From assembly GCA_045807565.1 (NCBI GenBank), contig JBJMHD010000146.1, positions 3,085 through 67,084 on the forward strand: a DNA stretch of 64,000 nt, given 5' to 3'. Made by a program: the position numbers and the translations under genes. Source of the stretch: Acidimicrobiales bacterium. Its GTDB lineage: Bacteria; Actinomycetota; Acidimicrobiia; Acidimicrobiales; VFJN01. This document shows, one piece after another, positions 1 to 64,000 of the stretch (position 1 is its first letter; the number at the start of each line of letters is the position of its first letter). The notes beneath the pieces were generated by a model that searched no databases, had not been told where the DNA came from, and saw only the letters and a program-made list of their open reading frames with translations.

Positions 1-1
1 C

Positions 2-1285
2 GTGCACTTCTACGGCGCCAAGGAGGTGGACTACATCCTCCGGGCCACCGAGCCCAGGGTGGTCGTCACCGCCGACCGCTTCGGGCTCACCGACCACCTC
101 GCCACCTGGGACGCGCTGCTCGAGCAGCACGCGGGCCCGCGGTGGCTGGTGGTGGGCGACACGCCCGCGAACCAGCTGCCGAGCGGCGCGTTGGCCTTCG
201 CCGACACCTTGGACGCCGACCCGATCGAGGAGCCCGTCGCGGTCGACCCCGACGCCCCCGCGCTCATCGCGTTCACCTCCGGCACGACGAAGGACCCCAA
301 GGGCGTCATCCACTCCCATCGCACCATCACGTGCGAAGCCCGCCAGCTCGACCACATGTTCCCGAGGGGCGGACCGCCCACGATCACGGGGGCGCCGGTG
401 GGCCACTTCATCGGGATGCTCAACGCCTTCGTGGTGCCGCTGCTGCGCGACACCCCGGTGAACATGGTCGACGTGTGGGACCCCGGCGAGATCCTGCGGC
501 TCATGCTGGCCCACGACATCGGCGTTGGCGGCGGGGCCACCTTCTTCCTGACGAGCGTCCTCGACCACCCCGACCTCACCGACGAGCACCTCGCCCGCAT
601 GCCGTTCGCCGGCCTCGGCGGCTCGTCGGTGCCCGCAGCCGTCACCGAGCGGGCCGAGGGGCTGGGCATCAGGGCGTTCCGCTCCTACGGCAGCACCGAG
701 CACCCGTCGATCACCGGGTCGCTCATCGACGACGACGCCGCCAAGCGCCTCCACACCGATGGCAAGCCGCTGCCTGGGGTGGAGATCCGCCTCGACGAGC
801 ACGGCGAGATCTCCAGCCGCGGTCCCGACTGCTTCGTGGGGTACACCGACCAGGCGCTGACCGACTCCGTCTTCGACGCCGACGGCTGGTACCGCACGGG
901 CGACGTCGGCGTGCTGGATGCCGACGGCTATCTCACGATCACCGACCGCGTGAGCGACATCATCATCCGGGGCGGCGAGAACATCAGCGCCCAGGAGGTG
1001 GAGGAGCTCCTCCTCGGCGTGGACGGGGTGGCCGAGGTCGCCGTCGTCGCCGCTCCCGACGAGCGCATGGGCGAGCGCGCTGCGGCCTTCGTCCGCCTCC
1101 GCGAGGGTTCCCCAGCGCCGACCCTGGAGGACGTCCGGGCCCACCTCGCCGCGACCGGGCTGGCCAAGCAGAAGTGGCCCGAGTCGCTGCACGCCGTGGA
1201 AGGGGACCTCCCCCGCACCCCCTCGGGCAAGGTGCAGAAGTACCGGCTGCGCCAGAGCCTGCGCGACGGCACGCCCTGGAAATGA
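2..1285 (+). CDS. AMP-dependent acyl-CoA synthetase/ligase, 5' end cut by window edge
   Basis: The ORF is open at the window start. It has the AMP-binding motif FTSGTTKDPKGV, a GWYRTGD core and a C-terminal PSGKVQKY lysine loop. Confidence 0.85.
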   Translation: MHFYGAKEVDYILRATEPRVVVTADRFGLTDHLATWDALLEQHAGPRWLVVGDTPANQLPSGALAFADTLDADPIEEPVAVDPDAPALIAFTSGTTKDPKGVIHSHRTITCEARQLDHMFPRGGPPTITGAPVGHFIGMLNAFVVPLLRDTPVNMVDVWDPGEILRLMLAHDIGVGGGATFFLTSVLDHPDLTDEHLARMPFAGLGGSSVPAAVTERAEGLGIRAFRSYGSTEHPSITGSLIDDDAAKRLHTDGKPLPGVEIRLDEHGEISSRGPDCFVGYTDQALTDSVFDADGWYRTGDVGVLDADGYLTITDRVSDIIIRGGENISAQEVEELLLGVDGVAEVAVVAAPDERMGERAAAFVRLREGSPAPTLEDVRAHLAATGLAKQKWPESLHAVEGDLPRTPSGKVQKYRLRQSLRDGTPWK

Positions 1286-1292
1286 CGTTCTC
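1278..1292 (-). promoter_or_regulatory. GAGAA-N5-TTTCC box (GAGAACGTCATTTCC)
   Basis: It spans the stop of the acyl-CoA ligase gene, 44 nt upstream of the TauD operon start. Confidence 0.3.
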
Positions 1293-1335
1293 TACTCACT
1301 AGAGTCACACTTACACCTGTCACGGGAGGACGCCG

Positions 1336-2166
1336 TTGGCCGTCATCACCACCGAGAAGCTGGGCGACACCGTCGGCGCGGCGGTCCACGGCATCGACCG
1401 GGAGCAGCTGCTGCACGACGAGTCGCTGCCCGCGTGGACCCTCGACGCGCTCGAGGAGCACGGCGCGCTGGTGTTCCGCGACCTGCACCTCGACGACGAG
1501 GCGCAGGTGGTGTTCAGCCGCAAGCTCGGCAAGGTCGAGGTGTTCGGCAAGGGCGAGCACCCGGAGATCTTCCGGGTCACCCTGGACGCCGCCAAGAACC
1601 CCGCCGCGCAGTACCTGCGCGGCACCTTCGACTGGCACATCGACGGCTGCACCGACGACATCCCGATCATGGCCACGATGCTCAGCGCCCACGCCGTGGC
1701 CGAGCGCGGCGGCGAGACGGAGTTCGCCAGCTCCTACGCCGCCTACGAGATGCTCGACGACGACGAGAAGGCGACGCTCGAGGACCTGCGCGTGGTGCAC
1801 ACCATCGAGGCGTCGCAGCGGCTGTTCAACCCCGACCCCTCCGCGCAGGAGCTCGAGCACTGGCGGAAGCGCCCCGCGAAGGAGCACCCGCTGGTGTGGC
1901 GCCACCGCTCCGGCCGGAGGTCGCTCGTGCTGGGCGCGACCACCGACCACGTCGTCGGCATGGACCCCGAGGAGGGCCGGGCCCTCCTCGACGACCTGCT
2001 CCACCGGGCCACCACGCCTGACCGGGTCTACCGCCACGAGTGGCGGGTGGGCGACGTCGTGATCTGGGACAACCGAGGGGTGCTGCACCGCGCGCTCCCC
2101 TACGACCCCGCGTCGCCTCGCGACATGCACCGCACGACCTTCGCGGGCGACGAACCGATCCAGTGA
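1336..2166 (+). CDS. TauD/TfdA-family Fe(II)/2-oxoglutarate dioxygenase
   Basis: 276-aa ORF with a TTG start. It has an HxD iron motif in WHIDG, a GGETEFAS segment and a distal His in GVLHRA. Third-codon positions are G/C-rich. Confidence 0.8.
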   Translation: MAVITTEKLGDTVGAAVHGIDREQLLHDESLPAWTLDALEEHGALVFRDLHLDDEAQVVFSRKLGKVEVFGKGEHPEIFRVTLDAAKNPAAQYLRGTFDWHIDGCTDDIPIMATMLSAHAVAERGGETEFASSYAAYEMLDDDEKATLEDLRVVHTIEASQRLFNPDPSAQELEHWRKRPAKEHPLVWRHRSGRRSLVLGATTDHVVGMDPEEGRALLDDLLHRATTPDRVYRHEWRVGDVVIWDNRGVLHRALPYDPASPRDMHRTTFAGDEPIQ

Positions 2167-2930
2167 GCGCAGCGAGCGTGAGCGGACGCAGCGCCATCGT
2201 CACCGGCGGCGCGTCGGGCATCGGCCTCGCCATCAGCCAGCGGCTGGCCAGCGACGGCATCCCCGTCGGCGTGCTCGACCTGCACGGGGACGCCGCCGAG
2301 GAGGCCGCCGCCAAGATCAACGCGGCCGGTGGCACCGCGATGGCGCTCCCCGCTGACGTCACCGATCGCCCGAGCATCGACGCCGCCGTCGCCGCCCTCA
2401 CCGAGGCCCACGGTGCGCCCACGATCCTCGTGAACAACGCCGGGCTCGATGGCTTCTCCCGCTTCCTCGACATCACCCTCGAGCAGTGGAACCGCATCTT
2501 CGAGGTGAACCTCACCGGCACGTTCCACTGCTGCCAGGCGGTTGTGCCCGCGATGCTCGAGGCGGGCTGGGGGCGCATCGTGAACATCTCGTCGTCGAGC
2601 GCGCAGGGCGGTCAGCAGATGATGACCCACTACGCCTCGTCGAAGGCCGGCATGATCGGCTTCACCAAGTCGCTCGCCCTCGAGCTCGGTCCGAAGGGGA
2701 TCACGGTCAACACGATCCCGCCCGGGTTCATCGACACGCCCATGCTGCGGAAGGCGGAGGCGAAGGGGCTGCTCGGCAAGGGCGTGGAGTTCAACGAGGG
2801 CACGACCCCCGTGCGCCGCATCGGACGGCCCGAGGACATCGCCGCCACCTGCTCCTTCCTCGTGCGCGACGAGGCGAGCTACATCACCGGTCAGGTGATC
2901 GGCGTCAACGGCGGCCGGAACACCGGGTGA
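2163..2930 (+). CDS. SDR-family oxidoreductase (FabG-like)
   Basis: The GTG start overlaps the upstream TGA (GTGA). It has the TGGASGIG cofactor motif, NNAG and a catalytic YASSK. The long upstream extension in the ORF track is Arg/Pro-rich and not coding-like. Confidence 0.85.
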   Translation: MSAASVSGRSAIVTGGASGIGLAISQRLASDGIPVGVLDLHGDAAEEAAAKINAAGGTAMALPADVTDRPSIDAAVAALTEAHGAPTILVNNAGLDGFSRFLDITLEQWNRIFEVNLTGTFHCCQAVVPAMLEAGWGRIVNISSSSAQGGQQMMTHYASSKAGMIGFTKSLALELGPKGITVNTIPPGFIDTPMLRKAEAKGLLGKGVEFNEGTTPVRRIGRPEDIAATCSFLVRDEASYITGQVIGVNGGRNTG

Positions 2931-3520
2931 GCCCGCCGCGCATCCCGCCGTTGCCTCCTGCCGAGTGGCCCGAGGCCATGCAGGGCGCGCTCGCTGCGCT
3001 CCAGCCGCCGAACCCGCGCCACCCCCGTCCACCGCGCGATCCCGACCGTCCCAAGGGGCTCAACGTCCTCGGCACCCTCGCCCACCACCCCGACCTCACC
3101 ACCGCGTTCCACACGCTCACGGGGCACGTGCTCTTCGCATCCACGATCACGCCACGGCAGCGCGAGCTGCTCGTGCTGCGCGTCGCCCACCTGCGGCAGG
3201 CCGACTACGAGTGGACCCAGCACGTGCTGCTGGCCTCGGACGCCGGCATCACCGCCGAGGAGGTCGGCCGTGTCGCCGAGGGGCCCGACGCGGCCGGGTG
3301 GGCACCGCTCGAGGCGGCGCTCGTCCGGGCCGTCGACGAGCTCGTCGCCGACGCCCACGTCGCCGAGGCCACCTGGTCGGTGCTGGCCCAGCACCTGGAC
3401 ACCCACCAGCTCATGGACGTCGTGTTCACGGTCGGCACCTACGAGGTGCTCGCCATGGCGCTGCGCACCTTCGGGGTGGAGCTGGACGCCGACCTTGTCC
3501 GGAAACCGGCTTCTCCGTAG
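2927..3520 (+). CDS. carboxymuconolactone decarboxylase (AhpD-like) family protein
   Basis: The GTG start overlaps the upstream stop (GTGA). The helical CMD-like core runs RQRELLVLRVAHLRQADYEWTQH ... FTVGTYEVLAMAL. No CxxC motif is present. Confidence 0.65.
   Translation: MSPPRIPPLPPAEWPEAMQGALAALQPPNPRHPRPPRDPDRPKGLNVLGTLAHHPDLTTAFHTLTGHVLFASTITPRQRELLVLRVAHLRQADYEWTQHVLLASDAGITAEEVGRVAEGPDAAGWAPLEAALVRAVDELVADAHVAEATWSVLAQHLDTHQLMDVVFTVGTYEVLAMALRTFGVELDADLVRKPASP
3501..3515 (-). promoter_or_regulatory. GAGAA-N5-TTTCC box (GAGAAGCCGGTTTCC)
   Basis: It lies at the 3' end of the CMD gene, 55 nt upstream of the Rieske-1 ATG. An extended -10-like TGCTATCCT follows at 3531..3539. Confidence 0.3.
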
Positions 3521-3569
3521 ATGAGATCCATGCTATCCTCACACGTCGCTACCCACTGAAGAGGTCGAG

Positions 3570-4862
3570 ATGGCGCACTTCACCAAGCCCGAGGCGGGCA
3601 GCTGGACCGAGCAGTACCCCGACCTCGGCACCGGTCCCGTGTCCTACGAGGACTCCATCTCCCCCGCCTACTACGAGGTGGAGCGCGAGGCGATCTTCAA
3701 GCACTCCTGGCTGAACGTCGGCCGGGTGGAGCAGCTCCCTCGCAAGGGCGCCTACTTCACCAAGGAGATCGACGCCGCCCGCACGTCGGTGATCGTGGTG
3801 CGCGGCACCGACGGCGAGGTGCGCGCCTTCCACAACATCTGCCGCCACCGCGGCAACAAGCTGGTGTGGAACGACTACCCGGGCGAGGAGGTCGACGGCA
3901 CCTGCCGCCAGTTCACCTGCAAGTACCACGGGTGGCGCTACGACCTGGAGGGCGCCCTCACCTTCGTGCAGCAGGAGTCGGAGTTCTTCGACCTCGACAA
4001 GGCCGACTACGGGCTGGTGGCCGTGCAGTGCGAGGTGTGGGAGGGCTTCATCTTCGTCAACCTCGACCCGGACAACACCGAGTCGGCGGCGTCGTACCTC
4101 GGCGACCTGGGCGCCGGCCTCGCGGGGTACCCGTTCGACGAGATGACGGCGGTCTACAAGTACCGCGCCGACGTCGGGAGCAACTGGAAGCTCTTCATCG
4201 ACGCCTTCGCCGAGTTCTACCACGCACCTGTCCTGCACGCGAAGCAAGCCGTGGCCGACGAGTCGCACAAGCTCCAGGGGTACGGCTACGAGGCGCTCGC
4301 CTACGGCATCGACGGTCCCCACAGCATGGTGTCGTCGTGGGGCGGCATGTCCCCGCCCAAGGACCTCGGCATGGTGAAGCCCATCGAGCGGGTGCTGCGG
4401 AGCGGCCTGTTCGGCCCGTGGGACAAGCCCGACATCGGCATCGACGAGCTGCCACCCGGTCTCAACCCCGCGCGCCACAAGGCGTGGGGCACCGACTCGT
4501 TCGTGTTCTTCCCGAACTTCATGGTGCTCGTGTGGGAGCCGGGCTGGTACCTCACGTACCACTACTGGCCGACCGCCTACAACCGCCACACCTTCGAGGG
4601 GACGCTCTACTTCGTGCCGCCGAAGAACGCGACCGAGCGCCTGCGCCAGGAGCTCGCCGCGGTGACGTTCAAGGAGTACGCGCTGCAGGACGGCAACACG
4701 CTGGAGGCCACCCAGCGCAGCATCGAGTCGCGCGCCGTCACGGCCTTCCCCCTCAACGACCAGGAGATCCTCCTGCGCCACCTGCACAAGACGGCGCGGG
4801 ACAAGGTCGCCGCGTTCCAGCAGCGGAACGAGACCTCCGTCCAGATCTCCGCGGCATCCTGA
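3570..4862 (+). CDS. Rieske [2Fe-2S] non-heme iron oxygenase, alpha subunit (copy 1)
   Basis: The Rieske motif is CRHRG...CKYHGW, with a mononuclear iron region EFYHAPVLH. It is a clear paralog of 53487..54758. Confidence 0.85.
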   Translation: MAHFTKPEAGSWTEQYPDLGTGPVSYEDSISPAYYEVEREAIFKHSWLNVGRVEQLPRKGAYFTKEIDAARTSVIVVRGTDGEVRAFHNICRHRGNKLVWNDYPGEEVDGTCRQFTCKYHGWRYDLEGALTFVQQESEFFDLDKADYGLVAVQCEVWEGFIFVNLDPDNTESAASYLGDLGAGLAGYPFDEMTAVYKYRADVGSNWKLFIDAFAEFYHAPVLHAKQAVADESHKLQGYGYEALAYGIDGPHSMVSSWGGMSPPKDLGMVKPIERVLRSGLFGPWDKPDIGIDELPPGLNPARHKAWGTDSFVFFPNFMVLVWEPGWYLTYHYWPTAYNRHTFEGTLYFVPPKNATERLRQELAAVTFKEYALQDGNTLEATQRSIESRAVTAFPLNDQEILLRHLHKTARDKVAAFQQRNETSVQISAAS

Positions 4863-4873
4863 GGAGTCCCACC

Positions 4874-5200
4874 ATGGCCACCCTTCCCCCGGACTTCGCC
4901 GATCTCGAGCCGTTCGTCGACTGGTCGCTCGAGACGGAGGCCGAGCGCTACGCCAAGCGGCTCGCCAGCACCATGGACGAGCTGCAGGCGTTCTACGACG
5001 CGGCCTTCCCGCGCCTCGAAGACGCGATGGCCCACCTCGACGCCCTCGACCTCGGCGCGCTGCCCGAGGACGCCACCCGTCTGCTGTGGCTCTGCTACTC
5101 GCTCGTCAACGCATCGTTCCCCGTCGAGGTGTGGCGGCAGCCCCGTGTGCCCGACAGCGGCGCCGCGAGCATGGACCTGGTGGTGGAGCCGGCGGTCTGA
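4874..5200 (+). CDS. small helical protein of unknown function, partner of Rieske oxygenase (copy 1)
   Basis: The ATG lies 12 nt after the Rieske stop. The ORF is 108 aa with G/C-rich third positions. About 60 of ~110 hand-aligned residues are identical to 53158..53490, which sits in the same position behind the paralogous Rieske gene. Confidence 0.6.
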   Translation: MATLPPDFADLEPFVDWSLETEAERYAKRLASTMDELQAFYDAAFPRLEDAMAHLDALDLGALPEDATRLLWLCYSLVNASFPVEVWRQPRVPDSGAASMDLVVEPAV

Positions 5201-5219
5201 GAAGCGGGCGGCCAGCCGG

Positions 5220-5234
5220 GAGAACATCGTTCTC
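5220..5234. promoter_or_regulatory. perfect palindrome GAGAAC-ATC-GTTCTC, candidate TetR operator
   Basis: Read directly from the sequence. It lies 31 nt upstream of the TetR ATG at 5265. A TAGGGT -10-like hexamer sits at 5253..5258. Confidence 0.5.
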
Positions 5235-5264
5235 ACAGAAGTAGAAGCCAGGTAGGGTGGCCCC

Positions 5265-5963
5265 ATGACCTCCCAGGAGCCGGCGGACGGCACGACCGAA
5301 GCCGGCACCACCTGGCGAGATCTGGCCGTCGCCCGGTCCCTCGACCCGGCGCGGGCCCGAGCCGAGAAGCGCGTGCAGCGCTTCCTCGACGCCGCCGTCG
5401 AGCTGATGAGCAGCTCGGAGAACAAGGACTTCACCGTGCAGCAGGTGGTGGAGCGCTCGGGGCAGTCGCTCCGCAGCTTCTACCAGTACTTCGCCGGCAA
5501 GTACGAGCTCCTGCTCGCGCTGTTCGAGGAGTCGGTCCGATCCACCGCCGAGCACCTCGCCGACACGGTGGAGCCCATCGAGGATCCCCTGGACAAGCTC
5601 CAAGCCTTCCTCGTGGAGTACTACCGCATCTGCACGCCCACGCCGAAGGGCAAGCCCGGTCCCAAGCGAGCGGGGCCGAACCCCGCCGCCATCGCCGAGT
5701 TCGCGCAGCAGCTCCTCACCGAGCACCCCCGGGAGGCGGCCGAGGCCTTCACGCCCCTCGTCAGCCTGCTCGAGGGGATGCTCACCGATGCCGCCACCGC
5801 CGGCGTCCTGCGCTCCGACATCAACCACCGGCGCATCGCGGGGATCCTGCTGCAGGAGATCATGTTCAACGCGTTCGCGTCCACGATCAGCGGCACGTCC
5901 GTGCGCGAGGGCGGCGCCGACGACCTGTGGGACCTCGTGCTGCACGGCATCGCCGCCCGCTGA
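5265..5963 (+). CDS. TetR-family transcriptional regulator
   Basis: The N-terminal HTH is FTVQQVVERSGQSLRSFYQYFAGKYELLLALF. A perfect palindrome lies 31 nt upstream. Confidence 0.85.
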   Translation: MTSQEPADGTTEAGTTWRDLAVARSLDPARARAEKRVQRFLDAAVELMSSSENKDFTVQQVVERSGQSLRSFYQYFAGKYELLLALFEESVRSTAEHLADTVEPIEDPLDKLQAFLVEYYRICTPTPKGKPGPKRAGPNPAAIAEFAQQLLTEHPREAAEAFTPLVSLLEGMLTDAATAGVLRSDINHRRIAGILLQEIMFNAFASTISGTSVREGGADDLWDLVLHGIAAR

Positions 5964-5998
5964 GCGGGCGCGGTCCGCTAAGGTCACTCTCCTACGGC

Positions 5999-6013
5999 GA
6001 TAACGCCATTCTC
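5999..6013 (-). promoter_or_regulatory. GAGAA-N5-TTATC box (GAGAATGGCGTTATC)
   Basis: It lies in the 66-nt gap between the TetR gene and the LLM monooxygenase gene, immediately 5' of the SD. Confidence 0.3.
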
Positions 6014-6029
6014 AGGAGGAGCCGCCGTC

Positions 6030-7370
6030 GTGCCCAAGCGCCAGATGTCGCTCGTCGGCTTCATGCAGGCCGGCAGCACCACGGTGTACGCGGGCTCGTG
6101 GCGCCACCCAGCCACCGAGCACGGGTTCCTCGAGGCGAGCTACTACCAGAAGCTCGGCCGCACCCTCGAAGAGGGGTGCTTCGACATGATGTTCTTCGAC
6201 GACCGGCTCGCGATGCCGGGCGTCTACGGCGGGTCGGTCGCCGACGCCGTGCGCCTCGGGGCTCGTCCGGTGAAGCTCGACCTCAGCGTGGTGCTCGGCG
6301 TGCTGGCCGGGGCCACCGACCACATCGGCCTGGGCGCCACCTACTCCACCACCTACTACACGCCGTTCCACGTGGCCCGAACGTTCGCGACGCTCGACCA
6401 CCTCACCGGCGGGCGAGCCGCCTGGAACGTGGTCACGTCGGTGAACGACAGCGAGGCGCAGAACTTCGGCTTCACCGAGGTCATCCCCCACGACGCGCGC
6501 TACGACCGCGCCGACGAGTTCCTCGAGGCGACCACTGGCCTGTGGGACACGTGGGAGGACGACGCGCTCATCCTCGACCGCGAGAGCGGGACGTTCGCCG
6601 ATCCCACCAAGGTGCACGAGCTCGGCTACGCCGGGGAGTGGTTCGACGTGCGCGGGCCGCTCACCGTGCCCCGCTCGCCACAGGGCCGGCCGGTGCTGCT
6701 GCAGGCGGGCTCGTCCGGGCGCGGGCGCGACTTCGCCGGTCGCTGGGCGGAGCTCATCTTCACCGGCGATCCCGGCATCGAGGTCGCCCGGAACCACTAC
6801 AAGGACCAGAAGGATCGCATCGCCGAGCTCGGGCGCGACCCCGCGATGGTGAAGATGCTGCCGATGGCCTACACGGTCGTCGGCGAGTCGCAAGGCCACG
6901 CCGAGGAGCGCGAGCAGCTCTTCCTCAACGAGCTCGTGGACCCGAAGGCGTCGCTCACGCTGCTGTCGGAGCTCATGAACTACGACTTCTCCGGTCTCGA
7001 GCTCGACGCGCCGATCACCGACGAGCTCATCGAGTCGGCGTCGGGCATCCGCGGCCTGGTGCAGAACCTCCGGAAGCACATCGGCCACGACCTCACCCTC
7101 GCCGACCTGGCCGGCCACCGGGCCACGCTGCTGCAGGGCCCACGCTTCGTCGGCACCGGACGAGCGGTGGCCGACCAGATGGAGGAGTGGTTCGAGGGCG
7201 ATGCCTGCGACGGCTTCGTGATCGCGGCGACCCACTCCCCCGGCGCCTACGAGGACGTCGTGCGCCTCGTCGTGCCCGAGCTCCAGAAGCGCGGCGTCTT
7301 CCGAGACCGCTACACCGGCACCACCTTGCGCGACCACCTCGGGATCGAGCGACCCGCCTGCGGCTCGTGA
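6030..7370 (+). CDS. LLM-class flavin-dependent monooxygenase, NtaA/SnaA/DszA subfamily
   Basis: The GTG start has an AGGAGGA SD 9 nt upstream. The N-terminus MSLVGFMQAGSTTVYAGSWRH and the ~445 aa length are typical of the NtaA/DszA type. Confidence 0.85.
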   Translation: MPKRQMSLVGFMQAGSTTVYAGSWRHPATEHGFLEASYYQKLGRTLEEGCFDMMFFDDRLAMPGVYGGSVADAVRLGARPVKLDLSVVLGVLAGATDHIGLGATYSTTYYTPFHVARTFATLDHLTGGRAAWNVVTSVNDSEAQNFGFTEVIPHDARYDRADEFLEATTGLWDTWEDDALILDRESGTFADPTKVHELGYAGEWFDVRGPLTVPRSPQGRPVLLQAGSSGRGRDFAGRWAELIFTGDPGIEVARNHYKDQKDRIAELGRDPAMVKMLPMAYTVVGESQGHAEEREQLFLNELVDPKASLTLLSELMNYDFSGLELDAPITDELIESASGIRGLVQNLRKHIGHDLTLADLAGHRATLLQGPRFVGTGRAVADQMEEWFEGDACDGFVIAATHSPGAYEDVVRLVVPELQKRGVFRDRYTGTTLRDHLGIERPACGS

Positions 7371-8401
7371 GGCGGCTCCGCGTCGTCCAGTGGGCGACGG
7401 GGAACATCGGCACGCGCTCGCTGCGCGGCGTCATCGAGCACCCCGACCTCGAGCTGGTCGGCGTCCACGTGTACGACCCTCACAAGGTGGGGCGCGATGC
7501 CAGCGAGCTGGCCGGGGTCGCGCCCACCGGCGTGCTGGCCACGGGCTCGCTCGACGCGGTGCTGGCGCTCGAGCCCGACTGCGTCCTGTACATGCCGCGC
7601 GCGTGCGACCTCGACGAGGTCGCTCGCCTGCTGGGGGCCGGCGCGAACGTGGTGACGACGCGCGGCGAGTTCCACCGACCGGCCAGCATGGATGCGGCAC
7701 ACCGCGCCCACATCGAGGCTGCGTGCACGGCGGGCGGCGCGTCGATCCACAGCACCGGCAGCAGCCCCGGCTTCATCACCGAGGCTCTGCCCATCGTGCT
7801 CACGTCGATCCAGCGGCGACTCGATCGGGTCCTGATCGAGGAGTTCGCCGATCTCTCCCAGCGACCGTCGCCCGGGCTCCTCTTCGACGTCATGGGCTTC
7901 GGGCGCGAGCCGGCGGCGGTCGGCAAGGGGCGCCTCGACCACGGCCGCACCAGCTTCGGCCCGTCGCTGCACCTCCTCGCCGACGCGCTGGGTGCACCGC
8001 TCGACGAGCTGCAGGCGAGCGGGGAGATGGCGGTGGCGCGCCAGCAGACCGTCATCGCTGCCGGGGTGATCGACGCGGGGATGACGGCGGCGCAGCGAAC
8101 CACCGTCACGGGCCTGCGCGGCGGCCGCCCCTTCCTCGACTTCCGCGCCACCTGGTACTGCACCACCGACCTCGACGCCGACTGGGAGCTCGGGGCGACG
8201 GGCTGGCGGGTGACGGTCGACGGCGATGCGCCGTTGCGGGTGGAGCTCCCGTTCCCGTTCCCGATCGAGGAGATGGCGGAGCGCTCCCCCGGCTACACCG
8301 CCAACCGTGCCGTCAACGCGGTGCCCGTGGTGTGCGCCTCCTCCCCTGGGATCCGCACCACCGTGGACCTGCCGCAGGTCATCGCCCAGCTCGGCACCTG
8401 A
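7367..8401 (+). CDS. NAD(P)-binding DapB-N-like / amine-dehydrogenase-like family protein (copy 1)
   Basis: The GTG start overlaps the upstream stop (GTGA). The N-terminal motif is RVVQWATGNIGTRSL. It is a paralog of 22051..23118. Confidence 0.65.
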   Translation: MRRLRVVQWATGNIGTRSLRGVIEHPDLELVGVHVYDPHKVGRDASELAGVAPTGVLATGSLDAVLALEPDCVLYMPRACDLDEVARLLGAGANVVTTRGEFHRPASMDAAHRAHIEAACTAGGASIHSTGSSPGFITEALPIVLTSIQRRLDRVLIEEFADLSQRPSPGLLFDVMGFGREPAAVGKGRLDHGRTSFGPSLHLLADALGAPLDELQASGEMAVARQQTVIAAGVIDAGMTAAQRTTVTGLRGGRPFLDFRATWYCTTDLDADWELGATGWRVTVDGDAPLRVELPFPFPIEEMAERSPGYTANRAVNAVPVVCASSPGIRTTVDLPQVIAQLGT

Positions 8402-8460
8402 CACCGCCGCTCGGGGTCCCCCGCGGCTGCTCACAGACCTCCAACTGCACTTGACGGTTT

Positions 8461-8496
8461 TCGCAGATCGTATTATGTAGTACTCGACATCTGCGA
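8461..8496. promoter_or_regulatory. inverted repeat TCGCAGAT-N20-ATCTGCGA in the hsp20 upstream region
   Basis: The arms are a perfect 8 bp. The repeat lies in the only AT-rich stretch near hsp20. A TTGACG -35-like hexamer is at 8451..8456 and a TATTAT is inside the spacer. Confidence 0.35.
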
Positions 8497-8520
8497 TTGC
8501 ACTCTCGAAGGGGGTTACCG

Positions 8521-8970
8521 ATGCTGATGCGCACCGATCCGTTTCGTGACCTCGACCGCCTGGCCCAGCAGGCCTTCGGCACGCCCGCCCGCCCGGCGGC
8601 GATGCCGATCGACGCCTACCGCCACGCCGAGGAGTTCGTGGTGGAGCTCGACCTGCCCGGCGTCGACCCAGGGTCGATCGACCTGACGGTGGAGAAGAAC
8701 GTGCTGTCGATCCACGCCGAGCGCCGGCGCACGAGCCCTGAGGAGGCCGAGCTCGTCGTCGGCGAACGCCCCCACGGCACGTTCAGCCGCCAGCTCTTCC
8801 TCGGCGAGAGCCTGGACCCCGACCGCCTCGCCGCCGAGTACTCCGACGGCGTGCTCACCCTCCGGGTGCCGATCGCCGAGCGGGCCAAGCCGCGCCGCAT
8901 CGAGATCAGCCGGAGCTCGGACTCGAAGGTGATCGACGCGACGTCCGAGGAGCATGGCACCGCCGCCTGA
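8521..8970 (+). CDS. Hsp20/alpha-crystallin small heat-shock protein
   Basis: The ATG is preceded by a GAAGGGGG SD. The alpha-crystallin core runs FVVELDLPGVDPGSIDLTVEKNVLSI...GVLTLRVP. An alternative TTG start at 8497 is less likely. Confidence 0.9.
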   Translation: MLMRTDPFRDLDRLAQQAFGTPARPAAMPIDAYRHAEEFVVELDLPGVDPGSIDLTVEKNVLSIHAERRRTSPEEAELVVGERPHGTFSRQLFLGESLDPDRLAAEYSDGVLTLRVPIAERAKPRRIEISRSSDSKVIDATSEEHGTAA

Positions 8971-9313
8971 GTCGAGCGGACCGCCGGGGGGCCCGCTCGC
9001 CATCGACGACCACAACGCGCCCCTCTACACCGTGGGCCAGGTGGCCGAGCTGCTCGGCGTGCAACCCGCGTTCGTGCGACGCCTCGACACCGAGCACGTG
9101 GTGGAGCCCGCCCGATCGGCGGGCGGGCAACGCCGCTACAGCCGCGAGGACGTGGGCCAGGTGCAGGCGGTGTCGCGCATGGCGAGCGAAGGCATGACCC
9201 TTCCGGGGATCAAGCGGATCCTCGCGCTCGAGGCGCAGGTGGAACGGTTGCAGGCGCAGCTCGAGCGGCTCCAACGCAAGGTCGCGGGCACCACCCGCGG
9301 TGGCACGCGGTGA
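8954..9313 (+). CDS. MerR-family regulator, HspR-like
   Basis: The HTH is YTVGQVAELLGV, followed by GGQRRYSREDV and a coiled-coil tail that strongly recalls HspR. It overlaps hsp20 by 17 nt. Confidence 0.75.
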   Translation: MAPPPESSGPPGGPLAIDDHNAPLYTVGQVAELLGVQPAFVRRLDTEHVVEPARSAGGQRRYSREDVGQVQAVSRMASEGMTLPGIKRILALEAQVERLQAQLERLQRKVAGTTRGGTR

Positions 9314-9322
9314 CGGACGGAC

Positions 9323-9655
9323 ATGGAGGGCGGGGTGCAGGACACGAACAGCGAGCGCGCAGACGAGATGGAGGGGGAGGCGCTCCTCCGCGATGCTCGG
9401 ATCGCTGAGCTCGTCCGGGAGGTCGAGGTCCTCAAGGGCGCGATGCAGCACAGCTCGGTGATCGAGCAGGCCAAGGGCGTGCTGATGCACTCGATGCAGT
9501 GCGGTCCCGACGCCGCGTTCGCCGTGCTGGTGGCGGCATCCCAGCGCGAGAACGTGAAGCTGCGGGTCGTGGCCGCTCGCATCGCCGCCGCCCAAGACGT
9601 CGCCGCCCAGAGCGCCGCCACGCCCGACGCACCGACCCAGGACGGAGACGCCTAG
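9323..9655 (+). CDS. stand-alone ANTAR-domain (RNA-binding antiterminator-type) protein
   Basis: The ANTAR core is IEQAKGVLMHSMQCGPDAAFAVLVAASQRENVKLRVVAARI, after a short coiled-coil. Confidence 0.75.
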   Translation: MEGGVQDTNSERADEMEGEALLRDARIAELVREVEVLKGAMQHSSVIEQAKGVLMHSMQCGPDAAFAVLVAASQRENVKLRVVAARIAAAQDVAAQSAATPDAPTQDGDA

Positions 9656-10050
9656 CCCTCCGACACGAACTCGGCGGTGCGGTGGTGGAACCGCCACGCA
9701 CCGCCGTCCTCGTGCAAGACGTCCCGGTACCGGCCGACGAGCTGCACCTGCCAGCTCCCGTCGATCCGCAGCAGGAGCACGACGTCGCTGACGGCGGTGG
9801 CCTCGCGCTCGTCCCACGCCGTGATGTTGGTGTTGAGCACGAGGTGGCGCTGCGGCATCCGCGGCACCCAACGCCCGTAGGCCGCCCGCAGCCCGGCGTG
9901 ACCCTCGTGGACCCCGAGGTCGCCCATGTCGATGGCACCGTCCTCGCAGAAGGTGGCGACCACGTCGTCGGTGCGGCCGTCGTCCAGCGCATGGGCGTAC
10001 GCCGCCAGCGCGTTGCGGACACCCTCGCTCACGTCGGCGAAGCTGGCCAT
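9652..10050 (-). CDS. NTF2/SnoaL-like protein, possible beta-like partner of the upstream Rieske oxygenase
   Basis: The ATG at 10050 overlaps the TGA of the Rieske gene by 1 nt. The 132-aa ORF has a SnoaL_4-like pattern (ALAAYAHALDDGRTDDVVATF ... GAWRFHHR). Confidence 0.7.
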   Translation of the reverse strand: MASFADVSEGVRNALAAYAHALDDGRTDDVVATFCEDGAIDMGDLGVHEGHAGLRAAYGRWVPRMPQRHLVLNTNITAWDEREATAVSDVVLLLRIDGSWQVQLVGRYRDVLHEDGGAWRFHHRTAEFVSEG

Positions 10051-11417
10051 CAGAGGTCGAGGTCCACGATGGGCCGCTCGAGGGGGTTCACGTTGACCTC
10101 TCGCAGGGCCGGGAGCAGCCGCTCGTACGGCAGCCCGGCGAGGAAGCCGTCGATCACGCGCTCGAGGTTGGCCAGGTGGCCCTCGGCGCGCTCCGAGAAC
10201 CGCATGTACTCGAACCCCTTGGTGTGGAGGCCGCGCTGCTGCTTCGGCAGGTTCGAGAAGTCCTGGGTGGGGATCGGCGGCCAGCGGGGGTCGTCGTGCT
10301 CCCACACCTCCGGCGGGGTGGGCGGCGGCGGCTCGTGTCCCTCGGGGTAGCGGGTGAGCGACCAGATCTCCATCAGCGTCTCCTCCGGTCCCAGCGGCCG
10401 GAAGCGGTACGACGACGCGCTGCTGTACATCGGCAGCACGAACCAGTGCGGGAAGCAGTACCCCATCGGCTCGTTGACGCCCCGAGCCTCGAGGTCGTTC
10501 AGGTCCGGCACGTCATGTCCCTGGGCCCGGTGCCACTCGACCACGGCGTCGTTGAGCGAGCGGTACCAGGTGGCCATCCCCTCCTCGGCGTCGGCCGGGA
10601 GCTCGAGGTCGCGCAGCTCCTCGGCGATGCGGAGGTCGCTGGCGTGGACCATGCCCGCCATGCCGTCGCTCATCGTGCGCAGGTACTGCAGCTCGGCCTC
10701 GACGAACGCGCGGGGATCGAAGGGCGCCCCCTCCTTCGCCGAGTAGCGCATGCCTGGGATCACGAGCTGCGGGTGCGCCTCCACGACGTGGTACTGCTCC
10801 TGGAAGGCCTGCTGCGCGAGCTTCCAGTTCACGGGGAGCCGGCAGGCGTACCACCACTCCGTGCGCAGCGACTCCACCTTCCAGGCGTCGAGGATCGTGG
10901 CCGCCGGCTCGAGGCACTCGCGCAGCGGCGGCGCGCTGTCATCCAGGTTGATCCACGCGCACCCGCCCCAGGTGTCGCAGCGCACGGGCACGAGGTCGAT
11001 GTCACCGGGCTGGAGCTGGTGCTCGCCGAAGGTCCGGCGCTGGGGCACGTGGGTGTTCTCGCCGTCCTGGCCGTAGCACCACCCGTGGAAGGGGCAGGTG
11101 AACCCGCTCTCGCACGTGGCCCGCCCGGTGACGAGCTTCACGCCTCGGTGTCGGCAGGCGTTCTGGAACGCTCGCACCGCCCCGTCGCCGCCCCGCAGCA
11201 CGATCACGGACTGGTCGAGGATCTCGTACTCCACGGCGTCGCCGGGGCTCGGGATCTCCTCCAGGCGGCACGCCATCTGCCACACCCGGGACCACAGCTG
11301 GTCGGCCTCGAGGGCAAAGAACGCAGGATCGACGTAGCGCTCCTTGGCGGCACGGTCCGGCACCTCGATCGCGTGGGGCACCGGCAGGGCCGCCCACTTG
11401 TGATCCACGATCGCCAT
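10050..11417 (-). CDS. Rieske [2Fe-2S] non-heme iron oxygenase, alpha subunit (copy 2, divergent type)
   Basis: The Rieske motif is CRHRG...CPFHGW. The catalytic domain has a QEQYHVVEAH iron motif. Confidence 0.85.
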   Translation of the reverse strand: MAIVDHKWAALPVPHAIEVPDRAAKERYVDPAFFALEADQLWSRVWQMACRLEEIPSPGDAVEYEILDQSVIVLRGGDGAVRAFQNACRHRGVKLVTGRATCESGFTCPFHGWCYGQDGENTHVPQRRTFGEHQLQPGDIDLVPVRCDTWGGCAWINLDDSAPPLRECLEPAATILDAWKVESLRTEWWYACRLPVNWKLAQQAFQEQYHVVEAHPQLVIPGMRYSAKEGAPFDPRAFVEAELQYLRTMSDGMAGMVHASDLRIAEELRDLELPADAEEGMATWYRSLNDAVVEWHRAQGHDVPDLNDLEARGVNEPMGYCFPHWFVLPMYSSASSYRFRPLGPEETLMEIWSLTRYPEGHEPPPPTPPEVWEHDDPRWPPIPTQDFSNLPKQQRGLHTKGFEYMRFSERAEGHLANLERVIDGFLAGLPYERLLPALREVNVNPLERPIVDLDL

Positions 11418-11447
11418 GCTGCCCGTCCCCCTGGGAGCTCCGTGCCG

Positions 11448-11484
11448 GAGAACTATGCTAACCGCTCAGTACAATGACGTTCTC
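11448..11484. promoter_or_regulatory. inverted repeat GAGAAC-N25-GTTCTC in the Rieske-2 / BVMO divergent gap
   Basis: The arms are at 11448..11453 and 11479..11484. The right arm lies in codons 2-4 of the BVMO gene. Confidence 0.3.
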
Positions 11485-13105
11485 GCCCGGTTCCGAGCCG
11501 GTGGACGTGCTGGTCGTCGGCGCCGGCATCACCGGGATCTACCAGCTCTTCCGCGCCCGCGAGGCCGGGTTCTCGGTCGGTCTGCTCGAGGCGGGGGACG
11601 GGGTGGGCGGCACCTGGTTCTGGAACCGCTACCCCGGGGCCCGGTTCGACTCGGAGAGCTACACGTACGGCTACTTCTTCAGCCAGGAGCTCTTCGACGA
11701 GTGGGAGTGGTCGGAGCACTTCGCCGGCCAGCCCGAGGTGGAGCGGTACCTGAACCACGTCGTCGACCGCTTCGACCTGCGGCGCCACATGCGCTTCGGC
11801 GCGCAGGTCGCCTCGGCACGGTTCGACGAGGGCAGCGCCACCTGGGCCGTCACCACCGACGGCGGCGACGTCGTACGCGCCCGCTTCCTCATCTCCTCCA
11901 CCGGCGTGCTCTCGGTGCCGTACGTCCCGGACGTCCCCGGGCAGGACGACTTCCTCGGGGTGCAGCAGCACACCGGGCGGTGGCCGGCCTCCCCCGTCGA
12001 GCTGGCCGGGAAGCGGGTGGCGGTGATCGGCACCTCGTCGAGCGGGGTGCAGGTCGTGGCCGCGATCGTCGACGAGGTCGCCGCGCTCACCGTCTACCAG
12101 CGGTCCGCGAACTGGTGCACGCCCCTGAACAACCGACCCATCACCGCCGAGGAGCAGGCGGCCCTGCGCGCCGACTTCGAGCAGCTGCGCCACACGGTGA
12201 GCACGTCGGTGCACGGCTTCCACCACCCGGTCAACGAGCGCAGCGCCTTCGACGACACCCCGGAGGCGCGCCTCGCGTTCTTCGAGGAAATGTGGGCGAG
12301 CCCGGGGTTCATGAAGTTCACGAGCAACTACGTCGACCTCCTCACCAACCCTGAGGCGAACGCCGAGTGGTGCGAGTTCATCGCCGGCAAGATCCGCGAG
12401 CTCGTGCACGACCCCGACACCGCCGAGCGGCTCATCCCCACCGACCACCGCTACGGCGAGAAGCGACCGCCCTACGTCGCCGGCTACTTCGAGGTGTTCA
12501 ACGAGCCGCACGTCGAGCTGGTCGACCTGCGCGACACCCCGATCGTGCGCCTCACCCCGACGGGGATCGACACGACGGGGGGCACGCGAGAACACGACGT
12601 GATCGTGTGGGCCACCGGGTTCGACTTCGGCACCGGAGCCCTGCGCCGCATGGGCATCCGGGGCCGCGGCGGCCTCGCCCTCGAGGACCACTGGGCCGAC
12701 GGCCCCACCACGTTCCTGGGCGTGCAGACCGCAGGGTTCCCCAACCTCTTCTTCCCCGGCGGCCCGCACGCCGCCGCCGGCAACAACCCCCGGTACAACG
12801 GCGACCAGGTCGACTTCATCACGGACCTCCTCGTCCACGCCCGCGCCCGAGGCTGCGATCTCGTCGAGGTCACATCGGAAGCCGAGGATCGCTGGACGGC
12901 GACGATCGACAAGGCCGCCGCTCGCACCCCGTTCGGCACGATCGGCCAGTACGTGGGCGGGAACATCCCGGGGAAGCCCCGGCGGTACCTGTTGAACGCG
13001 GCCGGCCGTCCGAAGCTGTTCTCGACGATCGCCGAGGTGGTCGACGCCGGCTACGCCGACTTCAGGATGACGTCCCTCGCCGAGCCCGCCGCGCCCCGGA
13101 GCTGA
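11474..13105 (+). CDS. Baeyer-Villiger (type I flavin-containing) monooxygenase
   Basis: It has the FAD motif GAGITG, GGTWFWNRYPG, the BVMO fingerprint FLGVQQHTGRWP and a second Rossmann motif GTSSSG. Confidence 0.85.
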   Translation: MTFSPGSEPVDVLVVGAGITGIYQLFRAREAGFSVGLLEAGDGVGGTWFWNRYPGARFDSESYTYGYFFSQELFDEWEWSEHFAGQPEVERYLNHVVDRFDLRRHMRFGAQVASARFDEGSATWAVTTDGGDVVRARFLISSTGVLSVPYVPDVPGQDDFLGVQQHTGRWPASPVELAGKRVAVIGTSSSGVQVVAAIVDEVAALTVYQRSANWCTPLNNRPITAEEQAALRADFEQLRHTVSTSVHGFHHPVNERSAFDDTPEARLAFFEEMWASPGFMKFTSNYVDLLTNPEANAEWCEFIAGKIRELVHDPDTAERLIPTDHRYGEKRPPYVAGYFEVFNEPHVELVDLRDTPIVRLTPTGIDTTGGTREHDVIVWATGFDFGTGALRRMGIRGRGGLALEDHWADGPTTFLGVQTAGFPNLFFPGGPHAAAGNNPRYNGDQVDFITDLLVHARARGCDLVEVTSEAEDRWTATIDKAAARTPFGTIGQYVGGNIPGKPRRYLLNAAGRPKLFSTIAEVVDAGYADFRMTSLAEPAAPRS

Positions 13106-13181
13106 GCGCCGGAGGGTGTCGCCACGCGATCGCAACACGGCCTAGGGTCACCGGCGGCAGGCGGCCGACCCACCAGGAGAC

Positions 13182-13844
13182 GTGTTGACGGCCATCCGAC
13201 GGCACCCTGCTGCCGTTGCCTCCATCCTCGTCTTCGCCCTCGCCGCCACCGGCTGCGGAGGACGGCCGGCGGCGAGCCCCGCTGCCACTCCCACCGAGGA
13301 CGCTCGCGTCGCGGTCGCGCGCGACCACCGCTCCGTGGTCGCCGCTCCGACCACGACCACCACCACGGCACCCGCCACCACCACGACCACCGCGGCACCC
13401 GCCCCAGCGCCTCCGGTGGCCACGGTGCGGCGGGCGTCGGCGCCAGTCGCCGCCCCACCCGCCCCGGCGGTGCCGGATCCGACGGGCGAGGCGCGGGCGC
13501 TCCAGCTCGTCAACGCCGAGCGGGCGCAGGCCGGGGTGCCACCGCTCCAGCTCAACACCGCCGCTCGGTCTGTCGCGCGCACGTGGTCCGAGCACATGGC
13601 AGCGGGCGGCCTCTCGCACAACCCCGACCTCAGCGGCGACCTCAACCGCGCCGGCGTCACGGGCTGGACCACCTGTGGCGAGAACGTGGGCTACAGCGAG
13701 GACGTCGACGGCGTCCACGCTCTGTTCATGGCGTCGCCGGGCCACCGCGCCCACATGCTCGATCCTGCGTTCCTTCAGGTGGGCATCGGCGTCGTGCACG
13801 CTGCCGGGAAGACCTGGGTGACCATGGACCTGGTCGCGTACTAG
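13182..13844 (+). CDS. secreted CAP/SCP (YkwD-like) domain lipoprotein
   Basis: It has a lipobox LAATGC and a Thr/Ala/Pro linker with two TTTTT(T)AP(A) units. The CAP core runs LVNAERAQAGVPPL ... GENVGY ... SPGHRAHML. Confidence 0.8.
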   Translation: MLTAIRRHPAAVASILVFALAATGCGGRPAASPAATPTEDARVAVARDHRSVVAAPTTTTTTAPATTTTTAAPAPAPPVATVRRASAPVAAPPAPAVPDPTGEARALQLVNAERAQAGVPPLQLNTAARSVARTWSEHMAAGGLSHNPDLSGDLNRAGVTGWTTCGENVGYSEDVDGVHALFMASPGHRAHMLDPAFLQVGIGVVHAAGKTWVTMDLVAY

Positions 13845-13911
13845 GCGACCGGCCGTCAGCCGCCCTCGGGGGCGCGGACGTCGAGGTGGAGGCGCGTGAG
13901 GTCGTCCACGG

Positions 13912-14970
13912 TCACACGGTCGCGATCGGGGTGACCGGCGAGCCGACGATGCCGGGCAGCCGCAACGGTGGCGCGGTGAGCAGGAAGCGACTGCGCTGGT
14001 GCTCGCGCAGCCAGGCCGCCAGCTCGTGCAGGTACCACAGCTCTCCCAAGGGCACGCCGAGCTTGAAGAGGCAGAGGTGGTGGATGGGCAGGAACGAGTG
14101 ACGGCTCGGGTCCCTGTCCTTCCCGAGCAGGCCCTCCACCGCGTAGTTGTCGGCCACCAGCGCCGAGATCTGCGAGCTGCCGATCCACTGGAGCAGGGCG
14201 TCGTCCTTGGCATCGAGGTACGCGCAGGTGGTGAAGAGCTCTCGCGGATCGGGGGTGCCCGCCCACTCGACCACCTTGGTGGCGAACCCGGTGTGGAGCA
14301 GGAGCACATCGCCCGGCTCGACCACCACGCCGTCGGCGTCCATCACCTCCTGGAGGGTGCCGAGGTCGACGGCGCGCCAGTCGTGGCCGAGGTGGTGCGC
14401 CAGGTCGACGAGCACGCCGCGGCCCTGCACGCCGTGGACGGCCATGTGCTCCAACCCCAGGTGGTGCGCGAAGGATCGGTGCCCACCGCCGTCGCCCCGG
14501 GCATCGTCGCGCGGACCGACCAGGTCGATCCCCGCCCGGTAGCCGTTGTAGTACACGGCCTCCTCGGCGCCGTCGCCGTCGGCGTCGAACTCGGCACCGA
14601 CGTGGGCCAGCGAGTCCCACTGGGTCGAGTACTGGAGCGACAGCGTCACGACGTCGTCCGCCCAGACATCGACGTACTTGGGATCGCCGAAGTCAGGCAT
14701 CTCGCTCATGTGCACGTTGAAGAAGGTGGCGGCGTTCCCGTCCATGTCCTCGGTGGGGGCCAGGGCCGGAGGGTGGCGTCGCTGGTTGAGCGCGGTGCCC
14801 CCGGGCAGGTCGAGCGGGAGGCTGAGGCAGAAGGTGATGCCGTGCTGCACCTCGCTGATCCCCTGCCGCACCTTCTCGGGGGTCAGCAGGTTGATGCGGC
14901 CGAGCTCGTCGTCGTCGCCCCAATCGCCCCAGGTGGAGCCGTCCGGCCGCTGCTTCCAACGCTTCGCCAC
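13912..14970 (-). CDS. cyclase-family protein (kynurenine-formamidase-like fold)
   Basis: The GTG at 14970 has a GAGAGGGG SD 5 nt upstream. WGDDDELGRINLLT and QWDSLAHVG segments are typical of the putative cyclase family. The upstream 89 codons in the ORF track are not coding-like. Confidence 0.75.
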   Translation of the reverse strand: MAKRWKQRPDGSTWGDWGDDDELGRINLLTPEKVRQGISEVQHGITFCLSLPLDLPGGTALNQRRHPPALAPTEDMDGNAATFFNVHMSEMPDFGDPKYVDVWADDVVTLSLQYSTQWDSLAHVGAEFDADGDGAEEAVYYNGYRAGIDLVGPRDDARGDGGGHRSFAHHLGLEHMAVHGVQGRGVLVDLAHHLGHDWRAVDLGTLQEVMDADGVVVEPGDVLLLHTGFATKVVEWAGTPDPRELFTTCAYLDAKDDALLQWIGSSQISALVADNYAVEGLLGKDRDPSRHSFLPIHHLCLFKLGVPLGELWYLHELAAWLREHQRSRFLLTAPPLRLPGIVGSPVTPIATV

Positions 14971-15022
14971 CGCTGCCCCTCTCGTTGCACGCCCTCGACG
15001 GCTGTGCGTACTCTTGCAACCA

Positions 15023-15051
15023 GGTTCGCGCCTGTCGAGAACCATATTTCC
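15023..15051. promoter_or_regulatory. inverted repeat GGTTCGCG-N5-CGAGAACC overlapping a GAGAACCATATTTCC box
   Basis: It lies in the 97-nt divergent gap between the cyclase-family gene (start 14970, minus) and the amidohydrolase gene (start 15068, plus). Seven of eight arm positions are complementary. Confidence 0.35.
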
Positions 15052-15067
15052 ACCCCGGGGGACCGCC

Positions 15068-16312
15068 ATGGCCGACAAGGACTTCGTCGTCTCCGGCGAC
15101 GGCCACCTGCTCGAACCGATCGACCTCTTCAGGACCCGCCTCCCCGAGCACCTGCGGGACCGCGCCGTGTGGGAGGAGGACTTCGAGATCGAGCCGCTGG
15201 TGCCAGGCGGCGCCACCGTGTTCCGCCGCCTGCACACCGCCGGCTACGAGGGGTGGACGGTCTCCCGCTACCGCCAGACGAGCGGGCGCACACCTGAGGG
15301 CGACCCGGACGTGATCCTCGAGGACATGGACCTCGACGGCGTGGACGTGCAGGTGATGCACCCGAACCTCTCGCTGTTCGGGCTGTACTCCGACGACCAC
15401 GAGCTCTCGATGGCGCACGCCCGCGTCTACAACGACTACGTCGCGGAGCGGTTCGGATCGCACTTCGATCGGATCTGCCCCACCGCACCCGTGCCGATCA
15501 CCGACGTGGGCGACGCCGTCGCGGAGATCGAGCGGGTCGCCGCTGCCGGCTTCCGTGCGGTCTTGCTGCCGGCCACGCCGCCGCGCAGCTACTACACCCG
15601 CGACCTCGACCCGGTGTGGGCGGCGCTCAGCGACACCGGGCTCCAGCCCTTCTTCCACACCCAGACCGGTGGCGTGAGCGTCCACGACGACGAGGCGGTC
15701 ACCCTCAAGGTCGTGCTCGAGAACGCCGCCCAGGTGAACCAGCCCATGACCGAGAAGGCGGCGGCCAAGCGCATGGTCACCCAGGCCGTGTACAGCACGC
15801 TGGCGCCGAGCCAGCTCATCTGCCAGCTCGTGGGCGGCGGCGTGCCCGAGCGCTACCCGCGGCTCCACTTCTCGCTCATCGAGTTCAACGCCCACTGGCT
15901 CGCGTCGCTCGTCGGCGGCATGGACAAGTGCTGGGTGACGGGCATCGGACAGGACGCCGACTGGTGGCTCGGCCGATGGGATGACACCCGTCCGCCCGAC
16001 GACCAGCCCGACATGGCGCAGCTGTTCAAGCTGAACGAGAAGTGGCCCTACCCGCTGAAGCCGAGCGAGTACGTGCAACGCCAGTTCCACGTCCAGTTCC
16101 AGGACGACCCGGTCGCCATCGCGTGCCGCCACATCACCGGGATCTCCACGCTCGTCTGGGGCAACGACTACCCGCACGCCGAAGGCACGTTCCGCGGCAG
16201 CCGCGAGCTCAACGCCCAGCAGTTCGCCGGCGTCCCCGACGACGAGCGCCGGGCGATCCTCGGCGGCACCCTCGGCGACCTCCTGGGCTACCGAGCCCCC
16301 GTCGCCGCCTGA
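15068..16312 (+). CDS. amidohydrolase-2 (ACMSD/LigW-like) family protein
   Basis: The ATG at 15068 is followed by VVSGDGHLLEP. A C-terminal WGNDYPHAEG segment is present. Confidence 0.75.
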   Translation: MADKDFVVSGDGHLLEPIDLFRTRLPEHLRDRAVWEEDFEIEPLVPGGATVFRRLHTAGYEGWTVSRYRQTSGRTPEGDPDVILEDMDLDGVDVQVMHPNLSLFGLYSDDHELSMAHARVYNDYVAERFGSHFDRICPTAPVPITDVGDAVAEIERVAAAGFRAVLLPATPPRSYYTRDLDPVWAALSDTGLQPFFHTQTGGVSVHDDEAVTLKVVLENAAQVNQPMTEKAAAKRMVTQAVYSTLAPSQLICQLVGGGVPERYPRLHFSLIEFNAHWLASLVGGMDKCWVTGIGQDADWWLGRWDDTRPPDDQPDMAQLFKLNEKWPYPLKPSEYVQRQFHVQFQDDPVAIACRHITGISTLVWGNDYPHAEGTFRGSRELNAQQFAGVPDDERRAILGGTLGDLLGYRAPVAA

Positions 16313-16324
16313 GCCCGGTCGATC

Positions 16325-17215
16325 GTGGACCTTCGCTTCGACGGGCGCGTCGCGGTCGTCACCGGCGCCGGGCGCGGGCTCGGGCGCTCCTACGCGCTCC
16401 TGCTGGCGGAGCGCGGGGCCAGCGTCGTGGTGAACGACCTCGGCGGTGAGGTCGACGGCACGGGCGCCGACACCACGCCGGCGGCGCGCGTCGTCGCCGA
16501 GATCGAGGGCGCCGGCGGCACCGCCGTGGCAGACGCGAGCGACGTGTCGACCGAGCCCGGCGCGACGGCGCTGATCGCCACTGCGGTCGAGCAGCTCGGA
16601 CGCCTCGACGTCCTGGTGGCCAACGCGGGGATCATGCGGTGGGCGGAGTTCCCCGACGTGGACGCTGACGACCTCGCCCGGCACCTCGCCGTGCACGTGG
16701 GAGGCTCCTTCCACACCGCCCGCGCCGCGTGGCCGCACCTCGTCGCCCAGGGCTACGGCCGCATCGTGCTCACGACGTCGACGGGGCTCCTCGGGGTCCG
16801 GGGCAACACGTCCTACGCCGCCGCCAAGGGCGCCGTGCTCGGACTGGCGCGCAGCCTGGCCCTCGCCGGCGCCCCTCACGACATCAAGGTGAACTGCATC
16901 GCCCCGGCCGCCTCCACCCGCATGGCGGGGGGGCACGGCCCCGAGCTGCCCGAAGAGGAGGCGGCGCCGATGGCGGCCTACCTCGCCCACGAGTCCTGTC
17001 CGGTCTCGGGTGAGACGTACACCGCGGGGGGCGGCCGGTTCGCACGGCTGTTCATCGGCTCCACCGAGGGCCACGTGCCGGCCGGCGAGGGACCGGCGAC
17101 GATCGAGGACGTCGCCTCGCACTGGGCAGAGATCAACGACCCGGCCGACTTCTACGTGCCGGCCGACCTGATCGCCTGGTCGACGCGGTTCCTCTCGCAC
17201 CGGAGCGCGCGATGA
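16325..17215 (+). CDS. SDR-family oxidoreductase
   Basis: GTG start, with TGAGRGLG, NAG and catalytic YAAAK. Confidence 0.8.
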   Translation: MDLRFDGRVAVVTGAGRGLGRSYALLLAERGASVVVNDLGGEVDGTGADTTPAARVVAEIEGAGGTAVADASDVSTEPGATALIATAVEQLGRLDVLVANAGIMRWAEFPDVDADDLARHLAVHVGGSFHTARAAWPHLVAQGYGRIVLTTSTGLLGVRGNTSYAAAKGAVLGLARSLALAGAPHDIKVNCIAPAASTRMAGGHGPELPEEEAAPMAAYLAHESCPVSGETYTAGGGRFARLFIGSTEGHVPAGEGPATIEDVASHWAEINDPADFYVPADLIAWSTRFLSHRSAR

Positions 17216-18747
17216 GCACGACCATGGAGCCCGACCTGAGCTGGTGCTCGGTGCTCGCGCACCATGCCGTCCGCACGCCCCACAAGGCGATCACGCTGTT
17301 CGAGGGGGAGGCGATCACCTACGCCGAGATGGCCGAGCGGTCCGCGGCGCTGGCCGCCGGCCTCGCCGAGCGAGGTGTCCGCCGTGGGGACGTGGTCGCG
17401 CTGCTGTCCTACAGCTGCCCGGAGATGATCGAGACGGTGTTCGCCGCGAACCACCTCGGCGCCATCGCCATGCCGATCAACTGGCGCCTCGCCGCGCCCG
17501 AGGTGCGCTACATCCTGGAGCACTCCGGCGCCCGCGCCCTCGTGTGCGACCGTGACCTGCTCGCGCTGGCCGACGAGGCGACCAAGGGCATCGAGGGCAC
17601 GATCGTGCGAGCCGCGATCGCGCCGACTGCACCGGACGGCTGGGTGGCCCTCGCTGACGTCCGCTCGCGCCCGATCGACGCCGTCGCGGTGGCAGCCGAC
17701 GACGTCCATCGCCTCATGTACACCTCGGGCACCACCGGACGGCCCAAGGGCGTGATGCTCACGCACGCCAACCTGGCCTGGAAGAACCTGGCGCACCTGG
17801 TGGAGTTCGGCTTCACCAGCGCCGACCTCGGGCTGGCGTGCGGGCCGCTGTACCACGTCGGCGCCCTCGACCTCACCACCACCACGCTGATCGCCGCCGG
17901 TGCGACGGTCATCGTCCATCGCACCTTCGATGCGGCGGCGGTGGTCGACGAGCTCGAGCGCTCGCGCGTCACCACCGTGTGGCTCGCCCCGGCCATGGTC
18001 AACGCGATCATGGCGCTGCCCGACGTGGAGCGGCGCGATCTCTCGTCGGTGCGCGTGATCATCAACGGTGGCGAGAAGATGCCCATCCCGCTCATCGAGC
18101 GGATCCAGCGCACCTTCCCCTCGGCCTGGTTCGCCGACGCCTACGGGCTCACCGAGACCGTGTCGGGTGACACGTTCCTGGACCGCGACAGCATCGTCAC
18201 CAAGCTCGGCAGCGTCGGGCGTCCTTGCCTGCACCTCGAGCTCGACATCTGGGACGACGCCGGTCGACCGTTGCCGCCCGGCGAGCGCGGGGAGATCGTG
18301 CTGCGCGGGCCCAAGGTGTTCAAGGGCTACTGGCGCGACGAGGACGCCACCGCTCGCGCCTTCGCCGGCGGCTGGTTCCACACCGGCGACGTCGGGGTGG
18401 TCGACGACGACGGCTACCTCTTCATCGTCGACCGGCTGAAGGACATGATCGTCTCCGGCGGCGAGAACATCGCCAGCTCCGAGGTGGAGCGCGTGCTCTA
18501 CGAGCACGATGCCGTGCTGGAGGCTGCCGTCGTCGGCCGGCCCGACGAGCGCTGGGGCGAGGTGCCGGTGGCGTACGTCGTGCTCCGCGACGGGTCGAGC
18601 GCCACCGAGGAGGAGCTGCTCGAGCGGTGCCGGCGCGACCTCGCCAAGTTCAAGGTGCCGAAGGACCTGTCGTTCATCGATGCCTTGCCGCGCAACCCGT
18701 CCGGCAAGGTCCTGAAGCGAGAGCTGCGCGCTGGGAGACCCGAGTGA
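17212..18747 (+). CDS. AMP-dependent acyl-CoA synthetase/ligase
   Basis: The ATG overlaps the upstream stop (ATGA). It has YTSGTTGRPKGV, GWFHTGD and a PSGKVLKRE loop. Confidence 0.85.
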   Translation: MSTTMEPDLSWCSVLAHHAVRTPHKAITLFEGEAITYAEMAERSAALAAGLAERGVRRGDVVALLSYSCPEMIETVFAANHLGAIAMPINWRLAAPEVRYILEHSGARALVCDRDLLALADEATKGIEGTIVRAAIAPTAPDGWVALADVRSRPIDAVAVAADDVHRLMYTSGTTGRPKGVMLTHANLAWKNLAHLVEFGFTSADLGLACGPLYHVGALDLTTTTLIAAGATVIVHRTFDAAAVVDELERSRVTTVWLAPAMVNAIMALPDVERRDLSSVRVIINGGEKMPIPLIERIQRTFPSAWFADAYGLTETVSGDTFLDRDSIVTKLGSVGRPCLHLELDIWDDAGRPLPPGERGEIVLRGPKVFKGYWRDEDATARAFAGGWFHTGDVGVVDDDGYLFIVDRLKDMIVSGGENIASSEVERVLYEHDAVLEAAVVGRPDERWGEVPVAYVVLRDGSSATEEELLERCRRDLAKFKVPKDLSFIDALPRNPSGKVLKRELRAGRPE

Positions 18748-20027
18748 CGGACTGGAAGACGATCGACTACTTCTTCGACGAGGCGCTCGTCGAAGACCCG
18801 TACCGCTACTACGACGACCTCCGCGCCGAGTGCCCGGTTCTGTCGCTCGACCACCTCGGCGTGTTCGCGGTCACCGGCTACGACGAGCTGCTCGAGGTCT
18901 ACCGCGACACGGGCTCGTTCTCGTCGTGCAACTCGGTGGTCGGCCCCTTTGCCACGTTCCCGGTGCCGCTCGAGGGTGATGACGTCAGCGAGATCATCAG
19001 CGCCCACCGGGATCAGCTGCCCATGGCCGAGCACATGGTCACCATGGATCCGCCGGACCACACCCGTGAGCGCGCGCTGCTGATGCGCCTCATCACCCCG
19101 AAGCGCCTCAAGGACAACGAGGACTTCATGTGGCGGCTGGCCGACCACCAGCTCGACGACCTCGTCCCGTCCGGCGCCTGCGAGTTCATCTCCGCCTACG
19201 CGCAGCCCTTCGCCATGCTCGTGGTGGCCGACCTGCTGGGCGTGCCCGAGGAGGACCACCAGATGCTCCGCGAGTTCTTCGGGATGAGCGGCACGCCGGG
19301 CAAGGTGGGCGCCGGGAAGGGCGGCGTGTCGGGCTACAACCCGCTGGGCAGCCTCGACGAGTACTTCGCCTCCTACATCGAGGAGCGCCGCCGCGTGCCG
19401 CGCAGGGACGTGCTCACCGACCTCGCGCTCGCCACCTACCCCGACGGCGACGTCCCCGACGTCACCGCCGTGGTGCGCACGGCGACGTTCCTCTTCGCGG
19501 CGGGGCAGGAGACCACAGCGCGCCTGCTCGCCGCCGCCCTCAAGCACCTCGCCGAGCACCCCGACCTCCAGGACGACCTGCGGCACGACCGGGAGAAGAT
19601 CCCCAACTTCCTGGAGGAGGTGCTGCGCGTCGAGAGCCCGGTGAAGACGGACTTCCGGCTCACCAAGCGGACGACGACCGTCGCCGGCGTGGAGGTGCCG
19701 GCGGGGAAGCCGCTGATGCTGCTCAACGGTGCCGCCAACCGCGACCCCAGGCGCTTCGAGTGCCCGCACGAGTTCCGCATCGACCGCCCGAACGCCGCCG
19801 CCCACGTCGCCTTCGGGCGGGGCGCGCACTCGTGCCCGGGCGGACCCCTGGCGCGCTCGGAGGGCCGGGTGAGCCTCGAGCGCATCCTCGAGCGGCTGCG
19901 GAACATCCGGCTGTCCGACGACCACCACGGTCCGCCCGGCGCTCGGACGTTCCGCTACGAGCCGACGTGGGTGCTGCGCGGCCTCACCGAGCTGCACCTC
20001 GAGTTCGATCCGATCGAGGCGTCATGA
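18744..20027 (+). CDS. cytochrome P450
   Basis: The GTG overlaps the upstream stop (GTGA). It has the ExxR motif in EEVLRVES and the heme loop FGRGAHSCPG. Confidence 0.85.
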   Translation: MTDWKTIDYFFDEALVEDPYRYYDDLRAECPVLSLDHLGVFAVTGYDELLEVYRDTGSFSSCNSVVGPFATFPVPLEGDDVSEIISAHRDQLPMAEHMVTMDPPDHTRERALLMRLITPKRLKDNEDFMWRLADHQLDDLVPSGACEFISAYAQPFAMLVVADLLGVPEEDHQMLREFFGMSGTPGKVGAGKGGVSGYNPLGSLDEYFASYIEERRRVPRRDVLTDLALATYPDGDVPDVTAVVRTATFLFAAGQETTARLLAAALKHLAEHPDLQDDLRHDREKIPNFLEEVLRVESPVKTDFRLTKRTTTVAGVEVPAGKPLMLLNGAANRDPRRFECPHEFRIDRPNAAAHVAFGRGAHSCPGGPLARSEGRVSLERILERLRNIRLSDDHHGPPGARTFRYEPTWVLRGLTELHLEFDPIEAS

Positions 20028-20076
20028 GCCGCACCGAGCGCAGCACTACCTTGCCGACGACCAGGAAGGGGACGGG

Positions 20077-21285
20077 GTGACCGCCACCGAGCCAGACCTG
20101 TACTACGACCCGTACGACTTCGAGATCGACGCCGACCCGTACCCGCTCTGGCGACGGCTCCGCGAGGAGTCACCGCTGTACCACAACGAGAAGTACGACT
20201 TCTTCGCGGTGAGCCGGTTCGACGACTGCGAGAAGGCACTCGTCGACTGGCGCACCTACAGCTCAGCGCGCGGCACGGTGCTCGAGCTCCTGAAGGCCAA
20301 CCTCGAGATGCCCCCGGGATCCATCATCTTCGAGGACCCGCCGAACCACGACCTGCACCGCGGCCTGCTGTCTCGGGTCTTCACCCCCCGGCGGGTGAAC
20401 GGGCTCGAGCCGAAGATCCGCGAGTACTGCGCGACGCGCCTCGACCCCACGGTCGGCACCGGCACGTTCGACTTCATCCACGACCTCGGCGCCTACATGC
20501 CGATGCGCACCATCGGCATGCTGCTCGGCATCCCCGAAGCGGACCAGGAGGCGCTCCGCGAGCACATCGACAAGGGCCTCGAGCTCGAGTCGGCCGAGAT
20601 GCCGGACATGCTCGAGAAGATGGCCAACGGCATGGCGCAGTCCGAGGTCTTCGGCGACTACGTCGACTGGCGCATGCAGAACCCGTCCGACGACCTCATG
20701 ACCGAGCTCCTCAACGCCGAGTTCGAGGACGTCGACGGCGAGCGCAAGAAGCTCACCCGTGAGGAGGTCCTCAACTTCATCAACCTCCTCTCGGGAGCGG
20801 GCAACGAGACAACCACCCGCCTCATCGGCTGGACGGGCAAGACCCTCGCCGAGCACCCGGACCAGCTGCGGAAGGTGGCCGAGGACCGATCGCTGGTGCC
20901 GAACGTGATCGAGGAGGTCCTCCGCTACGAGGCGCCCTCACCGGTCCAGGCCCGGTTCGTGATGCACGACGTCGAGCTGCACGGCCAGACCGTGCCGCAG
21001 GGCAGCGCGATGGTGGTCATCAACGGCTCCGGCAACCGCGACGATCGCCACTTCGAGGATGGTGACTCCTTCGACATCGAGCGCACCATCGACCACCACC
21101 TCTCCTTCGGCTACGGGATCCACTTCTGCCTCGGCGCCGCGCTGGCCCGGCTCGAGGGTCGCATCGCCCTCGACGAGGTGTTGAACCGCTTCCCCGACGG
21201 GTGGGACGTCGACTGGGACAACGCCAAGCAGGCCCGAACGTCCACCGTGCGGGGATGGCAGACGCTCCCGGTGGTGACGCGGTGA
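20077..21285 (+). CDS. cytochrome P450
   Basis: It has the ExxR motif in EEVLRYEA, the heme loop FGYGIHFCLG and the I-helix AGNETT. Confidence 0.9.
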   Translation: MTATEPDLYYDPYDFEIDADPYPLWRRLREESPLYHNEKYDFFAVSRFDDCEKALVDWRTYSSARGTVLELLKANLEMPPGSIIFEDPPNHDLHRGLLSRVFTPRRVNGLEPKIREYCATRLDPTVGTGTFDFIHDLGAYMPMRTIGMLLGIPEADQEALREHIDKGLELESAEMPDMLEKMANGMAQSEVFGDYVDWRMQNPSDDLMTELLNAEFEDVDGERKKLTREEVLNFINLLSGAGNETTTRLIGWTGKTLAEHPDQLRKVAEDRSLVPNVIEEVLRYEAPSPVQARFVMHDVELHGQTVPQGSAMVVINGSGNRDDRHFEDGDSFDIERTIDHHLSFGYGIHFCLGAALARLEGRIALDEVLNRFPDGWDVDWDNAKQARTSTVRGWQTLPVVTR

Positions 21286-22040
21286 CGGCCGTGCGGACCG
21301 TCGTGGTCGGCGCGTCCAGCGGCCTCGGGCGCTCGATCGCCGTGGGCCTCGGCCAGCGGGGGCACCGGGTGGCGCTCCTGGCTCGGCGCCAGGACCGACT
21401 GGAGCGCGCGGCCAAGGAAGCGGGCGAGGGCTGCGTCCCGATCGTGTGCGACGTCACCGACGAGGCATCCGTCGAGTCGGCGATGGCATCGGCCGTCGAG
21501 CACCTCGGAGGCGTCGACGGGCTGGTGTACGCGACGGGCATCGGCGAGCTCTCGACCCTGATGGAGCACGACAAGGACCGCTGGCACCGCGCCTTCGACA
21601 CCAACGTGATCGGTGCGTGGCAGGTCACCAGGGCGGCCATCCCCCACCTGGCGGCGTCACAGGGCGCGGCGGCCTACCTCTCGTCGGTCAGCGCCTCGCT
21701 CACCCCGCCGTGGCCCGGGCTCGGCTCCTATGCGGTGAGCAAGGCCGCACTCGACAAGCTGGTCGAGGCCTGGCGCGCCGAGCACCCCCAGATCGGCTTC
21801 ACCCGTGTCATCGTCGGCGACTGCGCCGGCGGCGAGGGCGAGTCGCTCACCGAGTTCGCCGACGGCTGGGACCGCGAGGCCTCGGGCGACTTCGTCATGG
21901 AGTGGTACACGCGCAAGTACATCACCGGCACGCTCATGGACGTCCAAGAGCTGGTCGGCACCGTCGACTTCGTCGTCCGCTCCGGGAGCACGGTGTGCAT
22001 CCAGAGCGTCACGGCCGCCCCGCGCCCACCGGCGCCGTGA
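21282..22040 (+). CDS. SDR-family oxidoreductase
   Basis: The GTG overlaps the upstream stop (GTGA). It has GASSGLG and catalytic YAVSK. Confidence 0.75.
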   Translation: MTAVRTVVVGASSGLGRSIAVGLGQRGHRVALLARRQDRLERAAKEAGEGCVPIVCDVTDEASVESAMASAVEHLGGVDGLVYATGIGELSTLMEHDKDRWHRAFDTNVIGAWQVTRAAIPHLAASQGAAAYLSSVSASLTPPWPGLGSYAVSKAALDKLVEAWRAEHPQIGFTRVIVGDCAGGEGESLTEFADGWDREASGDFVMEWYTRKYITGTLMDVQELVGTVDFVVRSGSTVCIQSVTAAPRPPAP

Positions 22041-22050
22041 GGAGCGAGAG

Positions 22051-23118
22051 ATGACCGCACCACCCCATCGCGTCGTCCAGTGGACGACCGGCAACGTGGG
22101 CAAGAGCTCGGTGAAGGCGATCGCCGCCAGCCCCACCCTCGAGCTGGTCGGTTGCTACGCCTGGTCCGCCGACAAGGTCGGCCGCGACGTGGGCGAGCTG
22201 TGCGGCATCGAAGCCCTGGGGGTGACGGCCACCGACGACGTCGACGCGCTGCTCGCGCTGGAGCCCGACTGCGTCGTCTACAACCCGATGTGGATGGACG
22301 TCGATGAGCTCGTGCGCATCCTGTCGGCGGGGGTGAACGTGGTGTCCTCCGCAGCGTTCGTCACCGGCGAGCGGCTCGGGCCGGATCGCGATCGGATCGT
22401 CGAGGCCTGCGACCAGGGCGGCGCGACCATGTTCGGCACCGGCATCAGCCCCGGGTTCGCCGAGCTGCTCGCCATCGTCGCCACGTCGATCTGCGATCGC
22501 GTCGACAAGGTCACCGTGGCGGAAGCGGCCGACACCACCTTCTACGACTCCCCCGACACCGAGCGTCCCGCCGGGTTCGGGCTGCCGATCGACGACCCGA
22601 GCCTGCCGGGGATGGCCGCCGAGGGCACGGCCGTGTTCGGCGAGGCGGTTCGGCTGGTGGCCGACGCGCTGGGCGTCGAGCTCGACGAGGTGCGCTGCGA
22701 CGCCGAGTACGCCCAGACCACCGAGGACCTCGATCTCGGCTCCTGGGTGATCCCGGCCGGTCACGTCGCCGGGGTCGCCGCGTCCTGGAAGGGCCTGGTG
22801 GGCGGCCGGGTCGTCGTCGACCTCAACGTGCGCTGGCGCAAGGGGTCGACCCTCGAGCCCGACTGGAAGATCGAGCAGGACGGCTGGGTCATCACCATCG
22901 AGGGCCGTCCGACGGTCACGATGAACGTGGGCTTCCTCCCGCCACCCGACTTCGAGGCCGAGACGATCGCCGACTTCATGGTGCTCGGCCACATCATGAC
23001 GGCGATGCCGCCGCTCAACGCCATCCCCGCGGTCGTCGCGGCGCCGCCCGGGATCGTGACGTACAACGACCTCCCGCTCACGGTCCCCCGCGGCTCCGTG
23101 CCGCTGGGTGGGTCGTAG
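22051..23118 (+). CDS. NAD(P)-binding DapB-N-like / amine-dehydrogenase-like family protein (copy 2)
   Basis: The ATG at 22051 is followed by RVVQWTTGNVGKSS. It is a paralog of 7367..8401. Confidence 0.65.
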   Translation: MTAPPHRVVQWTTGNVGKSSVKAIAASPTLELVGCYAWSADKVGRDVGELCGIEALGVTATDDVDALLALEPDCVVYNPMWMDVDELVRILSAGVNVVSSAAFVTGERLGPDRDRIVEACDQGGATMFGTGISPGFAELLAIVATSICDRVDKVTVAEAADTTFYDSPDTERPAGFGLPIDDPSLPGMAAEGTAVFGEAVRLVADALGVELDEVRCDAEYAQTTEDLDLGSWVIPAGHVAGVAASWKGLVGGRVVVDLNVRWRKGSTLEPDWKIEQDGWVITIEGRPTVTMNVGFLPPPDFEAETIADFMVLGHIMTAMPPLNAIPAVVAAPPGIVTYNDLPLTVPRGSVPLGGS

Positions 23119-23140
23119 GACCCGGTCGTAGGATCGCCCG

Positions 23141-23908
23141 ATGGCGTCTGACCGACCTCCCACGCAGCTCCCGACCTTCGACAGCGTCGAGGAGGAGCGC
23201 CTCCACCGAAAGCAGCGCCTCGCCGCGGCGTTCCGCCTGTTCGGGCAGTTCGGCTTCGACGAGGGCGTCGCCGGCCACATCACCGCGCGCGACCCCGAGC
23301 TCCTCGACCACTTCTGGGTCAACCCGCTGGCGATGAGCTTCAAGCAGATCAAGGTGAAGGACCTCATCCTCGTGAACGACCACGGCGAGGTCGTCGACGG
23401 CACCTGGCCCGTGAACGCGGCGGCGTTCGCCATCCACTCGCAGGTCCACGCCGCCCGGCCCGACGTGGTCGCCGCCGCGCACTCGCACTCCGTCTACGGC
23501 AAGTCGTGGTCCTCCCTCCGCCGCCTCCTCGACCCGCTCACCCAGGACTCGTGCGCCTTCTACGGCGACCACGCCCTGTTCGACGACTTCACGGGCGTCG
23601 TCCTCGACCTCGAGGAGGGCAAGCGGATCGCCCACGCCCTCGGGGACCACAAGGCCGTGATCCTCTCGAACCACGGGCTGCTCACCTGCGGCCACACCGT
23701 CGACGAAGCGGCGTGGTGGTTCATCACCATGGAGCGCACGTGCCAGGCACAGCTCCTCGCCGAGGCGGCCGGCTCCCCGGTGCTCATCGACCGCGAGCAG
23801 GCGGAGAAGACCGCCCAGCAGGTCGGCAGCCACCTGGCCGGATGGTTCTCCTTCCAGCCGCTCTACGACTGGATCACCTCGGTCCAGCCCGACCTCCTCG
23901 AGGAGTAG
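23141..23908 (+). CDS. class II aldolase/adducin-family protein
   Basis: It has GVAGHITARD, an AIHSQVHAARPDV segment and a His cluster AAAHSHS. Confidence 0.8.
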   Translation: MASDRPPTQLPTFDSVEEERLHRKQRLAAAFRLFGQFGFDEGVAGHITARDPELLDHFWVNPLAMSFKQIKVKDLILVNDHGEVVDGTWPVNAAAFAIHSQVHAARPDVVAAAHSHSVYGKSWSSLRRLLDPLTQDSCAFYGDHALFDDFTGVVLDLEEGKRIAHALGDHKAVILSNHGLLTCGHTVDEAAWWFITMERTCQAQLLAEAAGSPVLIDREQAEKTAQQVGSHLAGWFSFQPLYDWITSVQPDLLEE

Positions 23909-23914
23909 CCCTCT

Positions 23915-25216
23915 GTGACCTGGAGCTTCGAGACCGAACCCGAGTTCCAGGAGAAGCTGGACTGGGCCGACGCCTTCGTGCGCGAGGAGGTGGAGCCACT
24001 CGACCTGCTGTGGCCGGACCTCGTGTTCACGCCCCCGGACGACACGCTCAAGAAGGTGCTCGACCCGCTCAAGGAGCAGGTCCGCGCCCAGGGGCTCTGG
24101 GCGACGCACCTCGGCCCCGAGCTCGGCGGCGCCGGCTACGGCCAGCTGAAGCTGAGCCTCCTCAACGAGATCCTCGGCCGGTCGTCCTGGGCGCCGGTGA
24201 TCTTCGGCTGCCAGGCACCCGACACCGGCAACGCCGAGATCATCGCCCACTACGGCACGCCCGAGCAGAAGGAGCAGTACCTCAAGCCGCTGCTGAACGG
24301 CGAGCTGTTCTCGTGCTACTCGATGACCGAGCCCCACGCCGGGGCCGACCCCACGCTGTTCAAGACCCGCGCCACCAAGGACGGCGACGAGTGGGTGATC
24401 GAGGGGTGGAAGTTCTTCTCCTCGAACGCGAAGACCGCGGCCTTCCTGATCGTGATGGCGGTCACCGATCCCGACGTGAGCGCCTACCAGGGCATGTCGA
24501 TGTTCCTGGTCCCCACCGACACACCAGGCGTCGACATCGTGCGCGACATCGGCCTCGGCGGTGAGCCCCTCGGCGAGGGCTCGCACGCCCTCATCCACTA
24601 CGACGGCGTCCGCGTGCCCGCCGACGCGCTGCTCGGCGGGGAGGGCCAGGCCTTCGCCATCGCCCAGACGCGGCTGGGCGGTGGGCGCATCCACCACGCC
24701 ATGCGCACCATCGGCATGGCCACCAAGGCGCTCGACGCCATGTGCGAGCGCGCCCTGAGCCGCGAGGTGTCGGGCGGCCTGCTCGCCGAGAAGCAGTTCG
24801 TGCAGGGCTACATCGCCGACTCCTACGCGCAGCTCGTGCAGTTCCGGCTCTTCGTGCTCTACACCGCCTGGACGATCGACAAGCACAACGACTACCGCAA
24901 GGTGCGCAAGGACATCTCCGCGGTGAAGGTGATCATGCCCACCGTGCTGCACGACATCGCGTGGCGCGCCATGCAGGTGCACGGCGCCCTGGGCGTGAGC
25001 AACGAGATGCCGTTCCACGGCATGATGCTCGGCGCCAGCGTGATGGGGCTCGCCGACGGGCCCACCGAGGTGCACAAGGTCACCGTCGCCCGGCAGGTGC
25101 TCCGCGAGCACAAGCCGACCGACGACCTCTGGCCCACGTCCCACCTGCCCAAGCGGCTCGCGGCCGCCCGCGAGAAGTACGCGGAGCACCTCGAGCACAC
25201 GGTGGGCAACCTGTGA
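23915..25216 (+). CDS. acyl-CoA dehydrogenase, ACAD10/ACAD11/FadE2-like subfamily
   Basis: GTG start. It has the ACAD middle and C-terminal domains. The C-terminal motif LADGPTEVHK is one I recall as typical of this subfamily. Confidence 0.8.
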   Translation: MTWSFETEPEFQEKLDWADAFVREEVEPLDLLWPDLVFTPPDDTLKKVLDPLKEQVRAQGLWATHLGPELGGAGYGQLKLSLLNEILGRSSWAPVIFGCQAPDTGNAEIIAHYGTPEQKEQYLKPLLNGELFSCYSMTEPHAGADPTLFKTRATKDGDEWVIEGWKFFSSNAKTAAFLIVMAVTDPDVSAYQGMSMFLVPTDTPGVDIVRDIGLGGEPLGEGSHALIHYDGVRVPADALLGGEGQAFAIAQTRLGGGRIHHAMRTIGMATKALDAMCERALSREVSGGLLAEKQFVQGYIADSYAQLVQFRLFVLYTAWTIDKHNDYRKVRKDISAVKVIMPTVLHDIAWRAMQVHGALGVSNEMPFHGMMLGASVMGLADGPTEVHKVTVARQVLREHKPTDDLWPTSHLPKRLAAAREKYAEHLEHTVGNL

Positions 25217-26229
25217 TCGACGTCCAGCGGCTGGAGACGTGGCTCGACGACGAGGGGCTGCCCGGCAAGGGCGAGCCGCTGGAGGCGACCTTCGTGACCG
25301 GCGGCACGCAGAACGAGATCTACGAGGTCCGCCGCGGCGAGCTGCACGGCGCCCTGCGCATCCCTCCGCCAGAGGCGCCGGCGCCGCGCGACGACGGCAT
25401 CCTCCGGGAGTGGCGGATCATCGACGCGCTGAGCGGCACCGACGTGCCCCACACCCCCGCCCTCGCCGCCTGCACGGACGCGTCCGTCCTGGGGCGCACC
25501 TTCTACCTGATGGGGTTCGTCGACGGGTGGTCGCCCATCAACGTCGACGGATGGCCGGCGCCGTTCGACGCCGACGTGGAGGCACGCCGGGGGTTGGCGT
25601 ACCAGCTCGTCGAGGGGATCGCGCTCCTGTCCAAGGTCGACTGGCAGGCCAAGGGCCTGCAGGACCTGGGGCGGCCCGACGGGTTCCACGAGCGGCAGGT
25701 GGACCGGTGGACCACCTTCCTCGAGCGGATCAAGGGCCGTGAGCTGCCGGGGTTCGAGGACGCCGCGGCCTGGCTGCGCGCCCACAAGCCGTACGACTAC
25801 GTGCCGGGGATCATGCACGGCGACTACCAGTTCGCCAACGTGATGTTCTGCCATGGCGGTCCGGCGCGCCTGGCCGCCATCGTCGACTGGGAGATGGGCA
25901 CCGTGGGCGACCCGAAGCTCGACCTCGGCTGGGTCACGAACTCGTGGCCCGAGGACACCTCGGAGGGCAAGGGCACGGTCGGCAGCTACGTCGACATGAC
26001 GGGGATGCCCTCGAAGTCGCAGGTGCTGGCCCACTACGCGGAGGTCTCGGGCCGTCAGGTCGACGACATCGCGTACTACGAGATCCTCGCCAAGTGGAAG
26101 CTCGCGGTGGTGCTCGAGCAGGGCTTCCAGCGCGCCGGCGACGACATCAAGCTGCAGGCGTTCGGGCCGGTGGTCCTCGACCTCATGCGCGAGGCGGCCG
26201 AGCTGGCGGCCACCACCGACTACCGGTGA
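25213..26229 (+). CDS. APH-type phosphotransferase (kinase) family protein
   Basis: The GTG overlaps the ACAD stop (GTGA). It has the catalytic loop HGDYQFANVMF and the metal-binding segment IVDWEMG. Confidence 0.8.
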   Translation: MIDVQRLETWLDDEGLPGKGEPLEATFVTGGTQNEIYEVRRGELHGALRIPPPEAPAPRDDGILREWRIIDALSGTDVPHTPALAACTDASVLGRTFYLMGFVDGWSPINVDGWPAPFDADVEARRGLAYQLVEGIALLSKVDWQAKGLQDLGRPDGFHERQVDRWTTFLERIKGRELPGFEDAAAWLRAHKPYDYVPGIMHGDYQFANVMFCHGGPARLAAIVDWEMGTVGDPKLDLGWVTNSWPEDTSEGKGTVGSYVDMTGMPSKSQVLAHYAEVSGRQVDDIAYYEILAKWKLAVVLEQGFQRAGDDIKLQAFGPVVLDLMREAAELAATTDYR

Positions 26230-26262
26230 CGTCCGCCCGCCGGCTGCGCTGAGGACGGCTCG

Positions 26263-27246
26263 ATGCGCGCCGCGGTGTGTCGCACCAACGGACCGCCCGA
26301 GGTCGTGGCGGTGGAGGACTGGCCGGTGGCAGCGGTGGGGGCCGGCGAGGCGCGCGTGCGCGTCGTCGCGGCTGCCGTGAACTTCCCGGACGTCCTGCTC
26401 GTCGCCGGTCAGTACCAGATCGAGGCGCCGCTCCCGTTCGTCGTCGGCAGCGAGCTGGCGGGCGTGGTGGAGGAGGTCGCCGGCGGCGTCGACCACGTGC
26501 GGCCCGGTGACCACGTGACGGGCACCAGCCTGGTGGGGGCCTTCGCCGAGGAGGTCGTGATGCCCGCAGCGACGTTGTCGCCGATCCCTGCGGGCCTGTC
26601 GGACGTCGACGCCGTGGCCGCAGGGGTGGCACACCGCACCGCCATCCACGTCCTCCGCTCCGGCGCTCGGCTCGCCGCGTCCGACGAGCTCGTCGTGCTC
26701 GGGGCGGGTGGCGGCGTCGGTCTCGCGACGGTCCAGCTGGGCGCTGCGCTCGGCGCCACCGTCACCGCCGTCGCGTCATCGGAGGAGAAGCTCCACGCGG
26801 CGCGAGCGAACGGGGCACAGCGCACAGTCCGCTCGGGCGGCGACCTGCGCGCCGCCCTGCGGGGAGCGCTGCCCGACGGGGCCGACGTCGTGGTGGACCC
26901 CGTCGGCGGCGAGCTGGCGGAGCCCGCGCTCCGCTCGCTGCGGTACGGCGGGCGCTTCGTGAGCGTGGGGTACGCCTCTGGTGAGATCCCGCGCATCCCG
27001 CTCAACGTCGTGCTGCTCAAGGGGATCGAGGTCCGAGGGTTCGAGTTCCTCGGCTTCGCCACCCACGAGCCCGATGCCCTCGTGCGGAACGAGGCCGAGC
27101 TGCGCGACCTGCTCACCAGCGGTCGGGTCCGTCCGCACATCGGCGCGACCTTCGCCCTCGACGAGGTGGCGGCTGCGCTGCGCTTCGTCGCCGACGGCCG
27201 AGCGGTGGGCAAGGTCGTGATCGACGTCGCCGGCGGCAGCGACTAG
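26263..27246 (+). CDS. MDR-family NADPH:quinone oxidoreductase / zinc-type alcohol dehydrogenase-like
   Basis: It has a GroES-like N-terminus and the nucleotide motif GAGGGVG. Confidence 0.8.
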   Translation: MRAAVCRTNGPPEVVAVEDWPVAAVGAGEARVRVVAAAVNFPDVLLVAGQYQIEAPLPFVVGSELAGVVEEVAGGVDHVRPGDHVTGTSLVGAFAEEVVMPAATLSPIPAGLSDVDAVAAGVAHRTAIHVLRSGARLAASDELVVLGAGGGVGLATVQLGAALGATVTAVASSEEKLHAARANGAQRTVRSGGDLRAALRGALPDGADVVVDPVGGELAEPALRSLRYGGRFVSVGYASGEIPRIPLNVVLLKGIEVRGFEFLGFATHEPDALVRNEAELRDLLTSGRVRPHIGATFALDEVAAALRFVADGRAVGKVVIDVAGGSD

Positions 27247-27277
27247 GACGAGCGGGCCAGAGCGGGAGGAGGACGGG

Positions 27278-28261
27278 GTGTACAGGTTGCGGTTCGACAT
27301 GCGGGCCCCGGGCAGCACCGCCGAGCAGCGGGCGCACCTCTACGAGACCGCCCTCGAGATGTCGGCCTTCGTCGACGAGCGGGGCGGCTGCCAAGCCATC
27401 GCGGTGTCCGAGCACCACGCGTCCGCCGATGGCTACCTCCCGTCGCCGTTCACCATGGCCGCCGCGATCGCGGCGGTCACGAGGAGCGTGCCGATCATGG
27501 TCGCCGCTGCGCTGCTCCCGCTGTACGACCCCGTGCGCATGGCGGAGGAGATGATCGTCCTCGACCACCTGTCTCGGGGGCGCGTGATCCACATCCTGGG
27601 CATCGGCTACCGGCCCGTCGAGTACGAGCTCCACGGCGTCGACTACCGCCGTCGTGGCGCCATCGCCGACGAGAAGCTCGCCGTCCTGCTCGCCGCGCTC
27701 CGGGGGGCCGGCGGCGACGGCGCCCACGTCACGCCAGAGCCCTTCACCAGCGGGGGCCCGATGGTCGTGTGGGGCGGCACCACGAAGAAGGCGGCGGAGC
27801 GAGCGGGCCGCAACGGGCTGGGCTTCATCGCGCAGTCGGGCGATCCCGCCCTCGGCCCCGCGTACGAGGGCGCGGCATGCGACGCTGGTCACCAACCGGG
27901 CCTCTGCATCCTGCCGAGCCCTGACACCCCGGCGTCGGTGTTCGTCGCCGAGGACGTGGACGACGGCTGGGCGGAGCTGGGCGAGGCCCTCCTCGCCGAT
28001 GCCAGCGCGTACTGGGCGTGGAACGAGGCAGCCGGGCTCACCGACGCGACCGTGTCGCTCACCGCGGGCTCCACGGTCGAGGCGCTGCGGGCCGCCCACG
28101 GCTCCCATCGGGTCGTCACCGTCGACGAGGCGGTGGCGCTCGTGCGCCGCGACGGCGCCCTCGGCCTGCAGCCGCTGTGCGGCGGCCTGGACCCGGCCGT
28201 GGCATGGCCCTACCTGCGGCGTGTCGTCGACGAGGTGGTCCCGCTCGCCTCCGCCGGATGA
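27278..28261 (+). CDS. LLM-class (luciferase-like) flavin-dependent oxidoreductase
   Basis: GTG start. The SEHH segment and TIM-barrel-like pattern are typical of the LLM family. Confidence 0.7.
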   Translation: MYRLRFDMRAPGSTAEQRAHLYETALEMSAFVDERGGCQAIAVSEHHASADGYLPSPFTMAAAIAAVTRSVPIMVAAALLPLYDPVRMAEEMIVLDHLSRGRVIHILGIGYRPVEYELHGVDYRRRGAIADEKLAVLLAALRGAGGDGAHVTPEPFTSGGPMVVWGGTTKKAAERAGRNGLGFIAQSGDPALGPAYEGAACDAGHQPGLCILPSPDTPASVFVAEDVDDGWAELGEALLADASAYWAWNEAAGLTDATVSLTAGSTVEALRAAHGSHRVVTVDEAVALVRRDGALGLQPLCGGLDPAVAWPYLRRVVDEVVPLASAG

Positions 28262-28274
28262 GAACACCGTTTCC
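28260..28274 (+). promoter_or_regulatory. GAGAA-N5-TTTCC box (GAGAACACCGTTTCC)
   Basis: It starts inside the TGA of the LLM gene, 26 nt upstream of the ACAD pair ATG at 28300. Confidence 0.3.
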
Positions 28275-28299
28275 GAAAAGCGAGTAGCCTCTTCTCACC

Positions 28300-29439
28300 A
28301 TGCTCCTCCAGCCCGACCGCGACCAGGAGTCCTTCCGCGACACCACCGGGCGCTTCCTCGACCGCCACGTGCCCGCCGGCGAGGTGCGGCGGCTGCGCGA
28401 CGACCCCGCCGGGTTCGACCTCGCCTACTGGCGCCAGGGTGCCGAGCTCGGGTGGACCTCGCTGCTCGTCGACGAAGCCCACGGCGGCGGCAGCATCAGC
28501 GATCGCGGCCTGGTCGACCTCACCCTCGTCGCCGACGCCTTCGGACGCCGCGCCGCACCGGGCCCGCTGATCCCCGCCAACCTCGTCGCCCACGCCCTGA
28601 GCGCGGCGGGCCACGACACCACTGGTGGCGTGCTCGACGACCTCCTCAGCGGCGCGGGGGTGGCCACGTGGGCGCTGTCCGAGCGGCAGCCGGGCGCGGC
28701 CATGGGCTCGCCCAGCCTGCAGGTCTGGAGCGACGGAGCCGAGGTGGTGCTCCGCGGCGAGAAGCGTCCCGTGGAGTCCGCCGACCGTGCCGACCACCTC
28801 CTGGTCACCGGCCGCACCGACGACGGGCTCACGCAGGTCCTCGTGCCCCGCGACTCGGCGGGCGTGTCCGTGGCGCCCATGCGCACGGTCGACCTCACCC
28901 GACGGTTCTCGGTGGTCACCTTCGACGACGTGCGCGTACCGGCGAGCGCCGTCGTCGGCGCGCTCGGCCAGGCTCGCGCCCAGGTCGAGCAGCAGGCACG
29001 CATCGCGATCGTGCTCGCGTGCGCCGAGTCGGTGGGCGCCATGCAGGCTGGCTTCGACCTCACCGTGGCATGGGCGTTCGACCGCTACTCGCTGGGCCGG
29101 CCGCTCGCCTCGTACCAGGCGCTCAAGCACCGCTTCGCGGACATGCTCTCGTGGCTCGAGGCCAGCCACGCCGTGAGCGACGAGGCCGCCGTCGCGGTGG
29201 CCGATGGCTCCTCCGACGCACCCGAGCTGGCGAGCGCCGCAAAGGCCTACGTGGGGCTGCACGGCACCGAGCTGCTGCAGGACTGCGTGCAGCTCCATGG
29301 CGGCATCGGCGTCACCTTCGAGCACGACCTCCACCTCTACCTTCGCCGCCACACCCTGAACCGGGTGCTCTACGGCTCGCCCCGCGAGCACCACCAGCGG
29401 CTCACCGACCTGCTCGAGGCCCGGGAGGCGGCGGCATGA
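28300..29439 (+). CDS. acyl-CoA dehydrogenase family protein (first of an overlapping pair)
   Basis: The C-terminal ACAD pattern is LHGGIGVTFEHDLHLYLRR. No YEG-type catalytic Glu is seen at the usual C-terminal position. Confidence 0.8.
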   Translation: MLLQPDRDQESFRDTTGRFLDRHVPAGEVRRLRDDPAGFDLAYWRQGAELGWTSLLVDEAHGGGSISDRGLVDLTLVADAFGRRAAPGPLIPANLVAHALSAAGHDTTGGVLDDLLSGAGVATWALSERQPGAAMGSPSLQVWSDGAEVVLRGEKRPVESADRADHLLVTGRTDDGLTQVLVPRDSAGVSVAPMRTVDLTRRFSVVTFDDVRVPASAVVGALGQARAQVEQQARIAIVLACAESVGAMQAGFDLTVAWAFDRYSLGRPLASYQALKHRFADMLSWLEASHAVSDEAAVAVADGSSDAPELASAAKAYVGLHGTELLQDCVQLHGGIGVTFEHDLHLYLRRHTLNRVLYGSPREHHQRLTDLLEAREAAA

Positions 29440-30686
29440 GCGACGAGCTCGAGACGCTCGACCACTTCCGGGAGCGCGCCCGGCGCTGGATCACCGACAA
29501 CCTGAAGCCCGTCGGCCGCGTGATGGTCTCGCTTCGCACCCTCCGCACCGACGAGGAGGAGCTGGCCGAGATCGCCCGCGAGCGCGAGGTGCAGCGGATG
29601 CTCTTCGACGCCGGTCTGGCGGGGATCTGCGTCCCCCTCGAGTACGGCGGTCAGGGCCTCACGCCCGAGCACCAGCTCGTGCTCAACGAGGAGCTCGATG
29701 GCTACGAGTTCCCGAGCCGATTCCAGGTCCCCACCTTCACGCCCTGCCTCGCCGTGCTGCTCGACTTCGGCACCGAGGAGCAGAAGCAGCGGCACGTCCC
29801 CGCCATCCTCCGGGGCGAGGAGCTCTGGATGCAGTTCCTCTCCGAGCCGAGCGGCGGCTCCGACGTCGCCGGCGCCCTCACCTCCGCGGTGCGGGACGGC
29901 GACGAGTGGGTGCTCAACGGCTCGAAGGTGTGGACCACCGGCGCGTGGTGGTCCGACTGGGGGCTGTGCCTGGCTCGCACGAGCTGGGACGTCCCGAAGC
30001 ACCGCGGTCTCACCGTGTTCATGCTCCCGATCCGCCAGGAGGGCGTCGAGGTGCACCGCATCGAGATGCTGAACGGCAACAAGGAGTTCTGCCAGGAGTT
30101 CCTGTCCGATGTGCGCGTGCCCGACAGCGATCGCATCGGCGAGGTGAACGACGGCTGGACCGTCGGCACGCGGTGGATGTTCCACGAGCGGATGCTCTTC
30201 AACTCGCCCCTCGTGACCTTCCCCGTGGGCACCATGCGAACGGGTGACGAGTCGCTGCTGGCCCTCGCGCGCGACGCCGGGCGCGACCAGGATCCGATCG
30301 CACGCGACCTCATCGGCGAGGCCCGCGCCCACGAGCTCGTCGGCGACGCCCTCCGGCGGCGGATCGCCCTGGGCGTCACCACCGGCGCGCTGTCACAGCA
30401 GGCGGCGGCGGTCGCTCGCCTCTGGGGCGGCGTCGCCCACACGCGACGGGCCACGATCGCCCTCGAGCTCGCCGGCGACATCGGCGGCGCGTGGCTGCCG
30501 GAGGACGGCCTCCCCACGGTCGCGGCCGACGACTTCCTGATGCGCCAGGTCTCCTGCATCGGCGGCGGCACCACGGAGATGGCTCGCAACGTGATCAGCG
30601 AGCGCGTCCTCGGCATGCCGAGGGAGCGGACGCTCGATCGAGACGTGCCGTTCCGCGACGTGCCCCGGTCCGCACCATCGAGCTGA
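29436..30686 (+). CDS. acyl-CoA dehydrogenase family protein (second of the pair)
   Basis: The ATG overlaps the upstream stop (ATGA). It has LSEPSGGSDVAG and a C-terminal IGGGTTEMARN. Confidence 0.8.
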   Translation: MSDELETLDHFRERARRWITDNLKPVGRVMVSLRTLRTDEEELAEIAREREVQRMLFDAGLAGICVPLEYGGQGLTPEHQLVLNEELDGYEFPSRFQVPTFTPCLAVLLDFGTEEQKQRHVPAILRGEELWMQFLSEPSGGSDVAGALTSAVRDGDEWVLNGSKVWTTGAWWSDWGLCLARTSWDVPKHRGLTVFMLPIRQEGVEVHRIEMLNGNKEFCQEFLSDVRVPDSDRIGEVNDGWTVGTRWMFHERMLFNSPLVTFPVGTMRTGDESLLALARDAGRDQDPIARDLIGEARAHELVGDALRRRIALGVTTGALSQQAAAVARLWGGVAHTRRATIALELAGDIGGAWLPEDGLPTVAADDFLMRQVSCIGGGTTEMARNVISERVLGMPRERTLDRDVPFRDVPRSAPSS

Positions 30687-30694
30687 GGGGGCAG

Positions 30695-31834
30695 GTGGTG
30701 GCCGAGCCGAGCACGCCGGTCCCGTACCGGGCCCGCGCTCGCCTGGGCGACACGGTGCTCGCCGACACCCGAGCTGCGACGCGCGTCGATCGCCCTGATG
30801 CCGCGCCCGAGCTGTGGTTCCCGCGCGGCGACGTCGTCGACGGAACCCTCGGTCGCAGCGGCACGGGGGCTCGCGCCGAGCAGGTGACCTTCGACCACGA
30901 GGAGGTGCACCTCGAGCTGATCGACGCGGCCCCCGGGGACGACGAGCGCGACATCACCGTGAAGCGGTTCCCGGTGTGGGGTGACGCCGCCGATCTCATC
31001 GACATCATCGACGTGCGGCCGAGCCGCGACGGCACGTTCGAGTCCGTCGTCCCCTGCTACGACTGGCGACGCCCCGTCGTCGAGGGCAGCCAGATCCTCG
31101 GGCAGTCGATCGTGGCGGCGTCCCGGCACGCTTCGAGCCGGCGGGTGGTGGCGGCGTCGATGGTGTTCCCGCGGCCGGCCGACGCACGCGACCCCTATGC
31201 CATCGGGCTCGACGAGGTGACCGGCGGCCGGACCTTCACCGCGCTGCGGGCCGAGGCCACCCAAGGAGGCCGCACCTGCGCCTTCGGAACCCTCCTGCTC
31301 GACGTCACGGCGCCCGACGTGATCCGCCACGCCGACCCGCCGCCACCGGTCCCGGGTCCCTACGAGTCGCCGCCCTACGACATGTCGGTGACGGGTCGGG
31401 ACCTGCGCATCGTCGACGACGCGTACACGGGCGACCCGGACGCGCCCGCTGGGCCGCCGGTGCTCGACGCGTGGGTGCGGTTCCGCGAGGTGCCCGACGA
31501 CCCGCCGATCCACGCCGGGCTCCTCGCGCAGCTCACCGGGCACCTGTCGATCGCCGCTGCCCTCCGTCCGCACGCCGGGATCGGTCAGGACCAGGCCCAC
31601 CGCACGCTGTCCACCGCGATCAACGCCATCTCGATCTCGATCCACGGCGACGTCCGCGCCGATCGGTGGATGCTCTACCACCATCGGTCGACCTTCGCCG
31701 GCGACGGCATGACCCATGCCGAGTGCCGGGTGCACGACGAGGCCGGAGCGCTCCTGGCATCCTTCACGGTCGACGCCATGGTGCGCTCGTTCGCCGATCC
31801 CTCCTCCGCCGCCGACGACAGGACCGCGTTGTGA
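30695..31834 (+). CDS. acyl-CoA thioesterase II (TesB-like) with an N-terminal ~100-aa DUF427-like extension
   Basis: GTG start after a GGGGGCAG SD. The double hot-dog pattern is QILGQSIVAA ... GDGMTHAECRVHDEAGALLAS. The N-terminal segment LGDTVLADTRAATRV...ELWFPRGDV resembles the start of DUF427. Confidence 0.6.
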   Translation: MVAEPSTPVPYRARARLGDTVLADTRAATRVDRPDAAPELWFPRGDVVDGTLGRSGTGARAEQVTFDHEEVHLELIDAAPGDDERDITVKRFPVWGDAADLIDIIDVRPSRDGTFESVVPCYDWRRPVVEGSQILGQSIVAASRHASSRRVVAASMVFPRPADARDPYAIGLDEVTGGRTFTALRAEATQGGRTCAFGTLLLDVTAPDVIRHADPPPPVPGPYESPPYDMSVTGRDLRIVDDAYTGDPDAPAGPPVLDAWVRFREVPDDPPIHAGLLAQLTGHLSIAAALRPHAGIGQDQAHRTLSTAINAISISIHGDVRADRWMLYHHRSTFAGDGMTHAECRVHDEAGALLASFTVDAMVRSFADPSSAADDRTAL

Positions 31835-32526
31835 CCCTCACCTCCGCTCGAGGTCCGCTCGGCCCGGAGCCTGCCGGCCGGTTCTCTCCCCCGATCGCGC
31901 CCGGCACCGTGTACATCGAACCCCACCCCCGGCGGGTGAACGCCCTCGTCGGCGGGGAGGCCGTGCTCGACACCGAGGCGGCGCTGCTCGTGCACCGTCC
32001 CGCGTGTCCCCCGTCGTACGCGTTCCCCCGTGCCGTCGTCGGTGACCTCCCCCACGACGCCGTGCCCGAGGCGCCCGGCTACGTGCAGGTGCCCTGGGAC
32101 GCCGTGGACCGGTGGGTCGAGGAGGGGCGGACGCTCGTGCACCACCCGCCCAACCCGTACCACCGGGTGGACTGCCGGCCGACCACGAGGCATCTGCGCG
32201 TGGAGGTGGCCGGCGCGGTGCTGGTCGACACCGACGAGACGATCATCCTGTTCGAGACGGCTCTCGAGCCCAAGCTCTACGCGCCACGATCCGCCGTCCG
32301 GACCGATCTCCTGCGGCGCTCGCCGACGTCCACGTACTGCAGCTACAAGGGCGAGGCCACCTACTGGTCCGCCGCCGTCGGCGACACCGTCGTCACGGAC
32401 GTGGCGTGGAGCTACGAGGACCCCTACCCCGAGAGCACCGCCATCGGGGGGTGGTTCAGCTTCGACCCAGCCCGAGCCGACGTGATCGCCGAGCTCCCCC
32501 AGCCGTCAACGTTGGCCGAGGGCTAG
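31831..32526 (+). CDS. DUF427-domain protein (apparently two tandem copies)
   Basis: The GTG overlaps the upstream stop (GTGA). The second copy has the hallmark TYCSYKGEATYWS ... DVAWSYEDPYPES. Confidence 0.7.
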   Translation: MTLTSARGPLGPEPAGRFSPPIAPGTVYIEPHPRRVNALVGGEAVLDTEAALLVHRPACPPSYAFPRAVVGDLPHDAVPEAPGYVQVPWDAVDRWVEEGRTLVHHPPNPYHRVDCRPTTRHLRVEVAGAVLVDTDETIILFETALEPKLYAPRSAVRTDLLRRSPTSTYCSYKGEATYWSAAVGDTVVTDVAWSYEDPYPESTAIGGWFSFDPARADVIAELPQPSTLAEG

Positions 32527-33800
32527 TAGACGCCGATCCCGGCCGCCTCGTTCTGCTGCTTCCACTCGGCCCGGGTCATGCGGGTGGTGTCCACCTGGCC
32601 CGCTTCGGCCCGCCTGCGCAGCGCGCCGACGGTGGCGTCCTGCCGCGCCGTGTGCTCGAACGGATCCCAGTCGAAGAACCGGCAGGCGTTCTCCCACGTG
32701 ATCTTGTGGATCTCCTCGTCGCTGCACCCCGCGCCCTGCAGCTCACCCCACGCGTGCTCGGGCGACTCGGGCCACGTCGTGTCGGTGTGGGGGTAGTCGC
32801 ACTCCCAGGCGATGATGTCGATGCCGATCCGGTCGCGGAGGGCGAGGCCGGACGGGTCGGTGATGTAGCAGGCGAGGATGTGGTCGCGGAACACCTCCGA
32901 GGGCAGCTTGCCGCCGAAGTCGTCGCCGCCGTGCAGCCAGGTCTGGTTCTGGACGTGGCGGTCGATGCGATCGAAGTAGAACGGGATCCAGCCGATCCCG
33001 CCCTCGGACAGGGCGACCCTCAGGTCGGGGAACTGGCGCAGCGTGGGACCGAACAGGAGGTCCTGCGCGGTGATGGCGCTGATCTGGCACGCCAGCACCA
33101 TGAGGTGGTCGATGGGCGCCTCCGGGGGTCGCTTGATGACCTCGAAGCCCGCACCGATGTGCAGGGAGAGCACCATCCCCTCGTCACAGATGGCCGCGAG
33201 CATCGGGTCCCAGTGGCCCGACAGGAAGCTCGGGAAGCCCTGCACGTGGGGCGTCTCGAGGAAGCTGATCGACCGACAGCCCTTCTTCCCGACCCGCCGG
33301 ATCTCCTCGACCGCCAGGTCGACGTCCCACATCGGGATGATGCCCTGGGCGATGAACCGGCCCGGGTAGCTGCCGCACCACTCGTCGATCGCCCAGTCGT
33401 TGTAGGCGCGCAGGGCGACCAGCGCGACCTCCTTGTCCCCCGCCTCGGTGAACGTGCGCGCGTTGAAGCCGGCCATCGTGGGGAAGTTCATCGAGCCGAG
33501 CACGCCGTTGGCGTCCATGTCGCGCACCCGCTGGTGCACGTCGAAGCAGCCGGGCCGCAGCTCCGAGTACGAGCCGGGGTTGAAGCCCCACTCCTCCCGG
33601 TTCCAGCCCACGGTCGCCGCCATGCCGAACGGCGTCGACGTCGCCTGGCCCTGGAAGTGCCACTCGTCGACGCCCGCGTCGTTGCGGACGACCTTGGGCA
33701 CGAGGTCGCGATACTTGTCCGGCACGTGGTTGTCGTACATGTCGGGCGGCTCGACCATGTGGTCGTCGATGCTCACCAGGATCATGTCGTCCATCTGCAT
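32523..33800 (-). CDS. amidohydrolase-2 family protein
   Basis: It has ILVSIDDHMVEPPDMY and a CDYPHTDTTWP segment. It is the last gene of the minus-strand ABC operon. Confidence 0.8.
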   Translation of the reverse strand: MQMDDMILVSIDDHMVEPPDMYDNHVPDKYRDLVPKVVRNDAGVDEWHFQGQATSTPFGMAATVGWNREEWGFNPGSYSELRPGCFDVHQRVRDMDANGVLGSMNFPTMAGFNARTFTEAGDKEVALVALRAYNDWAIDEWCGSYPGRFIAQGIIPMWDVDLAVEEIRRVGKKGCRSISFLETPHVQGFPSFLSGHWDPMLAAICDEGMVLSLHIGAGFEVIKRPPEAPIDHLMVLACQISAITAQDLLFGPTLRQFPDLRVALSEGGIGWIPFYFDRIDRHVQNQTWLHGGDDFGGKLPSEVFRDHILACYITDPSGLALRDRIGIDIIAWECDYPHTDTTWPESPEHAWGELQGAGCSDEEIHKITWENACRFFDWDPFEHTARQDATVGALRRRAEAGQVDTTRMTRAEWKQQNEAAGIGVY

Positions 33801-33824
33801 GGCTTGCTCCTCTGCGTTGCTCCG

Positions 33825-34520
33825 TCAGGGGGTCCCGGTGAGGTACGCCGCCTCGACCTTGTCGAGCTGGCCGGCCACCTCGGTGGCGGTGCCGCTCAGG
33901 ACGATGCGACCCCGCTCCATCACGTAGGCACGATCCGCGACCCCGAGCGCCCGGCGGACGTGCTGCTCCACCAGCAGCACGCCGACACCCTCCTGGTCGG
34001 CGGCGTCACGTACCGCTTGGAGCAGGTTCGTGACGATGATCGGCGCCAAGCCGAGCGACAGCTCATCGGCGAGGAGGACCTTCGGCGACCGGCCCAGGGC
34101 GCGGGCGAGCGACAGCATCTGCTGCTCTCCACCGGAGCACAGGCCCGCCCGACGGCTGAGGATCGCCTCCAGCGCCGGGAAGTGCTCGAAGGCTCGCGTG
34201 CGATCGACGCCCGCCAGCTTGAGGTTGTCGGCCACGGACATGTCCATGATCACCGAGCGCTCTTCGGTGACGTAGCCGAGCCCGTTGCGGCAGCGCACGT
34301 GCATCGGCGCGCGGGTCGCGTCGCCGAGGAAGCGGACCTCTCCCGCCATCGGCGCCAGCTCCCCGGCGAGCGTCAGGAGGGTGGTGGTCTTCCCAGCGCC
34401 GTTGGCGCCGAGCAGCGCGACCACCTCGCCGGCGTCGACGTGGAGGTCCACGTCGTGCACCACGGCGAGCTTGCCGTAGCCCGAGGAGAGGCCGGCCGCC
34501 TCGATGAGGGTGTCCGTCAC
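33825..34520 (-). CDS. branched-chain-amino-acid-type ABC transporter ATP-binding protein (LivF-like)
   Basis: The GTG overlaps the upstream stop (GTGA). It has Walker A GANGAGKTT, signature CSGGEQQML and Walker B LLADELSLGLAP. Confidence 0.85.
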   Translation of the reverse strand: MTDTLIEAAGLSSGYGKLAVVHDVDLHVDAGEVVALLGANGAGKTTTLLTLAGELAPMAGEVRFLGDATRAPMHVRCRNGLGYVTEERSVIMDMSVADNLKLAGVDRTRAFEHFPALEAILSRRAGLCSGGEQQMLSLARALGRSPKVLLADELSLGLAPIIVTNLLQAVRDAADQEGVGVLLVEQHVRRALGVADRAYVMERGRIVLSGTATEVAGQLDKVEAAYLTGTP

Positions 34521-37249
34521 GCGTGCACCTCGGCGGCCTCGTCGGCATGCCCGAGGTAGGCCTCGCGCACGGCCGGGTGCGACCGGATCTCCGTCGGCGT
34601 CCCGCTGGCGATCACCACGCCGAAGTCGATCACGACGATGCGATCGCAGGTGCTCATCACGAGCCCCACGTCGTGCTCCACGAGGAGCACGCCCATGTTC
34701 CGCTCGTCGGCCAGCCGCCGGATCAGGCGAGCCAGCTCCGCGCTCTCGTTCTCGTCGAGGCCGGCGGCGGGCTCGTCGAGCAGCACGACCGACGGGCCCG
34801 ACGCCACGGTCCTCGCGATGCCGACGAGCCGGCGCCGACCGTAGGGCAGCTCGTCGGGCGTGTCGTCCAGGTGCGCCTCCAGCTCGAACTCGCGGACGGC
34901 GGCCCCCGCGGTGGCCGGGAGGTCGTGCCGACCCGGCCCGATGAGATAGGTGACCCACGAGAGCCGCGAGGCGCCGACATCGCTCCCGGCACGGATGTTC
35001 TCCTCCACGCTGATGTCCTCGAAGAGCTCCAGCGACTGGAACGACCGCCGCAGCCCGAGCCGGGCACGCCGTGTCGCGTTCAGGCGTTCGATGCGCCGGC
35101 CGTCGAGCGTGATCGATCCGCGGCCCACCGGCACGAACCCGGTCACCGCGTCGATGAGGGTGGTCTTCCCCGCGCCGTTCGGTCCGATGAGCCCGACCAC
35201 CTCGCCGGGCCCGACCTCCAGCGATACGTCGTGCACGGCGACCACGGAGCCGAAGCGGACGGTGAGCCCCTCCACCGCGAGCGTCGCGCCGGTCACGGGC
35301 TCGACGGCGGCGGGCGGGAGCTCGGCGCGCGTGACCCGTGGCGACACGAGCCGCAGTCGCTCCCAGAGGCGCCGGTCGTGGGTGACGACGTCCGCGATGC
35401 CGTTCTGGTGCACGATCAGGATCACGAAGAGGAGCAGCGACCCGAGGATGAGGTCCCACTGCCCACCGAGGTTCACCCAGTCCTCCACGACGCGCGTGCC
35501 GAACCCCCCGATGGCGTTGGGGGCACCGAACACGGCGCCGAGCACGAAGCCGAGACCGCCGATCACGGCGTGACCGAGGCTGTTGATGGATGCGAACACG
35601 TTGAACTCGCCATAGGTGACGACCTGGCTGCGGAACCCGATGAGGATCCCCGCCACGGCAGCGAGCCCAGCCGACACCGCGAACGCGTACAGCTTCACAC
35701 CGAACACGGAGATCCCGAGGGAGGCGGCGGCCCGCTCGTTGGTGCGGACGGCGAGCAGCCGTCGGCCGGTCCGAGACCGGCGGAGGTTGGCGACGAGGAG
35801 GGCCAGGACGACGAAGCAGACCAGGCTGACGGCCGCCCACGCATGCGGGTGGTTGAAGGCGTCGACCCGCATGCCGAACAGCTCCACGCGGTCGATGCGC
35901 GTGCCGTTGTCGAGGATGTTCCCCAGGTAGTGCGGGTTGGCGAACACGACCTCGGACACGAGGAAGCCCAACCCGAGGGTGACGACGGCGAGGTTGACGC
36001 CGCGCGTGCGCAGCGCGGGCACGGCGAACACGAGGCCCACCAGGATCGTCAGCGCGATGCCCAGCACGACCGACACCTCGACGGGCAGCCCGGCGCGCAC
36101 CAACCGTGCCGCGATCAGGGCACCGATCCCGGCCAGCGCCCACTGGGCCAGCGAGATCTGGCCGGCGTAGCCGGTGAGGACGACGATCGACAGGATCATC
36201 ACGGCGGAGGCGAGGGTGGTGTAGCTCGCCCGCGCCCACGGGTCGTCCATCACACCGAAGAGCAGCACCAGGAACACGGCCGCCGCCAACACGACGGCGC
36301 GCGGGTTGATCTGGCCGGTGCCGAGGCGAGGCAGGCGTGCGGCCACGTGCGAGCGCAACGGGAGCCCGCGACCGCGGACGACGACCACCAGGAAGATCAC
36401 CAGGAAGGCCGAGGCGCGGTTGAGGCCGGTGATGAGGTCCTGGTGGAGGAGGTCGGTGAGGTCACCCCCGTAGAGCGTGGCCATCGCCTCGCCCACCCCG
36501 ATGATGAGACCGCCGACGAGCGTCCACGGGAACGAGTGGAAGGCACCGAGGAGCGCCGCGCCGAGACCGGCCACCGTGACCACGATGGTGAAGGTGGTGG
36601 CCGACAGCCCGGTGAGGGGCGCAGCCAGCACCGCGGCCAGGCCCGCGAGCATGCCGCCCATCGTCCAGGTGAGCACGGCAAGGCGGTCGGGCGACCACCC
36701 CAGCGTCTGCACGGCGCGCTCGTTCTGCGCGCTGGCGTTGATGGCCAGCCCGACGCGCGTGTACCGCGTCCACGCCCACAGCGCGAACGTGAGCACGAGC
36801 GTGATGCCGATCAGGTACAGCCGCTCCTCCTGCACCGTGTAGCCGCCCCAGTCGAAGACCCGGTTCGGGAGGTACGAGGCGACCCGGTGGTTGCTCGACC
36901 CCCATCGCTTGGCGATCACGGCCTGCAGCAGGCCGAGCAGCCCGATGGTGGCGATCACCCGGACGATCGCCGCCGCGCCGCGCAGCGAGCGGAGCACGAC
37001 CAGCTGGAACAGGAAGCCCACGGCGCCGGCGGCGAGCACCGCGAGCACGAGCGCCGGGACCAGCTGGAGGGGCTTTCCCTCGCCGTAGAGCTCGAGGAAC
37101 GCGAGGTAGGCGGCGAAGGTGCCGACCGCGCCCTGCGCGAAGTTCACGAGGCCCGACCCGCGGTAGATGAGCACCGCGCCTTGGGCGAAGAGGGCGTAGG
37201 TGGCTCCCGCGCCCAGCCCGATGATCAGGAACTGCAGGAACGAGTGCAC
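34517..37249 (-). CDS. fused LivH-like permease / LivM-like permease / LivG-like ATPase, single 910-aa polypeptide
   Basis: This is one uninterrupted frame. The N-terminus is LivH-like (FLQFLIIGLGAGATYALFAQG). The middle is a LivM-like polytopic region. The C-terminus is an NBD (GPNGAGKTT, LPYGRRRLVGIAR, LLDEPAAGLD). Confidence 0.8.
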   Translation of the reverse strand: MHSFLQFLIIGLGAGATYALFAQGAVLIYRGSGLVNFAQGAVGTFAAYLAFLELYGEGKPLQLVPALVLAVLAAGAVGFLFQLVVLRSLRGAAAIVRVIATIGLLGLLQAVIAKRWGSSNHRVASYLPNRVFDWGGYTVQEERLYLIGITLVLTFALWAWTRYTRVGLAINASAQNERAVQTLGWSPDRLAVLTWTMGGMLAGLAAVLAAPLTGLSATTFTIVVTVAGLGAALLGAFHSFPWTLVGGLIIGVGEAMATLYGGDLTDLLHQDLITGLNRASAFLVIFLVVVVRGRGLPLRSHVAARLPRLGTGQINPRAVVLAAAVFLVLLFGVMDDPWARASYTTLASAVMILSIVVLTGYAGQISLAQWALAGIGALIAARLVRAGLPVEVSVVLGIALTILVGLVFAVPALRTRGVNLAVVTLGLGFLVSEVVFANPHYLGNILDNGTRIDRVELFGMRVDAFNHPHAWAAVSLVCFVVLALLVANLRRSRTGRRLLAVRTNERAAASLGISVFGVKLYAFAVSAGLAAVAGILIGFRSQVVTYGEFNVFASINSLGHAVIGGLGFVLGAVFGAPNAIGGFGTRVVEDWVNLGGQWDLILGSLLLFVILIVHQNGIADVVTHDRRLWERLRLVSPRVTRAELPPAAVEPVTGATLAVEGLTVRFGSVVAVHDVSLEVGPGEVVGLIGPNGAGKTTLIDAVTGFVPVGRGSITLDGRRIERLNATRRARLGLRRSFQSLELFEDISVEENIRAGSDVGASRLSWVTYLIGPGRHDLPATAGAAVREFELEAHLDDTPDELPYGRRRLVGIARTVASGPSVVLLDEPAAGLDENESAELARLIRRLADERNMGVLLVEHDVGLVMSTCDRIVVIDFGVVIASGTPTEIRSHPAVREAYLGHADEAAEVHA

Positions 37250-37322
37250 GTCGTCAGCATCGTCGCAGGCGGGCCGGGGGGGCGCTCGTCGAGCACCTCA
37301 CCCCGGCCCATCGCTGCATCGC

Positions 37323-38660
37323 TCAGCAGGTCTCCGCAGGGGCTCCGAAGATGGAGCCGCACAGGACGTCGTCGAAGGACATCTCCCCGATCTGGACGAA
37401 GTTCCCGTCGAAGTCTCCCTTGGCGCTCGGATCCCACTTGTAGGTGGCCCAGTGGTTCATGCCGGCGCGCTGGAACAGGCCGGGGTGGTCGGTGTCGGGC
37501 GTCCAGCTCTCGTCGCCGAACATGCCGAGCATCGGGACGTCCTTGGCCGCTTCGATCATGGCCTTGAGCGACTGCCGGCTCAGCTCCGCAGGCTTCGCGT
37601 CGCGGATCATGTAGAGGAGCCCGTAGAGGCCGATCCACGACCGCATCGGGCTGGCCTTCAGGTTCTCGGGCTGGAGCGCATCCTCGCCTGACGCAGCCAG
37701 GTCGCTGCGCAGCGCCTCGTACACGGGCAGGTCCGCGGTGGCCGGCGGGAACGACCACGTGAGGGCCATCTGCTCGGCGAAGTCGCCCATGTCGGCCACG
37801 GCCGAGTGCGCGAAGGTGCCGAGGGTCCCGCCCACGGTGAGGTCCGTGCCGAGCTGCTGCGCGGCGTCGACGACCTGCAGGGCCTCCTGCTCGCCGAGGG
37901 CGAGCATCACGCCGGTGGCGCCCGCCTGCTCAGCGCCTTGGATGAACTGCGTGAAGTCTGTGGTGCCAGACGGGACCTCACCGTCGTACACGAAGGTCGC
38001 ACCGTCGTCGGCGTACACCGGCTCGAGCAGGCCCTTCATGGCGGCGGCCCCGCCGCCGACGCGGATGAGCCCGATCTCCTTGGCGTCGGCGTCGATGAGC
38101 GCCTGCGGCATGAGGAAGGTCGACCCGGTGCCGGACGCATCGAGGGGGTACGCGTTCTGGTCGCCCCAGTCGTTGTTCGTCACGTTGCCGGCCAACCTCG
38201 GGATCCCGAGCGACGCGAACTTCTGCGAGACCTCGAGCTGGGACTGCAGGCCCTGGTCGTTGATCGTGACCATCACGCCGGCCTTGTCCATGTCGTCCAC
38301 GCACGCCAGCGCCTGGTCGGCGTTGTTGTTCTCGTCGCAGTTGTGGACCTCGACGCACGAGCCGTTGGCGCCGCCTCGCTCGTTGAAGGCGTCGGCGGCC
38401 GCCTCGAGCGCCTTGGCCTGGTCGCCGAGCGAGATGACCGGCGTCTCGAAGGTGGTGATGAGACCGACGACCAGCGGGTCCTTCGCCTCGTCGCAGGGTC
38501 CGTCGTCCCAGAGGCCGATCCCCTCGTAGTCGATCTTCTCCTCGGGCGCGGCGCCGCCATCACCACCGGCGTCCCCGTCGTCGCTGTCGTCGGCGCACGC
38601 CGCCGCGGCCAGCGACAGGGCGACGAGCACGCCGAGCAGTCGTACCAAGGTCCTGGACAT
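37323..38660 (-). CDS. ABC transporter substrate-binding lipoprotein (LivK / Peripla_BP_6-like)
   Basis: The ATG at 38660 has a GAGGGGGGAA SD. It has the signal + lipobox LSLAAAAC and a type I periplasmic binding fold pattern. Confidence 0.8.
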   Translation of the reverse strand: MSRTLVRLLGVLVALSLAAAACADDSDDGDAGGDGGAAPEEKIDYEGIGLWDDGPCDEAKDPLVVGLITTFETPVISLGDQAKALEAAADAFNERGGANGSCVEVHNCDENNNADQALACVDDMDKAGVMVTINDQGLQSQLEVSQKFASLGIPRLAGNVTNNDWGDQNAYPLDASGTGSTFLMPQALIDADAKEIGLIRVGGGAAAMKGLLEPVYADDGATFVYDGEVPSGTTDFTQFIQGAEQAGATGVMLALGEQEALQVVDAAQQLGTDLTVGGTLGTFAHSAVADMGDFAEQMALTWSFPPATADLPVYEALRSDLAASGEDALQPENLKASPMRSWIGLYGLLYMIRDAKPAELSRQSLKAMIEAAKDVPMLGMFGDESWTPDTDHPGLFQRAGMNHWATYKWDPSAKGDFDGNFVQIGEMSFDDVLCGSIFGAPAETC

Positions 38661-38672
38661 CCGGTTCCCCCC

Positions 38673-38691
38673 TCGGGCTCGTCGAGCCCGA
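38673..38691 (-). promoter_or_regulatory. 8-bp-stem / 3-nt-loop GC-rich hairpin abutting the SD of the minus-strand SBP gene
   Basis: TCGGGCTC-GTC-GAGCCCGA was read directly from the sequence. On the minus-strand mRNA it ends immediately 5' of the GAGGGGGGAA SD. Confidence 0.3.
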
Positions 38692-38733
38692 TCGTCTGCA
38701 GCCCCGCGGTCGCGAAGCCCACGCTCACATTCG

Positions 38734-38748
38734 GAGAACCACATTATC
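38734..38748 (+). promoter_or_regulatory. GAGAA-N5-TTATC box (GAGAACCACATTATC)
   Basis: It lies in the 345-nt divergent region between the two ABC substrate-binding protein genes. Confidence 0.3.
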
Positions 38749-39005
38749 GCGCGAGTGCCGGCGCGTCATCGCGGAGCGAGCCCTAGGGCGCACATCCGCA
38801 GCGTAGGTGCTCGGCAAGCGGCATGAACCGGCGGAAACGGGCTTTACACCCAAACAGAACCTACCTACACTTCCGCAAGAGTCGCGTGCGCACCGCGGTC
38901 GTGGATGGGGCCTCTCGGCAGGGAAAGCGGTCGGCCGGCCAGAACCACGTCCCAACCGGGTGAGCGGGCGCGCACCCACGTCGCCGTCGTGTTGGGAGGG
39001 GAGCC

Positions 39006-40445
39006 GTGAGCCGTCGGGACGACACAGGCGGACGACGCACCCCTCCTCGACCGACGCGGCTGCTGTCGCTGCTGGTGGCGAGCGCGCTCCTCGCATCGGG
39101 GTGCGGTGCTCGTTGGGACCACGACCAGAAGGAGGCGGTGGCGGCTCGCTACGCCGCGGGCGGCGGCGTCGGTGGGGGTGCGCAGACCGCGAGCGGCGAA
39201 GAGGTCACCTCCGACGCCGACGCCGGCGCGGCCACGGCGTCCGGCGACCAGAGCACCGCCTCGGGCGCCCCGGCGGCGACGGGCGCGGGCACCGGTTCGA
39301 GCGGTGCGAGCGGCGCCACGGCGCCCTCGAGCAAGCCCTGCGCGGCGAAGTCCAGCGCACCCGGGGTCACCGACGACCAGCTCACCATCGGCTCCATCTC
39401 GTCGCTGTCGGGACCCGTTCCCGGCATCGGGGCATCGGCCGCGGCAGCCGCTCGCGCCTACGTCGCCTACCTGAACTCCACCGGCGGGGTGTGCGGGCGC
39501 AAGATCGTGCTGAAGGAAGCCGACGACGGCACCGACAACGGGCGGCACCGCGCCGTGGTCACCGAGCTCGGACCGCAGGTGCTCGGCCTCGCGGGAGGGT
39601 TCGGCGCTGGCGACGTCGGGGCGGTGGACGTCCTCCGCCAGCAGAAGATCCCGGTGGTCGGCCTGCCGAGCGGTCAGGCGGTCGCCGACCTGCCCAACGT
39701 GTTCGACATCAACCCGAAGTTCCGCGACGAGCACGCCGTGATCGGCAAGTACCGCTACCTGAAGGAGCACGGCGCCAACACCGTGGCGGTCGTGTACCTG
39801 GCCATCGAGCAGTCGCGGGCGGAGGCCCGCACCCAGCGCAACCTCATGGAGGCGGCGGGGATCAAGGTGGTGCTCCAACAGGAGCTCCCCATCCAGACGC
39901 TCAGCTTCGACTCGACCGCACGGAAGGTCGCCAACAGCAAGGCCGACTACCTCTTCTTCATCGGCGACACGAACAGCAACGCGTCGATGGCGCGAGCGAT
40001 GGCCGACACCGGCTACAAGCTGAAGGTGTTCGAGCTGTTCACGCTCATCTACGGCACGAGCTTCGTCCAGCGGGCCGGCGCGGCGTCCGAGGGCGTGGTG
40101 ACGTGGCTCCGCTCGCTGCCGAACGAGGAGGCCAGCAGCAACGCCGCGCTCGCCACCTTCAACGAGTGGATGGGGCGCGTCGCCCCCAGCTCGGCGCGCG
40201 ACCCGTTTGCCGTCGACTCGTGGTCGTCGGCCAAGGCCCTCTTCGACGCGTTGGCCTCTCTGCCGGGTCCGATCACGCGCGACGCGCTCATCGCGCAGCT
40301 GGCGAAGGTCGGCACCTACGACGCCGGCGGGCTGTACGGACCGATCGAGCTGGGCCACGAGGTGACGAAGGGCTGTGAGGTCGCCATGACGGTGTCGGGC
40401 GGCAAGTGGAAGCGCCTCGCGCCAGCGAAGGGCTTCATCTGTTGA
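39006..40445 (+). CDS. ABC transporter substrate-binding lipoprotein (LivK / Peripla_BP_6-like), second system
   Basis: GTG start. It has the lipobox LLASGC and a long Gly/Ala/Ser/Thr linker, followed by a binding-protein core. Confidence 0.8.
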   Translation: MSRRDDTGGRRTPPRPTRLLSLLVASALLASGCGARWDHDQKEAVAARYAAGGGVGGGAQTASGEEVTSDADAGAATASGDQSTASGAPAATGAGTGSSGASGATAPSSKPCAAKSSAPGVTDDQLTIGSISSLSGPVPGIGASAAAAARAYVAYLNSTGGVCGRKIVLKEADDGTDNGRHRAVVTELGPQVLGLAGGFGAGDVGAVDVLRQQKIPVVGLPSGQAVADLPNVFDINPKFRDEHAVIGKYRYLKEHGANTVAVVYLAIEQSRAEARTQRNLMEAAGIKVVLQQELPIQTLSFDSTARKVANSKADYLFFIGDTNSNASMARAMADTGYKLKVFELFTLIYGTSFVQRAGAASEGVVTWLRSLPNEEASSNAALATFNEWMGRVAPSSARDPFAVDSWSSAKALFDALASLPGPITRDALIAQLAKVGTYDAGGLYGPIELGHEVTKGCEVAMTVSGGKWKRLAPAKGFIC

Positions 40446-41197
40446 GCCCGCGCCTGCGCGCTGCCCCGCTCGAGGAGACACCGGCCGCCCCGGCGTTCCA
40501 GCCGCTCGCGCTCCACGGCGTGGCCGCGGGCTACGGGCGGATCGAGGTGGTGCACGGCCTCGACGTCGCCGTGCGACGCGGCGCCGTCACCGCGCTCCTC
40601 GGCCCCAACGGCGCCGGCAAGTCCACCACCCTCGGCGTGATGAGCGGCCTGCTCGGGCCCTGGCGGGGGTGTCGCCACGTCGAAGGTCGCCACCTCAACC
40701 ACGCCACCGCCGACGAGCTCGCCCGCATCGGGGTGTGCCACATCCGCGAGGGCCGCTCGGTGTTCCCGAACCTCAGCGTCGCCGACAACCTCTCCGTGGC
40801 CACGGCATGCGGCGCCGACCGCGAGCACCTCGTCGACGTGGCGTACTCCCTGTTCCCGGTGCTCGGCGAGCGGCGCCGCCAGCTGGCGGGCACGCTGTCG
40901 GGCGGCGAGCGCCAGATGCTCGCCCTCGCCCGCGGCCTCGGCACGGATCCGAGCGTGCTCCTCGTCGACGAGCTGTCGATGGGGCTCGCACCCAAGATCG
41001 TCAACGTGCTCTACGAGGCCCTCGAGCAGGTGGCGGGCACCGGGGTGTCGGTGCTCGTGGTCGAGCAGTTCGCCACCATCGGCCTGCGGTGCGCGTCGCA
41101 TGTGTACGTGATGGCCCACGGCGTCGTCACCTACGACGGGCCGAGCGAGAGCGCGATGGACGCCGTGCACGCCGCCTACCTCGGAAGCGGTGAGTGA
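40442..41197 (+). CDS. ABC transporter ATP-binding protein (LivF-like)
   Basis: The TTG start overlaps the upstream stop (TTGA); an alternative start is at 40406. It has GPNGAGKST, LSGGERQML and LLVDELSMGLAP. Confidence 0.8.
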   Translation: MSPRLRAAPLEETPAAPAFQPLALHGVAAGYGRIEVVHGLDVAVRRGAVTALLGPNGAGKSTTLGVMSGLLGPWRGCRHVEGRHLNHATADELARIGVCHIREGRSVFPNLSVADNLSVATACGADREHLVDVAYSLFPVLGERRRQLAGTLSGGERQMLALARGLGTDPSVLLVDELSMGLAPKIVNVLYEALEQVAGTGVSVLVVEQFATIGLRCASHVYVMAHGVVTYDGPSESAMDAVHAAYLGSGE

Positions 41198-41210
41198 CCG
41201 GGATGGCGTC

Positions 41211-43139
41211 ATGACCGAGCTCTTCCAGTTCACGCTCTTCGGCCTGATGCTCGGCTGCGTCTACGCCATCGCGGCCATGGGCCTGGTCCTCACCTACACC
41301 GTCACCGGCGTCTTCAACTTCGCCCACGGCGCCGTGGGCATGCTCGCCGCCTTCACGTACTTCGAGCTCCGCGAGCGGCACGGCGTGCCTGCCCCGATCG
41401 CGGTCGTGTTCGTCGTCGGCATCCTCGCCCCACTCGGAGGCCTGGCCGCCGAGCGCCTGCTGCGGCGCTTCCAGAACGTCGACTTCGCCACCTCGCTGGT
41501 GGTCACCGTCGCGCTCACGGTGGGCCTGCTCGGGGTCGCCCAGCGGCTCTTCGACCCCGGCGAGGCGCGGTACGCGCCGTACCTCTTCGGTGACGGGCGC
41601 ATCGAGGTGCTCAGCGTGCCGATCACCTACGACCGCATCTTCATCGTCGTCGTCGCGATCGCGGTGGCGTTCGGCCTCCGGTTCCTGCTGTTCGGCACGG
41701 GCCTGGGAGCGCAGATGCGCGCCGTGGTCGACGACGGGGAGCTGGCGCAGCTCCACGGCGTGCGGTCGCGCGTCGTCGCGCGCATCAGCTGGATGATCGG
41801 CTTCATGCTGGCCGCGCTCGGAGGCGTGCTGTTCGCCGGCGGGCAGAACCTCAGCGCGATCGTGCTCACGCTCCTCGTGCTGAACGCGTACGGCGCGGCC
41901 ATGGTCGGTCGGCTCACCAGCCTGCCGCTCACGTGCGTGGGCGCGCTCGCGCTCGGCTTGATCCAGGAGCTCACCAACGTGTCGTGGCTGTGGCCCGACA
42001 ACGACATGGCGATCCGGATCCAGCTCGCCCTCCCGGGGATCTTCCTGGTCGCGGCGGTGCTCTTCGTTCCCTCGTTCCGCCTCTCGGCGGGCCGGATCGT
42101 GGGGCGCGACGAACCCCGCGTCCCCACGTTGCGATCGTCATTGATCACCGGCGCGCTCCTCGTCAGCGGCGTCGCGCTCTTCGCCAACGTCGGCAGCGAC
42201 GACCTCCAGAGCCACGTCGTGCGTGCGCTCGTCACCGCCACCATCGCCCTCTCGCTCGTCGCCCTCACCGGCCTGTCCGGCCAGGTCTCCCTCGCGCAGT
42301 ACCTCTTCGTCGGCATCGGCGCCTTCGTCACCGGCAAGACGTTCGGCGGTGACAGCGTCCTCGGCATGCTCGCTGGCGGATTGGTCGCCGCCGTCCTTGC
42401 CGGGATCGTGGCGCTGCCGGCCGTGCGCCTGCGCGGCCTGCACCTCGCGCTCTGCACGTTCGGCATGGCGCTCATCGGCCGCGAGGTGGTGCTCGGCGAC
42501 ACCCGCGTGTTCGGCCTCAGCGGGCTCACCATCGGACGGCCCGAGGTGCTCGGCGTCTCCTTCGCCTCGGACGGCGCCTTCGCGGTGTGGTGCGCCATCG
42601 TGTTCGCTGTCCTCGCCGTGGTGGTCGGCGTGGTGCGCCGCAGCTGGTTCGGTCGCCAGCTCACCTCGCTCCGCGACAGCGAGCTCGCCGCCGCCACCCT
42701 CGGGCTGCCGGTGAAGTCCACCAAGCTCACGATCTTCGCGGTGTCCGGCTTCGTCGCCGGCTGCGCGGGCGCCCTCTACGGCGGCCTGTCCGGCGCGGTG
42801 CAGGGCACCCAGTTCGAGCCCGTGAACAGCCTGGTGATCCTGCTCTTCGCCTACGTCGGCGGTGTCACCACCGTGCTGGGCGCGGCGCTGGCCGGTGCCC
42901 TCTACGCCCTGCTGGTCTACGCCGAGTCCACCTTCGAGGGGCTCGGCGGTCTCGTGTTCGTGGCAATCGCCGCCGCCGCGGTGAGCCTGGGTCGCCAGCC
43001 GAACGGGCTGGCCGGCATCGTGCTCGACCGGCTGGAGCCGCTGCGCGAGCGGTGGCTGGCGCGACCTCGCGCCGTGCCCCGCCCGACCGGCGCCGGCCGC
43101 GTCGCCGTGAGCCCCGCCGAGGCGGAGGCGCCGGCATGA
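41211..43139 (+). CDS. fused LivH-like / LivM-like ABC permease
   Basis: The ATG at 41211 gives a LivH-type N-terminus, MTELFQFTLFGLMLGCVYAIAAMG. An alternative GTG lies at 41190. The second half is LivM-like. Confidence 0.8.
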   Translation: MTELFQFTLFGLMLGCVYAIAAMGLVLTYTVTGVFNFAHGAVGMLAAFTYFELRERHGVPAPIAVVFVVGILAPLGGLAAERLLRRFQNVDFATSLVVTVALTVGLLGVAQRLFDPGEARYAPYLFGDGRIEVLSVPITYDRIFIVVVAIAVAFGLRFLLFGTGLGAQMRAVVDDGELAQLHGVRSRVVARISWMIGFMLAALGGVLFAGGQNLSAIVLTLLVLNAYGAAMVGRLTSLPLTCVGALALGLIQELTNVSWLWPDNDMAIRIQLALPGIFLVAAVLFVPSFRLSAGRIVGRDEPRVPTLRSSLITGALLVSGVALFANVGSDDLQSHVVRALVTATIALSLVALTGLSGQVSLAQYLFVGIGAFVTGKTFGGDSVLGMLAGGLVAAVLAGIVALPAVRLRGLHLALCTFGMALIGREVVLGDTRVFGLSGLTIGRPEVLGVSFASDGAFAVWCAIVFAVLAVVVGVVRRSWFGRQLTSLRDSELAAATLGLPVKSTKLTIFAVSGFVAGCAGALYGGLSGAVQGTQFEPVNSLVILLFAYVGGVTTVLGAALAGALYALLVYAESTFEGLGGLVFVAIAAAAVSLGRQPNGLAGIVLDRLEPLRERWLARPRAVPRPTGAGRVAVSPAEAEAPA

Positions 43140-44566
43140 GCGCCCGGCGCGCCGCTCGGGGCGTCGCCATCGCCACCTGCGGGGCCGTCGCGTTCCTCGG
43201 CTTCGGCGACGCCCGAGCCCAGGAGGCGCCTCCCGAGGCACTCGGCGGCTACCAGGGCCTGGGGGCCTCGACGGGCCTGAACGCGTACTACCTCCCGCAG
43301 GGCGCGCTGCCCCTCGAGACCTTCATCGACCTCGGCGCACCTGACGCCCTCGCCAGCATCACCAGCGGCCCGACCACGTTCGCGCGGGCGTCGGCTGCCG
43401 ATCCCGGGGACCTGCTGGCGAGCCCCGAGACCCTCTTCACCAACGCGAGCCCCGACTACCCAGCGGGCACCGTCCCGAGCTACCCGTACCGCGTGAGCGC
43501 CACCAGCGGCTTCGGGGCACCCGCGGCCGAGTCCGAGCCCGCGCCCGGGTTGCGGGCCGAGGTCGAGGCGAAGCAGAACGGCTCCACCGCGCGCGCAACG
43601 ATGCCGCGAGCGGCGGCGCCCGCGGTGGCGACCTTCGGCTCCGTCAGCGCAAGCGCGAGCACCAGCACGGACGGGTCCACGGTCAGCGTGCACGTGCGGA
43701 CGACGATGAGCGACTTCAACCTGCTCGGCATGCTGCTGATCGACTCCATCGTCACCGACCTCACCGCCACCTCGGACGGCACGACGACGAAGCTCACCGG
43801 CGACACCAAGGTGTCCGGAGCAGAGATCCTCGGCACGCCGGTGACCATCGACGACGACGGCATCCACGGCTCGCCCCGGCAACCGTCGACGTCGGGCCCG
43901 GGCCCCCTGATCGGGGCGATCGGCAGCGCCACCGACCCGCTGGCTGAGGTGCTCGCCGGTGCCGACGGCTTCGACGAGGTCCTCAGGTCGGCGGGCATCC
44001 GGGTGACAGCAGCCCGACCGGTGGAGCAGGACGCCGGCACCGAGGGTCAGCTCGACTCAGGCGGCCTCCGCATCGACTTCGAGCTCTCCAGCAGGACCGC
44101 ACCCGCCCTCGTCACGCTCACCGACGCGCTGCCGCCGGTCGAGCCCATCGTGCCGGGCGCGCCCGGGGTCGAGGACCTGGTGGCCTTCGCCCGGGCCCAC
44201 CACCTCACCCGCCTCGAGGTCGCCCGAGGGATGGTGAGCCTCGCCGCCACCCCGGCGTTCACCTACGAGGCCCCGCCGTTCGCATCCCCGGGCGACAGCG
44301 GCACCGCCGGGTTCGCGCCGACGGGTGACGTCCCCGTCGCCGCGCCCGCCGCGGCCAGCCCGGTGTCGCCGACCCAGCCGGGCAGCCCCCTCTCCACCAC
44401 CCCCGCCACGGCCCTCCCCGACCTGCCGCTCGGGGTGGGGATCGGCGCGCTCGTCGCCCTCGTCCTCCTCGCCCAACCCTTCCTCGGCGCCCGCCTCGCC
44501 CGGTTCTCCACCGGCCTGCTCGCGGCCGGCGACACCGCCAGCTGTCCCCTGGAGGAACGACCATGA
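43136..44566 (+). CDS. secreted, C-terminally membrane-anchored protein of unknown function
   Basis: The ATG overlaps the permease stop (ATGA). It has a signal peptide ending GDARAQE, a Ser/Thr/Ala/Gly-rich body and a Pro-rich stalk, then a TM helix GVGIGALVALVLLAQPFLG. Third-codon positions are strongly G/C. Confidence 0.55.
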   Translation: MSARRAARGVAIATCGAVAFLGFGDARAQEAPPEALGGYQGLGASTGLNAYYLPQGALPLETFIDLGAPDALASITSGPTTFARASAADPGDLLASPETLFTNASPDYPAGTVPSYPYRVSATSGFGAPAAESEPAPGLRAEVEAKQNGSTARATMPRAAAPAVATFGSVSASASTSTDGSTVSVHVRTTMSDFNLLGMLLIDSIVTDLTATSDGTTTKLTGDTKVSGAEILGTPVTIDDDGIHGSPRQPSTSGPGPLIGAIGSATDPLAEVLAGADGFDEVLRSAGIRVTAARPVEQDAGTEGQLDSGGLRIDFELSSRTAPALVTLTDALPPVEPIVPGAPGVEDLVAFARAHHLTRLEVARGMVSLAATPAFTYEAPPFASPGDSGTAGFAPTGDVPVAAPAAASPVSPTQPGSPLSTTPATALPDLPLGVGIGALVALVLLAQPFLGARLARFSTGLLAAGDTASCPLEERP

Positions 44567-45042
44567 CGACCGAGCCCACCCCCACCGCCCCCGCGGGGCT
44601 CACCCTGGAGGAGCGCGAGGCCCGCCTGGCCGACGGTGCCGACGAGCTGGCCAAGGGGCACCGCTCCCTGCAGTCCCACCCGCAGCTGCTGGTGGGCGTG
44701 GCGGCTGCGCTGATGACCACCGGGCTCTCGATCATCGTCCTCGGGTGGTTCGGTGCTGCTCGCTCCACCATCGTGGAGGAGCAGATCCCCTACCTCATCT
44801 CCGGGGGTCTGCTCGGGGTGGCGCTGGCCACGATCGGCGCCCTCACGCTGTTCGCCCACTGGCTCACGGTCCTCGTCCGCGAGAACCGCCGGCAGGAGAC
44901 GGTGCGCAAGCAGGAGCACGTCGAGCTGATGGAGGCGCTCGCTCAGCTCACCGCCGCCCTCGACCGGAAGGAGGGGACGAATGCCCGTGCTCGAAGTGCT
45001 CAGCCTGAACGTGCGGTTCGGCGAGCATCAAGCCGTCCGTGA
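44563..45042 (+). CDS. small two-TM membrane protein with coiled-coil ends, unknown function
   Basis: The ATG overlaps the upstream stop (ATGA). It has two hydrophobic helices (LLVGVAAALMTTGLSIIVLGWF and LISGGLLGVALATIGALTLFAHWL). Its last 62 nt overlap the next gene. Confidence 0.45.
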   Translation: MTTEPTPTAPAGLTLEEREARLADGADELAKGHRSLQSHPQLLVGVAAALMTTGLSIIVLGWFGAARSTIVEEQIPYLISGGLLGVALATIGALTLFAHWLTVLVRENRRQETVRKQEHVELMEALAQLTAALDRKEGTNARARSAQPERAVRRASSRP

Positions 45043-45706
45043 CGTCTCCCTGTCCGTCGACGGTGGAGAGATCGTCGGCCTGATCGGCCCGAACGGGGCC
45101 GGGAAGACCACCACCTTCAACGCCATCGCGGGCGTGCAACGCTGCGAGGGATCAGTGCACCTCGGCGGCATCGACATCTCGACCGCCACGCCGCAACGCC
45201 GCGCCAAGCTCGGGATGAACCGCACCTTCCAGCGGCTCGAGGTGTTCGGCTCGATGACGGCGTACGACAACGTGCGCACCGCCGCGGAGATCGCGGCGCG
45301 CGCCCGCAACGAGTCGATGAAGCCAGCCGTGGCGACGGCGGATCGCCTCGTCGACGTCCTCGGCCTGACGGACGTCACCGGCCACCGAGCCGATGCCCTG
45401 CCCACCGGGCGGGCGAGGTTGGTGGAGCTCGGGCGCGCCCTCGCCACGGCCCCCAAGGTGCTCCTGCTGGACGAACCGGCATCGGGCCTGGACGACGTGG
45501 AGACGCGTCGCCTGGCGTCCGTCCTCGAAGACCTGCGGGACCAAGGGCTGGCGGTGCTGCTCGTCGAGCACGACATCGACCTCGTGATGAGCCTCTGCTC
45601 GCGGATCTACGTGCTCCACCTCGGCGAGCTCATCGCGCAGGGCACACCCGCGCAGGTACGCGAAGATCCCTACGTGCGAGAGGCGTACCTCGGCGCCGAG
45701 GTCTGA
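44981..45706 (+). CDS. ABC transporter ATP-binding protein (LivG-like)
   Basis: The ATG is preceded by a GGAGGGG SD. It has GPNGAGKTT and LLLDEPASGLD, and a C-terminal EAYLG. Confidence 0.85.
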   Translation: MPVLEVLSLNVRFGEHQAVRDVSLSVDGGEIVGLIGPNGAGKTTTFNAIAGVQRCEGSVHLGGIDISTATPQRRAKLGMNRTFQRLEVFGSMTAYDNVRTAAEIAARARNESMKPAVATADRLVDVLGLTDVTGHRADALPTGRARLVELGRALATAPKVLLLDEPASGLDDVETRRLASVLEDLRDQGLAVLLVEHDIDLVMSLCSRIYVLHLGELIAQGTPAQVREDPYVREAYLGAEV

Positions 45707-45709
45707 GCG

Positions 45710-47221
45710 GTGGCAAGCAGGCGGGCGGGCGCGCTGCTCGTCGCCGCCCTCGTGCTGGTCGCGGCCGCCTCGTGCACGAGCCACGAGAGCTCCGATGAGG
45801 AGGGCGACGACGTGACCCCCGCGACCGTGGACCGTCCCGCCGGGGCCGCGGCGAAGCTGGGTGGTCCCCTCACGGGCGGCCACGGCATCAACCTGGTGAC
45901 GGCCGGCGGTGGTCCCTCCCTCGCCGAGGTCGGGTACACCGAGGCGGAGTACACGGCGAGCGGCACCGCCACCTCCTACGCCACGACGCAGGATCCCTCG
46001 CCCACCGACGGCCACCTGGAGCTGGAACCGAACGGCGAGGCCGAGTACACCACCCGCGTCGTCGTGCGCCGGCCGGCGGACCCTGCCGCGTTCAACGGCA
46101 CCGTGGTGCTCGAGTGGCTCAACGTGAGCGCAGGCGCCGACTCGGCCCCCGGCTACACCTACCTCGCCGACGAGCTCGTGCGGGGCGGATACGCGTGGGT
46201 CGGGGTCTCCGCCCAGCAGGTGGGGATCGAGGGCGGCGTCGTCGCCGCCGCTCCGGACGTCGAGGGAGCGGGGCTCGGCCGGGGGCTCAAGGCGAACGAT
46301 CCAGAGCGCTACGGCTCGCTCGACCACCCGGGCGACGCCTTCTCCTACGACATGTACACGCAGGTCGCCCGGGCCCTGCGCGCCCCCGACTCGCCCGATC
46401 CCCTCGATGGCCTCGACGTGCGGTGGGTGGTGGCGATGGGCCAATCCCAGTCCGCGGCCGCGCTCACCACCTACGTGAACGGGGTGCAGCCGCTCACCGA
46501 GGCGTTCGACGGCTTCCTCATCCACAGCCGCTTCGGCGGCGCCGCACCCCTCGGCGAGCCGGGCGAGGCGTTCGAGATCGTGTCCATGATCAGGTCGGAT
46601 CCCGTGCCGCTCCGAACCGACGGGCGAGCCCCGGTCCTCGTCGTGGAGACCGAGACCGACGTCGTGGGGTTCCTCCTCTACCTTCCGGCGCGGCAGCCCG
46701 ACGACGAGCGGCTGCGGCTCTGGGAGATCGCGGGCACGGCCCACGCCGACAAGACCCAGGCCGGTGCCGGGGAGGCGCTGTTCGGCTGCCCGCTGCCGAT
46801 CAACCGTGGGCAGCAGCGGTTCGTCCTCCGAGCGGCGCTGCGCCACCTCGTGGGGTGGGTCGAGGGCCGTTCGAGCCCGCCCGAGGCCGACCGCCTCGAG
46901 GTGGACGACAGCGGCGCGGCGCCGAGGCTCGTCGTCGACGACGTGGGGAACGCGCGCGGCGGGGTGCGCACACCAGCGGTGGACGCACCCGTCGACGTCC
47001 TGTCGGGGACCGCCCAACCGGGCGCGCCGATCGTCTGCCTCCTCAGCGGCTCCACCGTGCCCCTCGACGAGGCGCAGCTCGCAGCCCGCTACGAGTCACC
47101 GGACGACTACCTGGCCCAGTACGAGGCCGCGACCGACGACATGATCGAGCGCGGCTTCGCGCTGCGCGACGACCGCGACCAGCTCCTGGCCGACGCCGAC
47201 CCTGGGCGGCTCGCCGGCTAG
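45710..47221 (+). CDS. lipoprotein, possible alpha/beta-hydrolase-fold protein
   Basis: GTG start 4 nt after the upstream stop. It has the signal + lipobox LVAAASC and a nucleophile-elbow-like MGQSQSA. The family assignment is from memory only. Confidence 0.55.
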   Translation: MASRRAGALLVAALVLVAAASCTSHESSDEEGDDVTPATVDRPAGAAAKLGGPLTGGHGINLVTAGGGPSLAEVGYTEAEYTASGTATSYATTQDPSPTDGHLELEPNGEAEYTTRVVVRRPADPAAFNGTVVLEWLNVSAGADSAPGYTYLADELVRGGYAWVGVSAQQVGIEGGVVAAAPDVEGAGLGRGLKANDPERYGSLDHPGDAFSYDMYTQVARALRAPDSPDPLDGLDVRWVVAMGQSQSAAALTTYVNGVQPLTEAFDGFLIHSRFGGAAPLGEPGEAFEIVSMIRSDPVPLRTDGRAPVLVVETETDVVGFLLYLPARQPDDERLRLWEIAGTAHADKTQAGAGEALFGCPLPINRGQQRFVLRAALRHLVGWVEGRSSPPEADRLEVDDSGAAPRLVVDDVGNARGGVRTPAVDAPVDVLSGTAQPGAPIVCLLSGSTVPLDEAQLAARYESPDDYLAQYEAATDDMIERGFALRDDRDQLLADADPGRLAG

Positions 47222-47229
47222 GCCGCCGC

Positions 47230-48366
47230 CTACGCGGGACGCGCCTTCGTCGTGAGCTCCACCGGCACGTACTCGGGGTCGGACTCGTCCCGCATGCTGA
47301 ACCGCCACCGGCAGCACACGTCGCCGTCGTCGACGCGGGGCGGGATGGCGAGGATGTCCACCTTCATGTTCGGGTTGTAGAGCTTGGTGGTGACGATCAT
47401 CGACTTCGGACAGGTGGAGTGGCAGTTCTTCTCCAGGATGTCCGGGCGACCCATGCCCTCCCACTGGTCGACCGCGACGCAGCGGTTGAAGGTCATGATC
47501 CCCACGTCCGGCTCCGGCATCTCGAAGGAGAGGTCGAACGCCTTCCCTGGCAGGGCCGTCGCGTCCATCTGGAGGTCCTTCATCCAGTCCTCCACCGTGT
47601 TGCCGGTGATCCCGAGGTACTGGGCCTTGAGCTCCTTCACGCCCGGGAGGACGACGTCGCCCCAGAGCGTGTACTGGATGTCGAACATCACATCGAGGCC
47701 GTAGCGGAGGACGAGCTGCGCGGCCCAGCCCTCGATGCACTGCAGCAGGTACTCGTGGCTCCCGAGGAACCACGTGACGAGCTCGGGCTTGGCCAGCTCG
47801 TCCAGCTCCGCGCTCGGTGAGAAGAGCCCCGAGTAGACCACGCGGGTGCGGCTGCGCCGCTCCTCGGGCACGGATCCGTTCGGATCCTCGTACGGGTGGC
47901 CGGCGGGGAGGAACTCGGCCTTCATGCGCTCGAGCTCGGGGCTCATCTGGTCGTTCCAGGCCGCCCACTCGATCTCAGCGCTGGTGTCGGCGCCGTAGCG
48001 CGTCGCGACCTCGTCGAACCATCCGTCCACGCACAGCTGGAGGTATGCCTCGCTCCAGGGGATGATCCTCGTGGCCAGCGCCTCCCGCGAGAAGTCGGTG
48101 AACCGAAGGTCGGCGCGATACGGGCCGCTGTAGTCCGCCAGCTCCGCGCCGGAGTCGACGTCGAGCTGCTGGCGGACGTCGAGGTCGGTGCGCGGGTAGG
48201 TGACGGTGTCGTCGACCTTCGGGAACCTCGGGTAGTCCACGAGGTCGACCCCGAGCATCAGCACGAAGTCGTCGGGGACGTGCTCCTCGCCGAGGTGCGC
48301 CCCGGGCTTCCGGACCTCCAGGAACGTGTCGAGCTGGGCGTCGTCGCGGCTGGTCGAGGGTGTCAT
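47230..48366 (-). CDS. hypothetical protein with internal duplication and Cys-rich C-terminus
   Basis: 378-aa ORF with coding-like composition. Residues ~105-153 and ~203-251 align to each other. The C-terminal Cys pattern RC..., NCHSTC, DVCCRWRF faintly recalls the ATC-hydrolase-like family. Confidence 0.6.
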   Translation of the reverse strand: MTPSTSRDDAQLDTFLEVRKPGAHLGEEHVPDDFVLMLGVDLVDYPRFPKVDDTVTYPRTDLDVRQQLDVDSGAELADYSGPYRADLRFTDFSREALATRIIPWSEAYLQLCVDGWFDEVATRYGADTSAEIEWAAWNDQMSPELERMKAEFLPAGHPYEDPNGSVPEERRSRTRVVYSGLFSPSAELDELAKPELVTWFLGSHEYLLQCIEGWAAQLVLRYGLDVMFDIQYTLWGDVVLPGVKELKAQYLGITGNTVEDWMKDLQMDATALPGKAFDLSFEMPEPDVGIMTFNRCVAVDQWEGMGRPDILEKNCHSTCPKSMIVTTKLYNPNMKVDILAIPPRVDDGDVCCRWRFSMRDESDPEYVPVELTTKARPA

Positions 48367-48377
48367 GCGGACCGACC

Positions 48378-48393
48378 CTAGCCGATCGGCTAG
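48378..48393. promoter_or_regulatory. 16-bp perfect palindrome CTAGCCGATCGGCTAG, candidate operator of TetR 48444..49025
   Basis: Read directly from the sequence. It lies 11 nt from the start of the minus-strand gene and 50 nt from the TetR start. Confidence 0.5.
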
Positions 48394-48443
48394 CCCCGCC
48401 CTGCCACCGTCGGCTCGGGCGTCGACCCCGGTAGGTTCCCGCC

Positions 48444-49025
48444 GTGCCCGATGCCGAGGTCGTGACGCTCCGCGAGCGGGCGGCGCGCTACTCCCCCGCC
48501 CAGCGGCGCACCATCGACGTCGCCCTGCAGCTGTTCGCGGCGCACGGCGTGGGCGGCACGTCGCTGCAGATGATCGCCGACGACGTCGGGGTCACGAAGG
48601 CGGCGATCTACCACCAGTTCTCCACGAAGGAGGCGATCGTCCTCGGCGTGATCGACGTGAAGCTCCAGCCGTTGGAGGACGCCATCGAGGCGGCGGAGTC
48701 CGCCGCCCTCACGCGGGCGGCACGCGAGGCGGTGCTCGTGCGGGTGGTCGACACGGTGGTCGCCAACCGTCGGGCCCTCGGCCCGCTCCAGAACGACCCG
48801 GTGCTGTTCCGGCTCCTCGGGGAGCACGAGCCCTCACGGCGGCTCTGGGTCCGCCTGTTCTCCGAGCTCCTCGGCGACGACCGCGGCGCGCAGGCGCGCG
48901 TCCGTGCCGCGGTCCTGTCGGCCGCCATCGGCGCCGCCGCCCACCCGTTCGTGGAGGACCTCGAGGACGACACCCTGCGCCACGAGCTCCTCCAGATCAC
49001 CCACGCACTGGTCTTCGGGGACTGA
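48444..49025 (+). CDS. TetR-family transcriptional regulator
   Basis: The HTH is IDVALQLFAAHGVGGTSLQMIADDVGVTKAAIYHQFSTKEAI. It is divergent from 47230..48366, with a 16-bp perfect palindrome between them. Confidence 0.85.
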   Translation: MPDAEVVTLRERAARYSPAQRRTIDVALQLFAAHGVGGTSLQMIADDVGVTKAAIYHQFSTKEAIVLGVIDVKLQPLEDAIEAAESAALTRAAREAVLVRVVDTVVANRRALGPLQNDPVLFRLLGEHEPSRRLWVRLFSELLGDDRGAQARVRAAVLSAAIGAAAHPFVEDLEDDTLRHELLQITHALVFGD

Positions 49026-49077
49026 GCCGTCCCCGCCCACGCAGGAGGACGGCCGGCTGCGCCGAACTGAGGTCTCC

Positions 49078-49899
49078 ATGGCCATCGACGAGGTGAGCGA
49101 GGCGATCGTGCTGCCCGATCCAGGGGCAGCCCGCGACCCGCAGGCAGTCGCCGCCTTCATGAGGGTGGTCGCGCCGCTGATGCGGACGTACTTCCGCAGC
49201 GAGGTGCGCGGGATGGAGCACGTCCCGGCCGGGGGTGCCTTGGTGGTCGGCAACCACAGCGGCGGGATGCTCACCATGGACCTGCCGGTGTTCCTCACCG
49301 CGTTCGTCGATGAGTTCGGCTTCGAGCGCCCGTTCCACCTCCTGTCCCACGAGGGCCTCTTCATGCTGGGCCCGGTCGGCCGCCTGTTCCGCGCGTGGGG
49401 GATGGTCGAGGCCACTCGCGAGAACGCCGAGCAGCTGCTCCGCGCCGGCGGGGTGACGATGGTGTTCCCGGGGGGCGAGTACGACGCCGCCCGACCCTTC
49501 TCCGAGCGGAACCAGATCGACTTCGGCGGACGCACGGGCTACGTCCGCACCGCGAGCGAAGCGGGCGTCCCGATCATCCCGTCGGTGTCCATCGGCGGCC
49601 ACGAGACGCAGCTGTTCCTCGGCCGCGGCGAGCAGCTCCTCAAGGGGCTGGGGCTCGACAAGCTCTTCCGCGCCCGAGGGATCCCGTTCAGCTTCGGCTT
49701 CCCGTTCGGGTTCAGCGCCGTTCTCCCGGTGAACCTCCCGCTCCCGTCGAAGATCGTGACCTCGGTCCTCGCTCCCATCGACCCCGGCGACGACCTCACT
49801 CCCGAGGGCATCGCGGCGGTCGACGCACAGGTGCGCACCGCGATGCAGACTGAGCTCGACGCGCTCGCGGCCGAGCGCCGCTACCCCGTCCTCGGCTGA
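49078..49899 (+). CDS. PlsC-like lysophospholipid/glycerolipid acyltransferase family protein
   Basis: It has VVGNHSGGMLTMD, an FPGGEYDA block and a VPIIPSVSIGG block. Confidence 0.6.
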   Translation: MAIDEVSEAIVLPDPGAARDPQAVAAFMRVVAPLMRTYFRSEVRGMEHVPAGGALVVGNHSGGMLTMDLPVFLTAFVDEFGFERPFHLLSHEGLFMLGPVGRLFRAWGMVEATRENAEQLLRAGGVTMVFPGGEYDAARPFSERNQIDFGGRTGYVRTASEAGVPIIPSVSIGGHETQLFLGRGEQLLKGLGLDKLFRARGIPFSFGFPFGFSAVLPVNLPLPSKIVTSVLAPIDPGDDLTPEGIAAVDAQVRTAMQTELDALAAERRYPVLG

Positions 49900-49927
49900 C
49901 TCGGCCGGACCCCGCAAGGAGCACCGC

Positions 49928-51070
49928 GTGTCCTCGCCTTCCCCTGCCGTCCCGCTCGACGACGACGCCGGCGGGATCCCCGGGCCGACGACCCACCCGC
50001 TGGCCTCGGCGTTGGGCATGGGCGCCTGGGGGCTGCGCATGGCACCGGAGGTCGCGACGGGCCTCGCCCGACTGCTCCTGAACCCGGCCCGGCTGTACCG
50101 CCGCGCCCGGGGCCAGTCGCGCACCGCCCGAACGCTCGGCGACGCGCTCTCCGAGGTGGTCACGGGCCCCAAGGGGATCACCGCTCCCAGCGTGGCCACG
50201 GTCGGCCGGCTGGTGCTCGACAGCGGTCGCTACCGCGTGGCACGGGGCGTCGCGTACGGGCCAGCACGGGGCCAGGTGCTCGACGTGTGGCGGTCACCCG
50301 ACCTCGACCCGGCGACGAGCTCGGCGCCCGTGCTCGTGTACGTCCCTGGTGGCGGCTGGGTGTTCGGCTCGACCGCGCTGCAGGGCACCGCGCTGCTGGG
50401 CCACCTCGCGGCGCACGGATGGGTGTGCGTCAGCGTGGGCTACCGAGCCTCGCCGCAGCACCGCTGGCCCACCCACCTCCACGACGTGAAGCGCGCGCTG
50501 GGCTGGGTCCACGGCACCATCGCAGAGCACGGCGGTGACCCCGAGCAGATCGCCATCGCCGGTGCGTCCGCGGGAGGCCACCTGGCCGCCCTCGCCGCGC
50601 TCACGCCCGGCGACACCTCGCTGCAGCCCGGGTTCGAAGGCGACCGCACCGATGTGACCGCGGTGGTCGGGCTCTACGGCCGCTACGACTGGGAGAGCCG
50701 CGACACCCTCGAGCGACAGCGGTTCATGGCGTTCCTCGAGCGGATCGTGGTCGGTGCGACGCAGGCCGAGGCGGCCCACCTGTTCGCGGCCGCGTCCCCG
50801 ATCGCCCTCGCCGGCGACCACGCTCCGCCCTTCCTCGTCGTCCACGGTCGCAGCGACGCCGTCATCCCCGTGCACCAGGCGCGCGAGTTCGTGGCTCGGC
50901 TCCGCGAGGTGTCCGCCGCGCCCGTCGCCTACGCCGAGCTCCCGGGCACCGGCCACGCCTTCGACCTCATCGACCCGTTCCGCGCCGCCCACCTGGCGCG
51001 CGCCGTGGAGCTGTTCCTGCGCACGGTCCAGGTCGACTCGGCACGACCGCCCGCGGAGCAGACGGCCTGA
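49928..51070 (+). CDS. alpha/beta hydrolase (esterase/lipase, Abhydrolase_3-like) with N-terminal extension
   Basis: It has the oxyanion region VPGGGWVFGS, the nucleophile elbow GASAGGH and a distal GTGHAFD. Confidence 0.75.
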   Translation: MSSPSPAVPLDDDAGGIPGPTTHPLASALGMGAWGLRMAPEVATGLARLLLNPARLYRRARGQSRTARTLGDALSEVVTGPKGITAPSVATVGRLVLDSGRYRVARGVAYGPARGQVLDVWRSPDLDPATSSAPVLVYVPGGGWVFGSTALQGTALLGHLAAHGWVCVSVGYRASPQHRWPTHLHDVKRALGWVHGTIAEHGGDPEQIAIAGASAGGHLAALAALTPGDTSLQPGFEGDRTDVTAVVGLYGRYDWESRDTLERQRFMAFLERIVVGATQAEAAHLFAAASPIALAGDHAPPFLVVHGRSDAVIPVHQAREFVARLREVSAAPVAYAELPGTGHAFDLIDPFRAAHLARAVELFLRTVQVDSARPPAEQTA

Positions 51071-51081
51071 GAGACCTGCGC

Positions 51082-52323
51082 TCAGGCGCGGCGCTTGTGC
51101 ACGACGCCGTCCTTCATCACGAACGGGACGCGCTGGAAGGTGGTGACGTCGGCGAGGGGGTCGCCCGTCACCCCGATGATGTCGGCGAGCATCTCCGGGG
51201 CGATCCGGCCGAGCTCGGGCCGATCGATGAGGTCGGCCGCCACCGTGGTCGCCGCCCGGATCGCCTGGATGGGGGTCATGCCCCGCTGCACGAGGACCTC
51301 GAGCTCCTCGGCGTTGCGGCCGTGCCAGATGGCGGGAGCATCGGTGCCGAGAGCGATCTTCACCCCCGCCTCGATGGCCTTGGCGAGCGACTCCTTGGCC
51401 TTCGGGAAGACCTCGGCCGCCTTGGCCTGGAGCGATCGGGGCTGGTTGGACATGTCCCAGTTCTCGGTGAGCGCGCAGGTCGACACGAGGAACGTGTCGG
51501 TGTCCACGAGCCGCCGGATCGTGTCGTCGGTGATCATCATCCCGTGCTCGATGCAGTCGATGCCGGCGTCCAGAGCGGCGTTGACGGCGGTGTCGCCGTG
51601 GCAGTGCGTGGCGACCCGGAGGCCGCGACGATGCGCCTCGTCCGCGATCGCCGCCAGCTCCTCGGTGGAGTACTGCTGGGCGCCGGGCGGGCCCGTCGGC
51701 GTCATCACGCCGCCTGACGCGCAGCACTTGATCAGCTGCGCGCCGTGGGTGATCTGGTAGCGGACGGCCTTGCGCACCTCGTCGATGCCGTCGGCGATCC
51801 CCTCCTCGACGGTCATCGGCATGATCCCCGGCGCGAGGCCGCTCTGGGCGCTGGGGTCGAGGTGACCGCCCGTGGGGCAGATGGCATGGCCGGCCGGGAT
51901 CACGCGCGGGCCCACGACCCACCCGGCGTCGATGGCCTCGGCGAGGGCGACGTCCACCAGGTAGCCGCCCGTCTTGATGAACAGGCCGAGGTTCCTGACG
52001 GTGGTGAAGCCCGCCCGGAGGGTGCGCTGCCCGTTGGCGACGGCACGGAGCCCCATCTTCACGGGGTCGAGGCGGACCGGGTCCGTGAGGCCGGCGCCGG
52101 GACCCCCGAGCACGAGGTCCACCTCCATGTCCATGAGCCCGGGGACGAGGATCAGGTCGGGCAGGTGGATGACCTCGTCGGCGCCGTCGGAGGCTCCGGG
52201 CTCGTCGGTCACCGCAGTGACCCGGTTCCCCTCGACCACCACGGTGGCGCCGTCGAGGACCTCACCTCGTTCGACGTCGAGGACGCCCTTGGCGCGCAGC
52301 ACGGTGACGGTGGCTTCGGACAT
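51082..52323 (-). CDS. amidohydrolase-superfamily protein with substituted HxH motif
   Basis: K (IKCCASGG), HCH, IEHG and GTDA positions are present. The usual GLxDxHxH strand reads PGLMDMEVD. Confidence 0.7.
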   Translation of the reverse strand: MSEATVTVLRAKGVLDVERGEVLDGATVVVEGNRVTAVTDEPGASDGADEVIHLPDLILVPGLMDMEVDLVLGGPGAGLTDPVRLDPVKMGLRAVANGQRTLRAGFTTVRNLGLFIKTGGYLVDVALAEAIDAGWVVGPRVIPAGHAICPTGGHLDPSAQSGLAPGIMPMTVEEGIADGIDEVRKAVRYQITHGAQLIKCCASGGVMTPTGPPGAQQYSTEELAAIADEAHRRGLRVATHCHGDTAVNAALDAGIDCIEHGMMITDDTIRRLVDTDTFLVSTCALTENWDMSNQPRSLQAKAAEVFPKAKESLAKAIEAGVKIALGTDAPAIWHGRNAEELEVLVQRGMTPIQAIRAATTVAADLIDRPELGRIAPEMLADIIGVTGDPLADVTTFQRVPFVMKDGVVHKRRA

Positions 52324-52346
52324 GGTGCGGCTTCGTCCTCTCTGAC

Positions 52347-53129
52347 CTAGCGGTCCCCGGCACCCTTGGCCGAGATCTCGTCGAGCTTGATGGGTGGCGG
52401 TCCGGCGGTGGTGCCTCCGTCGACCGGGAGCACGGTGCCGGTGACCTGCGCCGACCGGTCGCTGGCCAGGTACACGGCAGCGTTGGCGACATCGCGCGTG
52501 CTGCCGAGGCGCTGGAGGGGTTGGAGCCGCCGCACGATCGACGCCGTGTCGAAGGAGGCGTTGATGTCGGTGGAGATGTTCCCGGGGGCGATGACGTTCA
52601 CGCGCACCCCGAGCTCAGCCACCTCCACGGCCGCGCAGCGGCTGAAGTGGATCACCGCGGCCTTGGCGGCGCGGTACGAGCTGAACCCGATGCCCGGGCT
52701 GATCCCGCCGATCGAGGTGATGTTGATGATCGACCCACCGTCGCGCATGACGCGCGCGGCGCGCTGCGTGCCCACCATCACGCCGTAGAGGTCCACGGCC
52801 ATCACGCTGTCGAAGTCGCGCAGGTCGTCCTGCATCAGCCGCCGGAACGAGCCGGAGATGCCAGCGTTGTTCACCATCACGTCCACGCCCCCGAAGTGCT
52901 CCTGGGCGTGGTCGATGGCCGCCTGGACGCTGTCGGCGCTCGTGACGTCGGTGTGGTGGAACGTGGCGGCATCGCCCAGCGCCTCCACGACGTCACCGCC
53001 CGCGGGGTCGTCGATGTCGGCGACGACCACCCGGCCGCCCTCCGCCACGAACAGCTCAGCGATGGCCCGCCCGATGCCGTTGGCGGCGCCCGTCACGATC
53101 GCGACCTTGTCGGCCAGCTCGATGCCCAT
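52347..53129 (-). CDS. SDR-family oxidoreductase
   Basis: It has TGAANGIG, NNAG and catalytic YRAAK. Confidence 0.85.
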   Translation of the reverse strand: MGIELADKVAIVTGAANGIGRAIAELFVAEGGRVVVADIDDPAGGDVVEALGDAATFHHTDVTSADSVQAAIDHAQEHFGGVDVMVNNAGISGSFRRLMQDDLRDFDSVMAVDLYGVMVGTQRAARVMRDGGSIINITSIGGISPGIGFSSYRAAKAAVIHFSRCAAVEVAELGVRVNVIAPGNISTDINASFDTASIVRRLQPLQRLGSTRDVANAAVYLASDRSAQVTGTVLPVDGGTTAGPPPIKLDEISAKGAGDR

Positions 53130-53157
53130 GGTTGCTGCCTCCGTCCTCGGTCGTGGC

Positions 53158-53490
53158 CTACGGGCGCGGCTCAGCGACGCGATCGATCACTGCCGCACCC
53201 GTGTCGATCGGGAGCGCCTGCTGCCACACCTCGATGGCGTACGACACGAGGGCGAGGGAGTGGAGGAGCTGCAGCAACCTGGTGGCGTCGGCCGGCAGCG
53301 CGTCGAGGGGGAGCTCGTCGCAGTGCTCGATGGCGGCCTCCGCACGGGGGAAGCAGGCGTCGTAGAAGCGCTGCATCTCGTCGAACGGCGTCGCCAGGCG
53401 CTGAGCCCACCGCTCGGGCTCCGTGGCCAGGCACCACGCCTCGGCAAAGGGCTCGAGGTCGGCGAACTCAGAGGGCAGCAGCTGGGTCAC
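53158..53490 (-). CDS. small helical protein of unknown function, partner of Rieske oxygenase (copy 2)
   Basis: The GTG at 53490 overlaps the Rieske stop (GTGA). The ORF is 110 aa and is a paralog of 4874..5200. Confidence 0.6.
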   Translation of the reverse strand: MTQLLPSEFADLEPFAEAWCLATEPERWAQRLATPFDEMQRFYDACFPRAEAAIEHCDELPLDALPADATRLLQLLHSLALVSYAIEVWQQALPIDTGAAVIDRVAEPRP

Positions 53491-54758
53491 CGGACTGCTC
53501 CCGCGGTCGCGGCCTCGTCCCGGTGGTGCTGCACCCAGTCGTTGACGCTCTTGTGGAAGTGGCGGACGAGGATCTCCTGGTCGTTGAGCGGGAAGTCGGC
53601 GAAGGCCCTGGACTCCAACCCGAGCTGCGTGCCGTCGAGGGTGCCGGCGTCCTGGAGGGCGTACTCCTTCACGGTGATCGCGGCGTACTCGCGGGCGAGG
53701 CGTTCGCGTGCCGTCGTCGACGGTGTGAACCAGAGGTCCGCCTCGAAGACGTGGGTGTTGTGGGAGGTCGGCCAGAACCGGTAGGTCAGGTACCAGCCCC
53801 GCTCGTAGACGAGGATCTCCAGGTTCGGGAACACCTGGAAGTTGTCGATCCCCCAGCTCTCCACGCCGCCGGGGTTCACTCCCGCACGAGCCTCGTCGAG
53901 GTCCGCCGCGTCCCACGGGCCCATGTTCCCGCTGCGGAAGAGCGCCTCGCTCGGGTAGAGGTGCTCGCGGGGGAAGCGGTGCTTGTGCGAGCCGCTCGTG
54001 CTCACCACGCGGTGCGGGCCGTCGAGCTGGTAGTGCGCTGCCTCGAACTCGGCCTCCGGGTTTCGGTAGCTCGGTCCGAGCTGGTGCGTGTGCAGCGGGG
54101 GCACGTGGTAGTACTCCTGGAAGGCGTCGATGAACACCTTCCAGTTGCTGCGGTTGGCCGCCCGGAAGGAGTACCGCTCCGTCATCTGGTCGAAGGGGTA
54201 CGCCTCCAGGGCGCCGACCATGGGTCCCAGGTACTCGCGCAGCGTCTGGCTCGGACGGTCGGCGAGGTTCACGAAGATGAAGCCGGCCCACACCTCGCAG
54301 TGCACACCCGCCAGCCCCAGCGTCTCCTTCTCGATGTCGAAGAACTCGCGCTCCTGGTGGACGTAGGTGCACGCGCCGTCCAGGCCGTAGCGCCAACCGT
54401 GGTACTTGCAGACGAGCTGGCGTCCGGAGCCAGCGACGTCGTCCCGCGGCGACCCGATCCACACGAGCTTGTTGCCCCGATGGCGGCACACGTTGTGGAA
54501 GGCGCGCACCTCGTCATCCATGCCGCGGGTCACGAGCAGGGAGGTGCGAGCGGCGTGCAGGTCCTTGGTGAAGAAGGTCCCCTTGCGCGGCAGGTCATCG
54601 ATGCGTCCCACGTTCAGCCACGCCTGCCGGAAGATCGCGTCCCGTTCGAGCTCGTAGAAGGCGGGTGACACGGAGTCCTCGAAGGCCACGAAGCCGGTGC
54701 CCAGCTCAGGGTGGTGCTGGGTCCAGGTGCCCTCGGCCGGCCGGGGGAAGCCGGTCAT
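53487..54758 (-). CDS. Rieske [2Fe-2S] non-heme iron oxygenase, alpha subunit (copy 3, paralog of copy 1)
   Basis: The ATG is at 54758. The Rieske motif is CRHRG...CKYHGW, with an iron motif EYYHVPPLH. It is collinear with 3570..4862 along its whole length. Confidence 0.85.
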   Translation of the reverse strand: MTGFPRPAEGTWTQHHPELGTGFVAFEDSVSPAFYELERDAIFRQAWLNVGRIDDLPRKGTFFTKDLHAARTSLLVTRGMDDEVRAFHNVCRHRGNKLVWIGSPRDDVAGSGRQLVCKYHGWRYGLDGACTYVHQEREFFDIEKETLGLAGVHCEVWAGFIFVNLADRPSQTLREYLGPMVGALEAYPFDQMTERYSFRAANRSNWKVFIDAFQEYYHVPPLHTHQLGPSYRNPEAEFEAAHYQLDGPHRVVSTSGSHKHRFPREHLYPSEALFRSGNMGPWDAADLDEARAGVNPGGVESWGIDNFQVFPNLEILVYERGWYLTYRFWPTSHNTHVFEADLWFTPSTTARERLAREYAAITVKEYALQDAGTLDGTQLGLESRAFADFPLNDQEILVRHFHKSVNDWVQHHRDEAATAGAVR

Positions 54759-54900
54759 CGTCCCCGATACCTCGCGCTCATCGAGCGATCTAAGCAGACT
54801 CCGCCGCCTCGACCGCTCCCCCCGGACCCCGCCGACGCTCGAACGGATTCCTCGGCAGGACCCGTCTGCGCGCCGGCCCGCATGGGTAGGCGGGGTCGCC

Positions 54901-55968
54901 ATGGACGCGATCACGCTGCTGAAGAACGACCACAAGACCGTCGAAGCGCTCTTCAAGCGCTTCGAGCGCGCCGGCGACGGCGCCCACGCCGAGAAGCGTG
55001 AGGTCGTCGACAAGATCATCGAGGAGCTGGCGATCCACGCCGCCGTCGAGGAGCAGCTCTTCTACCCCGTGACGCGTGCCACCGTGCCCGAGACCGAGGA
55101 CATCGCCCTGGAGAGCCTCGAGGAGCACCACATCGTGAAGTGGGTGCTCTCGGAGCTCGACGGGATGGACCCGAGCGACGAGCGCTTCGACGCCAAGGTC
55201 ACCGTGCTCATGGAGAACGTTCGCCACCACGTGGAGGAGGAGGAGGACGACTACTTCCCCAAGGTCCGGGACGAGCTCGGCCGCAACGCCCTCAACGACC
55301 TCGGCGACGCCATGGAAGCCGCCAAGCGCGTGGCTCCGACCCATCCGCACCCGCGCTCGCCGGACGCGCCTCCGGGGAACCTCGTCGTCGGCACCGCCGC
55401 CGGGGTCGTCGATCGCGTGGGCGACACGATGGCGGGGGCCGCCCAAGGTGGCGCCTACGCCATCGGCGACCTGATCGCCACGGTCCTCCGCCGGAAGAAG
55501 CCCACGTCCTCGCCGCGGGGCAGCTCGACGGCACGGTCGACCGCCACCAAGGTGCGCGACAAGGCCGCCCAAGCGACCGACGCGCTGATCGAGGCTGCCA
55601 CCGACGCCAAGGAGTCGACGACGGCGCGCACCACCAAGGCACGTCGGGCGGGCAAGACCACGGCGCGATCGGCGTCGCGTGGCGCCACGAAGACGGCGAA
55701 GGCCGCCCGGTCAGGCGCCAAGGCCACCGCCACGTCGGCGCGGAAGGGTGCGAAGCGCGTGGCCACCACCGCGAAGCGCTCCGCGAGCGGTGCCCGCAAG
55801 GGCACGACCTCCGCACGGTCCGCCAGCAAGGCGACGGCGACGTCGACGCGGAAGGCGGCAAAGCGCACGCGCAGCACCGCCAAGCGCGCTGCCACCAGCA
55901 CCGGCCGCACCGCACGCAAGGCGACCCGCTCGGCGAAGTCCACCGCCAAGCGGGCGACGAGCCGGTGA
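54901..55968 (+). CDS. hemerythrin (HHE cation-binding) domain protein with long basic low-complexity tail
   Basis: It has NDHKTVEALF, HAAVEEQLFYP, EEHHIVKW and VRHHVEEEEDDYFP His/Glu ligand blocks. The last ~155 aa are almost only K/R/A/T/S/G. Confidence 0.75.
   Translation: MDAITLLKNDHKTVEALFKRFERAGDGAHAEKREVVDKIIEELAIHAAVEEQLFYPVTRATVPETEDIALESLEEHHIVKWVLSELDGMDPSDERFDAKVTVLMENVRHHVEEEEDDYFPKVRDELGRNALNDLGDAMEAAKRVAPTHPHPRSPDAPPGNLVVGTAAGVVDRVGDTMAGAAQGGAYAIGDLIATVLRRKKPTSSPRGSSTARSTATKVRDKAAQATDALIEAATDAKESTTARTTKARRAGKTTARSASRGATKTAKAARSGAKATATSARKGAKRVATTAKRSASGARKGTTSARSASKATATSTRKAAKRTRSTAKRAATSTGRTARKATRSAKSTAKRATSR
55498..55965 (+). repeat. coding low-complexity region: degenerate (S/T)A(K/R)(K/R)xA-type basic repeats
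   Basis: The translation reads ...TARSASRGATKTAKAARSGAKATATSARKGAKRVATTAKRSASGARKG...STAKRATSR. The other frames on both strands also stay open here (55140..56093 +, 55679..56176 +, 55292..56377 -, 55455..56144 -, 55711..56097 -). Confidence 0.6.
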
Positions 55969-56153
55969 CCGAACCGACCGAGCCCGCGGCCGACCCCACC
56001 GACGCCGACCCGGTGCCACCGCCGCCGATCGAACAGAACCCGTCGGCAACAGGGCTCGTCGTCGACGACGACGAGGGGCAGCAGGACGACTGAGCACCGC
56101 GCCCTTGGCGTGGAGGCAACCGCCGCCGGACTCGGCGAGGGCAACGCGACCGC

Positions 56154-57068
56154 TCAGGCGGCTGCCAGCTCCCTGAGGAGCGCCCGGGTCCGGTGGCGCG
56201 ACGCAGAGCGGTCATCGCCCACCGGGAAGGGCGCGGCCCACAGGTCGGTTGCGCCCGCCTCGAACAGCGCTTCGATCTGCGCGGTGACCGCCCCCTCGTC
56301 ACCCACGATCGCGGCATCGCCAGGACCCCGGGCGTCGCCGAGGTCGAGGATGCGGCGGTAGTTCGGCAGCGTTCCATAGCCGGCGAACATCTCGGCGGCG
56401 GTCGCGTGGGCTTGGGCGACGTCGTCGTGCACGGCGACGGGGAGGCCGGCGACGATGCGCGGTGCGGGACGTCCGACGGCGGCCGCGGCGGCCCGGATGC
56501 GGGGCGCCACGTGCGTCTCGATGGACCGGGCGTTGGCCATCCAGAGGATCGTCCCGTCGGTCAGCTCCCCTGCCACCCGCAGCATCCTCGGCGCCAGGGC
56601 CGACAGCATCACCCGGACCGGCTGCGGCAGGGGCGCGGGAGTCGGGACGTTGACCCGGAAGTGCGTGCCGCGGTGGTCGACCCCCTCCCCGCGGAGAAGG
56701 GAGGCGAGCACGCTCACGTACTCCTCCGTGTGCGCACCCACCTGGTCGTAGGAGAGGCCGTAGGCACCCTCGATGGCTGGCTGGTGCGACGGTCCGACGC
56801 CGAGGGTCAGACCGGGTCGCCCCATCGCCGCAGCGGTCGATGCCGCTCGGTTGGCCTGGAGGACCGGGTGGCAGGTGTAGGTCTGGAGCACGGAGGTGCC
56901 GAGCTCGATCGCGCTCGTCGCCCGTCCCGCCAGGGCCATGGCGACCAAGGGGTCGCCGAACACCGCGCTGGCGTACCACAGGCTCGAGAACCCGTCCGCC
57001 TCGGCGTCCACGGCCTGCTGGATGATGCGGTCAGCGGTCGAGCCGCCGCCTGTGATCCCGATGCGCAT
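56154..57068 (-). CDS. LLM-class oxidoreductase, probably F420-dependent subtype
   Basis: The MRIGITGGG N-terminus and the GVGPSHQPAIEGAYG segment resemble the F420-dependent LLM subgroup. Cofactor specificity is inferred only. Confidence 0.7.
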   Translation of the reverse strand: MRIGITGGGSTADRIIQQAVDAEADGFSSLWYASAVFGDPLVAMALAGRATSAIELGTSVLQTYTCHPVLQANRAASTAAAMGRPGLTLGVGPSHQPAIEGAYGLSYDQVGAHTEEYVSVLASLLRGEGVDHRGTHFRVNVPTPAPLPQPVRVMLSALAPRMLRVAGELTDGTILWMANARSIETHVAPRIRAAAAAVGRPAPRIVAGLPVAVHDDVAQAHATAAEMFAGYGTLPNYRRILDLGDARGPGDAAIVGDEGAVTAQIEALFEAGATDLWAAPFPVGDDRSASRHRTRALLRELAAA

Positions 57069-57279
57069 GCCCAGAACCTAGGCAGGGAGCCGACCGCCGT
57101 CCGGCGGCGTGGCCCCACCGAGAGGTGTGACCGCGGCCGTGGAGGCGACGGTGGTCCGCACCCAACGAAGGCGCTCTGCCGGTCGGATTAGGGTCGGCGC
57201 CGACATCGAGGCGACGCGAGCGCGAAGGGTCGGCTTCCCACCCGAACGAGGACCGCGGCGCAGCTGGGGAAGGGTTCAC

Positions 57280-58248
57280 GTGTCCGGATCACGAGACGAG
57301 ACCGATCGCGGCGACGTTCGTGCTCTCACCGAGGCGTTGCAGGAGAACACCCGTCGCCTCCTGGAGCTCGAGGCGCTGGCCCGGGTGGGTAGCTGGGAGT
57401 GGGATGTCGCCGCCGATGTGGTCGCCTGGTCGGACGAGATGTACCGGATCTTCGGGGTGAAGCAGGACCAGTTCGACGCGACCTTCGCCGCGTACCTGTC
57501 GTGCCTGCACCCCGAAGACCGGGCGTTGGCGCGCGAGACGGTGGAGCGGTCGTTGCGGACCGGCGATCCGTACGTCGCCGACTATCGGATCGTGTGGCCA
57601 GACGGCGAGGAGCGCTGGCTGCACTGCCGAGGTCGGGCGATCGTCGGCGCCGCCGGTCGCGTGTCCCGGCTGCTGGGGACGAGCCAGGACATCACGGAGC
57701 GCAAGGAGCTCGAGGAACGGCTCGCGCACCAGGCGTTGCACGATCCCCTGACCGGTCTTCCCAACCGGTCGCTCTTGCAGGACCGGCTGAGCCATGCGAT
57801 GCAGCGCACGTTGCGGACGCAGCGCCACACCGCGGTGTTCTTCGTCGACCTCGACCGGTTCAAGCGCATCAACGACGGCGCCGGTCACGCCACCGGCGAC
57901 CACGTGCTGCACACCATCGCCGGGCGGCTCCGCGAAGCCATGCGCGAGTACGACACGGTCGCCCGGTACGGCGGCGACGAGTTCGTCGTCATCGCCGAGG
58001 ATCTCTCCTGGCCCGTCGAGGCCGTCGACGTCGCCGATCGCATCGTTCGGACCATCGAGCTCCCGATCGGCCATGGGAGCGGCGAGCTGGTGCTGACGGC
58101 CAGCGTCGGTGCCACGGTCGTCGCCGGACGAGCTGGCCCTGCCGAGGTCCTTCGTGACGCCGACATCGCGATGTACCAATCGAAGCACCGTGGCGGCGCG
58201 ACGGTCACCTGGACCGAGAACCCGGCACCGGGCCGATCGACCACCTGA
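57280..58248 (+). CDS. PAS-GGDEF diguanylate cyclase
   Basis: GTG start after a GGGGAAGGG SD. The PAS core is GSWEWDV...YRIVWPDGEERWLHCRG. It has an intact GGDEF (ARYGGDEFVV) and DLDRFKRIND. Confidence 0.85.
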   Translation: MSGSRDETDRGDVRALTEALQENTRRLLELEALARVGSWEWDVAADVVAWSDEMYRIFGVKQDQFDATFAAYLSCLHPEDRALARETVERSLRTGDPYVADYRIVWPDGEERWLHCRGRAIVGAAGRVSRLLGTSQDITERKELEERLAHQALHDPLTGLPNRSLLQDRLSHAMQRTLRTQRHTAVFFVDLDRFKRINDGAGHATGDHVLHTIAGRLREAMREYDTVARYGGDEFVVIAEDLSWPVEAVDVADRIVRTIELPIGHGSGELVLTASVGATVVAGRAGPAEVLRDADIAMYQSKHRGGATVTWTENPAPGRSTT

Positions 58249-58480
58249 ACCGGGTCGCTGAGCGACGACCGCACCGCATCATCCGGGCGAGCGCTCGGTC
58301 GATGTCTTCGCCTCTCGCCGCGATCGGCCGATGTGCGCCGCGGTCCCCAGCGTCCTCCGATCACATCGCCTCAATGACCGCCGCGGTCCTGCCGATGTGG
58401 GCGAGTAGACGATTCCCAGGGGTGGTGCCTGGGGTCTCCGGCCCACCGAGGACGCCGGGGCTCCGCCCGGAAGGCCGGCC

Positions 58481-59254
58481 ATGGACCAACCTCCGCAGGT
58501 GCGCGTCGTGCTGTGCGACGACGACGTCTTCATGCTCGACCTCGTCGAGGCTGCCGTGATGGCCGCGGGCCACCAGGTCGTGGGCATCGCGGACACGACC
58601 TCGGACGCCGTGCGGTTGATCGAGGCCGCTCGGCCCGACGTGGTGATCCTGGATCTGTCCCTCGGCTACAACACGGACTTCGACATCGTCGCGACCTCGA
58701 TCTCCGTCGGCGCGCAGGCGATCGTGTTCTCACACAACGCCGACGCCGAGGTCCTCGACCGCTACGACCCGAAGCCCCTCGTCGTGCCGAAGCCCGACCT
58801 GACCGCCCTCGAGCAGGTCCTCGGGAGGCTGCGACCTCGCGCGGGAACCCAGCCTGTGGTGCGCGATCGCCGCCGGCGCAGCCGGGTCGCCGCCGGAGCG
58901 CCTCCGACCGGGCTGGAGGACGCCAGGGCCTTCTTCGAAGCGGTCAACGCCGCCGAGCCGGGCGACGCCCTCGTGGCGATCATCGAGACCGACGAGTCCC
59001 GGCCGATCGAGCTCGACCGCCTGCAGGTCACGCGAGAGACCGACCGGATCCTCGTGTCACGAGGCGCGACCCGATACTTCCTCCCGGGTGCCGGATCCGA
59101 CGGCGCCGAGGCCGTGCTCGCACGGCTCGCCGACGCTCGACCGCTGCCAACCGACGTCCGGGTGACCGTGGTCGTCGTGGGCGACGACGAGCAGGGCGGC
59201 GACGCCTTCGAACGACTCAAGGACGGCGACCGCCAGCCCACCCCCCCGCCCTGA
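58481..59254 (+). CDS. orphan response-regulator receiver protein with unrecognised C-terminal domain
   Basis: The REC signature has the acidic pair LCDDD, a phospho-acceptor in VVILDLSLG and a conserved VPKP. The C-terminal ~135 aa has no clear family. Confidence 0.7.
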   Translation: MDQPPQVRVVLCDDDVFMLDLVEAAVMAAGHQVVGIADTTSDAVRLIEAARPDVVILDLSLGYNTDFDIVATSISVGAQAIVFSHNADAEVLDRYDPKPLVVPKPDLTALEQVLGRLRPRAGTQPVVRDRRRRSRVAAGAPPTGLEDARAFFEAVNAAEPGDALVAIIETDESRPIELDRLQVTRETDRILVSRGATRYFLPGAGSDGAEAVLARLADARPLPTDVRVTVVVVGDDEQGGDAFERLKDGDRQPTPPP

Positions 59255-59278
59255 GCGCCGGGGGGGATCGGCAGCTCG

Positions 59279-60106
59279 CTACCGGTACCGGGTCCCCACG
59301 TGGTCGACCACGAGATCGGCGAGCTGCTGAGGCCGGACTTCGGGTACCCAGTGGGGCGTGTCCTCGAGGACGACGAACCGGTAGGGCGCGTCGACGTGCT
59401 GAGCCGTCCGCTCTGCGGCGCGCCGGCCAAGCGCGACATCGTCGCTCGGCCAGACGTACAGGGTTGGGACCCTGGATGGCCCCACCGACGTCAGCGAGCC
59501 GACGTCGTTCGCCCGGTACCAACCGAGAGCGTGGTGGAGCACGTCATCCCTCAGCATCGCGACCGCGTACTCCGCCGCGTGCTGCCGGTCGAGGCCGCTT
59601 CGTACGAGCAGCGCGCGAAGGAACGTGCCGTCGCCGGCTCGCAAGAGCACCTCGGGCAGGACAGGCACCTGGAACGCAGCGACGTAGAGGGAGCGCACGG
59701 CCTGGAGCCCGACCATCGACCGCACCAGCGCGCGGGGATGCGGGGTGGCGACGATCGTGGCGGTCAACAGGTCCTCCGGCGCATCAGCGGCCAACCGCCA
59801 GGCCACGGCCCCTCCCCAGTCGTGCCCCACGACGTGGAACCGCTCGCGTCCGAGGGCACGAACGACCGCAAGGACGTCCTCGGCGAGCGCGTCGAGCCGC
59901 AGCGAGGCCGGCGGCCGGCCATCGGGCTCGCGCCGGTAGCCGCGCTGGTCGAACGCCACCGCTCGGTACCCCGCGCCGGCGAGCTCCGAAGCGACGGAGC
60001 TCCATGCCGCCTTCGTCTGTGGGAACCCGTGCAGCAGCACCACCAGGTCCCCGTTCGCCGGGCCGTCGACCAGCGCGGGGAAGGGAACGGATGAGGTGCA
60101 CGGCAT
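59279..60106 (-). CDS. alpha/beta hydrolase (epoxide hydrolase / haloalkane dehalogenase-like)
   Basis: The ATG is at 60106. It has LLHGFPQT, the nucleophile elbow VGHDWGG and a C-terminal HW. Confidence 0.8.
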   Translation of the reverse strand: MPCTSSVPFPALVDGPANGDLVVLLHGFPQTKAAWSSVASELAGAGYRAVAFDQRGYRREPDGRPPASLRLDALAEDVLAVVRALGRERFHVVGHDWGGAVAWRLAADAPEDLLTATIVATPHPRALVRSMVGLQAVRSLYVAAFQVPVLPEVLLRAGDGTFLRALLVRSGLDRQHAAEYAVAMLRDDVLHHALGWYRANDVGSLTSVGPSRVPTLYVWPSDDVALGRRAAERTAQHVDAPYRFVVLEDTPHWVPEVRPQQLADLVVDHVGTRYR

Positions 60107-60186
60107 CTCAGGCGCCTTCCCACCACCAGGCCATCGGATCCCTGATGACCGCGACGTGACCCGCGTGTGCGGCGTGGTGCCGGGCC

Positions 60187-60594
60187 CTAGGCGTCCAACG
60201 GGGCGGTGACCTCGAGCTCCATGCCATCGACGTCTCGGAAGAACAGCGACCAGTCGCCGCCGAGCTCCTGGATGTCGCCGATGTCGGCGCCGGCGGCGAC
60301 GAGTCGACCCTTGACCTCCTCGAGCGTGGCCCGGGAGTCGACCCCGATGCCGAAGTGGTCGATCGGACCGCGTCCGCCCTGCCGGCCACGGTCGCCGACG
60401 ATCTGGTCGGCGGTGGTCTCGAACACGTTGAAGGACGAACCGCCGCCCAGCTCGTAGATCCACATGCGCGGATGGTCGTCGGTCGCCTCCATCGTGAAGG
60501 TGACGGTCACGCCGAAGACGTCGGCGTAGAACTTCGCGTGGCGCTCCAGGTCAGTCGTGACCATGGCGATGTGGTTGATCCCGGTGACTGCCAT
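60187..60594 (-). CDS. VOC-family (glyoxalase/bleomycin-resistance/dioxygenase) protein
   Basis: The ATG is at 60594. It has INHIAMVTTDLERHAKFYADVFG and a paired beta-alpha-beta-beta-beta pattern. Confidence 0.8.
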   Translation of the reverse strand: MAVTGINHIAMVTTDLERHAKFYADVFGVTVTFTMEATDDHPRMWIYELGGGSSFNVFETTADQIVGDRGRQGGRGPIDHFGIGVDSRATLEEVKGRLVAAGADIGDIQELGGDWSLFFRDVDGMELEVTAPLDA

Positions 60595-60663
60595 GGTCTC
60601 GAGGTTACGGCCCGCGATCGGACCTCTGGACCCGCCGCCCACGGGTTCCGTCGTGATCGGTGG

Positions 60664-60680
60664 GACAGACTGTCGTCTGT
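60664..60680. promoter_or_regulatory. nested palindromes GACAG-A-CTGTC and ACAGAC-TGTC-GTCTGT
   Basis: They lie in the divergent gap between the VOC gene and the cyclase-STAND gene, 28 nt upstream of the ATG at 60708. Confidence 0.3.
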
Positions 60681-60707
60681 GGATCCCGGGGCGGCGGCGT
60701 GAGCCCG

Positions 60708-63308
60708 ATGCGCGACTCGATCGTGATGGTCACGGACATCGTGCAATCCACGTCGCTTGCTCGGATGGTCGGAGACGAGTGGCCTGCGCTGCTGGCGCGT
60801 CACGACGAGATCGTCGACCGGGCTTGTTCGTCGTTCGATGGGCGACGTTCGGGCTTCACCGGCGATGGCTTCTCCTACGTGTTCGCCGATCCTGCTGCCG
60901 CACTGGGAGCCGCGGTGCGGACGGTGAGGGACGTCGACGCCGAACCATGGCCGGGGGAAGCGGGGGTGCGGCTTCGCATCGGCCTTCACGCCGGGCCAGT
61001 GCATGAGGTGGCGGGCGAGTTCAGCGGCGTCACGATCCACGAGGCGGCGCGGGTGGCGGCCCTCGCGGGCACGGGGCGAGTGCTCATCAGCGAAGCGGTT
61101 CGGATCGCGCTCACTGCGCTCCCTCAGGAGCTTCGGATCGTCGACCTCGGTCCGCACGAGGTTCGGGACCTTCCTGGTCCAACCCGCTTGTACAGCGTCG
61201 AACCGGTGGACGCGATCGACGCGGAGCTCGGCGAAGCCCTGGAATCACCGAGTGCGACGCCGCTCCTCGGGCGCGGTGAGGTCCTCGAGTCCCTTCGATC
61301 GGAGCTCGAACAGACGCGGGTCTTGTCGCTGGTCGGCCCCGGCGGCATCGGCAAGACGAGGCTGGCGACCGAGCTGCACCGGACCCATGCCGGAGACGCC
61401 GTGCTGGTCGACCTGACGCGCCTCGACGCGGGGCGCGGCCTCGAGCCGACCCTCGTCGACGCGCTCGTCGCCCGCGGGGCGGCGCCTCAGGACAGCGCGG
61501 CGGAGGCGATCGGCTCGCGCTCGATCCTCCTCGTGCTGGACAACTGCGAGCACGTGGCATCGGAGGCCCGTTCGTTGTGTGAGGAGCTCATCGTCGTCTG
61601 CCCCCGGTTACGTGTCGTCACGACGAGCCGCCGAGTGCTCGGGATCGACGGTGAGCGTGTCTGGTTCGCACCGACCCTGCCGGAGACTGCTGCCCGCGAG
61701 CTCTTCTACTCCCGCGCGGCCGGTGCCATCGGAACGGCCCGTGCCCAGGCGCTCGACCCGCTCGGCGTCGCAGAGGTGTGCCGGCGGGTGGACTGCATGC
61801 CCCTGGCCATCGAGCTGGTCGCCGCCCGATTGCGCGCGTTCGGGCTCATCGACCTGCTTGCACACATGGACGACCAGCCTCGCCTGCTCGTCGACCGCAG
61901 CCGACCAGCCGAAGACCGTCGTCACGGCATCGCCACGGCGATCGAGCAGACCGTCGAAACCCTCGACGAGAGCTGCCGAGATGTCTTCGCTTCGATGTCC
62001 GTCTTCCGGGGCGGCGCGGACCTCGACGGCCTCTGCGCGGTGATGCCTGACCACGACAGCCTCGATCTGCTCGACGCTCTGGAGGAGCTGGTCGACACCT
62101 CGCTCGTCCAACGATCCGACGGGCCGAGCGGACGATCTCGCTACGGACAGCTCGAGCCCGTTCGTCAGTACGCCGATCACGCTCTCCTCGACGTGGATCG
62201 GCGCCGACTGCAGGACCAGCACGCCAGCTGGGTCGCGCGGACCGTCGGCCCAGCTGGACTGGAGGTGCTCGTGCGGCTCAGCGCTCGTCAGCTCCTCAAC
62301 GCCGAATCACCGAACATCGAGCAGGCGCTCGCTCATCTCGTGGCCAGCGACCAGCTTCCCGAGGCTCTGCGGGTGGTGGGCCACCTCGGCTACTACTGGT
62401 TCTCCGAGAGCCCGGCGCTGGGTTGGGATCTCAGCAATCGGGTGCTCGACGCGGCGACGGGAGAGGAACCCCCACGCATCCGCGCGAACGCCCTCATCGC
62501 GGCGGGACAGCTCGCGCTGCAGACAAAGCGCCTCGGCGACGCACGCAACATGTTCGCTGCTGCATTGGAGCTCCTCGGCGATGAGCCCTCCCGGCAGCGC
62601 GGCTGGGCCCAGTACCACCTGGGCCGCGCGCAGGCCTTCGACGAAGGGTTGGACACAGCCATCCCCACCTTCGAGGCGGCCACCGCAGACTTCCTGGAGG
62701 TGGACGACCACCTCGGCCGCGCCTGGTCTCTCTTCTGGCGAGCGAACCTCAACGCCGACCTCGACGCCGCGCGTCCCATGGAGGAGGAGCTCCTGGCGCT
62801 GGCGCGGACCGAAGGCATCGACCACGTCCTCCCCGCGGTGTTGCAGAACTTCGAGGCGTTCCACGCCTTCAGGTCCGGACGGCCGGGAGACGCCTACCAG
62901 CACCTCGAAGAGGCAGTTTCCATCCTCGAGAGGCTCGGCGACCTGTGGCAGCTCGCCGACATCCGGATCGCCTCGGCCAGCCTCACCCTGACGTTCCAGC
63001 AACCGCAGTACTGGCACTACCTCCGCTTGGCGGCCGAGGGGATGGGTCACGAGGCCGCCATGGCGCACGCGGACCACTTCCTGATCGTCGCGGCAGAGGG
63101 GTTGCGTCGGCACGGCCAGCTCGCGCTCGCATGCGAGCTCGCCTGGTCCATCGACGAGCACACGATGGTGCGCGAGACCCCCCGCCGGTCCGACTTCGAC
63201 GGGTGGGTCTACGGGTGTCGAGCGTTCGGGCCCCGACCAGCGCAAGCACTGGATCGCGAGGACGCCGTCGCTCTCGCCGTCACCGCCATCCTCGCCAGCG
63301 ACGAGTGA
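60708..63308 (+). CDS. class III nucleotidyl-cyclase-like domain fused to a P-loop STAND (NB-ARC-like) NTPase and TPR-like repeats, no DNA-binding domain seen
   Basis: The cyclase-homology blocks are VTDIVQST, TGDGF, IGLHAGPV and EAARVAALA. Walker A is GPGGIGKTRLA and Walker B-like is LLVLDNCEH. The C-terminal half is helical repeats. An alternative GTG start lies at 60660. Confidence 0.75.
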   Translation: MRDSIVMVTDIVQSTSLARMVGDEWPALLARHDEIVDRACSSFDGRRSGFTGDGFSYVFADPAAALGAAVRTVRDVDAEPWPGEAGVRLRIGLHAGPVHEVAGEFSGVTIHEAARVAALAGTGRVLISEAVRIALTALPQELRIVDLGPHEVRDLPGPTRLYSVEPVDAIDAELGEALESPSATPLLGRGEVLESLRSELEQTRVLSLVGPGGIGKTRLATELHRTHAGDAVLVDLTRLDAGRGLEPTLVDALVARGAAPQDSAAEAIGSRSILLVLDNCEHVASEARSLCEELIVVCPRLRVVTTSRRVLGIDGERVWFAPTLPETAARELFYSRAAGAIGTARAQALDPLGVAEVCRRVDCMPLAIELVAARLRAFGLIDLLAHMDDQPRLLVDRSRPAEDRRHGIATAIEQTVETLDESCRDVFASMSVFRGGADLDGLCAVMPDHDSLDLLDALEELVDTSLVQRSDGPSGRSRYGQLEPVRQYADHALLDVDRRRLQDQHASWVARTVGPAGLEVLVRLSARQLLNAESPNIEQALAHLVASDQLPEALRVVGHLGYYWFSESPALGWDLSNRVLDAATGEEPPRIRANALIAAGQLALQTKRLGDARNMFAAALELLGDEPSRQRGWAQYHLGRAQAFDEGLDTAIPTFEAATADFLEVDDHLGRAWSLFWRANLNADLDAARPMEEELLALARTEGIDHVLPAVLQNFEAFHAFRSGRPGDAYQHLEEAVSILERLGDLWQLADIRIASASLTLTFQQPQYWHYLRLAAEGMGHEAAMAHADHFLIVAAEGLRRHGQLALACELAWSIDEHTMVRETPRRSDFDGWVYGCRAFGPRPAQALDREDAVALAVTAILASDE

Positions 63309-63327
63309 GGGCGTGTCTACGGAGAGC

Positions 63328-63951
63328 TCAGGACGGCGCCGCGGACCCGACGAGCACGCGGCGGCCCGATGATCCAGGATTGCCGTCGACGGTCTCCTCG
63401 GTGATCGTCATCGTCGGGTGCTCGGCCGGAGACACGCCCGACCAGAGGATCACCTCGGGACCCTCGTTGAAGGTACCGATCGCTACGAGCTCGCCGGCGT
63501 CGTCGCGCAGCCAGGCCTGGTAGAAGGCGCCGTCGTCGCGGCGCGGCAGTCCCGTGACCTCGAGCTCGATGCGCCACCCTGAACCGGTGCGGGTGAACGC
63601 CGCATCGCCTTGGGCTTGCGGCGCCAGCTCCGTGGCCGAGAGTGCGGCCTCGAACTGGGCGGCGTCGTCTCCGCCGCTCGTCAGCAGAGCCGCCACGCCG
63701 ACGGCAGCGAGGGCGACTGCCGCCACGGCGCCGAGGGCGACCGCGAGGCGGGTCGGCCGCCGGCGATGTGCTGAAGGACGGGCAAGCGCTGCGACCACAG
63801 TGTCCTCGAGCGCGGGGCTGGGTTCCTCCCAGAGTGCAGGATCCCCGAGCAGCGCGCGGAGCTCGTCGAGCTCGACGCGCTCGTCCTCATCGAGATCATG
63901 CTCGTGCCCATCACCGGCCAAGTAGGCGATCCGGTCGTCGTCGCTGGTCAT
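63328..63951 (-). CDS. membrane anti-sigma factor, RskA-like extracytoplasmic domain
   Basis: The ATG has a GGAG 9 nt upstream. It has a single TM helix LAVALGAVAAVALAAVGVAALL and a C-terminal FYQAWLRDDAGELVAIGTF pattern. The cognate sigma gene would lie beyond the window end. Confidence 0.55.
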   Translation of the reverse strand: MTSDDDRIAYLAGDGHEHDLDEDERVELDELRALLGDPALWEEPSPALEDTVVAALARPSAHRRRPTRLAVALGAVAAVALAAVGVAALLTSGGDDAAQFEAALSATELAPQAQGDAAFTRTGSGWRIELEVTGLPRRDDGAFYQAWLRDDAGELVAIGTFNEGPEVILWSGVSPAEHPTMTITEETVDGNPGSSGRRVLVGSAAPS

Positions 63952-64000
63952 GTCGTCTCCGTTGTACACGGGTACGTCGGCGGTCTCGCCGCGGTTCCGG

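Follow-up and report, generated by a model that had tools for sequence, protein, structure and literature searches.

The window, the whole stretch of 64,000 nucleotides analysed here from a contig of an Acidimicrobiales bacterium, carries on its minus strand a gene for a Rieske oxygenase alpha subunit (alpha2), whose stop codon overlaps the start of a gene for a small protein (small2). A short-chain dehydrogenase gene (SDR2) and an amidohydrolase-superfamily gene follow on the same strand, and a paralogous pair of genes, alpha1 and small1, lies elsewhere in the window at locus 1 (Table 1). The first-pass annotation had proposed the overlap and the identities of the two downstream genes from the letters alone; direct reading of the junction and Pfam matches bear these out.

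Table 1. Features of the alpha2-small2 locus and of related genes in the window
Feature	Position	Strand	Description	Basis
alpha2	53487..54758	minus	Rieske oxygenase catalytic (alpha) subunit, 423 aa	Pfam, invariant ligands, AF2 model
small2	53158..53490	minus	110-aa helical partner protein, no known family	GC3, dN/dS, homologs, AF2 model
GTGA stop/start overlap	53487..53490	minus	alpha2/small2 junction	read from sequence
GGGAG motif	53498..53502	minus	Shine-Dalgarno-like, inside alpha2 end, 7 nt before small2 GTG	read from sequence
SDR2	52347..53129	minus	short-chain dehydrogenase, 28 nt downstream of small2	Pfam adh_short, adh_short_C2
Amidohydrolase	51082..52323	minus	amidohydrolase superfamily (Cc2672 / arginine carboxypeptidase-like)	Pfam Amidohydro_1
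TauD	1336..2166	plus	TauD/TfdA-like dioxygenase, upstream of alpha1, recurrent-set member	Pfam
SDR1	2178..2930	plus	SDR, upstream of alpha1, recurrent-set member	Pfam
CMD	2936..3520	plus	CMD-family gene, upstream of alpha1, recurrent-set member	Pfam
alpha1	3570..4862	plus	paralogous Rieske alpha subunit	Pfam match; 54% identity to alpha2
small1	4874..5200	plus	paralogous small partner, 11 nt after alpha1, GGAG before it	similarity to small2
P450	18744..20027	plus	cytochrome P450, 55% to P450 recurring in related alpha+small clusters	

Judged by its sequence, alpha2 is an intact Rieske non-heme iron oxygenase alpha subunit. It matches PF00355 (Rieske; E = 2.5e-14, 53 bits against a cut-off of 20) and PF00848 (Ring_hydroxyl_A; E = 9.2e-40, 137 bits against a cut-off of 25). 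The ATG at 54758 was taken as its start in place of the longer open reading frame from 55019, because the homologs are 413 to 425 residues long and align from residue 1. The ligands of the Rieske [2Fe-2S] cluster (C91, H93, C117, and H120, in a C-x-H ... C-x-x-H arrangement) are invariant among 36 alpha homologs, as is the H-x4-H iron-ligand motif (E215-Y-Y-H218-V-P-P-L-H223) with its preceding acidic bridging residue. In the C-terminal helices, D370 is invariant and D393 nearly so, which makes them candidates for the carboxylate third ligand of the iron. The AF2 monomer model has a pTM of 0.81; near the active site, confidence is low over a long segment (residues 218 to 302).

The closest sequence and structure matches of alpha2 are quaternary-amine monooxygenases built from alpha only (alpha3), namely, Stc2 (3vca and 4quq), CntA (6y8j), and GbcA. 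Stc2 (E = 3.8e-23) and CntA (target-normalised TM up to 0.83) are the best structural matches of the model, CntA (E = 2.6e-22), 3n0q, and Stc2 the best PDB sequence matches, and GbcA (NF058607) the best NCBIfam match, at 114 bits against an equivalog cut-off of 670 and thus not at equivalog level. Identity to Stc2 and CntA is just 17 to 22%. E215 stands three residues ahead of H218, the first iron-ligand histidine, and CntA likewise uses a bridging glutamate. Relatives of alpha2 also resemble Stc2, CntA, and GbcA in using a reductase with FAD, NAD, and 2Fe-2S domains. Unlike in these enzymes, the halves of the Rieske motif in alpha2 are separated by 23 residues, and the group of alpha2 has an adjoining small gene, which has not been described for them. 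Genes for CoA ligase, acyl-CoA dehydrogenase, thiolase, and P450 abound in the related gene contexts, and such surroundings do not point to quaternary amines.

The small gene is real and under purifying selection. GC3 in the small2 frame is 0.93 over 53161 to 53490, compared with 0.44 where this open frame continues upstream into alpha2, and this jump at the GTG indicates that coding in the small2 frame starts at the junction. The dN/dS of the small gene is 0.14 to 0.40. One search retrieved 845 homologs, another 1,307 clusters at 50% identity, and a search with small1 as the query 5,852 clusters; the homologs thus number in the thousands, are of like length, and extend across phyla. An alignment of 39 small proteins contains 25 invariant residues, with no cysteine and no histidine among them. 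The AF2 model of small2 consists of four helices (pLDDT of 87), and the tail (residues 90 to 110) is conserved, yet has a pLDDT of only about 58 in this model of the protein alone. Small2 would thus be a helical protein of approximately 12 kDa, and probably one without a cofactor. No family or solved-structure match was found for small2 in Pfam, NCBIfam, or the PDB sequences, a Pfam scan of the 39 members gave chance matches only (E ≥ 0.02), and a Foldseek comparison of the model with the PDB gave no match with an E value below 1. A partner protein of this kind for Rieske oxygenases was not found described in the literature searched, where a paper on an Acinetobacter dichloroaniline cluster proved to have no bearing on it. 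A role as a ferredoxin or other electron carrier was rejected, as the protein has no conserved cysteine and the related clusters encode ordinary reductases and ferredoxins (reductase genes in 24 related loci and ferredoxin genes in 42).

The junction between the two genes reads ...GCA GTC CGG TGA on the minus strand, with the TGA of alpha2 at 53489-53487 and the GTG of small2 at 53490-53488. Four-nucleotide stop/start overlaps are frequent in bacterial operons, and one taken alone has little meaning; what exceeds chance is a tight junction kept across about 130 pairs. Among these related pairs, approximately 120 have junctions between −4 and +6 nt, comprising a 4-nt overlap (ATGA or GTGA) in 49, a 1-nt overlap in 5, and a gap of 1 to 6 nt in 66, the last with a G-rich motif within the end of the alpha gene. 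In relatives, a GGGGG or GGAGG lies just ahead of the alpha stop codon or across it. With its GTGA and its internal GGGAG ribosome-binding motif, alpha2-small2 has the layout of a coupled pair, and the two genes are inferred to be translationally coupled. Programmed frameshifting into an alpha-small fusion was rejected, as the frame relation differs among relatives (gaps of −4 to +6 nt), and no convincing natural fusion was found among the homologs. The read-through frames of three loci (L029, L052, and L036) and long proteins such as P0244, P0255, P0282, and P0381 were dismissed as fusions on account of frameshift signatures. The frame of L029 and of L052 is broken by a single additional G at an identical position, and the true alpha C terminus is intact in the next frame, by which reading of the sequence both are assembly artefacts. 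A promoter and terminator consensus scan of 50800 to 55200 gave no match and is uninformative in DNA of 71% GC.

The small gene lies within 400 nt downstream of alpha in all 113 alpha homologs from 79 genome loci and the window, and in four look-ups started from alpha, each of the seven alphas found precedes a gene for 108 to 112 residues without a Pfam match. In Sphingomonads, Acinetobacter, Cupriavidus, and Burkholderia, where alpha identity is down to 30 to 38%, the two genes are still adjacent, with the order inverted (small, then alpha) in Cupriavidus and Burkholderia. The remaining neighbours of the small gene vary by lineage (SDR, TauD, amidohydrolase, enoyl-CoA hydratase, CoA-transferase, or an NTF2-family gene), and alpha is its constant neighbour even where the order is inverted. 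The description of the pair as a portable two-gene module survived in part: the tight unit is conserved and is also found among unrelated neighbours in Proteobacteria and Myxococcota, by which the pair is portable in a broad sense, whereas its reuse in different pathways is not supported for these two loci (see below). Disruption of the small gene in relatives with an intact alpha would have spoken against the unit; no clear case was found in the loci examined, leaving aside split copies, which occur only in the second pairs of three Nanopore-derived MAG loci (L045, L057, and L060). On the lin plasmids of Sphingobium, a small homolog occurs with no alpha next to it; flanked by IS6100 copies, it resembles a remnant.

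The 110-residue protein had been described as a paralog of the one encoded at 4874 to 5200, and the two are 58% identical over 104 residues (E = 6e-38); tblastn found no small-gene copies in the window beyond small1 and small2. The proposed co-duplication of both pairs agrees with the trees. Alpha and small trees have their major clades in common (adjusted Rand index of 0.81 to 0.94), and in 90 of 105 pairs the nearest neighbour of the alpha is within the top five of its small protein. Since the clades are the same, the pair was duplicated as a unit, long ago. Alpha and small distances are correlated (Mantel r of 0.78, reached in 0 of 999 permutations), but such a mirror-tree correlation was discarded as evidence of binding: the correlation with alpha is 0.78 to 0.86 for the small protein, 0.81 for the neighbouring TauD, and 0.92 for the neighbouring amidohydrolase, so that most of it comes from a history that the genes have in common and not from specific co-adaptation. 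In the trees, pair 2 belongs to a clade trailed by SDR2 that is sister to a TauD-linked clade, and pair 1 groups with L015, with the upstream pairs of L004, L005, and L011, and with some amidohydrolase-linked pairs. A division into a TauD-linked type for pair 1 and an amidohydrolase-linked type for pair 2 is not supported.

The neighbours of the two pairs belong to one recurrent gene set. Orthologs of SDR2 with 66 to 78% identity follow the pair in six related loci (L001, L003, L005, L009, L011, and L087), and an amidohydrolase follows an alpha-small pair in at least 24. The metal motif of the amidohydrolase is altered, as the first-pass annotation had noticed, with E-V-D at the site of the usual H-x-H (in PGLMDMEVD from residue 61), and E-x-D or E-x-N replaces H-x-H in 44 of 44 homologs from related loci; by sequence, its closest PDB entries are 9kov ("trum-mut," E = 3.3e-79) and two arginine carboxypeptidases, 3mtw and 3be7. 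Most loci of Nocardia, Mycobacterium, and Actinomadura have alpha-small pairs flanked by homologs (50 to 66% identity) of the TauD, SDR1, and CMD genes of locus 1. In these three genera both pair lineages occur in one cluster, together with the TauD, SDR, and amidohydrolase families of the window and a reductase of the ordinary kind. Actinomadura craniellae has the genes in one same-strand run of reductase, SDR, alpha, small, TauD, alpha, small, and amidohydrolase, a layout also seen in Nocardia and Mycobacterium, and the Mycobacteriales MAGs L004, L005, and L011 have relatives of pair 1 and pair 2 in tandem. Among closer Acidimicrobiales relatives, the locus of pair 2 includes a TauD with 60% identity to that of locus 1, and the locus of pair 1 an amidohydrolase with 70% identity to that of locus 2. 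Because neighbours are swapped or joined between loci in this way, loci 1 and 2 draw on one recurrent enzyme set, and the earlier conclusion that their differing contexts mean different pathways is not supported.

In all likelihood these oxygenases have in the small protein a partner or subunit that has not been described before. The strict adjacency even at low alpha identity, the tight junctions, the clades common to both trees, the dN/dS, and the ordinary redox partners encoded in related clusters speak for this. The preferred reading, with a probability of roughly 0.55, is that small2 is a cofactor-less, noncanonical subunit of a CntA/Stc2-like oxygenase, with predicted physical binding, stoichiometry, and structural role. 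The unit would encode a two-protein terminal oxygenase in which alpha2, of a lineage nearest the alpha-only enzymes Stc2 and CntA, is the catalytic component, and small2 would bind it as a noncatalytic subunit. The two are probably produced in about equal amounts because the small start overlaps or abuts the alpha stop, and the conserved C-terminal tail of small2 may fold against alpha. The electron donor would be a NAD(P)H reductase of the ordinary kind, composed of FAD, NAD, and plant-type 2Fe-2S domains, which adjoins the pair in relatives and is encoded outside this window. Both pair lineages would usually serve one catabolic set with the TauD-like dioxygenase, an SDR, the variant amidohydrolase, a CMD-family protein, and a P450. 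The caffeine N7-demethylase NdmCDE, in which the GST-like NdmE is a structural partner of a Rieske oxygenase, is a precedent for the need of a noncanonical, nonredox partner; NdmE has a GST fold, differs in size and family, and has no homology to the small protein. The lack of a convincing natural fusion and the lin-plasmid copy without an alpha count against a subunit. CntA and Stc2, the closest solved relatives, work as alpha-only trimers (2025 review), and the presence of the small gene in every one of the 113 cases suggests a difference from such a mode of function.

The small protein could instead act as a transient helper, either as a chaperone in the assembly or maturation of the Rieske cluster or the mononuclear iron or as an effector or adaptor that gates reductase docking and electron transfer. 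Strict adjacency and co-duplication fit this equally well, as does a small protein without cofactor-type residues. The nearest solved alphas need no permanent extra subunit in structural terms, and the low-confidence stretch of alpha2 at the active site could be ordered by a partner. Such a helper would be comparable to MmoB and DmpM, cofactor-less effectors of approximately 10 to 16 kDa with an alpha/beta fold, which are encoded in diiron monooxygenase operons and bind the hydroxylase; their oxygenases form another superfamily, and their fold is not that of the small protein. However, tight translational coupling would favour equal output, which is more typical of stable subunits, small2 has no Pfam match to effectors of the MmoB/DmpM type or to any chaperone family, and effector proteins are absent from what is listed for Rieske oxygenases (2025 review). 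A helper is therefore considered unlikely, if less so than the explanations that follow.

It is improbable that the small protein acts on its own in the pathway and is merely co-located with alpha, for instance as a small enzyme or a substrate- or product-binding protein. A separate start codon, the lack of a convincing fusion to alpha, and the Sphingobium homolog without an alpha gene speak for such a role, but that homolog is trapped between insertion elements. The other neighbours change by lineage and alpha never does, and neither an invariant cysteine or histidine nor a known fold hints at catalysis.

A diverged canonical beta subunit is very improbable. The alpha3beta3 dioxygenases of naphthalene, biphenyl, and terephthalate likewise encode a small noncatalytic protein directly after alpha, which is the position of small2. 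However, Rieske beta subunits have an alpha+beta NTF2-like fold and about 150 to 190 residues, whereas small2 has 110 residues, an all-helical model, and no similarity to them in sequence or fold. It has no match to Ring_hydroxyl_B or other Pfam families even at E values up to 5, and the Foldseek search was negative against a PDB that holds many alpha3beta3 oxygenases. The known roles of beta subunits are to hold the oligomer stable and, in some cases, to adjust specificity (2025 review). Lastly, many long spurious open reading frames occur in high-GC genomes, but a chance frame in GC-rich DNA is already refuted for small2 by the switch in GC3 exactly at the GTG, the dN/dS, and the same-length homologs in several phyla.

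The terminal components of Rieske oxygenases described so far are alpha3, alpha3beta3, alpha3alpha'3, and stacked alpha3 (2025 review). More tentatively, and at slightly less than even odds, the pair may represent a new architecture, in which an alpha trimer is joined by a helical partner that carries no cofactor and is not related to the NTF2-like beta; a large uncharacterised clade in Actinomycetota, Myxococcota, and Proteobacteria would need this partner for stability, substrate access, or reductase docking. Rieske oxygenases are much mined for biodegradation and biocatalysis, and the small partner is present in thousands of gene clusters, where it is annotated merely as "hypothetical protein." In Actinomycetota the recurrent set comprises a reductase, an SDR, two alpha-small pairs, a TauD-like dioxygenase, a P450, and an amidohydrolase without H-x-H. 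If a third type of partner is confirmed, the small gene would be a simple genomic marker of this large uncharacterised oxygenase clade, and the contribution of a cofactor-less helical subunit would become a question in its own right. It would also be an extra component to co-express in reconstituting these enzymes, and its absence would explain any failure of such alphas when expressed alone.

The alpha gene of the second Rieske pair, alpha2, ends in ...GCA GTC CGG TGA on the minus strand, and its stop codon (53489-53487) overlaps the GTG (53490-53488) of small2, forming the four-nucleotide GTGA junction described in the first-pass annotation. The frame opened by this GTG comprises 110 codons and ends at 53158, with a GGGAG motif located 7 nt upstream of the start. 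The alpha2 product matches the Pfam families Rieske and Ring_hydroxyl_A well over their cut-offs, and its start is assigned to the ATG at 54758, not to the longer open reading frame from 55019, because homologs of 413 to 425 amino acids align from residue 1 of alpha2. The paralogous pair at locus 1, alpha1 and small1, shares 54% (alpha) and 58% (small) identity with alpha2 and small2, which together with the overlap read from the sequence confirms the original observation of a second, overlapping copy. The window contains no small gene beyond small1 and small2. A third, distant Rieske alpha gene, with about 35% identity to alpha1 and alpha2 across its N-terminal half, is divergent from a flavin-monooxygenase-like gene and lacks a small-partner homolog.

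Features of the Rieske loci and of the related plasmid loci
Feature	Source	Coordinates	Strand	Remarks
TauD/TfdA-like dioxygenase family gene	window	1336-2166	+	locus 1
alpha1	window	3570-4862	+	locus 1
small1	window	4874-5200	+	locus 1
third Rieske alpha	window	10050-11417	-	
flavin-monooxygenase-like gene	window	11474-13105	+	
cytochrome P450	window	18744-20027	+	
cytochrome P450	window	20077-21285	+	
amidohydrolase	window	51082-52323	-	Cc2672 / arginine carboxypeptidase-like
SDR2 (short-chain dehydrogenase)	window	52347-53129	-	
small2	window	53158-53490	-	locus 2
alpha2	window	53487-54758	-	locus 2
hemerythrin-domain protein	window	54898-55968	+	divergent from alpha2
orphan small homolog	L080, Sphingobium indicum B90A plasmid pSRL1	6971-7333		39% identical; after linC and an EthD-domain gene, between IS6100 copies
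alpha and small, then NTF2-family gene	L081, Acinetobacter plasmid pYUSHP14-1	5766-7836		

The small open reading frame is a gene. Its GC3 is 0.93 from the GTG on, against 0.44 where the frame extends upstream into alpha2, and dN/dS values range from 0.14 to 0.40 (small2 against six orthologs, and the orthologs among themselves). Database searches retrieved 845 homolog clusters with small2 as the query and 5,852 with small1, nearly all of them 105 to 115 amino acids long and nameless or labelled "hypothetical protein". When 1.84 billion representatives were searched with a profile, 1,307 clusters were obtained at E values up to 0.001. Among 39 sequences from both paralog groups, 25 positions are invariant, none of them Cys or His.

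A genome scan turned up 412 small2 relatives, and 79 loci were retrieved from Acidimicrobiia, Mycobacterium, Nocardia, Frankia, Actinomadura, Spirillospora, and metagenome-assembled genomes (MAGs) labelled Myxococcota, Deltaproteobacteria, and Spirochaetales. Of the alpha homologs in these loci and the window that align over 300 or more residues, all 113 are followed by a small gene on the same strand, at most 400 nt downstream. The 79 loci were retrieved via the small gene; in four additional look-ups that started from alpha instead, a gene of 108 to 112 amino acids without a Pfam family follows each alpha (7/7). The junctions consist of 4-nt ATGA or GTGA overlaps (n = 49), 1-nt TGATG overlaps (n = 5), or gaps of 1 to 6 nt (n = 66), and a G-rich motif is usual at the 3' end of alpha. 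The order of alpha then small is kept in Novosphingobium, Sphingomonas, and Acinetobacter plasmids at only 30 to 38% alpha identity, and it is reversed in Cupriavidus and Burkholderia. The sole exception to the pairing is a small homolog with no adjacent Rieske alpha on Sphingobium lin (lindane-degradation) plasmids, which is matched identically by plasmids from Sphingomonas sp. MM-1 and from Sphingobium sp. TKS and MI1205 and looks like a remnant. Apparent natural fusions of alpha and small are frameshift artefacts. In two Acidimicrobiaceae MAGs (L029 near 5875 and L052 near 5880), a single additional G, inserted at an identical position in both (TCGCGCGGTGCTCGAG versus TCGCGCGTGCTCGAG in the related locus L026), shifts the end of alpha into the frame of the small gene and mimics a fusion. 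The true alpha C terminus is intact in the next frame, so a systematic sequencing error is the probable cause of the extra G.

Neighbour-joining trees of alpha and small, built separately from 105 complete pairs, contain the same major clades, so the first-pass refutation by incongruent trees fails. The adjusted Rand index is 0.81 to 0.94 when the trees are cut into 4 to 12 clusters, and for 90 of the 105 pairs the pair with the closest alpha at another locus also ranks in the top five by small-protein distance. Two full pairs of different clades occur in 34 loci, with median within-locus identities of 60% for alpha and 54% for small, close to those of the two pairs in the window. Each alpha has therefore stayed with its own small partner ever since an old duplication. 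The overall alpha-small distance correlation (Mantel r of 0.78, 0/999 permutations) does not specifically point to physical co-adaptation, because TauD and the amidohydrolase correlate with alpha equally well (one-clade values of 0.81 for alpha-TauD and 0.92 for alpha-amidohydrolase, versus 0.86 and 0.78, respectively, for alpha-small).

Downstream of pair 2, the SDR and amidohydrolase genes are present as first annotated, and the latter has the altered metal motif, with E-V-D at the expected H-x-H position. All 44 amidohydrolase homologs from 43 related loci carry E-x-D or E-x-N there (PGLMDME[VIL][DN]), so the variant metal site belongs to the clade as a whole and did not arise by local mutation. 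The differing surroundings of loci 1 and 2 had been taken to suggest a portable module reused in different pathways. This is no proof of different pathways, because both loci carry pieces of one gene set that recurs in relatives. In Actinomadura craniellae, a single same-strand run comprises reductase, SDR, alpha, small, TauD, alpha, small, and amidohydrolase, with a TetR gene upstream on the opposite strand. This layout is common to Nocardia, Spirillospora, and several Acidimicrobiia, and Mycobacterium has the same gene set in a different order. In three Mycobacteriales MAGs (L004, L005, and L011), a pair of the pair-1 clade lies directly upstream of one of the pair-2 clade. An Acidimicrobiales MAG with an alpha 83% identical to alpha2 has the order TauD (opposite strand), TetR, alpha, small, SDR2, and amidohydrolase, and the locus-1 genes on a contig that carries small1 at 92.5% identity have an amidohydrolase homolog and a reductase as flanking genes. 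What stands of the earlier interpretation is a conserved, co-duplicated pair that is portable in a broad sense, as it joins other partners over wider distances. In a Myxococcota MAG these include enoyl-CoA hydratase, a ChsH2-like protein, thiolase, and CoA ligase; Sphingomonas has CoA-transferases beside the pair, and Acinetobacter has a formamidase and a styrene-monooxygenase-type system.

Two further features of the window touch on this context. The first of two adjacent P450 genes encodes a protein 55% identical to a P450 that recurs within relatives' alpha and small clusters; instances are found immediately behind the second pair in L004 and in a JGI contig. The hemerythrin-domain protein ends in a repetitive, strongly basic tail, some 170 residues long, with abundant Ala, Lys, Thr, Arg, and Ser; closer relatives have a TetR gene or a reductase in place of its gene.

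The Rieske ligands of alpha2 (C91, H93, C117, and H120) and the motif E215-x2-H218-x4-H223 are invariant. The closest solved proteins, by sequence and predicted structure, are Stc2 (stachydrine demethylase), CntA (carnitine monooxygenase), and 3n0q, at 17 to 22% identity. These are alpha-only enzymes, whereas alpha2 adjoins a small gene. Membership of the GbcA/Stc2/CntA families is ruled out, because the score to the GbcA equivalog is far below the cut-off. The window, with its many CoA ligases, acyl-CoA dehydrogenases, P450s, and luciferase-like monooxygenases, does not particularly suggest quaternary amines as the substrate class. The AlphaFold2 model of alpha2, confident as a whole (pTM 0.81), has a long low-confidence stretch at residues 218 to 302 (window positions ~53853-54107) that spans the iron-binding histidines together with the catalytic domain's variable region; either the shallow alignment or the need for a partner or substrate to order this region may explain it. 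Related clusters contain an FAD/NAD/2Fe-2S reductase (24 loci) or a plant-type ferredoxin (42 loci), so electron supply is conventional. The window holds no reductase or ferredoxin gene for its Rieske oxygenases. In the close relative L088 (3572-6381, compared with 2-1285 at the left edge of the window), an FAD/NAD reductase gene lies divergent from, and just beyond, the counterpart of the CoA-ligase gene that this edge cuts; by this gene order, a reductase is probably located just outside the window.

The small protein has no match in Pfam (39 members scanned at E values up to 5), in NCBIfam, or among the sequences of solved structures. The AlphaFold2 model of small2, based on a 39-sequence alignment, is confident (pLDDT 87, pTM 0.74) and consists of four helices (residues 7 to 19, 24 to 33, 36 to 58, and 67 to 89), followed by a tail in which the last 20 residues have a pLDDT of about 58 despite conserved positions there. 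Strict adjacency, co-duplication, conserved surface-type residues, and this conserved low-confidence tail make an alpha-binding partner subunit the best-supported reading. Coupled translation would produce the small protein together with alpha, to which it would bind as a cofactor-less partner, as a structural or specificity subunit. The main rival is that the small protein acts transiently, as a chaperone or an effector. An NTF2-like beta subunit, as in classical Rieske dioxygenases, is ruled out by the family searches and by Foldseek, which found nothing in the PDB with an E value below 1 for the small2 model; likewise, no cofactor site is recognisable. In L081, an NTF2-family gene directly follows alpha and small, and its product is a candidate beta-like third subunit. 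After it come a styrene-monooxygenase-type oxygenase, a flavin reductase, an SDR, a Rieske-type ferredoxin, and a reductase.

The architectures that a 2025 review lists for Rieske oxygenases are only alpha3, alpha3beta3, alpha3alpha'3, and stacked alpha3, and literature searches turned up no account of such a small partner. Neither the GTGA overlap nor the second copy is unusual by itself; what stands out is a widespread, unannotated small partner common to a large clade of Rieske oxygenases.
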